The translations under genes were made by a program, and so were the position numbers. A DNA stretch of 64,000 nucleotides from Hemiscyllium ocellatum (taxonomy: Eukaryota), in NCBI RefSeq assembly GCF_020745735.1, contig NC_083409.1:14254760-14318759 (forward strand), read 5' to 3'. This document shows positions 1 to 64,000 of the stretch, piece by piece. Position 1 is the stretch's first letter. Each line of letters starts with the position of its first letter. Under the pieces are notes generated by a model. It searched no databases. It saw only the letters and a program-made list of their open reading frames with translations, and was not told the origin of the DNA.

Positions 1-124
1 GCAGGATAGAGGGCAATAGGTAGCCGTCTGGAAAGTGGAGAGGAGGTTAAGTTCAGCCATGATCATGTTAAATAGGAAACGGGTTTGATTACCTATTCCT
101 GCTCCTCATTCCGAAGTTCAATCT

Positions 125-480
125 TGCAATGAGATCCTTGTTTACTGGTCTGTATTGGAGGATCCATTCACAAAGAGTCACATCTTTACTGGTCTGTATT
201 GGAGGAGCCAGTTTGAAGCTCGTCTATATTTACTGGTCTGCACTGGAGAGTTCAAAGAAATGGAGGCCTTTCTCTCCTGGTTTCTATTGGAGGGCCCAGT
301 AGGAATAAGGTCCATGTTAACTAGGCTCTGCTCGAGTATTCAGTGGGAAATAGATCCATATTTACTGGTCTCCATTGGAGGCTCCAGCGGCAAAGATGCC
401 TATGTTTAATGGTCTCTACTGGAGAGTTCTGTGGGAATGAATTCCATGCTTACTGGTCTCCACTGGACAGTCCAGTGGGA
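125..480. repeat. Degenerate 44-bp tandem repeat, about 8 units
   Basis: Core TACTGGTC or a variant recurs at 143, 187, 231, 275, 319, 363, 407 and 451, a constant 44-bp period. Confidence 0.85.
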
Positions 481-949
481 CATGGATACTGTAGTGAGTG
501 TGGGGCTCATTTCCTTTCTGTAGTAACTGTGTGATGGTCCAATCCTCATACCAATAAAACTGGAGCTTGACCATGGAAGGGAAAGGTGAGGGGAAAGGAT
601 TGGAACATGTTGTGAATGGATAGGATGGGTCAATGGGTCAGATCCTGTCCTATCCCTCCAGGTCATACTGATGGCCTGAGGATCTCCTCCCTCTGCTGGG
701 CTTTCATGGAATGAGGTTTGTGTCCAAACCAGTCCCCAGGAAGAATGGGCCAACAGCACAGAATTGCCCTTCATTTGACAAGAATCTGACCGTCTTCCTG
801 AGAGAGGCCAAACCCTGGTCAATGTGGGAAATGGGCCTTTATTCCAGGAGTAGACATACTCCTGGTGTCAAGGGTTAACATCCATTAGATTTGGAGGAGA
901 TATAACCTGTATTTAACTTTTACCACTTGGGACCTTGTTGGAAAGGCAG

Positions 950-958
950 AGAGTGTGC

Positions 959-994
<36 letters not shown>

Positions 995-1260
995 ATGTTG
1001 ACGAGAGAGACATAGAAGGGCAGGGTGTGAAAGTGAGAGAGAGCAGGATAAAGAATCTCAGGCAGTGTAAGATGAGTAAAAGCGGGGGGAGAGAGAGAGG
1101 TAGAGAGAGGTAGAGATGGTGGAGTTGAAGAATAGAGATAGAGCGAGATAGAGTATGAGACAGTGTGACTGAGAGAGAGGGGACAGAGAGAGAGACAGAC
1201 AGACAGAGTAGGTGTGAGACAAAGAGTAGAGGCAATCCAGTGAAAGAGAGAGACAGACGT
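950..1260. repeat. (GT)n/(GA)n microsatellite and GA-rich low-complexity tract
   Basis: Runs of gtgtgt, gagaga and gagagacaga. Confidence 0.9.
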
Positions 1261-1267
1261 GCAGAGA

Positions 1268-1520
1268 TGTTCTGGTCACCATATTATGAGAAAGATATGA
1301 CTGTACTCGAGATGGTGCAAAGATTTCCCAGGATGCTGCCTGGCCTGGAGGGTGTGAGCTATGAGGAAGGATTGGAAAGTTTGGGATTGTTTCTCTTGGA
1401 GCAGTGAAGGTTGAGAGGGAACCTGCTGAAGGGCAAAAAGATTATGAGAGGCAGGGATAGAGTGGACAGGAAGGCAACTTTTTCCATGAATAGAGGGATC
1501 AATATCCAGGGACAGAGATT
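1268..1520 (+). mobile_element. CR1-clade LINE 3' fragment (C-terminal part of RT ORF2)
   Basis: Translation WSPYYEKDMTVLEMVQRFPRMLPGLEGVSYEEGLESLGLFLLEQ resembles the CR1 ORF2 C-terminal motif (WSP..KKD...LE.VQRR.TR...GL...SYEERL..LGLFSLE). Confidence 0.85.
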
Positions 1521-1563
1521 GGAGATTACACAGACATACAAAGATAGAAATAGAGAGCAGGAG

Positions 1564-1604
1564 TAGGGTTAGGTTTAGGGTTAGGGTTAGGGTTAGGGTT
1601 AGGG
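1564..1604 (+). repeat. Short interstitial telomeric repeat, (TTAGGG)5 plus one variant and one partial unit, inside a minus-strand CR1 3' tail (about 1530-1665)
   Basis: Five perfect TTAGGG at 1575-1604, preceded by TTAGGT and TAGGG. The flanks gcaggagtagg and attggccctgtgag match the CR1 tail also seen near 14410. Confidence 0.9.
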
Positions 1605-1739
1605 ATTGGCCCTGTGAGTCTGTTCTGCCATTCAATATGACCATGGCTGATCCTCTCCCTCAATGCCAAGCTGGGATTGATGTTGCTAGATCATTGATGA
1701 TCAGTAGAGACTTGTTAAATGCTGTTCATGTCATTGAAC

Positions 1740-2228
1740 TTTTGATTGAGAGAGACACAGAAGACACACACAGACAGAGAGAGAGAGCAAGTGGACATTG
1801 TGAGATTGAGTGAGAGAGGGCGAGGCATTTAATTGCTGCCCCAGGACTCACTGTTCCAATGTCCTGGAATAATGCCTGCTAGAGAGTGACTGGAGGGAGG
1901 GAAACAGACAAAGAGAGAGTGAGGCAATTAGAGATTGAGGGTATAAGGAGAGAATGAGTGAGGAATTAGGTAGTAATATAAGTGAAGGAGAAGAATGAAT
2001 GATCAGAAAGAGAGAGAGAGAGAGACCAACCAAAACAGAAGGGAGGGAGATAAACAGAATGTCAAACATACATGGAAAAAAGGAAAGATATAAGTAGTTA
2101 TATAATTGGGAGAGGACAGAGTTGGAGACGGAAATAGAAAAAGAGAGAGAAAGTCAACGAATAACAAGAACGTATACAAGAGAAGGGTGAGAAAGAGAAA
2201 AAAGGGAAAAGGGAGAAAGAAAAGAAAG

Positions 2229-2260
<32 letters not shown>
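1740..2260. repeat. Purine-rich low-complexity tract with (GA)n runs upstream of the V promoter
   Basis: Strong A/G strand skew, with (GA)n at about 2005-2025 and 2231-2258. Confidence 0.85.
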
Positions 2261-2264
<4 letters not shown>

Positions 2265-2277
2265 AAGTGTGAGGGGC

Positions 2278-2357
2278 TGACGTGGCTCTCTCTGCCTGAT
2301 GCCATTTACATACTGAGGAACACCCAGTCAGACTCTCACAGGCTGCAGCTTTATAAA
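2278..2357 (+). promoter_or_regulatory. Ig light-chain V promoter: CRE-like TGACGT, octamer variant ATTTACAT, TATA-like TTATAAA
   Basis: TGACGT at 2278-2283, ATTTACAT at 2304-2311 (7/8 match to ATTTGCAT) and TTATAAA at 2351-2357. The leader ATG is at 2418. Confidence 0.7.
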
Positions 2358-2417
2358 GCAGAGCCCAGTGAAGGGAGAGTTTATCAGGAACCAGGCACAG
2401 GGACAGGAGCACACACC

Positions 2418-2466
2418 ATGATTACACACATCCAGCTGATCTGGCCCCTGGCATTCTGTGTCGCAG
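2418..2466 (+). CDS. IGKV: Ig kappa-type light-chain leader exon (MITHIQLIWPLAFCVA + 1 nt)
   Basis: ATG in caccATG context, 49 nt, hydrophobic. Phase-1 GT donor at 2467, and the 186-bp intron ends in a pyrimidine tract + AG at 2651-2652. Confidence 0.93.
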
Positions 2467-2652
2467 GTACAAATCTCTCTCCTTCCACCTTGAATCTTTC
2501 GCTGCTCTCCATTTCACTCCAATTCCACTGACTTGTGATTGAAGGGAAAATGCTGAAACCAGAGGAATGCTCAGTGTCTCCAACAATCTCTCATTTGACC
2601 GGCTCTTTCTGTGACAGTTCTGACTTCACTGTGTTTCTCTCTGACCCCTCAG

Positions 2653-2963
2653 GTATCAATGGGGAGATTATCATGACCCAGTCTCCCCCGGTGCTGTCAG
2701 TGGAACTGGGCCAGACTGCAACCATCACCTGTACGGCCAGTCAAAGCATTAGCAGCTACCTCAGTTGGTACCAGCAGCGAGAAGGTCAGAAACCCTCTCT
2801 CCTGATCTATGCTGCAACATCTCGATTCACAGGAGTCTCCGAGCGATTCACCGGCAGTGGATCAGGGACCAGTTACACCCTGACAATCAGCAACGTTCAG
2901 AGTGAGGATGTCGCTGACTATTACTGTCAGCAGGATTACAGCTGGTATAGCAGCTCCGCTCAA
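2653..2963 (+). CDS. IGKV: Ig kappa-type (type III, NS4-like) V segment, germline and unrearranged
   Basis: [104 protein letters not shown]. Both conserved Cys, WYQQ and DYYC are present, the frame is open, and an RSS follows directly. Confidence 0.97.
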
Positions 2964-2991
2964 CACAGTGATACAGAGCCATACCAAAACC
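2964..2991 (+). promoter_or_regulatory. 12-bp-spacer recombination signal sequence of V
   Basis: CACAGTG (2964-2970) + atacagagccat (12 nt) + ACCAAAACC (2983-2991, 8/9 consensus). Confidence 0.97.
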
Positions 2992-3423
2992 TCAAGACAC
3001 ACAGCACCACCTCATGCACTGACACATCAATCAGTTATATAAAATGTATAATAATGGACACACAGTCCCACAGCCTGAACTGACACATCCACAATTAGAT
3101 ACAAATGAAACTGAACAAATTACCCCATGCTGGGATTGTAACTGTCCATGACACACTCCAGTCCCTGTGGTGTCCACCGCTCACTGAAGGCCTCAAGTTT
3201 CCCTCTGACACTCCATGACCACGCGTGAAGAACAGCTGCAAGATTTAATATCGAAAAATAAATTTCACAAAGCTCCCAAGCCCAGCTGGACACAGAGAGA
3301 GATGGAGACAGAAAGACACATGAATGAGGGAGAGACAGAGAGGGGCAGAAAGAAGTTGAGAGTGAACGAGAGACTGGGAGACAGGGAGAGGTTGAGAGTG
3401 ATGGGGGGGAAGCAGAGAGCAGA

Positions 3424-3462
3424 GGTTTTTGTACAGCCTCTGCACTGGGAACTCTCACTGTG
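3424..3462 (-). promoter_or_regulatory. 23-bp-spacer recombination signal sequence of J
   Basis: GGTTTTTGT (3424-3432) + 23 nt + CACTGTG (3456-3462), both perfect consensus. Confidence 0.98.
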
Positions 3463-3497
3463 GGACACGTTCGGTAAAGGAACCAAGCTCAGACTGA
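3463..3497 (+). CDS. IGKJ: Ig kappa-type J segment (DTFGKGTKLRL + 1 nt)
   Basis: FGxG motif, phase-1 donor A|GTAAGT at 3498, in frame with the C exon acceptor. Confidence 0.97.
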
Positions 3498-3870
3498 GTA
3501 AGTAAACCTCAATCCTCTGTTATTAACCCTTTCAATACTGAAACACACTTTCTAAAATACAGTTACTGATTTGTTGAAGGTGTTAGTGGGGAGCTGCAGT
3601 GAACGAAATGGTTGATTAAGGAGCACTGTGTCTAACAGTTGTCCAACCGTACCACTTCAGTTCCATTGCCCCCTTTAAGAAGCAAGATATAAGTCAGTCA
3701 GTTTTACTCACCGTGTGGAGGAGCTCTGTCCATTTGCAGCCTGTGGTCCCATTCCTGCAGCATGGAGTGAAATCAGTGAGTAGCCTCCTGCCAGTCTCAG
3801 TGTGACGGACACGGGGCAGAGTTTGATGTGAGCTCTGGCTCCCTGTCCCAGTCTCTGATCTCACTGACCT

Positions 3871-3900
<30 letters not shown>
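3871..3900. repeat. (CAG)10 microsatellite
   Basis: Ten perfect CAG units. Confidence 0.95.
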
Positions 3901-3902
<2 letters not shown>

Positions 3903-3954
3903 CAGTGAGACACCGAGCTCCCACCTCCCCCAGCTTTAACTCTGCTCAATCACA

Positions 3955-6350
3955 CAATCACAGAATAGTTACAGTGCACAAGGAGGCCATTCCGTCCATC
4001 CTGTCTGTCATGGTTCTCCGACTGAGCAATTCACTGAGTGTCATTCTCCTGCCTTCTCCCTGTCACCCTGCACATTGTTCCTTTTCAAATAACAGTCTCA
4101 TTCCCTTCGGAATGTTTTAATTGAAGCTGCCTCCACCACACTCTTAGGCAGTGCATTCCACACCTTAACCACTCACTGGCTGAAAATGTTGTTCCCCCTC
4201 TCACTTTTGTTACTTTTACTTATTACTTTAAATCTGTGTTCTCTCGGTCTCAATCCTTTCTCAATTGGGAACATTTTCTCCCTATTTACCCTGTCCAGGC
4301 CCCTCCTGGTTTTAATTCCTCAAACAAATCTCCTCTCAGCCTTCGCCAAAGAAGACAGTCCCAAATTCTCCAATCAATCTGTATAACTGATGTTCCTCAT
4401 CCCTGGAAGGATCTTCAGGAATATTTTTTGCCATTTCTACAAAACTTCAGCTCCTTCCTGAATTATTCACATTTTCTATGACCCTCATGATTTTATAAAC
4501 CTTTACAAGGTCACTCCTCAGACTCTTACGTGTCAGAATAAAAAGTTTCAGCTTTTCCAGCTTCTCATCGTCATGGAGTCATACAGCGTGGAAACAGACC
4601 TTTCAGTTCAACTTGTCCATACTAACCAGATATCCTAAATCACCTCATCCCATTTGCCAGCATTTTGCTTACATTCCTCAAAACCCTTCCGATTCATGTA
4701 CCCATCCCAATGCGTTTTAAATGCTGTAATAGTATCTGCCTCCAATACTTACTCTGGCAGCTCGATCCAGACACATACCACCCTCTGTGTGACAAGTTAC
4801 CCCTCAGGTCCCTTTTGAATATTTTGCCTCTCACCTTAAACCTATGCCATCTTGTTTTGGACTCCCTTTCCCAAAGAAAAGGCCTTGGATATACACCCTG
4901 TCCATGCCCCTCATGATTGTATAAACATCTATAAGGTCACCCCGAAGCCTTAGATGCTGTAGGAAAAATAGACCCAGTTTCTTCAGCCTTTCCCTATAGC
5001 TCAAACCCTCCAATTCCTGGCCATGTCCTTGTAAATCTTTTCTGCAGCTTTATAAGTTTAACAGCATCCTTCCTATTTTCAAGGTGATCAGGATTGTTCA
5101 CATTATTGCCAAAGTGGCCTCACTAATCTCCTGTACAGCTGCAACATGATGTCCCAACTCCTATACTCAAAATAGTGACCAATAAAAGCAAGTGTACCCA
5201 ACACCTTCTTCATCACCCTGTCTACTTGTGACCCCACTTTCAAGTAATAATGCACTTGCATCTTCAATCCGAGGTCTCTTTGTTCAGCAACACTCCACAG
5301 GGCCCTCCCATTAACTGTCTAACTCCTGCCCTGGGTTGCCTTTCCAAAATGCAACATCTCACAGTTATCTAAACTGAACTCCATATGCTACACCTCTGCC
5401 CATTGCCCCATCTGATGAAGGTCCCGCTGTACTCTGAGATGAATTTCTTCGCTATCCACTATCGTACCAATTTAGATATCATCTACAAACTTACTGTAAC
5501 TCCTATATTCACATCCAAATCATTTCTATAAAATAGTGAATCCAGCACCAATGTTAGTGGCACACAGCTATTCACAGATCTCCAGTCTGAAAAGCAACCT
5601 TTTACCACCACTCCTGTCTCCTATCTTCAATCCAATTTTTTTATCCCAATGGCTCACTCCCCCTGGATCCCATGTGGTCTAACCTTACTAACCAGTCTAT
5701 CATGTGGAACCTTGTCAAAAACTTTACTGAAGTCCATATTGACAATGTCTATTGTTCTATCTCCATAAATCTTCTTTGTCACCTCCTCAATCAAATTCAG
5801 GAGACATGATTTCCTATGCATAAAACCACATTGATTATCCAAAGAATGTAAATCCTATCCCACAGAATCCACTCCAACATCTTACCCAACACTGACATCA
5901 GGCTCACTGGTCTATAATTCCCTGGCTTTTCCTTACAGTCTTTCTTTCTTAAATAATGGCATAACATTAGCCAACCTCTCTGGTTCTCCAGCACCTTACC
6001 CATAGTTGTCAGTGATACACATATCTCAGTAAGGGGCCCAGCAATCTCTTCCCTAGTTTGCCACAATGTTCTGGGATACACCTGATCAGGTCCTAGGGTT
6101 TATCTACTACTTTTATGTGTTTTCAGATCTTGAGCGTCTCCTCATTTGTGTGTGGTCTCTTTTCAAGACATCACTATTTTTCCAAATTCCCTAGCTTTCT
6201 CCACAATATATACTGACCTGAAATATTTGTTTGGGATCTCACCCATGTCTTGTGTCTTACCAAAATATAGCACTCACATGTATCTGAATTAAACTCCATC
6301 TGCCATTCCTCAGCCCACTGGCCCAGTTGATCAAGATTCCATTGTATTCT
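3955..6350 (-). mobile_element. CR1-clade LINE fragments (RT and 3' ends)
   Basis: Minus-strand motifs NYRPVSLMSVLGKMLE, QCGFMHRKSCLLNL, MDFSKVFDKVPH and GLSYRERLKKLGLF, broken by stops and frameshifts. Confidence 0.88.
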
Positions 6351-6377
6351 TAGACAGCCTTCTTCACTGCCAATGAT

Positions 6378-6692
6378 TAGATTAGAGCCTCTACGGGGTC
6401 GAAACAGGCCCTTCTGCCCAAAAAGTCCTCACCGATCCTCCGAAGAGTAACCCACCCAGACCCATTTCCCTCTCAGTAATGCATCTAACACTGTGGGCAA
6501 TTTAGCATGGCCAATTCACCTGACCTGAACATCTTTGGACCATGGGAGTAAACCAGAACACCCGGAGGAAACCCACGCAGACACAGGGAGAATGTGCAAA
6601 CTCCACACAGACAGTTACCCAAGGCTGGAATCGAACCTGTGACCCTAGCTCTGAGAGGCTGCAGTGCTACCCACTGAGCCACCGTGCTGCCC
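6378..6692 (-). mobile_element. tRNA-derived shark SINE (HE1/V-SINE type)
   Basis: Reverse-complemented head with Pol III box A/B, central GGAGTTTGCAC..CTCCC.GTGTCTGCGTGGGTTTCCTCCGGGTG domain and a TAATC-type tail. Confidence 0.9.
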
Positions 6693-6959
6693 CACCTGAG
6701 CCACCACTGAGCCACCGATGCCACCTGAAAATTCACCTGAACACACTCTCACAACTCTGGGCCCTTCCTGCCCATTACACTGCTACTATCCCAGTCTATA
6801 TTCAGAAGCTAAAGACCGCCCCGCCCATTTATAACAACTCTATCATATTTGCAGGTCTCTGTAAATTCATGCATTTGTATTCTTCCACATCCTTCCCACT
6901 GGGAGGTGACTTATTGACTGAACTGAGGATTCTGTGTTCCTTTGTGTTCCTCTTTGACA

Positions 6960-7800
6960 TTCTCTCCTGGTTCGCACAGCCCTGCCAAGTTAGTTTAAAC
7001 CCTCTCTAACTGCATGAGTAAACCACCTCACAAAAATCCAAAGACCTCCCTCATGGATCCTCTTTCCAGCCCCACAGTCACCTGTGCTCACCTCCTGATT
7101 CTATTCTCACCTGCATGTAGCACTGGAAGTCATCCGGAGATTCCTCCTTTTCAGTTCCTGCTGCTAATTCCCTCCAGAGCTCCCAACCTTCTGACTGCAG
7201 GACCACGTTCCTTTTTCTCCATCCATCACTGGGACCAATGTGGACTATGACTGCTGGCTGTTCCCCCTCTCCCCTCAGGGTGCTCTGCAGCCGCTCAGTG
7301 ACATCCTTGACCTTGGCATCAGAGAGACAACACACCATCCTGGATTCCCATCTGCAGCTGCAGAAACACCTATCGATGCCCTCACTCTCAAATATCCTCT
7401 CACTATCGCTCTTCCAGTTTTCCTTCTGCCCTCCTGTATAGCTGAGCCCCCCCCCCCACCGTGGTGCCAGGGACTTGGCTCTGGCTGCACTCCCCAGATG
7501 AACCATCATTCTCATCAGGATTCTGAACTGAATCCTAGTTGGAGAGTGGGAGGCACTCAGGGATTCCTGTACTAGCTGCCTGGTCCTTTTGGACTGTCTG
7601 CTGCTCCCCCATTCCCTCTCTCCCTGCATACTCTGAAGGTGCAGAGTGACCACATCTAGAAACGTGCTCTCCACGGAGCTCTCAGCCTCACAGATGCTCT
7701 CCACTGACACCAGCTGCTGCTCAAGCTCCAGAACCTGGAGCTCCAACTGCTGTCACTGACCACACTTCCTGCACTCATGGTATTCCAGGAGCTGGGAAGC
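6960..7800 (-). mobile_element. CR1 ORF1 remnant (coiled coil + SGNH esterase-like domain)
   Basis: ORF 7078-7746 contains MVCCLSDAKVKDVTERLQSTLRGEGEQPAVIVHIG, resembling the CCLPGA.V.DV..R.......EGEQP.V.VHIG esterase motif. Confidence 0.75.
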
Positions 7801-8740
7801 ATTCTGAAGTTCCCACCTAAATGCACACTCTCTCCACTCTTTGGTTATCTGTTGATAAACAGCTACAGCAGGGCTCACAGTCCAGTAAGTTCAGTGTTCC
7901 AGGGTTTTGGGAAACTCTCCAGAAGACTTTAAGAAATAGGAGCAGAAATCAGCCATTCAGCCCATTGAATCTGCTCTGCAATTTGATCTTGGCAGATATG
8001 CTTCTCAACCCCATTCTCCTGCCTACTCCACAGGAATTTTCCATCCCCTTAACAATCACAAACCTATCTATCCCTGTCTTAAATACACTCAGTGACTTGG
8101 CCTCCACTGCCCTCTGCAGCAATAAGTTCAACAGATTCACCACCCTCTGGCTGAAGAGATTCACCCTTATCTCAACTCTAAAGAGTCGGCCCTTCATTCT
8201 GAGGCTGTGCCTTGGTTACCGAGTCTCTCCTGTTTTTGGAAACATCTTCTCTGCATCCACTCTATCCAGGCCTGTCAGTATTCTGGAAATTTCAATAAGA
8301 TCCCTCTTCATCCTTCTAAAGTCCATTGAGTACAGACCCAGAGTCCTCAAGCACGCCTGATATGACAAGCCCTTCATTGCCAGGATCATTCTTGTAAACC
8401 CCTCCAATGCCAGTACATTGTTCTATTAAAATATGGGTCCCAAAAATGCCCACAATATTCCAAATACAGTTTGACCAGAGCCTTACACAGCCTCAGCAGT
8501 ACATCTCTGCTCTTGTATTCTGGCCCTATTGAAATGAATGCTATCATTTCATTTGCCTTCTCAAGCACAAACTGGACCTGCCTGTTAACCTGAATGAGGT
8601 TTGTGCTTTAGATTTCCAAAGGCTTTCCTCATTTAGCAAACAGTCTTTGTATTTCTTCTTGTGTTCTATCTGCTACTTCTTTGCCAACTCTCAGAGCCTA
8701 TTAGGACCTTTTACAGCCTTCCCACTTCCTCAACACTACC

Positions 8741-9064
8741 TTTAGATTAGAGATTACTTTAGATTACTTACAGTGTGGAAACAGGCCCTTCGGCCCAACA
8801 AGTCCACACCGACCCACCGAAGCGAAACCCACCCATACCCCTACATTTACCCCTTACCTAACACTACGGGCAATTTACGTGGCCAATTCACCTGACCCGC
8901 ACATCTTTGGACTGTGGGAGGAAACCGGAGCACCCGGAGGAAACCCACGCAGACACGGGGAGAACGTGCAAACTCCTCACAGTCAGTCGCCTGAGTTGGG
9001 AATTGAACCCAGGTCTCTGGCGCTGTGAGGCAGCACTGCTAACCACTGTGCCACCGTGCCGCCC
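8741..9064 (-). mobile_element. HE1/V-SINE-type SINE nested in CR1
   Basis: Full-length, close to the copy at 50110-50456. Confidence 0.93.
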
Positions 9065-9463
9065 CTCCTGTCCCTCCACCTATCTCATGTTGTCTGCAAA
9101 CTTAGCAACAATGTCTTCACTTCCTTCATCCAGATTGTTAATGTATAACGTGAATAGTTATTGTCCCAACATTGACACCTGCAGAACTCTACCAGTCACC
9201 AGCTGCCATCTTTCCTCACTCTCTGCTTTATGCCAACCTGTCCGTTCTCAGTCCATGCCAGTACATTGCCCCTAACACCGTGGGCGCTTATCTTATGTCA
9301 AATACCTTCTGGAAATCAAAATACATTACTTCCTCGGACTCTCCTTTGCCTGACTGGCTCATTGCCTCCTCAAAGAATTCTAACACATTTGCCAGGCATG
9401 ACCTCCCCTTGATGAAACCGTGTTGACTCAGCCCTATTTTACCATTGCACTTCCAAGTCCACC

Positions 9464-9648
9464 GGGTGACACTGTGGCACATTGGTTAGCACTGCTGCCT
9501 CACAGCGCCAGGGACCTGGGTTCAATTCCTGCCTCAGGCGACTGACTGTGTGGAGTTTGCATGTTCTCCCCGTGTCTGTGTGGGTTTCCTCCAGGTGCTC
9601 CGGTTTCCTCCCACAGTCCAAAGATGTGCGGGTCAGGTGAATTGGCCT
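9464..9648 (+). mobile_element. HE1/V-SINE-type SINE, 3'-truncated
   Basis: Head and central domain present, tail absent. Confidence 0.88.
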
Positions 9649-10702
9649 TAGCCTTAGGCAAGGGGTATATATCCCCCATCAAATCTCCACCTCCACACCC
9701 TGACTCCATTGATTCCTGAAAGATCATCACCAATGCCTCCACAATCTCTTCAGTGATCTCCTTCAGAACACACTGGTGTAGTTCATCCAGTCTGGGGGAG
9801 TTATCCAAATTCAGACCTTCCAGCTTCCCCAGTACCTCCTCCTTACTGATGGCCACTACACGCCTGAACTGCCCCCTGACAGTCTGGAAGTACTGGTACA
9901 CTGCTGGTGTTTTCCATGGTGCAGACTGATGCAAAGTATCGATTCAATTCCTCGGCTATTCCTTCATTTCCTACTATTCTTTCTCCAAACTCATTTTCCA
10001 GTGATCCAATGTCTAGTTTTGCCTCCCTCTTCCTTTTTATATATTTGCTAAAACTCTTGCAATCTTCTTTTATATTACTGGCTAGATAACTCCCAGATTT
10101 CATCTTCTCCACCCTTAATGCTTTTTTAGTTATCCTCTATAGCTCTTTAAAGACTTCCTAATCCTCTGGCTTCCCACTATTCTCCACCACATTGGATGCT
10201 TTTTCTTTTGCTTTTATGCTGTCCTTGACCTCCCTCATCAGCCATGGTTGCCTTGTCCTCCCCTGAGAATGTTTTTTTCTTTTTTGGGATGAATTCCTAC
10301 TCTACTTCCTGAATTACCCCCAGAAACTCTGCTGTTTGCTGCCCCACCATCTTACCTGCTCGGCTCCCCTTACAACCAACTCTGGCCAGCTCCTTCCTCA
10401 TGTCTTTGCAGTTACCTTTACTCAACTGAAATACAGTTCCATCTGATTGTAGCTTCTCTCTCTCAAACTACAGGGGGAATTATGGTCACTTATCCAGAGT
10501 GATACTTTCACCTTAAACTCACTAATCATGTTTGCCTCATTCCACATCACTGAATCCAGACCTGCCTGTTCCATCATGGCTCAACCACAAGCTGCTCCAA
10601 AAACCATCTCGTAGACATTCCATGAAATCCTTTTCTTTCGATGCACTACCCAGTCCACCTATCCATTGAGGTCTACCCTGACATTTAGTTTATCCCTTTT
10701 CT

Positions 10703-10997
10703 GGGCGGCATGGTGGCACAGTGGTTAGCACTGCTGCCTCACAGCGCCTGAGACCCAGGTTCAATTCCTATCTCAGGCGACTGACTGCGTGGAGTTTGCT
10801 CATTCTCCCCATGTCTGCGTGGGTTTCCTCCCACAGTCCAAAGATGTGCAAGTCAGGTGAATTGGACATGCTAAATTGCCCGTAGTGTTAGGTAAGGGGT
10901 AAATGTAGGGGTATGGGTGGGTTGCGCTTCAGTGGGTCGGTGTGGACTTGTTGGGCTGAACAGCCTGCTTCCACACTGTAAGTAATCTAATCTAATT
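10703..10997 (+). mobile_element. HE1/V-SINE-type SINE
   Basis: Box A TGGCACAGTGG, box B GGTTCAATTCC, tail taatctaatctaat. Confidence 0.92.
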
Positions 10998-11779
10998 TTC
11001 TGTCTCCTGATTGATTTCCTTCCCCACACCCTGATTACTGCTTGGAGACCTGGACATAACTTGCATCAGATTCTTTATTGTGGTTCCTCAGCTCTACCCA
11101 CACACATTCTACACCTTCTGACTTCTTGCTATTGATTGAATTTTATTTCACACTAACAAGGCAACTCTTGCCCCTCTGCCCATCTGCCTGTCCTTTTGAT
11201 AGGACATGGATCCTTGGATATTTAGTTCCCAGCCCAGACCCCCTTACAGCCATGTCTCTGTGATACCCACAACATCGTACCTGCCAGTTTCAATCTGCAC
11301 TACAAGCTCATTGCGTATACTGTGTGCTTTTAAGTACAACACCCTCAGTCCTGCATTGACTGCCCTCCTTCTCATCATTGTCCCCTTATCTGCTGTGCTT
11401 GAAGTTCGACTCTTGTTCCTTTCTGTACTCTCTGTCCTAGGTTGTCTTCTAGAAACTTGAATAACCTCTCCTGAGCCCTCCTCCACTTTAACTAGTTTAA
11501 TTCCTTGGACACTCAATTTACCTTGATTTATTGCGTCACTTTGTCTACCTTATTCGGAATGCTTTGTGCATTTAGTTACAAACTCTTTAAATTTATTCTA
11601 TTATTGATTTTCCCTGCACTTCTTTAGTTCCTTTGATATTCAAAAAATCCGTCCCCATCTTTTATTTTCTGGTAACAATCAATCCCACCACTAACCAACA
11701 ATCGACCTTCTCCTTCACCTTCTGTTTTCTCATTTTCCATCCAACTGAAACAAATTACTTTATGTGTCGATTGACCTAA

Positions 11780-12095
11780 GGCATGGTGGCTCAGTGGTTA
11801 GCACCGCTACCTCACAGCGCCAAGGATACGGGTTCAATTCCTGCCTTGGGAAACTGTCTGTGTGGTGTTTGCACATTGTCCCTGTGTCTGTGTGGGTTTC
11901 CCCCAGGTGCTCTGGTTTACTCCCACTGTCCAAAGATGTGCAGGCCAGGTGAATTGGCCATTCTAAATTGCCTACAGTGTTAGGTGAAATAGTCAGGTGT
12001 AAATGTAGGGACTGTTTCTGGGTGGGTTGCTGTTCGGAGAGTTGGTGTGGACTTGTCAGGCTGAACTGCCTGTTTCCACACTGGAGGGAATCTAA
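11780..12095 (+). mobile_element. HE1/V-SINE-type SINE (older, diverged)
   Basis: Same domain order with more substitutions. Confidence 0.88.
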
Positions 12096-12309
12096 TCAGG
12101 CCAATATTTCTCATTATTGCTCTTTGATCTCTTGCTTCTACTTGGATCCTGCTGTGTAGAAACTGGCTGCCACCTTCCTGACATTGCAACAGTGACTCCT
12201 TGTCAAACAAAACTGTCTGTAAATGTCTTTGGAAGAGCCTGAAATGTTAAGGGCTGGATTGATGCCCATATGCTCTAAACTTTTCTGATTTACATATCCA
12301 TGCCTTTTA

Positions 12310-13920
12310 AATGTTTTAATCATACCAGCCTTCACCACTTCTTCTGGCAGCCCATTTCATACATTTAACACCATCTGAATGAAAACGTTGTTCTTTAGGT
12401 CCCTTTTAAATCTTTCCCCTGTCACCTTCAACCTATGCCCTCCAGTTCTGGACTCCCCCACTCTGGAGAAAAGATCTTCTCTATTCACCCTATCTATGCT
12501 GCTCATGATTTTATAAACCTCCATCCGGTCACCCATCAACCTGCAATGATCCAGGGAAAACAGCCTCAGCCTATTCAGCCTCTCCCGATAGCTCAAACCC
12601 TCCAACCTTGGCAACATCCTTGTAAATCTTTTCTGAACCATTTTAAGGTTCACAACATTTTTCCTCCAGCAGGGAGACCAGAATTACACACAGTATTCCA
12701 AAAGTGCCCTAACCAATGTCTGTCAGCCACAAGAGCTCCCAACTCCAATACTCAATGCACTGACCAATAAAAGAAAGCAAACCAAATGACATTGTCACCC
12801 CCCCCCCCCCACCCCCCCACCTACCTGCAACCTCACTTCCAGTGAAGTATTCTTTTTTTTTGGATGAACTGAGAGTCTTCCAGTTGTGAAAGATGCCATT
12901 CCATGGACTTTTGGATGAAGAGCAGGCAGTTCCCCCTGGTGTCCCTAATCAATATTTATCCCCCAGTCAAAATCAATGAAAATCTGTTTCTCTTCTTTTT
13001 ATCATATTGTGTTTGGGATCTCGCTGTGCACAGTCTGCAGGAAAGATCCATTGGGACATCTTGATTTGGGGACAGGTGCTTCACAAATGCAAGTCTTTCT
13101 TTAAGTTTGAAGTCTCCTGATCCGAACACTCACCCATTGTCTGTGCACTCTCACCTTCCGGGGGCATGGGGTCATTAGGAGCAGTGACCCAAAGGACACT
13201 GAGACTCTTTGCAGCCTCACCCTTGACCTCAGCCCAGCAGTGTGCAGCAAGGTTTGAAATGTAATCTAGAACCTTCTACACAGACACCCCAATGTGACTC
13301 ATTCCCGAAGTGTGTGGATCCGAGTCTGCTCCAAAGTTCTCGGATAAATTTCTCCTGATCTGTGGGTGATCGGAGGTTTGTTAAAGAAGTATCAAGATCC
13401 GTCCCACTTTCCAGCTCTTGCTCCATAGCTCTGGAGGTTTCACTGTTTGAAGTGAATACCCAAGTGTTTTTTTCAAAGTGATGAGGGTTTCTGCCTCTCC
13501 CACCCTTTCAGGCTGTGAGTCCCACATCCCACCAAGCTCTGGGTGAAAACAAATACCCTCAACTCCCCTATAATCCTGCCCCCAACTGATTTCAATCTCT
13601 CCCCATGGTTATTGCCCTCTGTGCTGGTGGAAATCAGTCCTTCCTACCCACTCTGTCCAGGCCCCTCATCATTTTACACACCACCATCAAATCTCCCCTC
13701 AGCCTCCTGTGTTCCAACAAAAACACTCCCAGCCAATCCAAACATTCCTCAAAACTCAAAGTTCCCATTCCAGACAAACTCTTCCTCTGTCCTGGTCTCC
13801 TGTGGGATCACATCCTTCCTATAATGTGGTGACCAGAACCGTACACTGTTCTCTCACTGTGCTCTAACTGGGGTTTTATACAGTTCCAGAATAAACAAAC
13901 TCCTTGCTTTCACAGTCAAC
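12310..13920 (-). mobile_element. Two CR1 3' fragments (about 12310-12790 and 13460-13920) with other repeat debris between them
   Basis: ORF 12357-12653 MVQKRFTRMLPRLEGLSYRERLNRLRLFSL...FSRVGESRTGGHRLKV. Confidence 0.75.
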
Positions 13921-13934
13921 CAAAAATGAGATAA

Positions 13935-14250
13935 GGGAGGTGATGGTCTAATGGTGTTATTGCTGAGCTGTTAATCCAGAGATCCAGATAATGTTCTGGG
14001 GACCAGGGTTAGAATCCAGCAGATGGTGGCATTCAAATTCAATCAAAAAAAATCTGGAATTAAGTCTAATGACGACCATGAAACCATCTTTGATTGTCAG
14101 GAAAACGCCATCTGATTCCCTAATGTCCTTTCGGGAAAGAAACTGCCATCCTTACCATGTGACCCCAGACCCACAGCAATGTGGTTGACTCTAAACTGCC
14201 CTTTGGGTGATTAGCGATGGACAATAAATGCTGCCGATCCAGCAATTGCC
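13935..14250 (+). mobile_element. Second SINE family (tRNA-like head, tail ending cccagacccacagcaatgtggttgactct...aataaatgctg)
   Basis: Box-A-like tggtctaatgg. The same tail recurs at about 15125-15210, and reversed at about 27120 and 60570. Exact family not determined. Confidence 0.65.
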
Positions 14251-15343
14251 CTCATTCCATCAAGGGAAAATGAAGAACAGTTTATCCCATGTGTCTTCTT
14301 ACCACCTCACTGACCTGCATTAAACACCATGGCCAAATCTTCCATCTCCACATGACTTGCAGTTTCAAATTCCTTCATTATCTGAGATACAGATAGAAAC
14401 ATCCAAACTACGAGCAACCGTAGGCCATTTGGCCCCCGAGCCTGCTCCACCATTCATTATGATCATGGCTGATTATCCAACACAGTCCCCTGTTCCTGCT
14501 TTCTCCCCACGTTCTTTGATCCCTTTCATCCGAAGAACTACATCTAATTCCTTATTGAACACATACCGCATCTAATTCCCTCATGCTGGTAAAATGGATG
14601 AGAATTATTGGGTTGTTGTTTTTTGACCAGTATGGACACAATGGGCTGATGGGCCTTTTGGGTCTCTCTGACTCGATGATTCTATTATTATACTTTAAGA
14701 ATAACTGAGTACCAAGGACTGACCACTGTGTAACTACCTGTCATTCAGAAAAAGACTCATTCTTTCTGTCCTGTCTGCCAACCAGTTCCCAATCCATGTC
14801 AGTATGTGAACCCCAATCCTCTTGTTCATTTGGTCTAGATCTGGAAGCCACACCCTTACTAATTGTGGGACCAGATTCTGAACAGTCTGTCTCATCCTTC
14901 GAGGGCTCCTACTGCCCTGACACTGATTTCCCATCATGCCATTGGTTCCGATCCACTTTTACCAAAGCACCACACAGTTTAGTAAAATGAAAACTTTTAC
15001 ACTTGCTCCATGGTTCTCCATTTCCATCCCTACTCTCAATCTCACTGAGTTCTGATCACTGTCACGAAAATGCTCCCCCATTGACAGCCCTTCCAGCTGC
15101 CCAGAAACTGTCCCTTCTCTCTATGCTACTTCACCATCACCTTCTCAGGGGCAATTAGGGATGGGTAATAAATGTTGGCCCTGCCAGTGACACCCACATC
15201 CCAAGAAGCAATGTGAACAATGCTTGGTCATTTGTTGGGTTTATTCTGTATTGACGACAAATGTTCAAAAAGATTGTATGGCCAGATTATGGTTGAATTC
15301 CCTTCCAGTGGCAGGAATTAAAATTGTTTCTCTTGTCTTTCAG

Positions 15344-15672
15344 GCCGTGAGAACTCTCAGCCCAAGCTGACCTTGCTGCCCCCCTCCCCGGAGCAGGTCA
15401 ATGCCAAGGGCACTGCCACCCTGGTGTGCCTTGCCAATCACTTCTATCCCGATGAGCTGGAGGTGCAGTGGAAGAAGGACGGTGCAGTCATTTCGGACGG
15501 GGTTCAGACCAGCAACTACCTGCGAGCTTCAGACAGCACCTACAGTGTCAGCAGCCTGCTGACCCTCTCTGGGTCTGACTGGGAGTCCGACGCTCGCTTC
15601 TCCTGTGCCCTCACCCACGTGACCCTCCCCTCTCCCCTCAGCAAGAGCATCAGGAGATCAGAATGTGTGTAG
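15344..15672 (+). CDS. IGKC: Ig kappa-type light-chain constant exon
   Basis: Acceptor tcttgtctttcag|. SRENSQPKLTLLPPSPEQVNAKGTATLVCLANHFYPDELEVQWKKDGAVISDGVQTSNYLRASDSTYSVSSLLTLSGSDWESDARFSCALTHVTLPSPLSKSIRRSECV*. C1-set Cys/Trp/Cys and the penultimate interchain Cys are present, in phase with J. Confidence 0.97.
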
Positions 15673-16168
15673 AGTGTTGGAGACAGTCCACAGAGGAGAC
15701 ACAACTTTAAACAGAACAGGGCTGAGCTGGCAGGACAAAGGTCATTGTCAGCACTGAATTTCAACTCTCTTCCTTCTCAGGATTGCTCAGAGAAACTTCT
15801 GAGGTTTGGATATTAAAGCAGGTCATCGCGACAGTGTCAAGAGAGCTTTACACTGTGTCAAACCCCATGCTGTCCTTGTCCTGGGAATGTTTGATGGGGA
15901 CAGGATTGCCTTGTTATGTTAGCTGCACAAAACAATGTGAACCTCAGAAGTCTCTGCTTCAGTAAACCAGATCTCCTTCCTGCTCAGCTGCCAGTTCCAG
16001 TTTAAGGTTTTGTCACTGTTTAAAGGGGCAGGATTCTCGTGTTATTGAGAAAATCTCTCCAAGTGTTTTCCTCAAGCTCCATTGGGGCTATGAATTTGAG
16101 CAGCTTCCTCTGTCTGGGCTGTTAATTGCAGTTGTTTCTTTTTCTGTGAATGTGAATGTGGAAAAGGG

Positions 16169-16174
16169 AATAAA
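16169..16174 (+). terminator. Probable polyadenylation signal of the light-chain mRNA
   Basis: AATAAA with a GT/T-rich stretch downstream. It is conserved in the inverted copy near 31105, and homology between the copies ends about 40 nt after it. Confidence 0.7.
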
Positions 16175-16534
16175 GGTGAAAATTCAGTCTCTGTCTCCGT
16201 GTGCTTTGGAAATAACTGACTTTCTCCTCCCCCATCTTTCAGTTGATTGGCTGTATTTCAGCAGGTCATTGTCACAATTGGTTACTTGGCCTGTCAATCA
16301 ATTACAATCATCAATCATCAATCATTTTCAAATGATCCCTTTAATCAGGAATTTATGTAGATTCCAAAAAGAACAGAAACTGAAAGTTGTTGGGACTCAG
16401 TAAGTGCAATCTGATGCATTCCCTCTTCACTCTGTTGGTACATGCCCAGCTGATGGGATCGAACTGTGCAATCTCTGCTGCATGTCGGATAGCCCCTGAA
16501 ATAATCTTCGGCCAATCACAGACATTGTTGGCTG

Positions 16535-16845
16535 TGTGCCTCTCTGAGTGTGAGTGTTTAACTCAATACTGCCTGTAGATGTCTCTCTGAGTGTGGCTGT
16601 GTTACTCAGAGACACACCACAGACAGTATTCAGAAACACACCCACATTCGGTGAGACACCGATCCGCAGCATGGAGTGTGAGTGTGTTACTCAGTGCTGC
16701 CTGAAGGTGTCTCTCTCAGTGTGAGTGTGTTACTCTGTGCTGCCTGTAGGTGTCTCTCTCAATGTGAGTGTGTTACTCTGTGCTGCCTGTAGGTGTCTCT
16801 CTCAGTGTGAGTGTGTTACTCTGTGCTGCCTGTAGGTGTCTCTGA
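16535..16845. repeat. 43-bp minisatellite with one embedded inverted unit
   Basis: AGGTGTCTCT at 16705, 16748, 16791 and 16834 (period 43). Degenerate units at 16535-16610 and a reverse-complement-like unit at about 16612-16660. Confidence 0.88.
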
Positions 16846-17789
16846 GGTCTGTGTCTCCGAGCGATGGATTGAGAATGGGCTTTGTGCTGGGGATTGAAGA
16901 TTAGGCTTTAATCTTCTCAAATCATGAATGAAAAACAGCTCAGCTGATTCAGTCTGAGATGGCAGCTCATTCAGATGACCAAAGTTAAAAAACACACAAC
17001 ACCAGATAATAGTCAACAGGTTTATTTGGAAGTAAAAGCATTCGGAGTGCTGCCCCTTCATTAGGTAGCTGGAAGGGCAGGATCATTGGGCACAGAATTT
17101 ATAGCAAATTCAGATAGCAGCTGTAAAAGGTGAATACTGAGAGTGTATTCTCAGGAAGGGAGGGATTTCAGAGGCAGTGGGCACTGTGCTCCCAAATGTG
17201 TTGATCAATTCCGAGGAGATTTTTTGAATCCAGGGCCAGAGGAGTTGTGGCTGCCTGCCCAGCCAATGCTGGCTCCCCATCGTCATATTTCAGTGGTTAA
17301 TTAACCCAAAACTAGGTGCAGCAATATTACCTTCCAGGGAGAGGAGTTGTCTGAGGGAGGGAGGTTGAATTCTTGCAGCCCCAAGAGAGGTTGTGGTGGA
17401 TTAATGACAGGTATGACCACCATGAAGGTGCCACCTTCTCTCCCCCTGCTACAGCTGTGATGACCCTCAGGTTAAAAGTGTGACTGCTCTGGGATGATGA
17501 CCACATTCCTGGGTGATGGAGGGAAGGCCAACCTCTCCCAAAGGCAGCACAGGCTGGATTGAAGGTGAAACAAGAGTAAGCAGGGGGAGATTGAGGATGA
17601 CAGAAGGAGGGGGTTGGTTGGCAGGTTGTTATTCAGAGTCAGGTACCAGAGTTTCAGTCCTTCTGACACTCCTCTTTTTTCTTTTTTTCTTCTTTTTTTC
17701 TTACTTACACGTGGAGAGTCCTTGACACTGATCCAGCTCCCTCAGAGCCAGCTCTCAGAATGTTCAGAACCCCTAACATGCCTGTTTTA

Positions 17790-18025
17790 TTTCACCCCCA
17801 CACTGCCGCCGAATGCAGGGGAGCTTATTTTTTTTTCCCCAGCACCCATGGTGTGTGTGTGTGTAGGTGTGAGACACAGTGAGAGACACAAAGCGCACGA
17901 ATCTTTATTCAATTTCCACCACCAGGAAGACAGGAAAACATCCGCGTGGCCAGTGACAAGCAGTGCCCTTCAAATCAAAGGGCAATGCTGTGTGATCAAA
18001 CAGTGAAGGGGAGGGCAGGGATTAA
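17790..18025 (-). mobile_element. Non-LTR element 3' end (probably Tx1-like) next to an LTR-like fragment
   Basis: Reverse complement of 32935-33215, with AATAAA and an A-rich end. The Tx1 assignment is from recall only. Confidence 0.5.
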
Positions 18026-18274
18026 GACACCGCTCTTTTTATCTGCCAGCCAGGGCTCCTTGATTGGACAAAGTTAACTGTCCCTGTCAGGGAACTCATA
18101 TTTTATCAAAAAGAATAAATCATTTATTGAACAAGGAGCTCAAGAGCTAAACGACACGAGACAAAATGAATGGTTTGAAATATTTCATCATGGGCAGCAC
18201 AAATAAGATTTGGGGAAGAATGTTTTCACTCAGCGGGTGGTGGGAATCTGGAATGGCCTGTCATAGAATCCCTA

Positions 18275-18560
18275 CTGTGAGGAAACAGGCCATTTTCACC
18301 AACACGTCCACACTTATCCTTGGAAGAGTAACCCACCCAAGACCCAATCTCCTATCCGATTACTCTACTTTTGCCCTGACTAATGAACCTAACCTACACA
18401 TTCCTGACCACTATGGGCAACATTAAACAGCCAATTCACCTAACCTGCATGTCTTTAGAATGTGGGAGGAAACCAGAGCACCCAGAGGAAATCTATGCAG
18501 ACATTTGGAGAATGTACAAACTCCACACAGACATTTGCCTGAGGCTGGAATTGAACCTGG
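18275..18560 (-). mobile_element. HE1/V-SINE-type SINE (diverged)
   Basis: Central domain gtgggaggaaaccagagcacccagaggaaa...aaactccacacaga. Confidence 0.85.
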
Positions 18561-18564
18561 GTCA

Positions 18565-21290
18565 AAACACTCAGACTGGCCTTGACTTCGCTCCAGCTTC
18601 TGCCTCCACTTCAGGCCCCTCCCACTCAGCAACCAAGACTCAGACTGCATTTCCCAGATTCACCCTGAGTCCAACTGCCTACCTGCAGCCAGGCAGCACA
18701 CTCACTCTCCCTCCTCACCTATCCACCCCCACAGTGCACCCTCTCCCTCCACTGCTCCCTCTTCACCTCATCCCCACCTTCCCACTCCCCCACCTCACTC
18801 CACAGCCCACCTCCGCCCCAATCTCCTTTCTCTCCAACACCCATTCCCCCGTGCTACACCACAACCAACCCTCACCCACTGCATGCCATCACACTTCCCC
18901 CTCCCCTCTTTCAGCCAACTTGGGCCCCCTCCAAAACCTCACCCCTGAGCCTCGCCCAATATTTACTATACCGCCCTGACCTCAAACTCTCTGAGGCCAA
19001 AAGGTCCATCCTCAGGAAAGGGCTCACAGTCATTCCCGCCCAACCCCACCTCAACGACACCCACACCCACCACGAAGCGGAGCTCTTCTTCTGCCGCCTC
19101 AACCTCCGTGTCTTCTTCTTTAACAAAACTTCCAAACTCCCTCTGAGGAACCTTTCTCCCATCTCTAACTTTACTCCTCCATTTGGTCTCCCCCTATTAG
19201 CTGTGTACACACTCGAGACCTCTTCATTGCTGACTGTTGATGTGCCATCACCCGCCTCCATTTCTCCCCTCACCCATTCCAACCATACCCCCTCTGATCA
19301 AGCACTCCACTCTCTATGTGCCAACCCCTGTTTCACCAACAAACCTGCTGACAAATGTGGGGTGGTGTTAGTCTGGAGAACAGACCTAAAAGTCACAGAG
19401 GCTGAACCCCAACTCTCAGACACCACGTCCTACCTCCTCCTTGCCCATAACCCCACTGTGACCCATCAGGCCAAAATCACTCACACTGTCAGTGACCTCA
19501 TTGCCTCCAGTGATCTCCCCTCCACTGTCTCTCATAGTCCCTCAGCCCTGCATTGCCCAGTTCTCCCTGGTCCCCAAAATCCACAAGCCCAACTACCCAG
19601 TTGACCCATCATCTCAGCATGCCCCTGCCCCACCGAACTCCTCTCATCCTACCTCAACTCTCCTCCTTGGTTCAGGCACTGCCCACCTACATCTGATACA
19701 TCAACCATGCCCTGCACCTCTTCAGTAGCCTCCAGTTCCTTAGGCCTAAGTGCTTTATCTCCACGATGGATGTGCAGTCCTTATACATGTCCATACCCCA
19801 CAAGGATGGCCTCCAGGCCCAACACCTTTTCCTTTGCAACGGACCCATCCAGTCCCGGTCCACCAATATATTCCTCCGCCTTGCCAAACTAGTCCAGGGG
19901 GTGGCCATGGGCCCCCGTTTGAGCAATGTCGACCAGTCCCTCTTCAGTGACTATACAGGCACTGTGCCATTACATCAGTGACTATATCAGTGCAGCATCC
20001 TGCATCCAGGCTGAACTGGAGTGGTTCACTGACTTTCTTCATAACTTCCACCCTGTCCTCAAAATCACCTCATCCATCTCAGACACCTCCCTGCCCTTTC
20101 TACACCTCTCCATTTCCAATTCTGGGGATAATCTTCAAACAGGCAATTACTACACACCCACGGACTGCCATTACTACCTGGGCTACACCTGCTCCCAACC
20201 AGTCTCCTGCAGAACTCCATCCCATTCTCCCAATTCCTCTGCCTCCACTCCATCTGCTCGGATGAGGAGACATTTCGCTGATCACAGATGTCCACCTCTT
20301 ATGAACAACATGCTTTTCCTCCTTCTGTCATCCTTCTGTCATCCACTGCACTACCTCCATTTCCCGTTCCATTGCTCTAAACCGACCCCTCTCCAAACAC
20401 AATGAAGTCAGACTCACCATTGTCCTCAACTATTACCAATCCCTGTACCAATTAACGCATCATCCTTAAACACTTCCACCAACTCCAACTAGACTAACCA
20501 CCAAGAACATTTTCCTCTCCCCACCCCTGGCTGCCTTCCACAAGGACTGTTCCCTTTGACAATTCTTGGTTTGTGGCATCTGTCCACCTACCCTCCCGAA
20601 CCCCCAGGAACCTTCTTTTGCAACACCAAAAGATGCAAAGCCTGCTGGTACACCAATCCGTCCCCTCCATCCAGGGCCCCAAACAGTCCTTCCAGGTGAG
20701 ACATTGCCTCTCCTCCAACCTAGTTTACTGCATCAGGTGCCCGTGATGTGGTCTTCTCTACATTGTGAAGACCAAATATAATCTTAGGGAACGTTTCACC
20801 GAGCATCTCAGCCAGGCCTGCAAGGTCCGATCAGCCTTTCAGTCACAGTCCATTTCAATTCCCCTTCCCAATCCCTTTCCGATATGACCATCATCAGCCT
20901 CCTCCATTTCCACAATGAACCAAACCACAAATTGGTGGAACAATACTTCACCTTCCATCTGGGCAGCCTACAGCCCAGATGACTCAACATTAAGTTCTCC
21001 AATTTCAAATAACCACTCTTCCCTTCCCCCGATTCCCTTCCCAGCCCCTCTCCCTCCCTTCCACTCCTGCCTGCCACCTACCGGATTCATTCCTCCCATT
21101 GACCAACCAAGTTGTACCATCTACCTGTCTTCACCTATCCTCACTTAATCATCCTGTCCCCACTACCCCCTTTATCTGCTTCCTCTACACCTAACCCCAT
21201 TCCTGAAGAAGGATTACACCCAAAACATCAACTTCTCCACCACCTGATGCTGCCTGCCTTGCTGTGTTCTCCCAGCCTCCTGCCTGTCAC
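18565..21290 (+). mobile_element. Old Penelope-like retroelement (RT + GIY-YIG), heavily decayed
   Basis: Fragments FSLVPKIHKP, MDVQSLYMSIPHKDGLQA and QGVAMGP, a 3' region homologous to the young copy at 24.5-25.7 kb, and terminal repeat sequence at about 21200-21290. Confidence 0.88.
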
Positions 21291-21299
21291 TGAATGGAA

Positions 21300-21770
21300 C
21301 CAGAAAAGGGTTAGACAATCAAGGGTCAGGGCCATCAACAAATGGGAATGGGACATGCTACAGACAGATGCATTGAGACAGTCAATCACAAAGAGAAGAC
21401 CAAACTGGAAATGAAACACTAATACACAGTGGATGGAATTTAATGTCAAAAAGTGTGAGACCATGCAGTTGGGTCAGAATAATCTAAAGGCCGACTATTA
21501 TTTAAGTAGTGAGAGATTCCAACGAAGTGTAGTACAGAGTGATCAGGGTAGTATTGTGCATGAAACACAGACAGTTAGTGCAGGAGCAGCAAGTAATTGA
21601 GAAGGCGAATGGAATTTTCACCTTTATTGCTGGGGGTTGGAATTTAAAAGTAGAGAAATCTTGTTAAAACTATCGAGGGTGTTAGTGAGCCTGCATTTGG
21701 AGTATTTGTCCCTGTATTTAAGAAAGGACGGACAGCTATTGGAGGCTTCCTCCTGCTCCTATTTCCCATG
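21300..21770 (+). mobile_element. CR1 LINE 3' fragment
   Basis: atggaatttaatgtcaaaaagtgtgagaccatgcag; EFKSREILLKLSRVLVSLHLEY. Confidence 0.8.
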
Positions 21771-24451
21771 TCCTTGTGTGCTCCAGTGTCCTTCCCTCAC
21801 AGCAGAGCTGGTTGGAGCATGCCTGCAGTAGCAGCCTCCAGTCTCTGGGTGTTGCTGCGAAAAGATCTGCCTTGCCCAGGCTGTCACAGTTCCCACATTA
21901 AAACAATGTCTGGTTTTTGGAAGTATTCCATTGGCTGTGAAACATTTCCAAACATCCTAAGTTCAAGAAACGTATAACATAAATATAATTCTGTCTCCTT
22001 TTATATTTTATCTCCATGTCTTCCCAGCTGTCACCTGACAACATCACACACTTGCGCTAAATCTAGAATGAATCATGAATCTCTGGGAGAGCTTAATCTA
22101 TGACAACACTGGGACTAATAACCACCTCCTCAGTGGGCTTTGAGGGTGAAGGTCAACAGCAGTCACTGGGACTTGATTTGGGCTATCTTGATCGTGATCC
22201 AGTCAGTTAGTGTTTTTGTCTGGGTCCAGACAGTACAGACCAACCTCGGACCCTGTGATCTGATTGAGGTGAAGGGTTAGCTGTGCTGGGCTTTCACCCA
22301 TGGCTCACCCACATAGTGAAGCAGGGATTACACATTTCATGAGAGTAAATGGAACTAACAAACTGGTTGGTTGTGACATCCCCAACCTGTCCCCAAGAGA
22401 GTGGGGACAGGAACAGTAGTATTCTCAGACAGAAAGGGTGGTAAAAATTATATCCTGCAAGGAGAGCGGAGACAGGAAAAGCGACGTTCCCCAGAGACAA
22501 CCGAACATTAACTGTCTGCTCCCCACTTTCTTGTTGTGACATATGCCCTGGGGAAATGGGTTTGGTTTTTATTTTCTCAATTGTATTTCCAAACATTCTA
22601 ACACCGAGGTGGTTCGGAAACAAGGATTCCAATTTCATATTTTGTGTAGCAGCAGATCTACTGAAGGTCATGGTTTCATTTGGAGCTTGCCCAGGTTTCT
22701 GTCCAGGCTGATACAGCATGGTCTACCAGTGCTGCTCCTATTGAGCTAAACCATCACACACGAGGGAATCTGACGGGCACTTTCTCTTTGTGCTGGCAAA
22801 TGAGAGATTTGCTTTTACTGCAATGGTGGACAAAGAAATGAGTCAGTGGAGGTAGTTCCACAATGTTCTGATGTTCATGATGGGATTAACCTCGACAGTT
22901 CCCATTTGCTTTAAACACCGACAGTGGAACAGGAAGTTACCACGCAATGGTCTCCTGGCTCACACTGAGAAACCAAATTGATTCTATAACTGCAGAGAGC
23001 AAGACAATGGCTTGGACTCACCGAACAACCAGAGGCTTCAGCCAACAATTGGATCAAAGGCAAATGGAGTGTTGTATAAACTATCAGTATCTCAGGGAGC
23101 AAACACAACTACTGAGCTACAAAACAGAACAGAATATTTTTACGACAAATTGGCATTCCAAAAGTAAAATACAAACACAATATGCATAAAACCTGAGTAC
23201 AATCTAATTTCAGAGACTACAGCATTTTCTTTGAAAGTTGGATGATAATGAGATGAGAATTCAAACAGCCACCCATTCCGTCACACAGTGTTGAAGTTGC
23301 ATTGTCGTCATTATGACACGTTTGCAAGCTTCTTAATACACGAAAGGGGAGAGAACCATTGCAAACTGTATTACCACGAGTCAGGATCCATTAAAAACTA
23401 AGACCATGATATTAAATGCTCCCAGCCAGATGCAACACTGATGCATTCACATCATTAGAGTGTTAAATGATGTTAAAAAGTCTGCCAACCACTTTCATGA
23501 AGACAGAGTATTTTAAATCTCAAGAGGCATTGATGATTTTTTTTCAGTACCATAGCAAGGAAGCAGCAGCTGACATATGAACTCCAACAAACTAATGATA
23601 ACAGGCACTGAATACAGCGCAGGTTCCTGAGAGAGAAAAAAATCAACAGCAGAGATTTATCCAGAGCTAGGAATATTTTAGACCAGACACCTTGTTGCCA
23701 GCAAGTTACTGCAAATTGAAAATTCCAGTATGGTTAGAGAGAGAAAAAGGACAATGTGCAGATTGTTGAGCAGGCCCCTACACCTGGGCCTGAGGCAGGA
23801 GCCCAAGCTCCAACACACTGGCCTCACTTCACACCAACCCTCACACAGTGCGGGGTCATGAACTCCGGCCATCAATCTCTCTGGGACCGGGACGGAGTGA
23901 GGGAACAGGGGCAATTGTAGAAGAGTCAATAAGGAGTAAAGCAAGATGGAGGGTGTTTTGGAAAGGGGTTAGAGGAGGACATATACTTTGTGTCACTCAG
24001 TACTGACATCATCACAGAATGAACAAAACAGCACACTGTGAAGACAAACAAAAGTCACATCAAATTACTTTTCTTTATAGCACGGGACATTTTCATTGAG
24101 GTGCTTCTGAAGCTGTACACTCTCTCTATGGGTCTCTGCAGATTGAGCCTGTCAGCTCCAAGCAGAGTCCCACTTTACGTTTCACTGATCAGGGACAGTG
24201 AAGCAGCTGCCCTCTAGTGGCGAGAGAGCGCTTGCACGGCTGCTGAGGATTATGGATGAAGTCCCCTTCCATTCGCGCCCACACAAACCAGCAGCCACTT
24301 CAGCTGCTTTATTGAAAACCACAAGCTTTCAAGGCGTTGTTCTTTCAACGGTGGAACTGGCCACATGATCAAACGAATTAGGGGCAGATGAAGGAGATTT
24401 ATCCTCTTGAGCCTGCTCCCCATGGCTGACCTGATTATTCAATATTCTTGC

Positions 24452-25738
24452 AGCTGCAAATGTGTTGCTGGTCAAAGCACAGCAGGTTAGGCAGCATCTC
24501 AGGAATAGAGAATTCGACGTTTCGAGCATAAGCCCTTCATCAGGAATAAGAGAGAGAGAGCCAAGCCGGCTAAGATAAAAGGTAGGGAGGAGGGACTAGG
24601 GGGAGGGGCGATGGAGGTGGGATAGGTGGAAGGAGGTCAAGGTGAGGGTGATAGGCCGGAGTGGGGTGGGGGCGGAGAGGTCAGGAAGAGGATTGCAGGT
24701 TAGGAGGGCGGTGCTGAGTTGAGGGAACCGACTGAGACAAGGTGGGGGGCGGGGAAATGAGGAAGCTGGAGAAATCTGAATTCATACCTTGTGGTTGGAG
24801 GGTTCCCAGGCGGAAGATGAGGCGCTCCTCCTCCAGCCGTCGTGTAGTTGTGTTCTGCCGGTGGAGGAGTCCAAGGACCTGCATGTCCTCGGTGGAGTGG
24901 GAGGGGGAGTTAAAGTGTTGAGCCACGGGGTGATTGGGTTGGTTGGTTCGGGCGGCCCAGAGGTGTTCTCTGAAGCGTTCCGCAAGTAAGCGGCCTGTCT
25001 CACCAATATAGAGGAGGCCACATCGGGTGCAGCGGATGCAATAGATGATGTGTGTGGAGGTACAGGTGAACTTGTGGCGGATATGGAAGGATCCCTTGGG
25101 GCCTTGGAGGGAAGTGAGTGTGGAGGTGTGGGCGCAAGTTTTACATTTCCTGCGGTTGCAGGGGAAGGTGCCGGGGGTGGAGGTTGGGTTGGTGGGGGGT
25201 GTGGATCTGACAAGGGAGTCACGAAGGGAGTGGTCCTTGCGGAACGCTGATAGGGGAGGGGAGGGAAATATATCCTTGGTGGTGGGGTCCGTTTGGAGGT
25301 GGCGGAAATGGCGGCGGATAATACGTTGTATGCGCAGGTTGGTGGGGTGGTAGGTGAGAACCAGTGGGGTTCTGTCTTGGTGGCGGTTGGAGGAGCGGGG
25401 CTCAAGGGCGGAGGAGCGGGAAGTGGAGGAGATGCGGTGGAGGGCATCGTCGATCACGTCTGGGGGGAATCTGCGGTCCTTGAAGAAGGAGGCCATCTGG
25501 GTTGTGCGGTGTTGGAATTGGTCCTCCTGGGAGCAGATGCGGCGGAGACGAAGGAATTGGGAATATGGGATGGCGTTTTTACAGGGGGCAGGGTGGGAGG
25601 AGGTGTAGTCCAGGTAGCTGTGGGAGTCAGTCGGTTTATAATAGATGTCTGTGTTGAGTCGGTCGCCCGAGATAGAAATGGAAAGGTCTAGGAAGGGGAG
25701 GGAGGAGTCTGAGACAGTCTCAGACTATATTCAGAATA
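24452..25738 (-). mobile_element. Young 5'-truncated Penelope-like element with a 16-bp target-site duplication
   Basis: Open frame including ORF 24681-25496 with GIY-YIG nuclease (IYCIRCTRCGLLYIGETGRLLAERFREHL). TATTCAATATTCTTGC occurs at 24436-24451 and 25739-25754. Confidence 0.95.
24511..24547 (-). ncRNA. Minimal type I hammerhead ribozyme motif in the Penelope terminal repeat
   Basis: Minus strand ATTC-CTGATGA-A-GGGC-TTAT-GCTC-GAAA-C-GTC-GAAT. Core boxes present, 4-bp stem II, palindromic ACGT in place of stem III, GUC triplet, 4-bp stem I. One extra A follows the CUGAUGA box. Confidence 0.8.
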
Positions 25739-28700
25739 TATTCAATATTCTTGCCTTACTCTGATAGATTCTTGATAAGCAATGGCTATCTACTTCTTCA
25801 CTACAAGCATTCAGAGGTTTCATTTCTATGCTTGAAGAAGAGTTCCAAAGACCTATGACCTTATGCTAGAAGAAAAAAAAACCCTGCTTTTCTCGGTCTT
25901 AAATGAGGGAACTTATTTTAGTTTTATATTCTCCCTGTAAAGGAAGCATTCTTTTCATATCCACGCCATTGATATGGCATCCGCTTTTAATCAGCTGCTC
26001 TCTCATGAGAACAGCAGCCTATCCTGCCACCTTCAGAGAGTGATGCACAATTGCATCCAGGTCATACTGCCCCTCCACCCACCCATACTTGTACCCTTTA
26101 GTTTGTTGGTCTCTCCAAGTTTTCCTTCCAAAATGATTCAGTGACATCTCTTTCCATTAAATTGTTTCTACAGCCATCTGCTCATTCCATTAACTTACCA
26201 ACATGCTCTTCGAAGTTTGGCGCTATCTTCTTCATCAGCCGTAATACATCCAAGTTTCATACCATCAGCAAATTTTGAAATTATGCCTTGTGCACTCAGG
26301 TTAACATTTATTTAACTATTTTAAGTATTTTTAAAAAATAAACAATTTTATAAACTATTTTAAATCAAACTTAAAATGTATTGCCCATCTCTAGTTGCTC
26401 GGACTGAGCTCTGAGCCAGATCATGGGGCCGTTAAGAATGAATCACGTCACTGTGTGGGACTGGAGTCACAGACCGGGTGATGACTGGATTCCCTTGTCC
26501 AAACTACATTCATGAACATGACATTGAGTTTCATGGGTTTTTTTTGTTCAGATCCTAGCACCTTGCTTCCCAGATATTACATGCCTCACCACCACCCTCT
26601 CCAGGACCATTCGGAAAGGGCAACGAATAGCAGCCACTTTTGTGCCCGCCCATCCCAGGAGAAATCAAAATAAATGAGATATACTTCAAATGATCAAACT
26701 GGTGAGGCTTGAATTCATCTCTTTGAGAGACTGTAGGCTAGGCTAAAAGTAGGGCCATGACACGGGTGACCCTGGTTTGTCAGACTGAAAGGTGGAGTGT
26801 CCTTCGGATTGACACTGGGATCAGGCACAAAATGAATTACACTCAAAGACAGAACAAACGGCTATCAAACTGCAGGGAACAGTAATTTATCCAAGGGAAT
26901 TCAACAGGCATCAGTGGGTGTAAGAGCATTAGGCAGGCAAGTGTCATATATTGTTGAATACACCAGAAACACAGTCACTCATTAAGAGAAGCAGGGAAAT
27001 GGGAATAATTGAAATCTCTGCTGAGAGATGGAAGGGGTTTTCTCGGTTGTAACGCCTCTGAGAACGATAAAACTTGAAGGGCCGTTTATATCATAAACAA
27101 CATTGCATCATGGAGAACTGCTGCCTTCCTGAACCCGCTGCAGCCATGTGCTGTAGGTAGACCCAGAATGCCCTGAGGGAGAGAATGCCCTGATTTTAAC
27201 CCAATGTCAGTGAAGGAACAGGGATATATTTCTAAGTCAGGTTTGGGGAAAATCTTACAGCTGGCAGTGTTCCCATGTGTGTACTATTTTAAAAGGTGTT
27301 AATAACCTGAAAAAGAGGAATAATAAAGGGAAAGTAATGCTAGAAAGCATTCAACTGGATGGTGATGGATTAATTATTGCGGTGATGTTTTGGGTAGAGT
27401 TGGCTGTTCTTGTCCAGCAGCAACATTCTCCATGGTAACGCTTTATTGCATTCCAAAAGAGGACGTTTAAACCTCAAAACTCTGACCTCACACAAAGGCA
27501 GTGCTAATTATTGACAGATTATATGATTTTTTTTTAAAGAAGTTTCAGCCTTGGCTAAGTTTATATAACTCCTTCCATGGAGTCAGAAAGATTTGCATTC
27601 AGGCCATTCTAAAGTGGGTCAACAACGATCTCACCCATCAGTGACCGAACTGCTGGGGAGCTCCTTTTGGTTCCTGGGAAGGTCTGCAGTTGGAAGTGAG
27701 CAGAGCAATGCTTGTTGGAGACAGGGCTCTCACTGGAGACCTTGGCTTATTATGGAAGCCCAGACTAAATGCAACTAAAGGCAGGTGTGGGTCATGGGAG
27801 AGGTGGCGGTTTAACATGAGGACATCATCTGAAGCTCGGTCCCTTGATTGGACACATTGTGGGAAAGCCAAGCTGATTTAATCCCTGAGCTGCCATTAAA
27901 TCAGGATAGATTCAGGAATTTAGGGGTCAATTGGTTCCTCAGTCTAGTTGATATCGTCTGATGGTGGCTGAGAATTCCAGTTCACTACTTCTGTCCTGAT
28001 ATTCATTGGGAGAAATTTTAGCTGCCATTAGGGATATTGAAGTCGGCTACTTGAGTGATTAAATGTGCCTGGAGTCATGTTTCCAACTGTATTAAATCTG
28101 GGTCAAAGCGTAAACATCAAACCTGATGTTTCGTTTGCAAAACTGAGAGAAGATGTGCAGGTTAGGTGGTTGGCTGTGCTAAATTACTCATTATGTCCAT
28201 GGGATGTGCAGGCTCGCAAATGGAAAATGCAGGGTTACAGGGATAGGGTAGGGGAGGTGTGGGTCTGGGTGGAATGGTCTTCAAAGTGTCGATGTGTACT
28301 TGATTGGCCTCCTTCCACAAGGAAAGAATTCCTCGATTCTATAATTGTATGAAGGCTAGAACAGGATCTCGACAGTGGAGGGAGGGTATTCTGATGTTCA
28401 AAAATTCATAAACAAAGAAACACAGTAAATGTAGATTTACCATCAGCGCTGACAAACTGAAAGGCAAAATGACACATTCTCCAGTCATATACCAGGTACA
28501 GAAAGGAGATCAGGAAAAATATTTTGATGCAGTTATTTGAATTTAATGATTATAAACTGAGTGCTCCGTTCAAAAAAGTACAGAATTACTTTCTAGAATT
28601 TCAACGGGTCTGAAGCAAAAGAGGAAATCAGGATCAAATAGTCAGTTCAGAATACAGAATTTGAGTGAGACAAAACCCTTCTTGTGAAAACGTTTCATTT

Positions 28701-29979
28701 TGCCTTGCGTTCTCTCCATGGTTGCTGCATGACCCGCTGGGATCTCCAGTCAACATGGTATTTGCCTTTGCTGTGCTATTTCTTGCAATTTGTCCTGATG
28801 TGTGCAAGACAGAATCTTTGACAAAATGTTCCTTTTTTCAACAACACTTGAAGTTGGATCAGTTTGGAGAGAAAGCAGGGCCATGGAATCATCTTTCCCT
28901 GCAGGGAGGGAGGGAGTGTGTGTGGAATCTCCTATGGGCAGGGTTCTCCTGGCTGCCACCACATCAGGAAGGCTGGAGCTTGATGATCGAGCTGAATGGA
29001 CAGGGCTCACTCCCACAGTCCTCAGAGCCATGGAGCCTCTTGTGATGGGAGCATCTGCTTGGTGTCAGGGCAGACAATGACATTGCAGTGGGATTGGAAA
29101 TGGGACAACTCGACACTGGATGCTGCACAATGGCTGCGCCGACTCTTCCTCTCTGCCTGATCCCTTCAGGAGTGAACGTGGATGTACAGAATAGCTGAAC
29201 ACCTTGGTTTTTGAAGAAGGCATGTGCAATGGAACATTATTCTCCAGCTGACTGTCACCAGCTTGGTGCTAGAAAAGGTTCCTTTATTCATTGAGCTGAG
29301 AGCCTTGCTCCTGACCCAGCAGATTGGTGTTGTGTGGAGTTTCAGGAGATAAAGAGAGGCTGAGGAGGGAGTGAATGAGCAAGTGAGTAAATCTGCTTCT
29401 CAAATTTCCCAGCAACATCGAGAGCTCAGGGTTAAAACACAAAGGAGGAAGGATAAAGAGTTGAAGAAATTTTTCACACAGACAATATGCATGAGTGGGT
29501 ATAGAGAAAAAAAATCTATTTAATTCTTTTGAAATTACAAAATTAGAGGCTGAATTAGGCCACTCAATCCTTCAGGACTTATCCACCAATCAATAGGACC
29601 ATGGCTGATGTGAATTTGCTTCCAGCACCACATTCCCATCCATCACACCTCCCTGATGTGTCACCATTTTCTTCAACTCAGTCTCCAATCCAAACACCCT
29701 AAGTGGGAATTGTTGCAATTTCAAACATTCACAACAGATGTTTTTACAATGAATCACTTTACTTTAGTAAAGAAATATAGATCCCGCTTGCAAACAAAAT
29801 ACATCCATTCCTTGATGATACCAGTAATTGCCTTCAGTATCTGAATTAAAGTTTTTGTGCTTTCCATTTATTGACCTTCCTGAATGGGGGTGTCCCGAAG
29901 CAGTACAAGACGACATGAGGATATAGACGGGTTGGGAGGGTCACATGGGCTGATCAGTAACAAGTGGAATTCATTCAGA

Positions 29980-30680
29980 TAAATGTGAGTCAGTGGACTG
30001 AGCTCTCCCTGACCATGCGAGTGAGGTGAGGGCAGAATGAGAGCACTTGGCATCAAGGCCTCTTTGATGGTATGTGGCATCAAGGAATCTGAGCAATGCA
30101 GCAGCTTTTCACCTGCTATTCCAGGGAAGGGATCAACATCTGGATCCCTCCGAGCAACTCCTGGGAATTCTGTCATCCCAAAGGGACACGTCCTCCTCCT
30201 CAGTTCCCACAAACAGCAGAAAGTCAGCCACACACTGTGCAAACTGTTTGGGGGAGCTGACCTAAACTCTCACAGCCCTGTGCTATGCTCTGCTGGAAGA
30301 TGGAGGGACTATTGGGAAACCCTTGGGGCAGCCAGCTCCATCAATATTGTTGGTCTTTAAACATGAAGGTGAACTTGTCCTGGTCCTCAGCCCTCCCTGA
30401 CCCAATACGGACCAGGGCACATTCGAAATGACCAACTGTGTAATGGCGTATTGCCAGTCTGTCTGCAATGATCCAATCTGCTCTGAACACTCCCTGAGTG
30501 AGCTCACTCCATTATGTTCAGATACACTGCCATTGAGTGCCCAGGGAGCCCATCCTTACACTCCAGGGATTTGATAACCCTCCCATCACAGAGTCCCCCC
30601 ATGAACCCCTTCAGTTTGTTCTTCAATGGAGGGGGCTGATCCCAGTGGTTTTGATGGATGCATCTGTGTGTGAGATATAA
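29980..30680 (-). mobile_element. Decayed retroviral (ERV-type) reverse-transcriptase fragment
   Basis: Minus strand DQDKFTFMFKDQQY*WSWLPQGFPNSPSIFQQ then QCVADFLL, resembling FAFT....QY.W..LPQGFKNSP.LF and QYVDDLL. Confidence 0.7.
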
Positions 30681-30682
30681 TG

Positions 30683-30690
<8 letters not shown>

Positions 30691-30750
<60 letters not shown>
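30691..30750. repeat. (AC)30 microsatellite
   Basis: Perfect run of 60 nt. Confidence 0.97.
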
Positions 30751-30753
<3 letters not shown>

Positions 30754-31043
30754 ATTATGGAGTGAAATGTACCCTCCCCACTATGGGTTTCGATCTTTCC
30801 CATCTACACTCTGAGTTCAGCTTACTCTCGGCATCATTCTTCGATCTTTCTGAAGCCAACACACCTTCCTTCTTTTCCCCATTTATTGGGGATGATTTTC
30901 TCAGGGCCCTGCATTCCTGCTGAAAGTGCCCCTTCTGTCCCTAACTGTAGTATTGCCCTCCTGCTCGCGGGACCCCATTGCCCTCTCTATTCTCCCCCTC
31001 GTGTTCCGTACCTTGAGGGTGGAGGTTAACACACCCTTTCCCT

Positions 31044-31860
31044 GAGGCTTCAGCTCAGGCCATTTCCAAAGCACACACGAGACAGAGACTGAATCTTCTT
31101 CATCTTTATTCCCCTTTTCCAGATTGACACTGACAGAAAACAGTCAGCAAATAACAGCCCAGACAGAGGAAGCTGCACAAATTCACATCTGCAATGGAGC
31201 TTGAGGAAAACACTTGTGGAGATTTTCTCAATAACCTGAGAATCCTGTCCCTTTAAACAGTGACTAAACCTTATATTGGAACTGGTGGCTGAGCAGGAAG
31301 GAGATCTGGTTTACTGAAGCAGAGACTTCTGAGGTTCACATTGTTTTTACACAGCGGACAGTTTTCAATATCTTTGAAAGGTTATGCTTGTTATTACAAC
31401 TCAACACTGTCCCCAATGAACAGTCTCCTGGACAGGGACAGAATAGGGTCAGATACAGAGTAAAGCTCTTTCCGTACTGTTCCCACTAAAGACACCCAGG
31501 ACAGGGACAGGATAAGAAGCAGAATAAAGCTGTCTCCACACTGTCCTCGTCAAACACTGCCAGAACAGGGACAACACTGTTTGGGAACAGAGCGAATCTC
31601 TCTCTATAGTGTCACGGTAACCTGCCTTAACCCCTGAACCTCAGAGTCTCCCAGAGGCCAGTCTCAAGAAGGAAGAGAATTGAAATTCAGTGCTGACAAT
31701 GACCGTTGTCCTGCCATCCCAGCACTGTTCTATTTAAAGTTGTGTCTCCTCTGTCGACTGTCTCCAACACTCTACACACATTCTGATCTCCTGATACTCT
31801 TGCTGAGTGGGGAGGAGAGCATCACGTGGGTGAGGGCACAGGAGAAGTGAGCATTGGACT
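31044..31860 (-). pseudogene. IGKC: Inverted, 5'-truncated copy of the light-chain C exon plus 3' UTR
   Basis: 31772-31858 encodes SNAHFSCALTHVMLSSPLSKSIRRSECV* (9 mismatches in 87 nt versus 15586-15672). The 3' UTR matches 15673-16212 including AATAAA. The rest of C is absent. Confidence 0.95.
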
Positions 31861-32029
31861 GGCAGAAGTATCAGTTTGAATATTTGCATCATACACCTAA
31901 CAAACCTGATGTATTTTTAAATTCCTTTTTGATTGTGAACATTCAAGTCCCCCACCCAGAGTACATTCTGTGCCCTCACCACCCTCAGAGCTTCCGCTAA
32001 GTGCTGTTCAACATGGAGGAGAGACTGAC

Positions 32030-32260
32030 TTTCTGACAGAGCGGCATTCCCTCAGTACGAACCCTCTGACAGTGTGGCTCTGTCTCAGTAATGACTTTCT
32101 GACAGTGCAGCACTCCTTCAGTACTCACCCTCTGACAGTGCAGCACTCCCTCAGTACTGACCCATCATTAGTGCAACACTCTATCAGTACTGACCCTCCA
32201 ATAGTGTGGCACTCCCTCAGTACTGTCCTTCTGACAGTGCTGCACTCCCTCAGTAGGGCA
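32030..32260. repeat. 33-bp minisatellite, 7 units
   Basis: NTCAGTA at 32051, 32084, 32117, 32150, 32183, 32216 and 32249. Confidence 0.92.
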
Positions 32261-32934
32261 CTCTCAGCCTGGATAATTTGCTTCAGTGATAGAATCACGT
32301 AATGATGGAATCTGTACAATGTTGAAGCAGGCCATTCACCCCAAGCGTTCACACCAATCCTCCGAAGAACATCCCACCCAGATCCAAACCACTGCACTAT
32401 CCCTGTAACCCTGCATTTCCCAATGGCTCATCCACCCAGGCTGCTATATTGTAAGTGTGAGGGGAGAGTGATCCCCACTGAGACCAGGCTGACACGTCCT
32501 GGTCCAATAGCCTGCCTTGCTTCCCAATCCCAGCCCACACTTGGAGGAATGAGCTATTTGAGATGTTTCCCAGCCAGGGATAGTGCCTTCAGGAGAGAGA
32601 TGGAGAGCAGATGATAGGGGCAAGGGGCAGTGTGGTCTGTTGTCTTGAGGTAGAGTGTAGGACACATTGAAGCAGGCAATGGCAGGTGCTGAGCCCTTTC
32701 CCCGGAAGGAGTTTGTAAGTTGATGGGTGAAAGTGGGAGGGGCACTACAGTAACACCTTTGTTGCTGCTGTAACTCTTGCTGCCTGCTCTGTCACGTCCG
32801 AGAGACACACAGATACATCAGACACACAGGAGGCAGCTTTCTGTGGATGTTCTCCTGGGGCAGGTCTCATCAATCATGGAGCTATGGTCAGTAACAGTGT
32901 AAGCTGTACAGCCAAGAGATGGGCACTGTGGAGT

Positions 32935-33215
32935 GTGGAGTGTTTTATTCCCCCCCGCCGACTCTACTTTGATTCACTCCCTGCCCTCCCCTTCACTGTT
33001 TGATCACGTAGCATTGGCCTTTGATGTGAAGGACACTGCTTGTCACTGGCCACTCGGGTATTTCCTTTCTTCCTGGAGGTGGAAAATGAATAAAGACTTC
33101 TGCACTTGTCATTTTTCACTGTGTCTCACACTTGCACACATACAGTGTGGGTGCTGGGGAAAAATTATGCACCACCATTGTTAGGCAGCTGTGTGGGGTT
33201 ATAGAAAAGAAAAAA
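32935..33215 (+). mobile_element. Non-LTR element 3' end, same family as 17790-18025
   Basis: Shared 3' UTR and A-rich end. The flanks differ from the other copy. Confidence 0.55.
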
Positions 33216-35879
33216 AAATAAAACTGTGCTGCCCTGAAAGCCTGAGTCTGCATCTCAGCTCGGAAGGATATCAACTAATTCATCAAAATTGGTCCTGCCC
33301 CTTCACAGCCTAGTCAGGCTGCCTGTGCCTTTCCATCACTCCCAGGTTTTCCCTTGTGCCACAGCTCATTCTCCTGAGAGTTGGCTATACTCAGGCCCAG
33401 CACATGATCTTGTCCCACTGTCAGATCCTCTTCGAGAAACTCATGGCTCACCATTGCCATCTCCTGGGCAATTGGAGAAGGGTAATAAATAGCAGACAGG
33501 TCAATACATTCCCCATCCCAAGAGAAATAATAAAAAAAACGATGTAGAATTCAAATGATCAAACTGGTGGAAGATGGAGTGGATCCGTGATTAAATTTCA
33601 CGTGATACTTGCTGTATCAAGTTCAAGGTGAACTTAAGGTGATCTCTGCTGTATTCAGATCAATTCTCATGGTTAACTTTCTCTCCAAACCGATTCTAAT
33701 TTGAGTGTTGCTGAAAAACAAAACATTTTGTTGAAGCTTTTTGTCTTGCATGCATCAGGACAATTTGCAAGAATTGCCACAGCAAAGGGAAACAATATTT
33801 AAACTGGTGTGTTCATAGTGACAACACCTCAGTCTGTCAGCACTTTCCTCTCATGCAATATAAATGTTGTTTTTATCTCTTTCGATTGGAGTTTTGCAAT
33901 TGCCCTGATGAGGGAAAAACAAAAAGCTTCCACAATATTCTCAAATAATTATTTGATCGTAATTTACTCTTTGTCTGTAATTGTCTGTCCCATTTTGAAT
34001 GGAGGTCTCAGTTTATCAGCACTCACTAAATTCCAATCTCTGCATCAAAATATTTTTCCTGATCTCCTTCCTGTACCTGGTGTTTGACCACAGAATGTGT
34101 CATTTTGCCTTTCTGTTTGCCATCATTGACAGAAAATCTACATTTACTGTGTTGATTTCATTAAGGAATTTTGAATATCAGAATTCCCTCCCTCCCTCCT
34201 CGAGATCCTGTTCTGGTGTTTCCTTGTAACCTAGATCCCCTATCCCTGGACCATTCTGCATTGCACCTCATAGAAGCCCCTAACTGTCCACCATATTCCA
34301 GATGTGACCTAACCATTCTTCAGTACAGCTGTCCTGGCCACTCTCCCCTCCATCTCCTCACTCTCAATATTCATTCCAAAGTCCCAGTGGAATTTCCCAT
34401 GTCTTATTCTGAAAATTTTCCCAATTTTAAGCATTTATGTCACTGGCCATCCTTTCTTACCCGCTGCAGTACATTGTTTACAATATGAGCTGCACTTCAT
34501 CATTTATTGTTCTGAGTCATTACAAGCAGGAAAGCTTCTTACCAACTCTCAGTAGAGAAACTCAGTTAATCCCATTGCCCTGCTCTATCCCAATCGCTTT
34601 AATTGTATTTCTGGTGTATTCAACTACATTACAGTCTTATGCCCACTAATGGCTTTCTGTCGTCTCTTGAGTTCTTCCTGATAATTTTTTTTTGCAGTTT
34701 AGTGACATTGTCTTTGTACCCGTTTGTTAGACCTTTGCAATTCATATTGTGCCTGATCCCAGTGCCAGTCGTTGGGGCACTCCACCTTGTAATCTGAAAA
34801 AGCAGGCTCCAGTCTTTCAAAGAGATTAATTCAAGCCTCCCCCAGGTTAATCATTTGAATTGTCCCTCATTCATTTTGATTTCTCCTGGGATGGGGAAAG
34901 CGTTGATGTGTCTGCTATTGGTTGCCCTTCCCTAATTGTCCTGGAGAGGGCGGTGGTGAGCAATTTAATATCTGGGAAGGACGGCGCTGGGATGTGTCCA
35001 AACAAAAACCATGAAACTCAATGTCATTTTATGTATGTTCTTTAGGCAAGGGAATCCAGTCATCACCCAGACTGTGATTCCAGTCCCACAGTGACATGAT
35101 TCATTCTTAACGGCCCCATGATCTGGCTCAGCAAAGAACTCAGTCTGAACTGCTGGAGATGGGCAATAAATATGAGGCTTGTCAATGACATTAACACCCT
35201 GAGAAGGAATAATGCTGCTCTTTGCTGTCTGCCTTTTAGCCTCTGAGCCACCACACTCTCGCTGGTAAGGGTCTCTAATCCTCTCACATTAATATATTAA
35301 ATGATGGCAATATGTGAAGAGCTTTTATTTTGAATTGTCAGTTCTCTTTTCCCATGCCTCTCTCCTCTTCAGGGGGGAGGGAGGGAAAACAGCTTTTGAA
35401 CTAGGATACTTATCACAGCCCAATGAAAATGTCTCCTGTGATATGATTATCTTCACAGTGTGCTGTTTTGTTCATTCTGTGATACACGTAGACAATGTCA
35501 GTATTGAGTGGGACAAAGTATATTTCCTCCTCTAACCCCTTTCCAACACACCCTCTCCATCTTGCTTTACTCCTTATTGACTCTTCTACAATTGTCCCTG
35601 TTCCCTCACTCCCTCCCGGTCCCAGAGGGATTGATGGTCGGAGTTCATGACCCTGCACTGTGTGAAGGTTGGTGTAAAGTGAGGCCAGTGTGTTGGAGAT
35701 TGGGCTCCTGCCTCAGGCCCAGGTGTAAGGACCTGTTAAACAATCTGCACATTGTCCTTTGTCTGTTTGTGAATGAACTGGATCGAGTTGCAGTAACGAG
35801 CTGGTAACAAGGTGTCTTGTCTAAAATGTTCCCAGCATTGGGCACAGAACTGGCTGAGTCAGAGGAAACTGAGATTAGT

Positions 35880-36930
35880 GGTGTAAGAAGTGTTTTCAGG
35901 ATGGAGGGCTAGTGGTGTTTTACAGGGTTCAGTGGTGGGAACTCTGCTGTTCATGGTCTACATAAATGATTTGGAGGAAAATGTAGCTGGTCTAATTAAA
36001 AGGTTTACAGCTGATACAAAGATTGGTAGAGTCACAGATAATGAGAAGGATTGTCAGAGGATACAGCAGGATATAGATCAGTTGGATGCACGGACAGAAA
36101 AATGGCAGATGTAGTTTAATCCAGACAAATGTGAGGTGATGCATTTTGAAAGGTGATGTCCAGGTGGGAATTATACAGTGAATGGCAGAATACTTTGGGG
36201 TATTGATATGCAGAGAGATCTGGGTGTGTATGTTCACAGATCACTGAAGGTGGCAGCACAGGGAGGTAAGGTTGTGAAAAAGGCTTATGGCCTGCTTGCC
36301 TTCATTGGAAGGGGCATTGAGTGTAAGGATAGACAAGTCATGCTGCAGCTTTATAGAACTTTAGTTTGGCCACACTTGGAATAGTGCACACAGTTCTGGT
36401 CACCACACTATCAGAAGGATGTGGATGCTTTGAAGATGGTGCAGAAAATGGTCACCAGGATATTGTCTGGTATGGGGGATTTTAGTTCTGAAGAAAGGTT
36501 GGAGAGACTGGGTTTGTTTTCACCAGAATGAGGGAAAATAAGGTGTGACCTGATAGAAGTTTATGAAGTTTTGAATGGCATAGGTAGAGTGGAAAATATG
36601 AGGCTTTTTCCCAGGATGGAGGGGTCACTTACTCGGGGACAGAGGTTCAAGGTGCGGGGGGAGGGGGGAATTTAAAAGAGATGTGCGAGGCAAGTATTTC
36701 ACACAAAGGGAGTTGAGTTCCTGGAACACCCTGCCAGAGGAGGGGGTGGAAGCAGACACAATAGAACTATTCAAGAAATACTTGCACGAATGCATGAATA
36801 GGACGGGAATAGGGGGATATGAATCCTGTATGTGAAGACAGTTTCAATATGGAAGGGCATAATGTATCAGCACAGGTTTGGAGGGCCGAAGGGCCTGTTC
36901 CTGTGCTGCATTGTTCCTTGTTCTTTGGTC
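35880..36930 (+). mobile_element. CR1 LINE, 5'-truncated (RT C-terminal half to tail)
   Basis: SGVLQGSVVGTLLFMVYINDL...FTADTKIG; QLYRTLVWPHLE. Confidence 0.92.
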
Positions 36931-37035
36931 CATGCTGTTGAATTGGATTCTCGGGAGCCAGCTCCATATGAAAAGCCTGTTCTCATTCTTTTGTTGGAGT
37001 TCATGGGGAGCTGCTGCTTCCTTGCTACGTCACTT

Positions 37036-37469
37036 GCTGGTCGTGTCGTTTCGTGGCTAGTTGGTGTTCATGGATGCGGATCGTTAGCTGTCTTCCTGTT
37101 TGTCCTATGTAGTAGGATCAGCTATCCTTAGTAGCCACACACGCAGATGACAAGCAACATGAATTCGACGGGGACAACATTCCTATTATAGGACAAGCCA
37201 AACAGAGAACAGCCAGGGAATTCCTAGAGGCATGGCATTCATCCGCAGATTCAATCAATAAGCACATCGACCTGGACCCAATATACCGACAACTGCAGTG
37301 GACAGCTGGAACTGACAACCGGAAGCGGCAGGTACAAACCACTACAAATGCTGGAGGAAAGATCACAGAAGCGCTTCACAGGAGGCTCCCAAGCACTGAG
37401 GATGTCACCTAGACAGGGGACGAAACATCTGCAACACAAATTCCCAGCTCGGTGAACAGAACCACAACA
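37036..37469 (+). mobile_element. Second-family Penelope-like 3' fragment with an inverted 5' segment
   Basis: 37036-37114 reads YIGQTGRQLTIRIHEHQLATKRHDQ on the minus strand, and 37119 onward continues QLSLVATHADDKQHEF on the plus strand. Confidence 0.85.
37393..37432 (+). ncRNA. Minimal hammerhead-like motif of the second Penelope family
   Basis: GCA-CTGAGGA-T-GTC-A-CCT-AGAC-AGG-G-GAC-GAAA-C-ATC-TGC. Stems I and II pair. ACAT replaces the palindromic ACGT. Confidence 0.65.
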
Positions 37470-38074
37470 GCCTCTTGATATTTTAAATACACTGTCTGCA
37501 AGAAAATGCTTGGCAGAGGTTTTAACATTGTTTAATAAGACAAAGATGTAAATACACCAGTTTGTTTACGGCAATGAGCGTTTAACATCATGGTCCTTGT
37601 TTTAATGGACCCTCCCTCATGGCAATACATTTTACAATGTTTCTCTCCCCTTACATGTTGTTAAGAGGTTTGCAAACGTGTTTTGATGAGGACAGTGCAT
37701 CTTCAACACCATTTGGCGGGGTGGGTGTCTGTTTGAATTCTCACTTGTAATAACACAGTTTTGAATGTGTCAGGGTTACTTTCAGCACTCTATGGGAGTG
37801 TCGCTGTCACTAACCCCACCCCACCCTTCCCTCTTGGGGTAATACTATTTTTCGCATCATTTTGGACACCTTTGGGGGGGGAGCGACTTACCAGGGCCAT
37901 TCAGTGGGGTGCAGGTCTCTGGCACAGAGTCTGACCCTGTTGCACAGAAGGGAAGGAGAGAAAGGAGGACAGCGTTAGTCATTGGGAACTCAATAGTTCG
38001 AGGGCCAGATAGAAGGTTTGTTGGGAATGAATGAGATTCACGTTTGGTGTGTTGGACCCAGGTGCCAGGCTGAA

Positions 38075-39160
38075 AATGTGTGGCTGGAAAAGCACAGCAG
38101 GTCAGACAGTATCCAAGGAGCAGGAGAATTGATGTTTCGGGCATGAGCCCTTCTTCAGGAATGAAGAAAGTGTGCCCAGCAGGCTAAGATAAAAGGTAGG
38201 GAGGAGGGACTTGGGGGAGGGGTGTTGGAAATGCGATAGGTGGAAGGAGGTTGAGGTGAGGGTGATAGGCCGCAGTAGGGGTGGGGGCGGAGAGGTCAGG
38301 AAGAAGATTTCAGGTTAGGAAGGTAGTGCTGAGTTTGAGGGTTGAGACTAAGACAAGATGGGGGAAGGGGAAATGAGGAAACTGGAGAAATCTGAGTTCA
38401 TTCCTTGTGGTTGGAGGGTTCCTAGGCAGAAGATGAGGTGCTCTTCCTCCAGCCATCGTGTTGCTATGGTCTGGAGATGGAGGAGTCCAAGGACCTAATG
38501 TTCTTGGTGGAGTGGGAGGGGGAGTTGAAGTGTTGAGCCACGAGGTGGTTGGTCCGGGTGTCCCAGAGGTGTTCTCTGAAACGTTTCGCAAGTAGGTGGC
38601 CTGTCTCCCCAATATAGAGGAGGCCACATCGGGTGCAGCGGATACAGTAAATGATGTGTGTGGAGGTGCAGGTGAATTTGTGGCGGATATGGAAGGATCC
38701 TTTGGGCCCTTGGAGGGAAGTAAGGGGGGAGGTGTGGGCGCAAGTTTTGCATTTCTTGCGGTTGCAGGGGAAGGTGCCAGGAGTGGAGGTTGGATTGATG
38801 GGGGTGTGGACCTGACGAGGGAGTCATGGAGGGAGTGGTCTTTTCGGAACGCTGATGGGGGAGGGGAGGGAAATATATCCCTGGTAGTGGGGTCCATTTG
38901 GATGTGGCAGAAGTGACGATGGATGATACGATGTATATGGACGTTGGTGGGGTGGTAGGTGAAGACCAGTGGGGTTCTGTCCTGGTAGCGGTTGGAGCAG
39001 TCTTTGAAGAAGGAGGCCATCTGGATTGTATGGTATTCCTTCTTCAAAGACCGCAATTTCCTCCCAGACGTGATAGACGATGTTCTCCACTGCATTTCCT
39101 CCACTTCCTGCTCCTCTGCCCTTGAGCCCCGCCTCTCCAATCACACAGGACAGAACCCCA
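38075..39160 (-). mobile_element. Penelope-like element, intermediate age, same superfamily as 24452-25738
   Basis: QMASFFKD...RTPLVFTYHPTN...HDSLVRSTPP, frameshifted. Terminal repeat at about 38075-38200. Confidence 0.9.
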
Positions 39161-39829
39161 CTGTATCTTTCCCCACAAATGCTGACTAAACTTGATGGGT
39201 ACTTTCAGACAATCCTGTTTAGATCAGACACTTTGTGGGAGTGTTATCGGACAAAATAAAATCACCATGGGCCATATAAGGCATTACGAAACAAGATGAC
39301 CCAAAGCTTTATTGAAGGATAGGTTTTAAGGAGCAGCATGAAGGATGAAAAAGAGACAGAAAGGCAGTTTCAGAGCTTAGGGCCTCGACAGCTGAGGGGA
39401 CTGTCTTCAATGGTGAAATAAATAGGTAGCACAGCCACAATAAGAGACAGGCTGCATGAGTTGTCCATCTCCCAGCAGCTGAGTCAGTTCACCCGGCAGT
39501 TAATCTCTCCTCTCCTGCCTTACCCTACCTCAGGTCATGTGGCATGTAAAAACCCGTAATCTGTTTTCCCCTCGCATGTTTGTGGTGTCTGGGTACCATT
39601 TACTGCCTGTCCCTAATAGCCCTGGAGAATGGGGTATATGGAGTGTACATTGCATGGGTACACACACTGCTGTTGGAGATGGAGTTACAAGATCTGTATC
39701 TCACCACAGTAGAAGAACACTGATATATTTCCACGTCTGCTGCCCTTGGGCTTCTGGATGGTGAGGCCATGGGTTTGGAGTATGGGTGATTTATTGCAGC
39801 GCGGTAAACCTTGTGATTGAAGGAAGATC

Positions 39830-40300
39830 ATTGATGTAGCAGTGAAGATCATAGAGACCCTTCAGTCCAACTTGTCCATGCTGGCAGGATATCCTAACCT
39901 AATCTAGTCCCATTTGCCAGCACTTGGCCCATATCCCTCTTAACCCTTCCTATGCTTTTATCCATCCAGATGCCTTTTAAATGCTGTAATTGTACCAGCT
40001 TCCACCACTTCCTGTGGCAGCTTATTTCATACATGCACCACCTTCTGCGTGAAAAAGTCGCCTCTTAAGTTCATTTTATATCGTTCCCCTCTACCCTAAA
40101 ACTGTGCCCTCTAGTTTTGGACTTCCTGATCCCAGGGAAAAGACTTTGTCTATTCACCCTATCCATGCCCCTCATAATTTTATAAACCTCTATAAGGTCA
40201 GCCCTCAGCCTCCGACGCTTCAGGGAAAACAGCCTCAGCCTAATGAACAAGGGCATATCATTTGCAATCCTCCAGTCCTCTGGTACTAAACCCCACTGAA
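39830..40300 (-). mobile_element. CR1 LINE 3' fragment
   Basis: LRLFSLKRRRLRADLIEVYKIMRGMDRVNRQSLFPG. Confidence 0.88.
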
Positions 40301-40550
40301 AAGGGAAATGCTGTTTGAAGCTTTTAATTTTGTTCTGATCAGGACAGAATTGGAAGAATACCAAATCTCAAAGGATTATGTTGATTTTGTGGCAGACCTT
40401 AGTCCTTGCGTTCTGGTTTTCTTTGTTTTGCTTTTGCATGTGCCTTCACGTTTTTTGATGTTGGACTGAGTCCCCTGTGAGATAATGCACCTTCCCAGAG
40501 GAAAGATTCCTCTGTGGGTCAGCCTGGTCCTTTGTGAGTGGACTAGACCT

Positions 40551-40666
40551 AGGGCTTATGCTCGAAACGTCGAATTCTCTATTCCTGAGATGCTGCCTAA
40601 CCTGCTGTGCTTTAACCAGCAACACATTTTCAGCTCTAATCTCCAGCATCTGCAGACCTCATTTTT
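40551..40666 (+). mobile_element. Short Penelope terminal-repeat fragment
   Basis: About 115 nt. Overlaps in sequence with the terminal repeat at 24452-24536 (opposite strand). Confidence 0.9.
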
Positions 40667-40789
40667 TACTCTTTGGAAAGACTGAACACCTGTGTGTGCG
40701 CTGGGAGGTGAGCATTTGCTGCTTCCTGGATTGGACCCTGGGTTGGATGGGTCACTACTTCCTCGGGAAGAGCTCATTCATTCATCAGC

Positions 40790-41360
40790 GCTGCTGGAGG
40801 CGGGGTCAGTGACGTCACGCCACCCACCACGTGGTATTTGCTCACGTGATCACAGGGACCACCCCCTGCTGGTCTTATGCCTCAACATGGCGCAAATGAA
40901 TCGATTGGTCCTTATTCGGTAAAAAAAAGTTGAACAGACTGAAGTAAAACCGATTATTCAAGCTGTACTTATATTTAAAATAGTAGTTTATAATAATTGG
41001 AGTGCGACCGATTCCGTTGCCTTGCACGAATTCCTCCTTTTCCCTCAGTGGGGGAGGGTATTCTCTGTGTCCGTGTATTGTTTGGGAGGTGGACCCGCCG
41101 ATGCCGGCTCCGGGGTTGACCGGGACAGCGGGGGAATGACGTTTTAGAGAAAGCCGTGAGGTTACCCGCTGCGGTGTCATTGCGCAGGCGCGGTACAATA
41201 GGACGCGATGTCATTGCGCAGGCGTGGGATTACAGGCCTGAGATCGTGCGCAGGCGCGCTTCTGTCGGCCAATGTGTCGTTGCGCAGGCGCAGCATGACC
41301 GGCCACGGTGCACGAGTCTTTGGATCGCGGGGAATTCAAAATGGAACGGCCCAGTGTCAG
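40790..41360. promoter_or_regulatory. CpG-island promoter
   Basis: Dense CpG in an otherwise CpG-depleted window. GC box GGCGGG near 40799, CRE TGACGTCA at 40810-40817, E-boxes CACGTG at 40828-40833 and 40843-40848, four TGCGCAGGCG(C/T) sites at 41181-41292. Confidence 0.85.
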
Positions 41361-41808
41361 AGAGAACAGCCCAGTGAGGCTTGGAGCTCCTCTCAGAGTC
41401 AAATCTAACACCAAGACTGTCCAGACTGGCTTCAACTACTGTTGTAATGGAGACTGGATTCAAAGCAATTACTTTAATCTACAGTTGGAGGAAATCCCTG
41501 CTCATCTGTGATTACGGAAAACAAAAATGTAGTGGATGTGTGTGTCCTGCTGGTGCAGCATTATTGTTCACACCGAGTTACCTTTGAGTAGGTGGCAGTG
41601 GGCTGTCTTGAACCACTGCAGTGTGTGAGCTGTAGGTAGATCCGCAGTGCCCTTGGGTGGAGTTCCTGGATATTGAACCAGTGATAGTGAAGGAGTGTCA
41701 GTATATTTCTAAGTTAGGATGGTGAGTGGCTTGAAGGGGAATTTGCAGGTAGTAGTTTTCCCATATATCTGACTTTGTTCCTTTAGATGGAAGGTTTTAG
41801 TTTTGAGT

Positions 41809-41926
41809 AAAAAGTGAGGTCTGCAGATGCTGGAGATCACAGCTGAAAATGTGTTGCTGGTCAAAGCACAGCAGGCCAGGCAGCATCTCAGGAATAGAGA
41901 ATTCGACGTTTCGAGCATAAGCCCTT
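41809..41926 (-). mobile_element. Short Penelope terminal-repeat fragment, inverted partner of 40551-40666
   Basis: 6 mismatches in about 115 nt versus the reverse complement of 40551-40666. Confidence 0.9.
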
Positions 41927-43078
41927 TTATTTTTGAAGCAGCTGTTCAATAACTGTCATAGTTGAGGAGGGAATAAAGGTTAAATTCATTGGCTACAAAC
42001 ACATCCATAGAATTGGGACTAAATGAGAACAGCCCCTGAGCTGCCGGCTGGATACCAGAGGAGAGGTGTTTTAGGAGGATTGTGTGGTAGATGGAGATGT
42101 GTGTAGATTGAGATGGAGAAAAATACAATTTACTTTGGTCATCGTGTTGGATATGACTTGGATAAGAGTCATTTAAAAATTGTGGCAAATTACGAACTTG
42201 ATTGTAAGGATTTACATATCGAATTTGGGAAAGATGAGCACAGATTTGAGGCAACAACATATGTTATATGAAAATTAGCAGGCACTGATGTTAAAGTACA
42301 GATTTGAGATGGCCCAGGGAATCCCTTGTGACCTCAGACCTGTAAGCCTCTCTTGGTTTGTCCTGGCGATCGTACTGAGTCTGGCATAGCCTGGAATAAA
42401 ACCATCTTACAGACAGTTTAGTTTAATTTTAGTCTTCCCCTTTATTTACCAATAACATCACTGTTACAACATAACACTGGTACTTATTAGCTAAACTAGT
42501 TAAGGTTCTAAACCTGAGGAGAGTAGTGACCAGCTCTCTCCTGTCACAAACAGGGTTCCTTGATACAAAATTTTACAAAAACACTGCATTTGATTAGATT
42601 TAAACACTTCATTAGACAGACAACATTGGAAAGGCAGTTATTCATAAGGAAGAGAAGTTAATTGACAGGTCTGTGTGCGCCTAATTGATCACTCCTACAG
42701 CCCGGAGCCATCCATCAGGTGGGAAAAACAGATTCAGCCGAGTCAGGCACCTGTTGGTGAGACAAGTCCTTTCTATAAGGAGGCACCAGTCAAAACTAAG
42801 TGGGAGAAGTCATAAGGTAACCTCGCATGTCAGGTCTCATGTTTCACAAAATGGCTTCTTAGCTAGGGAAGGCAAACTTTGACTGTTAAAAACTGGCTTC
42901 CTCATAGATTGTGTCAGAATCTCTTCAATGTTGGGTTAGAATAATTTTTAAACTAGGAGCAGACTCTTGCTTTTTATCTTAAGAAAACAATCATTCTGAA
43001 CCTGAGGCTGAATTGTTTCTGTAAGGTTGTATTTCAAATGATTCATTTGTCTCGAATTAGACATATTTTTCTTTTCAG

Positions 43079-43157
43079 GGTTCTGATTCAAATTCAAAGA
43101 GGATATCAATCTGGCTTGTTAGAATTGACAGTGGGGCAGTCATGGTCTGTAAGAACA
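43079..43157 (+). other. Candidate 79-nt internal exon of unknown identity
   Basis: Acceptor tttttcttttcag| and donor |gtaagt, with two open frames. No recognisable product. Confidence 0.35.
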
Positions 43158-43986
43158 GTAAGTAACTTAAAGCTTTGTCAGCATTACCTTTTACAGAATT
43201 TGCATTTTGTACGATGGTTTCTCAAAATAATCATAAAGTCCCAAAATACAATTAAGTTCAAAACAAGGGTTATAGAGATAACACCGGAATAGGATACTGA
43301 TTGTGGATAATCAGCCATGGCCATAATAAATGGTGGTGCCAGCTCGAATGGCCGAATGGCCTACTCCTGCACCTGTTTTCCATATTGAATCCACAACAGG
43401 TAAGCGTGCATTCAAACCAAACCACAGTTAATTTTCTATTTGCTTTGGCAATCTCAGCGTTATAATGTTGTTGTTCTCTCATTCTCTCTCTCTAGTGTCT
43501 TTTTGAACACCCAGGTTAGGGACTGTAACCGAATAATGTTTTTCCCTTTCTGTCTACCGAGCCTGCAAGGGTAATAAGAATCCAGTATAATTGCTATGAC
43601 CTGACCATTAATTACAAGGCTTTTGACATGCTTGCAGGATGATACCAAGTCAGAGATCAGAATTAAACACTGTCATTAATTTCACAAGTGAACACACGTG
43701 AATGTTATCACTCTGTGTCCTGTTTACACAGATTCATTCCTGTTAAGGCACATGTTCTTAATTACTTTGGAGCATCCTGTTACCACTTGGTGAGAACAGG
43801 TGTTTTTATCTTCTGCACATCCTGGGTTCCCCCTTTTGTGGCCTGGTGCCTCCCTGGCTTTCCTGTTTATTTTCTACGGTGCAACAAATATGTTTTATAA
43901 TTCAACATTAACATTTAGTCAATGTTTTAAGGCTATAAATTTTCTCATTCCCTCCTTTTGTCATTTCATGACAACTACATAGCTCA

Positions 43987-44634
43987 TTATACAAATATAA
44001 TGAGTCCATTTAGTCTTTGTATTCTCAATAATTTGTGCTTCCTCTTGCGAGTCATTGTCCGGAGGATCAGAGCGGAAAGATACTGGATTTCATTGGAGTC
44101 GTTCAGACGTGGAGCTACAGGGGTAGGCAAGGGTCGATTAACAAGATTGCTTTTCGCCTTAGCCAAAGAGGAATGTATGGTCCATTCCATGCACAAGTGG
44201 ACAACACTGTATATTCCTCGGATGAGACTGAGGACTATCAGTACGTTCCACGTGATCCATCCACACAGCGACCAAAGCCAGCAAGGAACACTCCATCCAT
44301 ATGGATCGGACAATGGTTGGGCAGGTATCTTCCCTGCACCTTGACCCGTTTTGTTGATAACATCTATGTTGTCCAAAATGTCTTTAGCGAAATCATTGAT
44401 GTAGATGCAACATTGCGGGCCAATAACAGAACAAGCACCTCCTCCTTTAGCAAGGAGGAAATGTAGCACTAGCCAATTCTGAAGTGTTACCATCCAGGTC
44501 TCCTGTACCTCTTTGTTTACCAGCTTCAAAGCGTGGGCAGTTGAGTTGGCAAGTTTTCCGATGTCGTACGCAAGGTCAGTTGTCTGATCTCGGGCCTTCT
44601 CAACATCCCAGCCAGGAGTAAGGCCTCCCAGCAA
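43987..44634 (-). pseudogene. env: ERV env transmembrane subunit (gamma-type), open over 215 codons
   Basis: Heptad region, immunosuppressive-domain-like LQNWLVLHFLLAKGGG, CX6CC (CSVIGPQCC) and a hydrophobic anchor WITWNVLIVLSLIRGIYSVV. Confidence 0.9.
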
Positions 44635-45362
44635 TTTGCATCACCAGGTTTATTGATGGAAAGTTGTGTAAGTCCTGTTTGTATTTCCTTATTTCCTCTA
44701 CATTTTGTTCCATACTGCTTCACATGTTGGTAGGCGTTCATTCATCACCTACCTCAGGTACTTCATGGTGGAGGGTAACAAATGGTAAATTTTGTACTAG
44801 GGCACAACATTGGTACCAGTCATTGGGTAGATATGGGTAGCCTTTGTTTTCACATCGCCAATGAAGGCTAAAAGGAGTTCCAAAGGCGCACTTCTGTGAG
44901 TGAATGACGAGTCCACTCAGGGCGAGAGCTGACTCTTGTAAACAGCGGGTGCTATCAAACGTTTGGATGTCCAAGTGTATTAATGAATGAAGAGCAGGAG
45001 TATCACCAGTGTCTTTGATAACATTCTTACACAGTGCTGGCTTCACATTCCCCATGTCGTGAGTGGCAGAAGTTCTTTCAACGCACCATTCTAGTGCACT
45101 TCACACAGCGACGTGCTTCTTCTACCGAATGGGTTTTGCCAGCATAAGTGAGGGGTTGCATAAGTGTGAGAGTCCTATTTGTACACTGGACATCAGAATG
45201 ATGGAAGAGTGAGCAAATAACACACGGATCAAGGGTTTAGCTTGAATCAAGAAACCATTGGTAACAGATGGGAGATTGGGAGTACATAGTATTTTTGATC
45301 TTTCTTCAGCTTTCCAGCATGTCTTCTGAATTACAGTAGCTATTGAATACAGGAACTGTATA

Positions 45363-46109
45363 CAGAGGAACCTCGATTATCCAAGTGAGATGGGCCGGCA
45401 CTATTTCATTCAGATAATTGATTGATTATTTGGTTAATTGATTTCCTCTGGGTCTGTGAAGTCTGATCCCCGATCAGGAGACTCAGCAAAAGCACATTGC
45501 TTGCGAGAACCTGTCTGCCCCCAATCCCGCCACCCTCAACCCTGCCCACACCCCCACCCCAAACCCAAACCCATCGTCTGTCCAATCCCAGCCCGCCCCG
45601 CTCACCCGGTCCCACCCCCATCCATCCCCCCCTACCATCCGAACCCCCGACTGCGTGCTCACCCCCCCCCCCCCCCCCCCCACCCCCCACTGTGGGGCAG
45701 CCGGACTGTACACCAATAGTAAGACTGCTGCTGCCTTTGTGGGATAAGTCTCCAAATAGCGCGCGCAACATTTTGACAGGTTCTGCCTCTGCCCTGTACA
45801 GGGCAACGTTGGAGTGATAATCTGGGGATTGGGGGGGTGGGGTTTGGCATTCACCCAATGTGTAGAAGTCCAGGGAGATTGTTGGGGGAGGGAGAAAAAA
45901 GGCAGGAGGTCAGCCATTTGGAGATGGTGCCTGGACTGTTCAGGACTGTCCTCGGCAGCATTTCAGTGAGCTGAGTTTGCTTTTGCTCATTTGTACCTGT
46001 AAACAGAAGACGTGATCAGGATTGAAATTGCTCTTTGATGTAATGTTTCTATCGGGACCTTAAGATCACCTTCGGATAATCCGATATTTGGATTAACGAG
46101 GAACCTATG
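45363..46109. mobile_element. Non-autonomous Tc1/mariner-pogo (Tigger-like) DNA element inserted in the ERV
   Basis: TA|CAGAGGAACCTCGATTATCC ... GGATTAACGAGGAACCTATG|TA, imperfect terminal inverted repeats with TA on both sides. No transposase ORF. Confidence 0.8.
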
Positions 46110-46499
46110 TAAAGGTATTTCTGTCACTGGTGGTAGGTCAGATAGGAGAAGATGCCATTGAGAAGGCATAGGTTGTCTGTCTCATGGTGAAAGGTGCCTG
46201 AGGGTCTGGTGATTTTGGTATTATGTGCTCAATACTGCAATCCGTACGGTTCGTTTTGAGGGGAACAGACAAACATTTCAAAGTAACAGTTTTCGGTTGA
46301 TGGAGTGGCTGAGGTTATGGAATTGTGCCATCTCATGATGGCTGGCTTGGAAGTGTTGCGAGGATAATGACAAGGTCGAGAGTGATATTTGGATACAAAA
46401 TGTGAGCAGTTTAACTGAGTTTCAGCTGGGCAGCTGCATTCATAACTTCCAATGTATTAGTACAGGTTTCATATATACAGTACCTTGGAGTTTTAGCCA

Positions 46500-48600
46500 G
46501 TCTAAGATAACATAGGTCGGTTACATCTGGACATATGTACTTGGGTTGGGTTTTCATCGGATACCTGTATCAGTGCTAACACAGGACTGTGAGGGGGATA
46601 CAAGCTTGCAATGTCCTTTGTTGACCCATGTTGAACATCCTTCTACCTTGACTGCACTTTCAGTTGTCAGAAAAGCTTGATAAGGCCCAGTTTTTGATGA
46701 TTAAAGTCTTTCAATCATACGTAGTCACCAGGGTTGATATTTTTAAACATTGGAGCTCGCTCTTCATCCTTCCCTGGTACTTGATAGGCTACTTTGACCA
46801 GTTGATGATATGACTGCAATGCTTTGGTCAACTTAATCAGGTACATGTGCATTTCTTCTGCCATGATATGCCCATCAACAGGGTGTTGGGGACTTAATGG
46901 TGCGGACCAGGGAGTCCTCAGGAGCTTTCCATATATCAGTTCAGCCGCTGAGAATCCCGTCTTTTTCTATGTCATGGTTTCCTCATATTAAACAGAGCTT
47001 TTGGGAATACTTGAAGCCAATTATGACCAGTTTCTTTCACCAACATGCTGAGCTGACCTTTTTAACTTACAATTGGCTCTTCCTGCAATTCCCGCTGCTT
47101 GGAGATGGTTGGCACAATGGAATTTCTGACTTGTATTCAAACTCTTACATTGTGGGTTGGTTAGCTCCGCACAGAAGTGGGAGCCATTATCAGAAAAGAC
47201 CGTTAATGGTATTCCAAATCTGGGTATGATTTCCCTTAACAGAATTTTACAAGTAGTTGTTGCTGTGCAGTCAGTGCAGGGATAAACTCCAATCCATTTA
47301 TTAAATACATTGATTATCACTCAGCAATACTTATAACAATGGCATCTTGGTGACTGTCTAAAATTTCACTGGATCGTGTCAAAAGGTGCACTTGGCAAGG
47401 GAATTTCACCTGGGGGACACTTCACTCCTTTCCTGAGATTAATGTTTTGACAAATTTGGCAATTTGAAGCTGTTTGTTTTGATTTTTCTTGCAGGTGGGG
47501 ATTCCACCAAGTTTGGAGAATTCTGTCCACCATTCCCTCAACTCCATGTGCATGTGTTTGAACATGATCAACTAGAATAGGCAGAAGTGAATCGGGCAGA
47601 CATGTCTATTCTACCAGCGTAACCCAAAGCTTATTGCAGCTATTTACATAACAACCATGGTTCATCCATTTTTGTTTTCATTAATCAGTGGTGTCCCCCT
47701 GTTGGATCCAAATTTCTTCTAGGTCAGGCAGGGTCGGGGTGTGAGAAGAGGAAATCGGAGAGTCTCCCTTTGGTTTCTGATTCGTCATTTGAGTAACCAG
47801 GTCTTTTTGCTCAAAAGCTGTTTTCTCAGCAGCTGTGTCAGCGGCATTGGTGCTTTTAGTGACATCAGCAGCATCAGAGGAGTGAGCCGAACATTTGACA
47901 ATTGCCGATTGAAAGGGAAGTTGATTAGCACGGAGGAGATTAGCAACATAGGCAGCATTGAGGCTCGGGGTTCCTGATGAGATAAGGAAGCTGTGCTGCT
48001 GCCAAAGTTCCTCATGGGCACATCCAAAGGGAATCAGTATCGATATGAGCTGACTTTCCTTCACAAGTATGCAGGAAGGGGTGAGAGCAAGGAGTTCAGC
48101 TTGCTGGGTGGGGCAGGGTGGATCGACGGAATAATCTTCTGTTGGATGGGACAAAGTGACAATCGTGTATCCTGCCATGTGTTTGCCTTCTGGAGATATC
48201 GAAGAAGAACCATCGAATGGAGCGTGGTTAATGTTACAGCAGTATTTAAAGGGGAGAAGTGGATTCTAAAGTAATGAAATCACATAGCAACTTAGATGAG
48301 CCACAGTTCGGTGTTGAGTATGTTTAGAAGTAAGTAAGGATACCACGGAATGCGAGATACAGACTTCTACATTTTGATGTAAAGTTATATTAGAGGCAGC
48401 CAATGCCATAGGATGAATGGTGGGGAGAATCTGGGTGCAAGAAGGCATACCCTGCGCAACAGGGTCAAGCTTAGTGGAGTGATAGGCAGCAGGGCACCAA
48501 GAGGAGCCATGTTGCTGGGTAAGACCCGCTATAGCACAGGTGTCAAGGATGGAAAAGGGTTTTGTGCAATAAAAGGGCAAACCTGCTGAGGTCCCTGGGG
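46500..48600 (-). pseudogene. pol: ERV pol remnant (RT connection, RNase H, integrase)
   Basis: PAAYHSTKLDPVAQG; AGYTIV...QQAELLALT; INVFNKWIGVYP...LLREIIPRFGIPLTVFSDNGSHF. Frameshifted. Confidence 0.9.
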
Positions 48601-49167
48601 AGGGTGACCAGGAGGTTGCCAGCTGCTTCCACTCCGGCGATCAACCGGGGGCTGCTTTGGGAAAGGGCAGTTCTTGGACCGATGTCCAGGTTGATTACGG
48701 TTGACACAAATGTGTGATTATTGGGGGACACGAGGGGCTGGGGGAGGTAGTGAAGACTAGTGAGAGGATGTATAATGGGTAAGGGGCACCGTGGACTGTT
48801 GGGGAGGATACAGAGGAGGACCCCAAGATCCATTGGGATGTTGTGAATCCACGGTACCAGTAAAATGCCACAGACGGTAAATACTAATTAGGAGTCAGCG
48901 TTGGAATTGCCAGCCTGTACATTGATCTAATCCTGCTCATCGAAATTTTAAATTGTATTCTGGTTGTTTTAAAGTCGAACTGAAATACTTCTCTTGGAAA
49001 AACTAACAAGGTTTCGGTTCTTTCAGCAGGGCATCATTTCTTTTCACCATCTGGTTAAAGAGTACAAGCTGGTTTTAAAAGCAGCAGTTAGATTTGATCA
49101 AAATCAGTGGCCTTAAGTTCCCTTATCAGTGCAACTGTAGCACTCCTAACACACAGGGACAAATGAT

Positions 49168-49749
49168 TCATTGGGGAAGGGCATGGCCCTTAGCACGTTC
49201 ATCCTCAGAGTGGGGAGGGGAGTTCAGGCGATGTTTTGTTTTATGCAGTGTGTTCGCCTTGGCCGTACTGTGGGTGTGTTTTGAGGGGGAACCCGGAGGA
49301 AGTCGGCTGACAGGACGGGAGGCGTAAAATATTTCCTCCTCTGTATCAGTGTCCCATTCCTTATCCGCGGATGGATCAGGATTCTTTAGTAATGGGTCTT
49401 TGGGAGAGGTGGGGTATAAGGAACTGTCTTTGTCGTCAGTCTGGTCCTGCGCGGCTACAGCTGCAGTCTGTTGTTTATTCACCGGTTTCTCATTTCTTTG
49501 GGACCCCTGACATTTCAGCATAGGTTCTGAATCTTTACTTTGTTTTATTTTCTCCATCGCCAATTCCAAATCATGTGCTTCACATTTGCATTTTAGTTCT
49601 GTCCAATCTAGTTCAGATCCTTCCTCAGTTAATGGACTAATTTCCCTTGTAATACAGTTTTGTCTCCATGATGATTGCATGGCTTTTTCCCTATCTACCT
49701 TTTTCCACGCTGATATGGCTTCTTTCTGTTTACTTCCCTTTTTTCCCAA
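49168..49749 (-). pseudogene. gag: ERV gag N-terminal remnant
   Basis: First ORF after the PBS. Starts TTG-GGA-AAA-AAG-GGA-AGT (xGKKGS, myristoylation-like pattern, but ATG is absent) and has an LYP motif. Capsid and nucleocapsid are not seen. Confidence 0.55.
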
Positions 49750-50109
49750 ATCCCTTGTTCACTTTTAATGTGCACCCATATTAATCCTATTTATTTTAAA
49801 TCTTCACAGAACTGCTGATCTACAGGGGCTCCAACCCCACCAAACACAGGGGCCTCTAACCCCACAAGATTCTGTTTTTAGTACGTATTTAAACAATCTC
49901 ATTTTGGGTTCCGTCCGGGTACCATGAGAATGAAATGGGGGAAGCAGCACACAAAGAAGCAGGCCGAGAGCAATTGAGACCGACCCTTGGGTGAAGCTCC
50001 TCTTTTCCGGTTTCATTCAAACGCATCCCTTTTTGGAACCCTGCTCGCAGCGTCAAATTGATAAAGTACAGATTTGAGATTGCCCAGGGAATCCCTTGTG
50101 AACCCTTAG

Positions 50110-50456
50110 TGGGCGGCACGGTGGCAAGTGGGCGGCACGGTGGCACAGTGGTTAGCACTGCTGCCTCGCAGCGCCTGAGACCCGGGTTCAATTCCCGACT
50201 CAGGCGACTGACTGTGTGGAGTTTGCACGTTCTCCCCGTGTCTGCGTGGGTTTCCTCCGGGTGCTCCGGTTTCCTCCCACAGTCCAAAGATGTGCGGGTC
50301 AGGTGAATTGGCCATGCTAAATTGCCCATAGTGTTAGGTAAGGAGTAAATGTAGGGGTATGGGTGGGTTGCGCTTTGGCGGGTCGGTGTGGACTTGTTGG
50401 GCCGAAGGGCCTGTTTCCACACTGTAAGTCTAATCTAATCTAATCTAATCTAATCA
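50110..50456 (+). mobile_element. Young HE1/V-SINE-type SINE inserted in the 5' LTR
   Basis: CpGs intact, (TAATC)n tail, duplicated 5' end. Confidence 0.95.
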
Positions 50457-51245
50457 ACCTGTAAGCCCCTTGGTTCATCCCGGAGATCGTACTTTTGGAA
50501 GTCTGGAATAAAACATTAACCTCTTCCAGTTTAATTTTAGTCATCCCCTTAATTTACTAATAGCATCACTGTTCCAACATAACACTGACACCTATAAGCC
50601 AGGTTGACTGGATTCTAAAAACCCAGGAGAGTAGGATATCGCTCTTCCTTCAAGAGCCCTGGCAGGTTACTCTGTTGTACTACCACAGACAGGCTACCAT
50701 TATACGAATGTTTACATACGCTGTACTGTCAAGAATAGGCTTTCTTTGGACAAAAAGTTAACAAAAGCACTGCTTGTTCTAAATGAGGCAGATAACAGTG
50801 AAGGACAATAATTTGGGAGAGAAGTTAATTGATACCAAGTTATTAATTTCACAAAGGGTCAGCTGTGAATGTTATCACTTGGTGTCCTCTTCATGCAGAT
50901 TCTCTGATGCTCAGGAAAATGTTCTTAATTGCCTTACCCTCCAGCCTCTCTATTTTCTGGTGGACAGTAAATGTGTTCTATAATTCAACATTACATTTTA
51001 GTCTAAAAGTTTCAGGACAAGTTTTAAGGCTATAGACTTTCTCAAACAAAACTTGAGAGAGCTTGCCCAAGTCTGGTAAGGAGGACCGATTGGCAAACTT
51101 GAATAAAGACAAGAATGAAGAAAACATTAATGGACTGGTGTGTTCAGAGAGAAGGCATCCAAGGCAGCACTGGAGACAGACACCAAAATTAACGCTGATG
51201 TGTCTGTGTGTTCTTCCAGTACACAAAGGGAGGACTTTTCACTAA

Positions 51246-51710
51246 GTATCCACAAGAACTCCAACTCCTCTGTTGGGTTTACTGAACAGGGAAAAGCACC
51301 AACTCGAGACTCAATTTAAAGTACCATTCCTCGAGCCTCAATCTGAGGAATTTCATGAGGAGCACATGGACATTAAAGGAGAGGAACCCAAGGACAATCG
51401 TGAGGATAGTGAAGACTTTAACGGAGATGATCTGAAGAGCAGTGATTCAAAGGCCAATTCTTTGGTTGATATGATACTCTCTTCCTTTGTCAAGGATGCA
51501 ATTGAACAATTGCAAGAAATCACAAAGTCTGTAGCTGAAAAGGTTTGGCTCACTAATCAATGATTCCAGTTCAAATTGGATATTGAATCCTGGCCCAGGT
51601 CACCTTCCAAGGATCTAGAGGAGGAACACAAGACTGATATCCCATTGGACACATTTGAAAGTGATGATGATAAGGAGGAAGTATTATCTTCAGATCTTTG
51701 TCCTCGACCT
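51246..51710 (+). pseudogene. CEP350: CEP350-like exon from the C-terminal region, with a premature stop
   Basis: TPLLGLLNREKHQLETQ...LVDMILSSFVKDAIEQLQEI...KVWLTNQ*...DDDKEEVLSSDLCPRP|gtaagt, resembling recalled vertebrate CEP350 LLDLLTREKNQLEAQ, FVKDTVNQLQQI and EKEEISSPDMCPRP. TGA at 51561-51563. Confidence 0.85.
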
Positions 51711-52691
51711 GTAAGTACCATGTTTTAACATACTTATAGGATTATCATTATTTCCCAGACAATATGTCAAAATACAACTCCACTTTTTTCAGCAACCTGT
51801 TGCAGGTCATCATTTTTAGAAATTATCCTGAGTGTTCCCCTTTCCCAAGGACCCTTTACCAAAAGACTATTGTGAGGAATATCTTGATAAATTGTGAAAT
51901 AAATTTGTGGGTGATAAAATCAAGCAGTGGGGGATATTCTTAAAATTTCTGGTGTCTACTTTGCCAATCAATTCTCGAAGTATGTGTGAGTAGCCTGATT
52001 ATTTCTCAAGGGATTTAGTGACCATTTCCACTGTGTAATTATAGAGTTCAGAACTGAAAGATTGCTATTGAAATTCAAACCCTTTTCCTCCTGCACTTTT
52101 CTGACCTTTGGTTCAAGGAAGGCAGTGTTTTTAAAGAGGATCTTTGAAACTAAGTTTTGAATCATGCTTTTCAATCTCTGGCTTTTTTAGTGCACACACT
52201 GTTTTTCTAGCGTAGTGTTCTGAAGCAAAGTCTAGAGATTGAATGACCATCTGATTAGAAGAACAGAAGTGTTTATGGTTTGCACATATTAACATTCATT
52301 TGGACTAGTAGCATTTTTCATGAAAGTGTTTGACAGGTTCTCATACTGTCCATTTCTTTCTGAGCATTCAGTGTAGGAAATCACAGAAAGAGGAGCTTGG
52401 GTCACTTTGATTTGACACAGCAACATCCTGACTAAACTGACACATGCTCTTCTGATTTGTCAATATTTGTGTTTACCTATAAAATGAATTCCATCATGTG
52501 TCTAAGTCATCAGACATACTCTGAGATATAAAAAGAAGGTTCTCGTTTGTTTGTCTGCTGTTTTTATGCTTTGATTTCAAAGTTTATTAAAACCATGTAT
52601 TGTTCATTAATGTTTTGAAATGAATTTCATCACTTTTGTTCCTGACCTTCAGTTTATAGATTGACCAACAGTTTGTGTACTTTGCAACAAG

Positions 52692-53069
52692 GCGGCCTGA
52701 TGTTTGGCTCACGTGGGCAGGAAGAATTGGCCAAACACCTGGCAGAGTTGGAATTGAGTCGTGAGATGCTCGATGACCTGGTAGATGACCAAGATTGATT
52801 TGATGAGGACTTTGGGCTGCGCTTTAGCAAAGTGCAGCAGCCAGTGCAGGAGGCCCAGTCTACGAAGGATATGCCTCTCAAAATCCAAAGGGAACCTCAT
52901 TTTGCTGTACATCATGATGCTTTAGAGGTTGAGATGATGGTTCATGCAGCGGCTGAGGAAGTTGCAGGATCTTGGCCACGATCCAGGAGATCTACAAATA
53001 CTCCCAGACTATCTTGAGAATAATAAATGGAAAGATGTAGAGAGTGTGAGCAAAAGAGTTTCTTGTGAG
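52692..53069 (+). pseudogene. CEP350: CEP350-like C-terminal exon with a stop and a frameshift
   Basis: FGSRGQEELAKHLAELELSREMLDDLVDDQD*FDEDFGL (TGA at 52796-52798 where Trp is expected), AVHHDALEVEMMVHAAAEE, a frameshift near 52965, then LGHD...ESVSKRV and donor GTGAGA at 53070. Confidence 0.9.
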
Positions 53070-54440
53070 GTGAGATCCAGCTTTTGCATTTGAACACAAA
53101 CTTATTTTTTCTCAGATAAACAAGAAAGCTATGGGTTAATAGTGCTCCACAGCAGCTCTGATTGGTGATATGTATAACAGAGCATGTTAAAAACATTCTG
53201 ATGACTGCATTGAATTCAATTTACCATTTGCCCCTTCTCTAAAAGTCCAAACCACTTTCTCCTCCACTGTTTGTACTCTCCCATTATTAATTTAGCATCA
53301 TCATCATCATCCTGTTATTCATTAAATCCTATCTGTCACAACTTTGCCCACTCTGAGAATCTATATTTTCTGTTTCTATTTACATAATATATGGTGTCTC
53401 TTCCAGTCACTCATTTTTTTTTAATTCTTCTGTATCATCTCTATTTTTCCATTGGTTGATAATATACTATGTAGTTATTAATCATCTTCTTAAAACTCTC
53501 CAGAATCTTATCTTCCACAGGTCACTCCATAATTTTCAGATGAAGAAAGCCTTAAAGGTTGCACTTTTCAGTCTGAATTTGTGCTGTGTTGAGGTTCCCA
53601 AAATTGACCAAAATATTCTAAGATCTTATGCAACTTAATGTGGCTTAAATTGTTTGTGTGCAGTTGGAAGAGCCAGGTTTCTTTTAATGGCCATATCTAT
53701 CACTTTAAATGGCCTGTATGTTTGAATACTTTGTGGCATTTTTCTCTGATCTGATTAGGATCTTACAATTTCAGGTGTAATTCCTTTTCTTATCCACTCA
53801 ATGTATTACTTCATCTCACTCTTAACTTCAGGAACTGAAGTTAAGATGAACTCATCTGTTAAACTGAGAATGATTTGACCTTCCTGAAATGCTGGGTCCG
53901 CTGTATGAATCCACGTCAGCCCCAATGTTTATGGTGAGACTTCCCACAGCGCTGATCTAGAGTTGTCTGCCTACAGTTTATTATAAAGGTGGAACATTTT
54001 TGGAATTTGACTGAGCAGAAGCCTCTTAGAAGATGCTGTTGGCAAAGTGCTGAACCATGTAATGCAATGAATCGTTAGGTGAATAATTAATCATTTCTCA
54101 GTCTCCGTCTGAGGCAAAGTAAAATGTCAAACCTTCTCGCAGTCTGGGAGTGTTGCATATTCCCTTTAAGTTGTTTTGAATATGCTTTTGGATCTCACTG
54201 ATTTTGTTCACTTCAATTATCATTACGTTTTCAAGCATTCCGTAGATTTTTGTTCAATAGAACATGCTTTGAGTTTCATCCAATTTTACATCATTCAGAA
54301 TGGGGGAAAGAGTCCAAAGGCTCAAGTGTCAAAGGCTTCACTGAGCAGTTTTGGGCAAGGGTAATGGATTGTGGGTTGTTTTGTCTGTGTATTTAGGGTG
54401 TGTGCAACAACTGCCATTTCTCCTGGGCTTCTATCCACAG

Positions 54441-54563
54441 ATCTTCATTTCTAATGAGGCTATGAAGTTGTTTGGATTCTACCAAGAGCAATATCAGAAG
54501 ACAGACTGTCAGAAGATGAAGACATTTGACAGGAGAAAACGTGATTGTATGGACCATATTTTG
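54441..54563 (+). pseudogene. CEP350: CEP350-like near-terminal exon, frame open
   Basis: cag|IFISNEAMKLFGFYQEQYQKTDCQKMKTFDRRKRDCMDHIL|gtaagt versus recalled KTDWQKMMKFGRKKRDRVDHIL. Conserved W, G and R residues are replaced. Confidence 0.85.
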
Positions 54564-54876
54564 GTAAGTGCTTCAGTTTAGCAACTGTTCAGTTTTATAT
54601 TGTACCACTGCATCATGATTATGAACACTGCGTCCTACATCTGAATTTTCTATTATTTCAAATGATAAAGGCTTTATCTTCAACTTTGTGGTTGAATTGA
54701 AAACTTGTCCTCACTGCAGTAATTCGCTGAAAATCAAGGCCTACTTTTTCTTAGTTGCCACAAAAGTTTTTTAAAAATTCAGAAGTACTTTGAATTCAGT
54801 GCAGTTGGCAAAGTAGTGTCATGTGTACTTCTTTAAATCCCAATGTTTGATTTCACTTTCTCTCGATGTTTCTTTG

Positions 54877-55015
54877 TCGTATGGTGAATTTGTGAAGAAG
54901 ACCGAAGCTGAACTCAGTAAAGATCTTGATGTTGCCAGCTCAACCTCCACCAAACCGCAGATTAAAACTCTGTACTCCACTGCTTCTGAGAAGCTAAACT
55001 GCTGTCTCTGCAGAA
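54877..55015 (+). pseudogene. CEP350: CEP350-like mid-protein exon remnant, out of order
   Basis: SYGEFVKKTEAELSKDLDVASSTSTKPQIKTLYSTASEK versus recalled SYDEFIKKTEAELSQDLETSPTAKPQIKTLSSASEK. No AG acceptor immediately upstream. Confidence 0.85.
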
Positions 55016-56169
55016 GTACTTTCAGTAATGGATGTTAATTGTGTGACCTTATGAAGGGATGCCTCTTGTATTTCTCTTTTATACCCTAGTGGGACCCCTT
55101 TTGTCCATATTAGTTGGTGATTAAATGTTTCTTGAGTGAAGGAGAGCAGTACTTTTGCAGTGATTTTACAGCAGGGAAATGTGCCTTTTGGCCCAACAGA
55201 CTCGTGCAGTTATTTAGTCTCCATGCGAGTCTACTCCCACTTTGTCTCCTCCCATCACTGCGTCCTTCTGTATGTTTCTCCCAGAGGTACTTATCCAATT
55301 TCCCCTTAAACACATTCATGCTATTCAACTGAAGCATTCCAGGTACTAGCAAGTTTCATGTTGTCACCTTTCTCCGGGAAGAATGTTTTGTTTTGAATGT
55401 CTGATTTGATCCATTAATGTTAACTTCCTGTTCGGGTCAGCTACGCAAGTGAAAACATTTCTCCCTCCATGTAGTTCAAGCACCTTCATTTTTAAAGTTC
55501 TCTATCAAATCTAATTTTCAAAATTCTCTGTCCAATCACTAGCTTATACAGTTGATGGTCGGTTCCTGGGTGTGTTGCTGCACAAAGAGACCTCAGGATG
55601 CAGGTGTATAGTTCCTTGAAAGTGGAGTTGCAGGGAGAGAGTGTGGTGAAGAAGGCATTTGGCATGCTTGCCTTCATCGGTCAGAACATTGCCTGTAGTG
55701 ATTGAAGTGTTACGTTGCAGCTGTACAGGACATTGGTGAGGCCTCGTCTAGAATACTGCATACAGTTCTGATCGCCTTTCTATAGGAAGGATGTTAAACT
55801 TGAGAGGTTGCAGAAAAGATTTACAAGGATGTTGCCGGGGCTGAGTTACAGGGAGAGGCTGAATAGGCTGAAGCATTTTTCCCATCGAGCATTGGAGACT
55901 GAAGCGTGTTTGTAGAGGTTTATACAATGAAGAAAGGGCATGGATAGTGTAAATAGTCAAGATCTTTTTTTTCTCTCATCGTCTGCATAGGGAGTGATTT
56001 GTGATCCTCAAATCCCACCGTCGGTGCCATTGTTTCAGGGTCTTTTTGGACAGCCTCCGCCAGTGCTTCAAGTACAAAGATAAACAGTAGCAGTAACAGA
56101 GGACATCCCTGTCAGCTGCTCATCCCCACATGAAAATTGCTCGATTTAACCCCATTCTTTATATAACAC

Positions 56170-57700
56170 TGCCAATCACCTGGTGAAGGCCCTTCCTAGA
56201 CAAAAACAATCTAGAACAGCAAAGAGATTCGACCATTCTACCTGATCAAAAGCCTTTTCTGCCGCCAGGGAGACCACCAAACCCGGAATCATTCTTTGCT
56301 GACATAGTTGTACTGTGTTCAATACCTGCCTGATGTTGTTGGAGGAGCTGCAGCCCTTGATAAAACCGTCTGCTCCTCTTTTATAATAACAGGCAGCACC
56401 TTCTCCAGGCTCAGAGCTAACACCTTTTGATAGAATTTTAAAATCCATGTTCAACAACGAGATGGGTCGATACAATGTACAATCCTGAGGGTCTTTTCCT
56501 TTCTTTAAAATAAGTGATATTAGCTTCTGTAAGAGAGGGCAGAAGACAGTCCTGGCCATAGGAATGACTAAACAGCTCCAGCAGCGGTTCAGCTGACATG
56601 TGTATGATCTCCTTATAAAATCCACATGGGAATCCATCTGGACCAGATGCCTTACCACTTGGAGCTGCCTTACCACCTCTTGTACATTTAAAAGGGAGGT
56701 CTGATCTGCGTTTATACCAGGGAGGTCCACGTTTTCAAAAAAGGATTCCATTCTCACTTCTCCATCCCCACAGCCCTCTGACCGGTATAACTCTGCATTG
56801 AACTCCCGGAATCTGGCATTGAACTTCCTCAGTTCACAAGTGACCTTGCCAGTTCTCTCCCTGATAAACACAATGGACTGTGGAGTATTTTCCTTCATAG
56901 CCAGGTAAGCCAGGGATCTACCTGGCTTATCCCCATATTTAATCAGCCTTTGCATTGCAAAGGAAACCCCTCTCTTTGCCACTTGTGTGAGCATTGAGTC
57001 CAGAGCAGCCCGGAGAGCCGTGACCCATTGCAGTTTGATCCCGGATGGTCTGGGATAATATGCTGATTTGGCTGCCTTCAGCCAGGCCTCCAGTATCAGC
57101 TGCTGCTGTCCTCTCTGCCTCCTTCTCATTGTCAAGTGTAAAATTGGTGGTCTCCCAGAGAACTGATGGGTTACTGGCTGTAGCCTGATTGAAGACCCAA
57201 AAAACCCTGAACTCCCTTGTGATATACTGTACAAAGTTGTCATCCTTCAACAGAAATGGATTTGTGTCATGTGTCTCCTACACTACCTTTGATCTTAACA
57301 TCTAAATAGACTGCTGCATGGTCTGAAATAGTTATGTTCCCAATCCTGCAGGCTAACACCAAGTCCAAACAAACCGACGGAACAAAGAACATTTCAATTC
57401 TTGTGTGGCACTTGTGCGGGTTGGAGTAAAAGGTAAAGTCCCTCCCATTTGGGTGGGGGCACCTCCACACATCCACTCGCCGCAACTCCTCACACAAGTC
57501 CACTAACTGTCTAGTCTGCAGAGGTGTACCTGACAGCCGCCTTGGCATCCTGTCCACCCCAGGATCCACGAGACAATTAAAGTCTCCTTCTATAAATATA
57601 TGGCATACCCCAGGAGCCATTAATTTAAAGACTGCATCAACTAAAACTTTGAGAGGATGCACCAGGGGGCAGTAAATCGCTAGCCATGACCGCACACTAC
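56170..57700 (-). mobile_element. L1-clade LINE ORF2 remnant (endonuclease to RT N-terminal half)
   Basis: GDFN...DVWR.PHP..RDFTFYS..H...TRI....SDH (APE); ISLILKKGKDP....YRPISLLNMDFKILSK, GFIKG and SLAAEKAFDQVEW (RT). Confidence 0.92.
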
Positions 57701-58174
57701 AGCCCGCAGTCCCCCGAGAGGAAGAAGCTCATTCAATGTGTGACAAGTGAGAAAAAAAAGGCTTCATCAAATCTAAATGATTTGTCCTTCAACTGATCTC
57801 ATGACTTAAATGGGGAATGGTGTCTCTTCAGTTAGGTGATTCAAATCCACCAAATCAATTGTCACGTATGCACTCCTTCCATACCAAAAGGATATGTGGA
57901 TAAAATAGTAGCATGTCTTGCACTGATTTATTTCAAGATTCCTTTATTCAGTCATATGCTGAAGCTAATCAGTCCAACTTTCTTGTGTTCCCCTTGGATC
58001 TGTGGTTGTGCATAAGGAAATTTCCACATGTCCCCTTAAACAATGTGTGAGTCAACATAACAGTTGTGTTGAATCAATAATTGTAACCCAACTCTGCTCC
58101 TTGGGCAGAAAACTAATCCAAGGATTCTAGCTCAGCCTTTAACTTCATGTTCAAGTTCTAAATCTTTCAGTAAG

Positions 58175-58416
58175 CAATGGAAAATAACAAAGAACAATGT
58201 AAATCATTTACTGTCTCTCCAGACTCTGCTTCTCTTGCCACTGAGTACTCCCTTAGGTTCGATGAGGCAATGACTGAAGATGATATTGAAGAGAAATCCT
58301 TCCATCTCCTGCCATCAGAGAGCCATCGCTGCTTTAACATGGGGAAGAAACGCAGCCAGCAGTATGATTCCGATGAGGACATACTGCAGGATCAATCGGC
58401 TTCAATAGCTGTCAAA
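58175..58416 (+). CDS. CEP350: CEP350-like central exon, open frame
   Basis: MENNKEQCKSFTVSPDSASLATEYSLRFDEAMTEDDIEEKSFHLLPSESHRCFNMGKKRSQQYDSDEDILQDQSASIAVK|gtgagt, phase 0. Alternative acceptors at 58170 and 58174. Confidence 0.8.
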
Positions 58417-58789
58417 GTGAGTTCTCCCATGGGTTCGCCAAGGGTGAGTGGTGGAGCCAGTTAGTGGGATCTCAGTGTTTGGGTTAGTTGCTCCTCTCCA
58501 TGTTCTAGGTATCTTGCTATGAGATTCAGATGTAGAGGATGAGGAGCAGATGGGGCAATGAGTGTAAGGCAAGTGTTGGGCAGGGGCTGCTTTTTTTGAA
58601 AAAAGAAATACCACTCACTAACAATGTTGCCAGAGTTTATAAATCTTGAAGAGGAATAAATCTTTTCCATTGTTAATCTTTGTGATTGAGTTACCATGTA
58701 GTGAAGACGGAGATTAATATTTATTGGGATTCCTTGCTCACCTAGTCAGGTAAACAAACTAAATTTGACTGCTAAGAATGTTCCTAAAT

Positions 58790-59740
58790 TTACAACTTTC
58801 TACTGTACATTAAAGGTAGGAGTAGTAAGATGCAAAAGACAAGTGGAGCTTGCAGAGGAATTTGATTTGAACGAGATATTTGTGCAGATAATAAGAGATA
58901 TTCTAATTGGAAGGATATGGTTGGTGATATTCTGCATGGATCTATGTTGGTGCCCTATCTATTCACGATTCATAATGAAAGGAAAGCCACATTCAAAATT
59001 TGGGGCCTCTCTCCAGATTAGCAGCGATCTCGAGTGTCAGTAGATGGAAGCATAAAATCAGAAAGCAATCTTGATAGATTAAGTAAATGAAAAATCTATG
59101 GATGAGTTTGATCGGCAAGTGAGAGTTTGGATCAAAATAGGATATTTCTTGATTGTGGAAATTGAGACACAGTGGAGTTCAAAGGAACTTGGGGGTGATC
59201 CAGCTGTATATAGTTCATGAAAATGTCACAAACAGGCTCAGAAAAGTGATCAAGGGACCAGTGGAATGTTGGCATTTATGTCCAAAGAAGACTCGAAAAC
59301 AAAGGATTAGAAGTCATGCTTCAGCAATTCAAAACCGAGTCCGACCAAGTCGTCAGGGCTGGGCACCATGGCTTAGGAAGAGTATCACTCTTAGTGGAAG
59401 TGCAATGTAGACTAACTGAAGTGATACTTGGGCTCCGAGGCTTAATTTAAGAAGAGAGATTAAATAGATAACATGTTAGAGTCAGAACATTGAGGTGTGA
59501 TATTATGGAACACTTTTACACACAGAAATGGATGAAGTTTGAAACTCCCTTCCACAAACAGTGATTGATTTGAAATCAGTTACAAATTTTAAATCTGAGA
59601 TTGGTAGATTTTTAACCAAAATGCTGAAGGATTATGGGACAAAGACAGGGATTTGTCATGATGTTGAAGATTACCATGATTTGGGTGAATGGTGGAATAG
59701 GCTCAAGACACAAAATAGCCTCCTCCTGTTCTGATGTTGG
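58790..59740 (+). mobile_element. Decayed CR1 3' part
   Basis: Degenerate RT C-terminus and CR1 tail (ggctcaagacacaaaatagcctcctcctgttct). Confidence 0.7.
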
Positions 59741-60129
59741 TGTAACCATGACACCCTTATTCTCTGTATGTATAACTCCTATTCTGTTTTTGGTTATTTA
59801 TCAGAACCTGGCAGCAAATTAGAAATTGGAGTCCTGACCAGAAAATTATCAGTATGAGGGACTTTGCCAGTCTTAATGTGTTTCACAGATGATGAAATGA
59901 GACAGTCAGCATTTACTCATCCTGATAAATATTGGGATAGTTTGATGGGATCACTTGTGATGCAGCACGATTGGCATATTTGATGCTACTCCAACTACTT
60001 TTAATTGTTGTTGTTGTTGTCTGCACTCAGTCCTGAGGTTTTGTGGATTACAGGACAAATTTTGCTTGGGTCAGGGGAAGCAGATCACCTCACTCTGTAC
60101 TGTTTGTCCTCCTGTCTTTCACTGTTCAG

Positions 60130-60317
60130 CATGATTTGAGCATGCCCTTCTCTGGAGGTCAAGACAGTTTCTGTAAATTCACCATGGAGATGGTGCGACA
60201 ATACGTGGAGGAGGAGGAGACGCGTGCACAGCACCAGGTGTCACTCCTCAAACTGAGAGAACAAGCCATGAAGGAAAAGACCAAAGCAGAACTGGCCTGG
60301 TTGGAGCACCAGAAAAA
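60130..60317 (+). CDS. CEP350: CEP350-like central coiled-coil exon, intact
   Basis: ttcag|HDLSMPFSGGQDSFCKFTMEMVRQYVEEEETRAQHQVSLLKLREQAMKEKTKAELAWLEHQK(K)|gtgagt, phase 0 to phase 2. It is closer to recalled CEP350 than to its paralog CCDC187, but needs a tree to confirm. Confidence 0.9.
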
Positions 60318-61849
60318 GTGAGTAGCCGACCTATGCAGTGATGTTCAGCTGAATAGCCTTTCAAAAATGCAATGTAAGAATGTGCAGATCCTTCCAGTAA
60401 TCCTTTCCGGAGAAGGGGGAAAGCTAGTGTCTTTTCTCATTGCAGTCTGGCTGTTGTGCAGAATCTAGGTATTCACGTCATCTTTCCCCTTATCACTGTT
60501 TGGATTGAGTAGAATTAATGCAATTTTGACTCTTTTTTTCATATTTTTAAGTTTGTTCTTTGAATTTGGGATGTTTGCGGTAATGCTGGTATTTATTTAC
60601 TATCCCTCATTCTTGAAATGGTCATGGTGGTGAGCTGCCTTGAGCTACTGCAGTCTGCTTGGTCAATATAAACGTATCAACTCGCAAGTGCTGTTAGGTT
60701 TGGAGTTCAGGGCTCTGGAACAGATTGATGCAAGACTGTTGTCCTAACCCACAGGTCAGGATTTGAAACAAATTATTTCAGTGGATTTCTTTGCTGCTGT
60801 TAAGGCCAAGATTGTTGTCCATCCTTCATTGCACTTGGGAAGGTGATAGTAAGTCATTTCCTCAAACATCTGCAGTTCACCTGCTACAGGTACGACCACA
60901 ATGCTCACAGGAAATGAGTACCTGGGGTTTTGGTCCAAGAGTAGTGAAGGAATGGTATATTGCTAAGTCAGGATGTTGTGTGGCTTGGAGAGAAGCTTAC
61001 AAGTCATGGTGTTACATGTTATATACTCTCTGTGCCCTCTTAGGTGGTAGAGGTCAGAGGCTTTGAAGGTGCTGTTGAAAGAATTGAGTGAGTTCCTGCA
61101 GTGCATCATACAGTGCACATAGCTCTCATTGTTTATTGGTGAATGTGGTGCTGATCAAGCAGGTTGCTATGTTCTATTTGATGTTATGTTTCTTGGGCAT
61201 GTTCTGGGGAGACAGGAAGTGAGTTACTTAGTGAAGAATTTTCAGCTTCTGACCTGGTTTTGTTGACCCAGTATTGTATAGCTGATACGGTTCAGTTTCA
61301 GGTCGAGGGCAACTCTAATGTGATAATTGTGAGGAAAGCAGTGATGATAATACCACTTCACATCAAAAGGATTGCAAGAGATGGTCAATGCTTGGTAGGT
61401 ATGGTGTGCATGCCATCCATGCTGCCATAATACTGTAGTCACATATGCCATACTAGTTGTGGGCAGAAGATTTCCTCCTTCAAAGTCCCTCCATGAATTA
61501 TTTGGGTTTTTATGGCTGCTCAACATCTTTGTGGACACTTTTACTGACACCAACCTTTTATTTCCAGATTTTCTTTTAAAATACCCTTATTGATTTTGTG
61601 AGCATAAACAATATCTTGTTGAAATAAATTTTCTCCTGATTGAATATGACAAGCATGGAGGGGCATTACAGTTATAAAATATTAAGAAGAATTTGCTGTT
61701 TAACAAAATCTTAAACCCTGATCATTCTCTTTCTGGTTTAGTTGCTAATTCAGCAGTGGTGACACTGTGAGATCTACTTGGGCAGATTTATCCAAGTTTG
61801 TCTGTAAATTCCAGCATCATTATACCATGTGTTGCGAGCTGTGGTTTAC

Positions 61850-63760
61850 TAAAGAAGTTGAATCTCTTGTCAAGAGGAAGAAAAGGCTTATTGAGGCGTG
61901 AAGCTCAGTTAGGGAGCTTGAGAGTTACAAGTTAGTGAGGAAAGACCTAAAGAGAGAGCTAAGAAGAGCCAGGAGGAAACATGAAAAATCACTGGCAGAC
62001 AGGATCAAGGAAAACCATACAGCTTTCTATCAGTATATCAGGAAGAAAAGAATGACGAGAGAGATCAGGGCCAGTCAAGGATAGTTGTGGGATGTTGTGC
62101 ATGGAGTCCGAGGAGATGGGGAAGCATTAAATGAATATTTATTTGTTAGTATTCACACCGGAAAAAGATAGTCTGCATCGCAGTATTCTCCTCGACAACA
62201 CTATCAGACTAGACGGGATTGAGGTTCATCAGGAGGTGTTAGCAATTCGATAAAGTGTGAAAATAGGTAAGGCCTCTCGGCTGGATGGGATTAATCCGAG
62301 GATTCTCTGGGAAGCCAGGGAGGAGATTGCAGAACCTTGAGCTTTGATCTTTGTTGTCATTGTCTACAGGAATAGTACCAGAAGACTGGAGGATAACAAA
62401 TGTTGTCCCCTTGTTCAAGAAGGCGAGTAAAAACAACTCTGCTATTATAAATGACTGAGCCTTATTTGGTTGTGGGTAAAATGTTGGAAAAGGTTATAAG
62501 AGATAGGATTTATAATCATCTAGAAAGGAATAAGTTGCTAAGCGATGGTCAACACAGTTCTGTGAAAGTTAGTTCGTGTCTTACAAATTTTATTGAGTTC
62601 TTTTAGGAACATGGATGAGGGTAATGCGGTTGATGTGGTGTACGTGGATTTCAGTAAGGCATTTGATAAATTTCCCACTGTAGGCTATTGCACAAAATAC
62701 AGAGGCATGGGATTGCGGGTGATTTAACTGTTTTGGATCAGAAATTGGCGAGCTGAAAGAAGACAGAGTGTGGTAACTGATGGGAAATGTTCAGTAATGA
62801 GTAATATACCGCAAGGATCTGTTTTGGGTCCACTGCTGTTTGTCATTTTAATAAATGACCCAGATGAGGGCATTGATGGATGGGTTAGTAAATTTGTAGA
62901 TGGCATGAAGGTCAATGGAGTTGTGTATAGTGCTGAAGGGTGTTGCTAGGTTTCAGAGGGATATAGATAAGCTGCAGAGCTGGGTTGAGAGGTGGCAAAA
63001 ATGGAGTTTAATGCAGAAAAGTGTGAGGCGATACAGCCAAGAAGGAGCAACAGGAATAAGGAGTACTTGGTAAGATTCTTGGTAGTGGAGATGTGCAGAG
63101 AAATCTCGATGTCCATGTATAGATCCCTGAAAGTTGCCACCCAGGTTGATAGGAAGGCAATACCATACGGTGAGTTAGCTTTTATTGGTAGAGGAATTGA
63201 GTTTCAGAAGCACATAGTCATGCTGCAGCTGTACAAAACTCTGGTGCGGCCAAACTTGGAGTATTGCGGCAGTTCTGGTCACTGCATTAGAGAAAGGATG
63301 CGGAAGCTTTGGAAAGGGTGCAGATGTTACCTGGTATGGAGGGAAGGTCTGATGAGGAAAGGCTGAGGGACTTATGGCTGTTTTGATTAGAGAGAAGAAA
63401 GTTGAGAGGTGATTTAATTGAGACATATAAGATAATCAGAGGGTTAGATAGGGTGGACAGAAAGCCTTTTTCCACATGAGGTGATGGCTAGCACGAGGGG
63501 ACATAGCTTTAAATTGCAGGGGGATAGATATAGGACAGATGGCAGAGGTAATTTCTTTAGTCAGAGTGGTAAGGGTGTGGAACACACTGCCTGGACTCAT
63601 CAACTTTAAGGGCATTTGAATGGTCATTGGATAAACATACAGATGAAAATGGAATAATGTAGGCTAGATAGGCTTCAGATTGGTTCTACAGGGGGTCGGT
63701 GCAACATGGAGGGCCGAAGAGCCTGCACTGTGCTGTAATATTGTATGTTCTATGTTCATG
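61850..63760 (+). mobile_element. CR1 LINE ORF2 remnant (linker, RT, 3' tail)
   Basis: Degenerate NYR and DFSKAFDK motifs; MEFNAEKCE...LQLYKTLVRPNLEYC. Confidence 0.9.
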
Positions 63761-63785
63761 TGACTTTGCCATGTTCTCTAACCAG

Positions 63786-63873
63786 ACACCTTCGAGACAA
63801 TGGGGAAGATGACAAGATGCCATCCATCCGAAGGAGACAACGTGGGCTTCTGCTCAGGCTGCAGCAGGAGCAG
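63786..63873 (+). CDS. CEP350: CEP350-like central exon, intact
   Basis: accag|A CAC CTT CGA..., giving (K)HLRDNGEDDKMPSIRRRQRGLLLRLQQEQ|gtatga. It completes the phase-2 codon of the previous exon. Confidence 0.9.
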
Positions 63874-64000
63874 GTATGACTCACTGAATGCCAGGGAAAA
63901 TGTTGGGCTATCACTAATACTTCATAAATGAACATGTTTCCCCAAGGTTCCGATTTGTTGCAAACCTTTTTTATATGGCAATCCAGCTTTTCCTTGAAAT

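What the first reader, a model, noticed from the sequence alone, without database searches (positions are those of the whole stretch)
51246..63873. CEP350 exons in scrambled order beside an Ig kappa cluster
Seen: seven intron-flanked CEP350-like exons on one strand. By recalled CEP350 order they run C-terminal, C-terminal, near-terminal, then a mid-protein exon, then three earlier central exons. No N-terminal or CAP-Gly exons are visible between the CpG island and these exons. Established: CEP350 is normally a single, colinear centrosomal gene. Inference: a mosaic of partial genomic duplications, possibly amplified with the light-chain clusters, forming a rearranged paralog or pseudogene family.
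Basis: partly seen in the sequence, partly recalled or inferred. Interest (0 to 1): 0.7.

Follow-up and report, generated by a model that had tools for sequence, protein, structure and literature searches.

The report
Scrambled dead CEP350 fragments, shark
Beside a shark antibody light-chain gene lie seven intron-flanked pieces of the centrosome gene CEP350 in the wrong order and partly broken: a decayed, rearranged partial copy from a many-copy family in bamboo/epaulette sharks, not the working gene.

Summary
tblastn with true shark CEP350 proteins finds seven + strand exons. In Hemiscyllium residues they run 2794-3013, 3014-3145, 3195-3235, then 2144-2182, then 1594-1659, 1660-1721, 1722-1751. 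No N-terminal or CAP-Gly exon is in the window. The three tail exons are dead: three frameshifts and two in-frame TGA. One tail exon and the last exon are missing. The lone exon has lost both splice sites. The three middle exons are open but have changed 15 of 129 positions that never vary in 14 cartilaginous-fish CEP350s.

A tree puts the tail copy as sister to the true CEP350 of Hemiscyllium plus Chiloscyllium, on a branch about five times longer. 'CEP350-like' models of C. plagiosum share derived changes with this copy.

Contigs from two studies of one species and from two other species cover the tail-to-lone-exon spacer. Some join the lone exon to the middle block without a 2.6 kb LINE-bearing stretch. 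A misassembly is therefore unlikely.

Best reading: a non-functional, unprocessed, rearranged CEP350 fragment mosaic, a passenger of light-chain cluster amplification. The scan has noted such CEP350 copies about 50 times in this genome, and twice in this same order. It is an ordinary kind of thing, and interest is low to moderate.

The parts
51058..51710 (+). Tail exon A, equals aa 2794-3013 of Hemiscyllium CEP350. Frame changes near 51131 and 51255; in-frame TGA at 51561-51563; 3-codon deletion.
52692..53069 (+). Tail exon B, equals aa 3014-3145. TGA at 52796-52798 where all orthologues have W; frame change near 52960. AG and GT borders intact.
   Evidence: all other contigs laid read TGG at 52798
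53070..54440 (+). Former intron(s) between exons B and D. The exon for aa 3146-3194 that should lie here is absent.
   Evidence: Best local alignment scores 30-33, which is noise
54441..54563 (+). Tail exon D, equals aa 3195-3235, 80% identical. A conserved W is replaced by C. Borders intact.
54564..54876 (+). 313-bp spacer that must hold the first breakpoint. It joins the intron after exon D to the intron before exon L.
   Evidence: covered by contigs in all four runs laid
54877..54993 (+). Lone exon L, equals aa 2144-2182, 87% identical. No AG upstream and no GT downstream.
55201..57761 (-). LINE-bearing stretch: reverse-transcriptase ORFs at 56176-57695 on the - strand and a very high-copy part at 55555-55948. 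It is skipped in contigs of two other species, so it is younger than the L-M1 adjacency.
   Evidence: joint 55200->57762; RVT_1
58223..58416 (+). Middle exon M1, equals aa 1594-1659. Open frame, one codon deleted. R1631C and E1635G are shared with C. plagiosum CEP350-like copies.
60130..60317 (+). Middle exon M2, equals aa 1660-1721. Open frame. Six changes in a stretch that is identical from chimaera to sharks.
63786..63873 (+). Middle exon M3, equals aa 1722-1751. Open frame. The copy probably continues beyond the end of the window.
2532..15669 (+). Cluster-type Ig light-chain gene, same strand. V exon with 12-spacer RSS (about 2650-2990), J with 23-spacer RSS (3418-3496), C exon (15340-15669).

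Best explanation
This is a non-functional, unprocessed (intron-retaining) and rearranged partial copy of CEP350. It belongs to a multi-copy family that began with a genomic duplication of part of CEP350 in the common ancestor of bamboo and epaulette sharks (Hemiscylliidae). The family was then multiplied in the region that holds the cluster-type Ig light-chain genes. The window shows three blocks, all in the direct orientation but in reversed block order: a 3' tail (three exons), a short segment with one later-middle exon, and an earlier-middle block (three exons, probably continuing past the window end).

Shown here: the exon identities and their order, the disabling lesions in the tail, the loss of both splice sites of the lone exon, relaxed constraint in all three blocks, the tree position, the many variants in reads, and the presence of the junction regions in other individuals and species.

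Inferred: the order arose as a head-to-tail duplication junction (end of one partial copy, start of the next). The roughly 0.5-1 kb piece with the lone exon would have been captured at that junction by replication template switching or a comparable complex repair event, before the family was amplified. A LINE later inserted between the lone exon and the middle block. The fragments travel as passengers of Ig cluster amplification and make no CEP350 protein.
For: Order and identity of the exons.

Decay in the tail: two frame changes in exon A, one in exon B, and TGA at 51561 and 52796. Exon C and the last exon are absent. Exon L has no AG or GT.

Relaxed constraint: the middle block is 87% identical to the Hemiscyllium true gene, while true genes are 98% (Rhincodon) and 91% (chimaera) identical to each other over the same columns. 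The tail is 78% against 84%. 15 of 129 and 29 of 138 columns that are invariant across chondrichthyans have changed.

Age: the tail copy is sister to Hemiscyllium plus C. punctatum CEP350 (support 100/99). The two true genes group together without it (96/88). Its branch is 0.23 against about 0.045.

Family: C. plagiosum 'CEP350-like' models P0303-P0305 share R1631C and E1635G, and in part R1621H, K1686E and E1614D.

Reads: the runs laid cover every bin of 52.6-58.5 kb except two LINE-internal bins (56934-57130 and 57525-57721) in the organism C run. They come from two studies of organism A, plus organisms B and C. Up to 8-17 distinct contigs lie at one place in A and B. Contigs in B and C join 55200 to 57762.

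No paper links CEP350 to shark Ig loci. Scan notes describe the same order at two other loci and about 50 CEP350 copies in this genome; these are leads only.
Against: The three middle exons have no stop or frameshift and keep good splice sites, so a transcribed and spliced product that includes them is not excluded. The breakpoints could not be placed to the base, and no microhomology could be tested, because no DNA of the parent gene's introns was obtainable. No single contig was shown to bridge the whole 313-bp spacer; the support is tiling coverage by short contigs. The joint at 55200/57762 is flagged 'between: not known'. The parent gene was not located in this very genome. Copy number cannot be read from contig depth.
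Confidence: 0.78

Rival explanations
1. The reversed block order arose stepwise, by two or more large deletions or unequal crossovers between neighbouring colinear 'mini-CEP350' units in a tandem array, not by one complex junction with a captured segment. The object is the same (a dead mosaic); only the route differs.
For: Scan notes report colinear shortened copies and tandem arrays of 3' exons elsewhere in this genome. Arrays of similar units favour non-allelic recombination. The window also lost exon C and the last exon, so deletions did occur.
Against: It needs two independent breaks that each fall within a few hundred bases of an exon and keep orientation. Before the LINE insertion the lone exon lay only 313 bp from exon D and about 670 bp from exon M1. 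That compactness fits a short captured segment better. No repeat homology was found between the spacers.
Confidence: 0.3
2. The order is an assembly artefact: a false join between similar units of a repetitive array.
For: The region is multi-copy. The best DNA holder has only 0.56 of the sampled words of 54300-55100. No single contig was shown across the whole spacer.
Against: Contigs from a second study of the same species and from two other species cover all bins across 54.4-55.2 kb. None of the loose ends shown lies there, but 1,901 more were not shown. Contigs in two other species link 55200 to 57762. Two other loci of the genome are noted with the same order (untested here).
Confidence: 0.04
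3. The middle block, alone or together with exons beyond the window, is part of a working, shortened CEP350-derived gene, and only the tail upstream is dead.
For: M1-M3 are open and have canonical splice sites. NCBI models exist for related C. plagiosum copies. Earlier follow-ups in this scan found frames of 'mini-CEP350' copies better kept than expected (untested here).
Against: 15 of 129 columns invariant across chondrichthyans have changed. At the tail's lesion density about two lesions would be expected in 471 nt, so seeing none has a probability of about 0.13; this is my estimate. The C. plagiosum model P0304 ends in a decayed M3. No holder is on record as RNA; two runs that are only guessed to be RNA hold 0.22-0.28 of the words.
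Confidence: 0.08
4. It is simply the normal colinear CEP350 gene, and the reader's recalled exon order was wrong.
For: None after testing.
Against: Eleven CEP350 orthologues give the same non-colinear mapping. Stops and frameshifts are present.
Confidence: 0.01

Closest known systems
Unprocessed (duplicated) pseudogenes and gene fragments carried in segmental duplications, such as the non-Ig gene fragments scattered through mammalian Ig loci (from general knowledge, not tested here)
   Same: Introns are retained. Only part of the parent gene was copied. The copy was carried along with neighbouring amplified DNA. Constraint is relaxed and disabling mutations have accumulated.
   Different: The parent here is CEP350 and the host array is the cluster-type light-chain region of a shark. 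The exon blocks are in reversed order, which a plain partial duplicate does not show.
Complex rearrangements by replication template switching (FoSTeS/MMBIR; Lee, Carvalho and Lupski 2007; Hastings et al. 2009; cited from memory)
   Same: Several segments of one gene region are joined in the direct orientation but out of order. A short segment from between the two main blocks sits at the junction.
   Different: No breakpoint sequence or microhomology could be examined. The event is tens of millions of years old and has been overprinted by decay and a LINE insertion.
True CEP350 of Hemiscyllium ocellatum and Chiloscyllium punctatum (P0189, P0188)
   Same: 78-87% protein identity over the seven exons, the same exon borders where testable, and the closest relatives in the tree.
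   Different: The true genes encode about 3,290 colinear residues with a CAP-Gly domain and are nearly invariant in the middle block. The window copy has about 580 residues' worth of exons, in scrambled order and partly broken.

Membership tests
Functional CEP350 orthologue | Colinear exon order covering the whole protein, including the N-terminus and the CAP-Gly domain | tested here: not met
   Only aa 1594-1751, 2144-2182, 2794-3145 and 3195-3235 are present, and out of order.
Functional CEP350 orthologue | Uninterrupted reading frame | tested here: not met
   Three frame changes and two in-frame TGA in exons A and B.
Functional CEP350 orthologue | Purifying selection typical of the family | tested here: not met
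   15 of 129 (middle) and 29 of 138 (tail) invariant columns have changed. The tail branch is about five times that of the true genes.
Unprocessed pseudogene or segmental-duplication fragment | Introns and splice-site borders of the parent gene retained | tested here: met
   AG/GT borders flank six of the seven exons, with 1-3.5 kb spacers.
Unprocessed pseudogene or segmental-duplication fragment | An intact parent gene exists elsewhere | tested here: inconclusive
   Full-length CEP350 is annotated in Hemiscyllium ocellatum and C. punctatum. The parent was not located in the window's own genome.
Unprocessed pseudogene or segmental-duplication fragment | More than one copy in the genome | tested here: met
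   Up to 8-17 distinct contig variants lie at one place in runs of organisms A and B. C. plagiosum has at least two loci with related models.
Processed pseudogene (retrocopy) | Intronless, colinear cDNA copy with a poly(A) tail | tested here: not met
   Introns are present and the order is not colinear.
Template-switch (FoSTeS/MMBIR-type) complex rearrangement | Several nearby segments joined out of order in the direct orientation | tested here: met
   The order is tail, then L, then middle, all on the + strand.
Template-switch (FoSTeS/MMBIR-type) complex rearrangement | Microhomology or short templated insertions at sequenced breakpoints | not testable with these tools
   It needs the parent gene's intron DNA, and no DNA was served for the related assemblies.
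Cartilaginous-fish cluster-type Ig light chain, kappa-like | V, J and C close together on one strand; V with a 12-spacer RSS and J with a 23-spacer RSS; V-set and C1-set domains | tested here: met
   RSS spacers were counted. V-set E 1.8e-16 and C1-set E 1.3e-22. The isotype was not checked against named shark light chains.

The most novel reading that the evidence does not exclude
The tail / lone-exon / middle-block order is a fixed, conserved part of the repeat unit that built the hemiscylliid light-chain array, not a local accident. Its junction would then record the founding template-switch event of the whole amplification. Some copies of the middle block, spliced to exons beyond this window, might still give a shortened CEP350-derived protein or transcript used in lymphoid tissue.
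Probability: 0.12. Interest if true: 0.55.

Novelty: new member of a known kind. Interest (0 to 1): 0.3.

Why it matters
For annotation, these exons should not be merged into a CEP350 gene model, and they will mislead homology-based predictors. For shark immunogenetics, the fragments are convenient markers. Because the copies share derived changes and junctions, a tree of them could date and order the amplification of the light-chain clusters in bamboo and epaulette sharks. The scrambled junction, if shared by all units, would mark the founding event. This window alone shows no new biology beyond a decaying passenger sequence.

Tried and rejected
1. The exact look-up of the 95-aa ORF over exon M1 was not on record.

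2. A word-index search with the middle third of Hemiscyllium CEP350 found no hemiscylliid shortened copies. It returned only fragments from other vertebrates and a 672-aa 'CEP350-like' protein of Pristiophorus.

3. DNA around the C. plagiosum CEP350-like models could not be fetched because the file is too large. Other loci could therefore not be aligned to this one.

4. The short proteins from the first profile search (P0002-P0018) are exon read-throughs from other vertebrates, not shark paralogues, and were dropped.

5. A search for the missing exon C and the last exon anywhere in the window, on both strands, found only noise.

6. A search for CEP350 homology upstream of exon A found none.

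7. A window self-comparison showed only interspersed repeats and no second CEP350 block. A sensitive comparison of the spacers with each other found nothing.

8. The search for RNA runs found no holder on record as RNA.

9. Contig depth cannot give a copy number.

10. The findings look-up cannot reach beyond the window's coordinates.
Full report
**Host and surroundings**

The window is vertebrate DNA, about 45% G+C, CpG-depleted and without N runs. At its left end lies a cluster-type immunoglobulin light-chain gene on the + strand.
- The V exon ends in the usual YYC motif and is followed by a heptamer, a 12-base spacer and a nonamer at 2964.
- A J segment at 3470-3496 is preceded by a nonamer, a 23-base spacer and a heptamer.
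- A C exon lies at 15340-15669.
- Pfam gives V-set (E 1.8e-16) and C1-set (E 1.3e-22).

V and J only 0.5 kb apart is the cartilaginous-fish arrangement. The 35 kb between this gene and the finding is filled with SINE and LINE copies and a decayed LTR-type retroelement. That element has an integrase core at 47024-47320 on the - strand.

**Checking the observation**

A profile search with the exon at 60130-60315 returned CEP350 of many vertebrates. The best was the 3,248-residue protein of the ray Narcine bancroftii (named). tblastn of that protein against the window gave hits only on the + strand between 51 and 64 kb, and not in protein order.

A further search gave the true CEP350 of eleven cartilaginous fishes, among them Hemiscyllium ocellatum (P0189) and Chiloscyllium punctatum (P0188). 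All give the same map. In Hemiscyllium numbering, with exon limits:

| Exon | Window coordinates | CEP350 residues |
|---|---|---|
| A | 51058-51710 | 2794-3013 |
| B | 52692-53069 | 3014-3145 |
| D | 54441-54563 | 3195-3235 |
| L | 54877-54993 | 2144-2182 |
| M1 | 58223-58416 | 1594-1659 |
| M2 | 60130-60317 | 1660-1721 |
| M3 | 63786-63873 | 1722-1751 |

E-values run from 8e-71 to 2e-9. Nothing else in the window matches CEP350 on either strand. The seven exons, their scrambled order and the lack of N-terminal and CAP-Gly exons are all confirmed.

**State of the exons**

The tail is broken.
- Exon A changes frame near 51131 and back near 51255. It has TGA at 51561-51563 where Hemiscyllium has glycine, and it lacks three codons.
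- Exon B has TGA at 52796-52798 where every orthologue has tryptophan, and it changes frame near 52960.
- The well-conserved exon for residues 3146-3194 is not between B and D. The last exon (3236-3288) is nowhere in the window.
- Exon L has no AG in front and CT instead of GT behind.

Exons M1 to M3 are open, apart from one lost codon, and keep canonical borders.

**How it evolves**

Over the 157 residues of the middle block, the true genes of Hemiscyllium and Rhincodon are 98% identical, and Hemiscyllium and the chimaera 91%. The window copy is only 87% identical to Hemiscyllium. Of 129 columns that never vary in 14 cartilaginous-fish CEP350s, 15 have changed here. In the tail, 29 of 138 such columns have changed.

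The middle block's lack of stops is not remarkable. At the tail's density of lesions, about two would be expected in 471 bases. Seeing none has a chance of about 0.13. This is my estimate.

**Age and family**

A maximum-likelihood tree of the 381 tail columns places the window copy as sister to the true genes of Hemiscyllium plus C. punctatum (support 100/99). It sits inside the carpet sharks, after Rhincodon and Stegostoma. The two true genes group together without it (96/88). Its branch is 0.23 changes per site, against about 0.045 for the true genes. The duplication therefore dates to the stem of the bamboo/epaulette sharks. The long branch makes the exact node less certain.

A word-index search with the ORF over M1 found three NCBI models named 'centrosome-associated protein 350-like' in Chiloscyllium plagiosum. 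They share with the window copy changes at otherwise invariant positions. R1631C and E1635G occur in all three. R1621H, K1686E or E1614D occur in some. The copies thus descend from one diverged ancestor copy. Like the true hemiscylliid genes, they carry Q at a site where other sharks have R, which agrees with the tree.

**Is the order real?**

Runs of four coded organisms hold parts of 54300-55100. I laid Logan contigs on 52600-58500 at 85% likeness or more. The runs were two of organism A from different studies, one of organism B and one of organism C.
- All four cover every bin across exon D, the 313-bp spacer and exon L.
- None of the loose ends shown lies there; all shown ones sit in the very high-copy repeat at 55.6-55.9 kb. 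A further 1,901 were not shown.
- Contigs in organisms B and C join 55200 to 57762. They skip the 2,561 bases that hold the reverse-transcriptase ORFs on the - strand (RVT_1).

Before that insertion, exon L lay about 670 bp from exon M1 and 313 bp from exon D.

The contigs are short. No single listed contig bridges the whole spacer, and the joint is marked 'between: not known', so the support is good but not final. Up to 8-17 different contigs lie at one place in organisms A and B and fewer in C, which shows many variant copies. All other contigs read TGG at 52798, so that stop is private to this copy or rare.

**Leads from the scan**

These are AI notes that I did not test.
- About 50 notes on CEP350 exist in this genome, spread from 5.2 Mb before to 4.9 Mb beyond the window and on other pieces.
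- Most describe shortened copies beside light-chain genes.
- Two describe the same order as here: s1-223397, 445 kb downstream, and s1-207239, 5.19 Mb upstream.
- One describes a copy of the last exon between two Ig C exons (s1-195749), which may be where the missing last exon went in such units.

**Mechanism**

Shown: three blocks of one gene, all in the direct orientation, in reversed block order, with compact spacers. They are old enough to be present in three species and were later hit by a LINE.

Inferred: the simplest route is a head-to-tail junction between two partial copies (end of tail, start of middle block). A short piece from between them in the parent gene, carrying exon L, would have been captured at the junction, as in replication template-switch rearrangements. 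The main rival route is two separate deletions or unequal crossovers within an array of colinear shortened copies. I could not decide between the two, because no intron DNA of the parent gene or of other copies was obtainable. The spacers share no homology with each other.

**Function**

None is indicated here. The tail cannot be translated, and exon L cannot be spliced at its old borders. The middle block shows relaxed constraint. No run on record as RNA holds exon M2, although two runs of uncertain kind hold a quarter of its words. I put about 8% on the middle block being part of a working, shortened gene.

**Comparison and novelty**

This is an unprocessed, rearranged pseudogene fragment carried in a segmental amplification, which is a known kind of object. 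I found no paper that links CEP350 to shark Ig loci, so the family itself appears undescribed. This window adds one decayed member and evidence that its odd order is old and shared. Interest is low to moderate. The fragments' main use would be as markers for reconstructing how the light-chain clusters multiplied.

Noticed in passing
window 2532-15669 (+): Complete cluster-type Ig light-chain gene. V and J are only about 0.5 kb apart and unrearranged. The J-C intron is about 12 kb and is packed with SINE and LINE copies (repeats at 4.6-12.8 kb).
   Followed up: partly
window 52796-52798: The TGA that breaks exon B reads TGG in every other contig laid from three runs, so this stop is private to this copy or rare in the family.
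   Followed up: partly
window 55201-57761: A LINE-bearing 2.56 kb stretch is skipped in contigs of organisms B and C. It is an insertion younger than the CEP350 rearrangement. The part at 55555-55948 has summed contig depth of 10^5 and is one of the commonest repeats of these genomes.
   Followed up: partly
window 44000-49760 (-): Decayed LTR-type retroelement. Integrase core (rve, E 6.5e-8) at 47024-47320, integrase zinc-binding domain at 47369-47605, and a weak RNase H match at 48269-48640. Several long open stretches have no Pfam match. It was described only.
   Followed up: partly
P0040 (Pristiophorus japonicus, 672 aa): A 'CEP350-like' protein of a sawshark covers the same middle region at only 42% identity to true CEP350. 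It may be an independent, much older or faster-evolving partial CEP350 duplicate outside the carpet sharks.
   Followed up: no
scan note s1-203521, 533 kb beyond the window: A note reports Ig kappa segments interleaved with broken copies of CEP350 and RNase L. From memory, CEP350 and RNASEL lie in the same chromosomal neighbourhood in human. If so, the amplified shark region may have started next to the true CEP350 locus. No RNase L search was run on this window.
   Followed up: no
window 38069-39000 vs 24453-25395; 35444-35836 vs 23666-24050: Pairs of 0.4-0.9 kb repeats at 86% identity, in direct and inverted orientation, inside the stretch between the Ig gene and the CEP350 fragments. They are probably copies of one transposable element family.
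   Followed up: no
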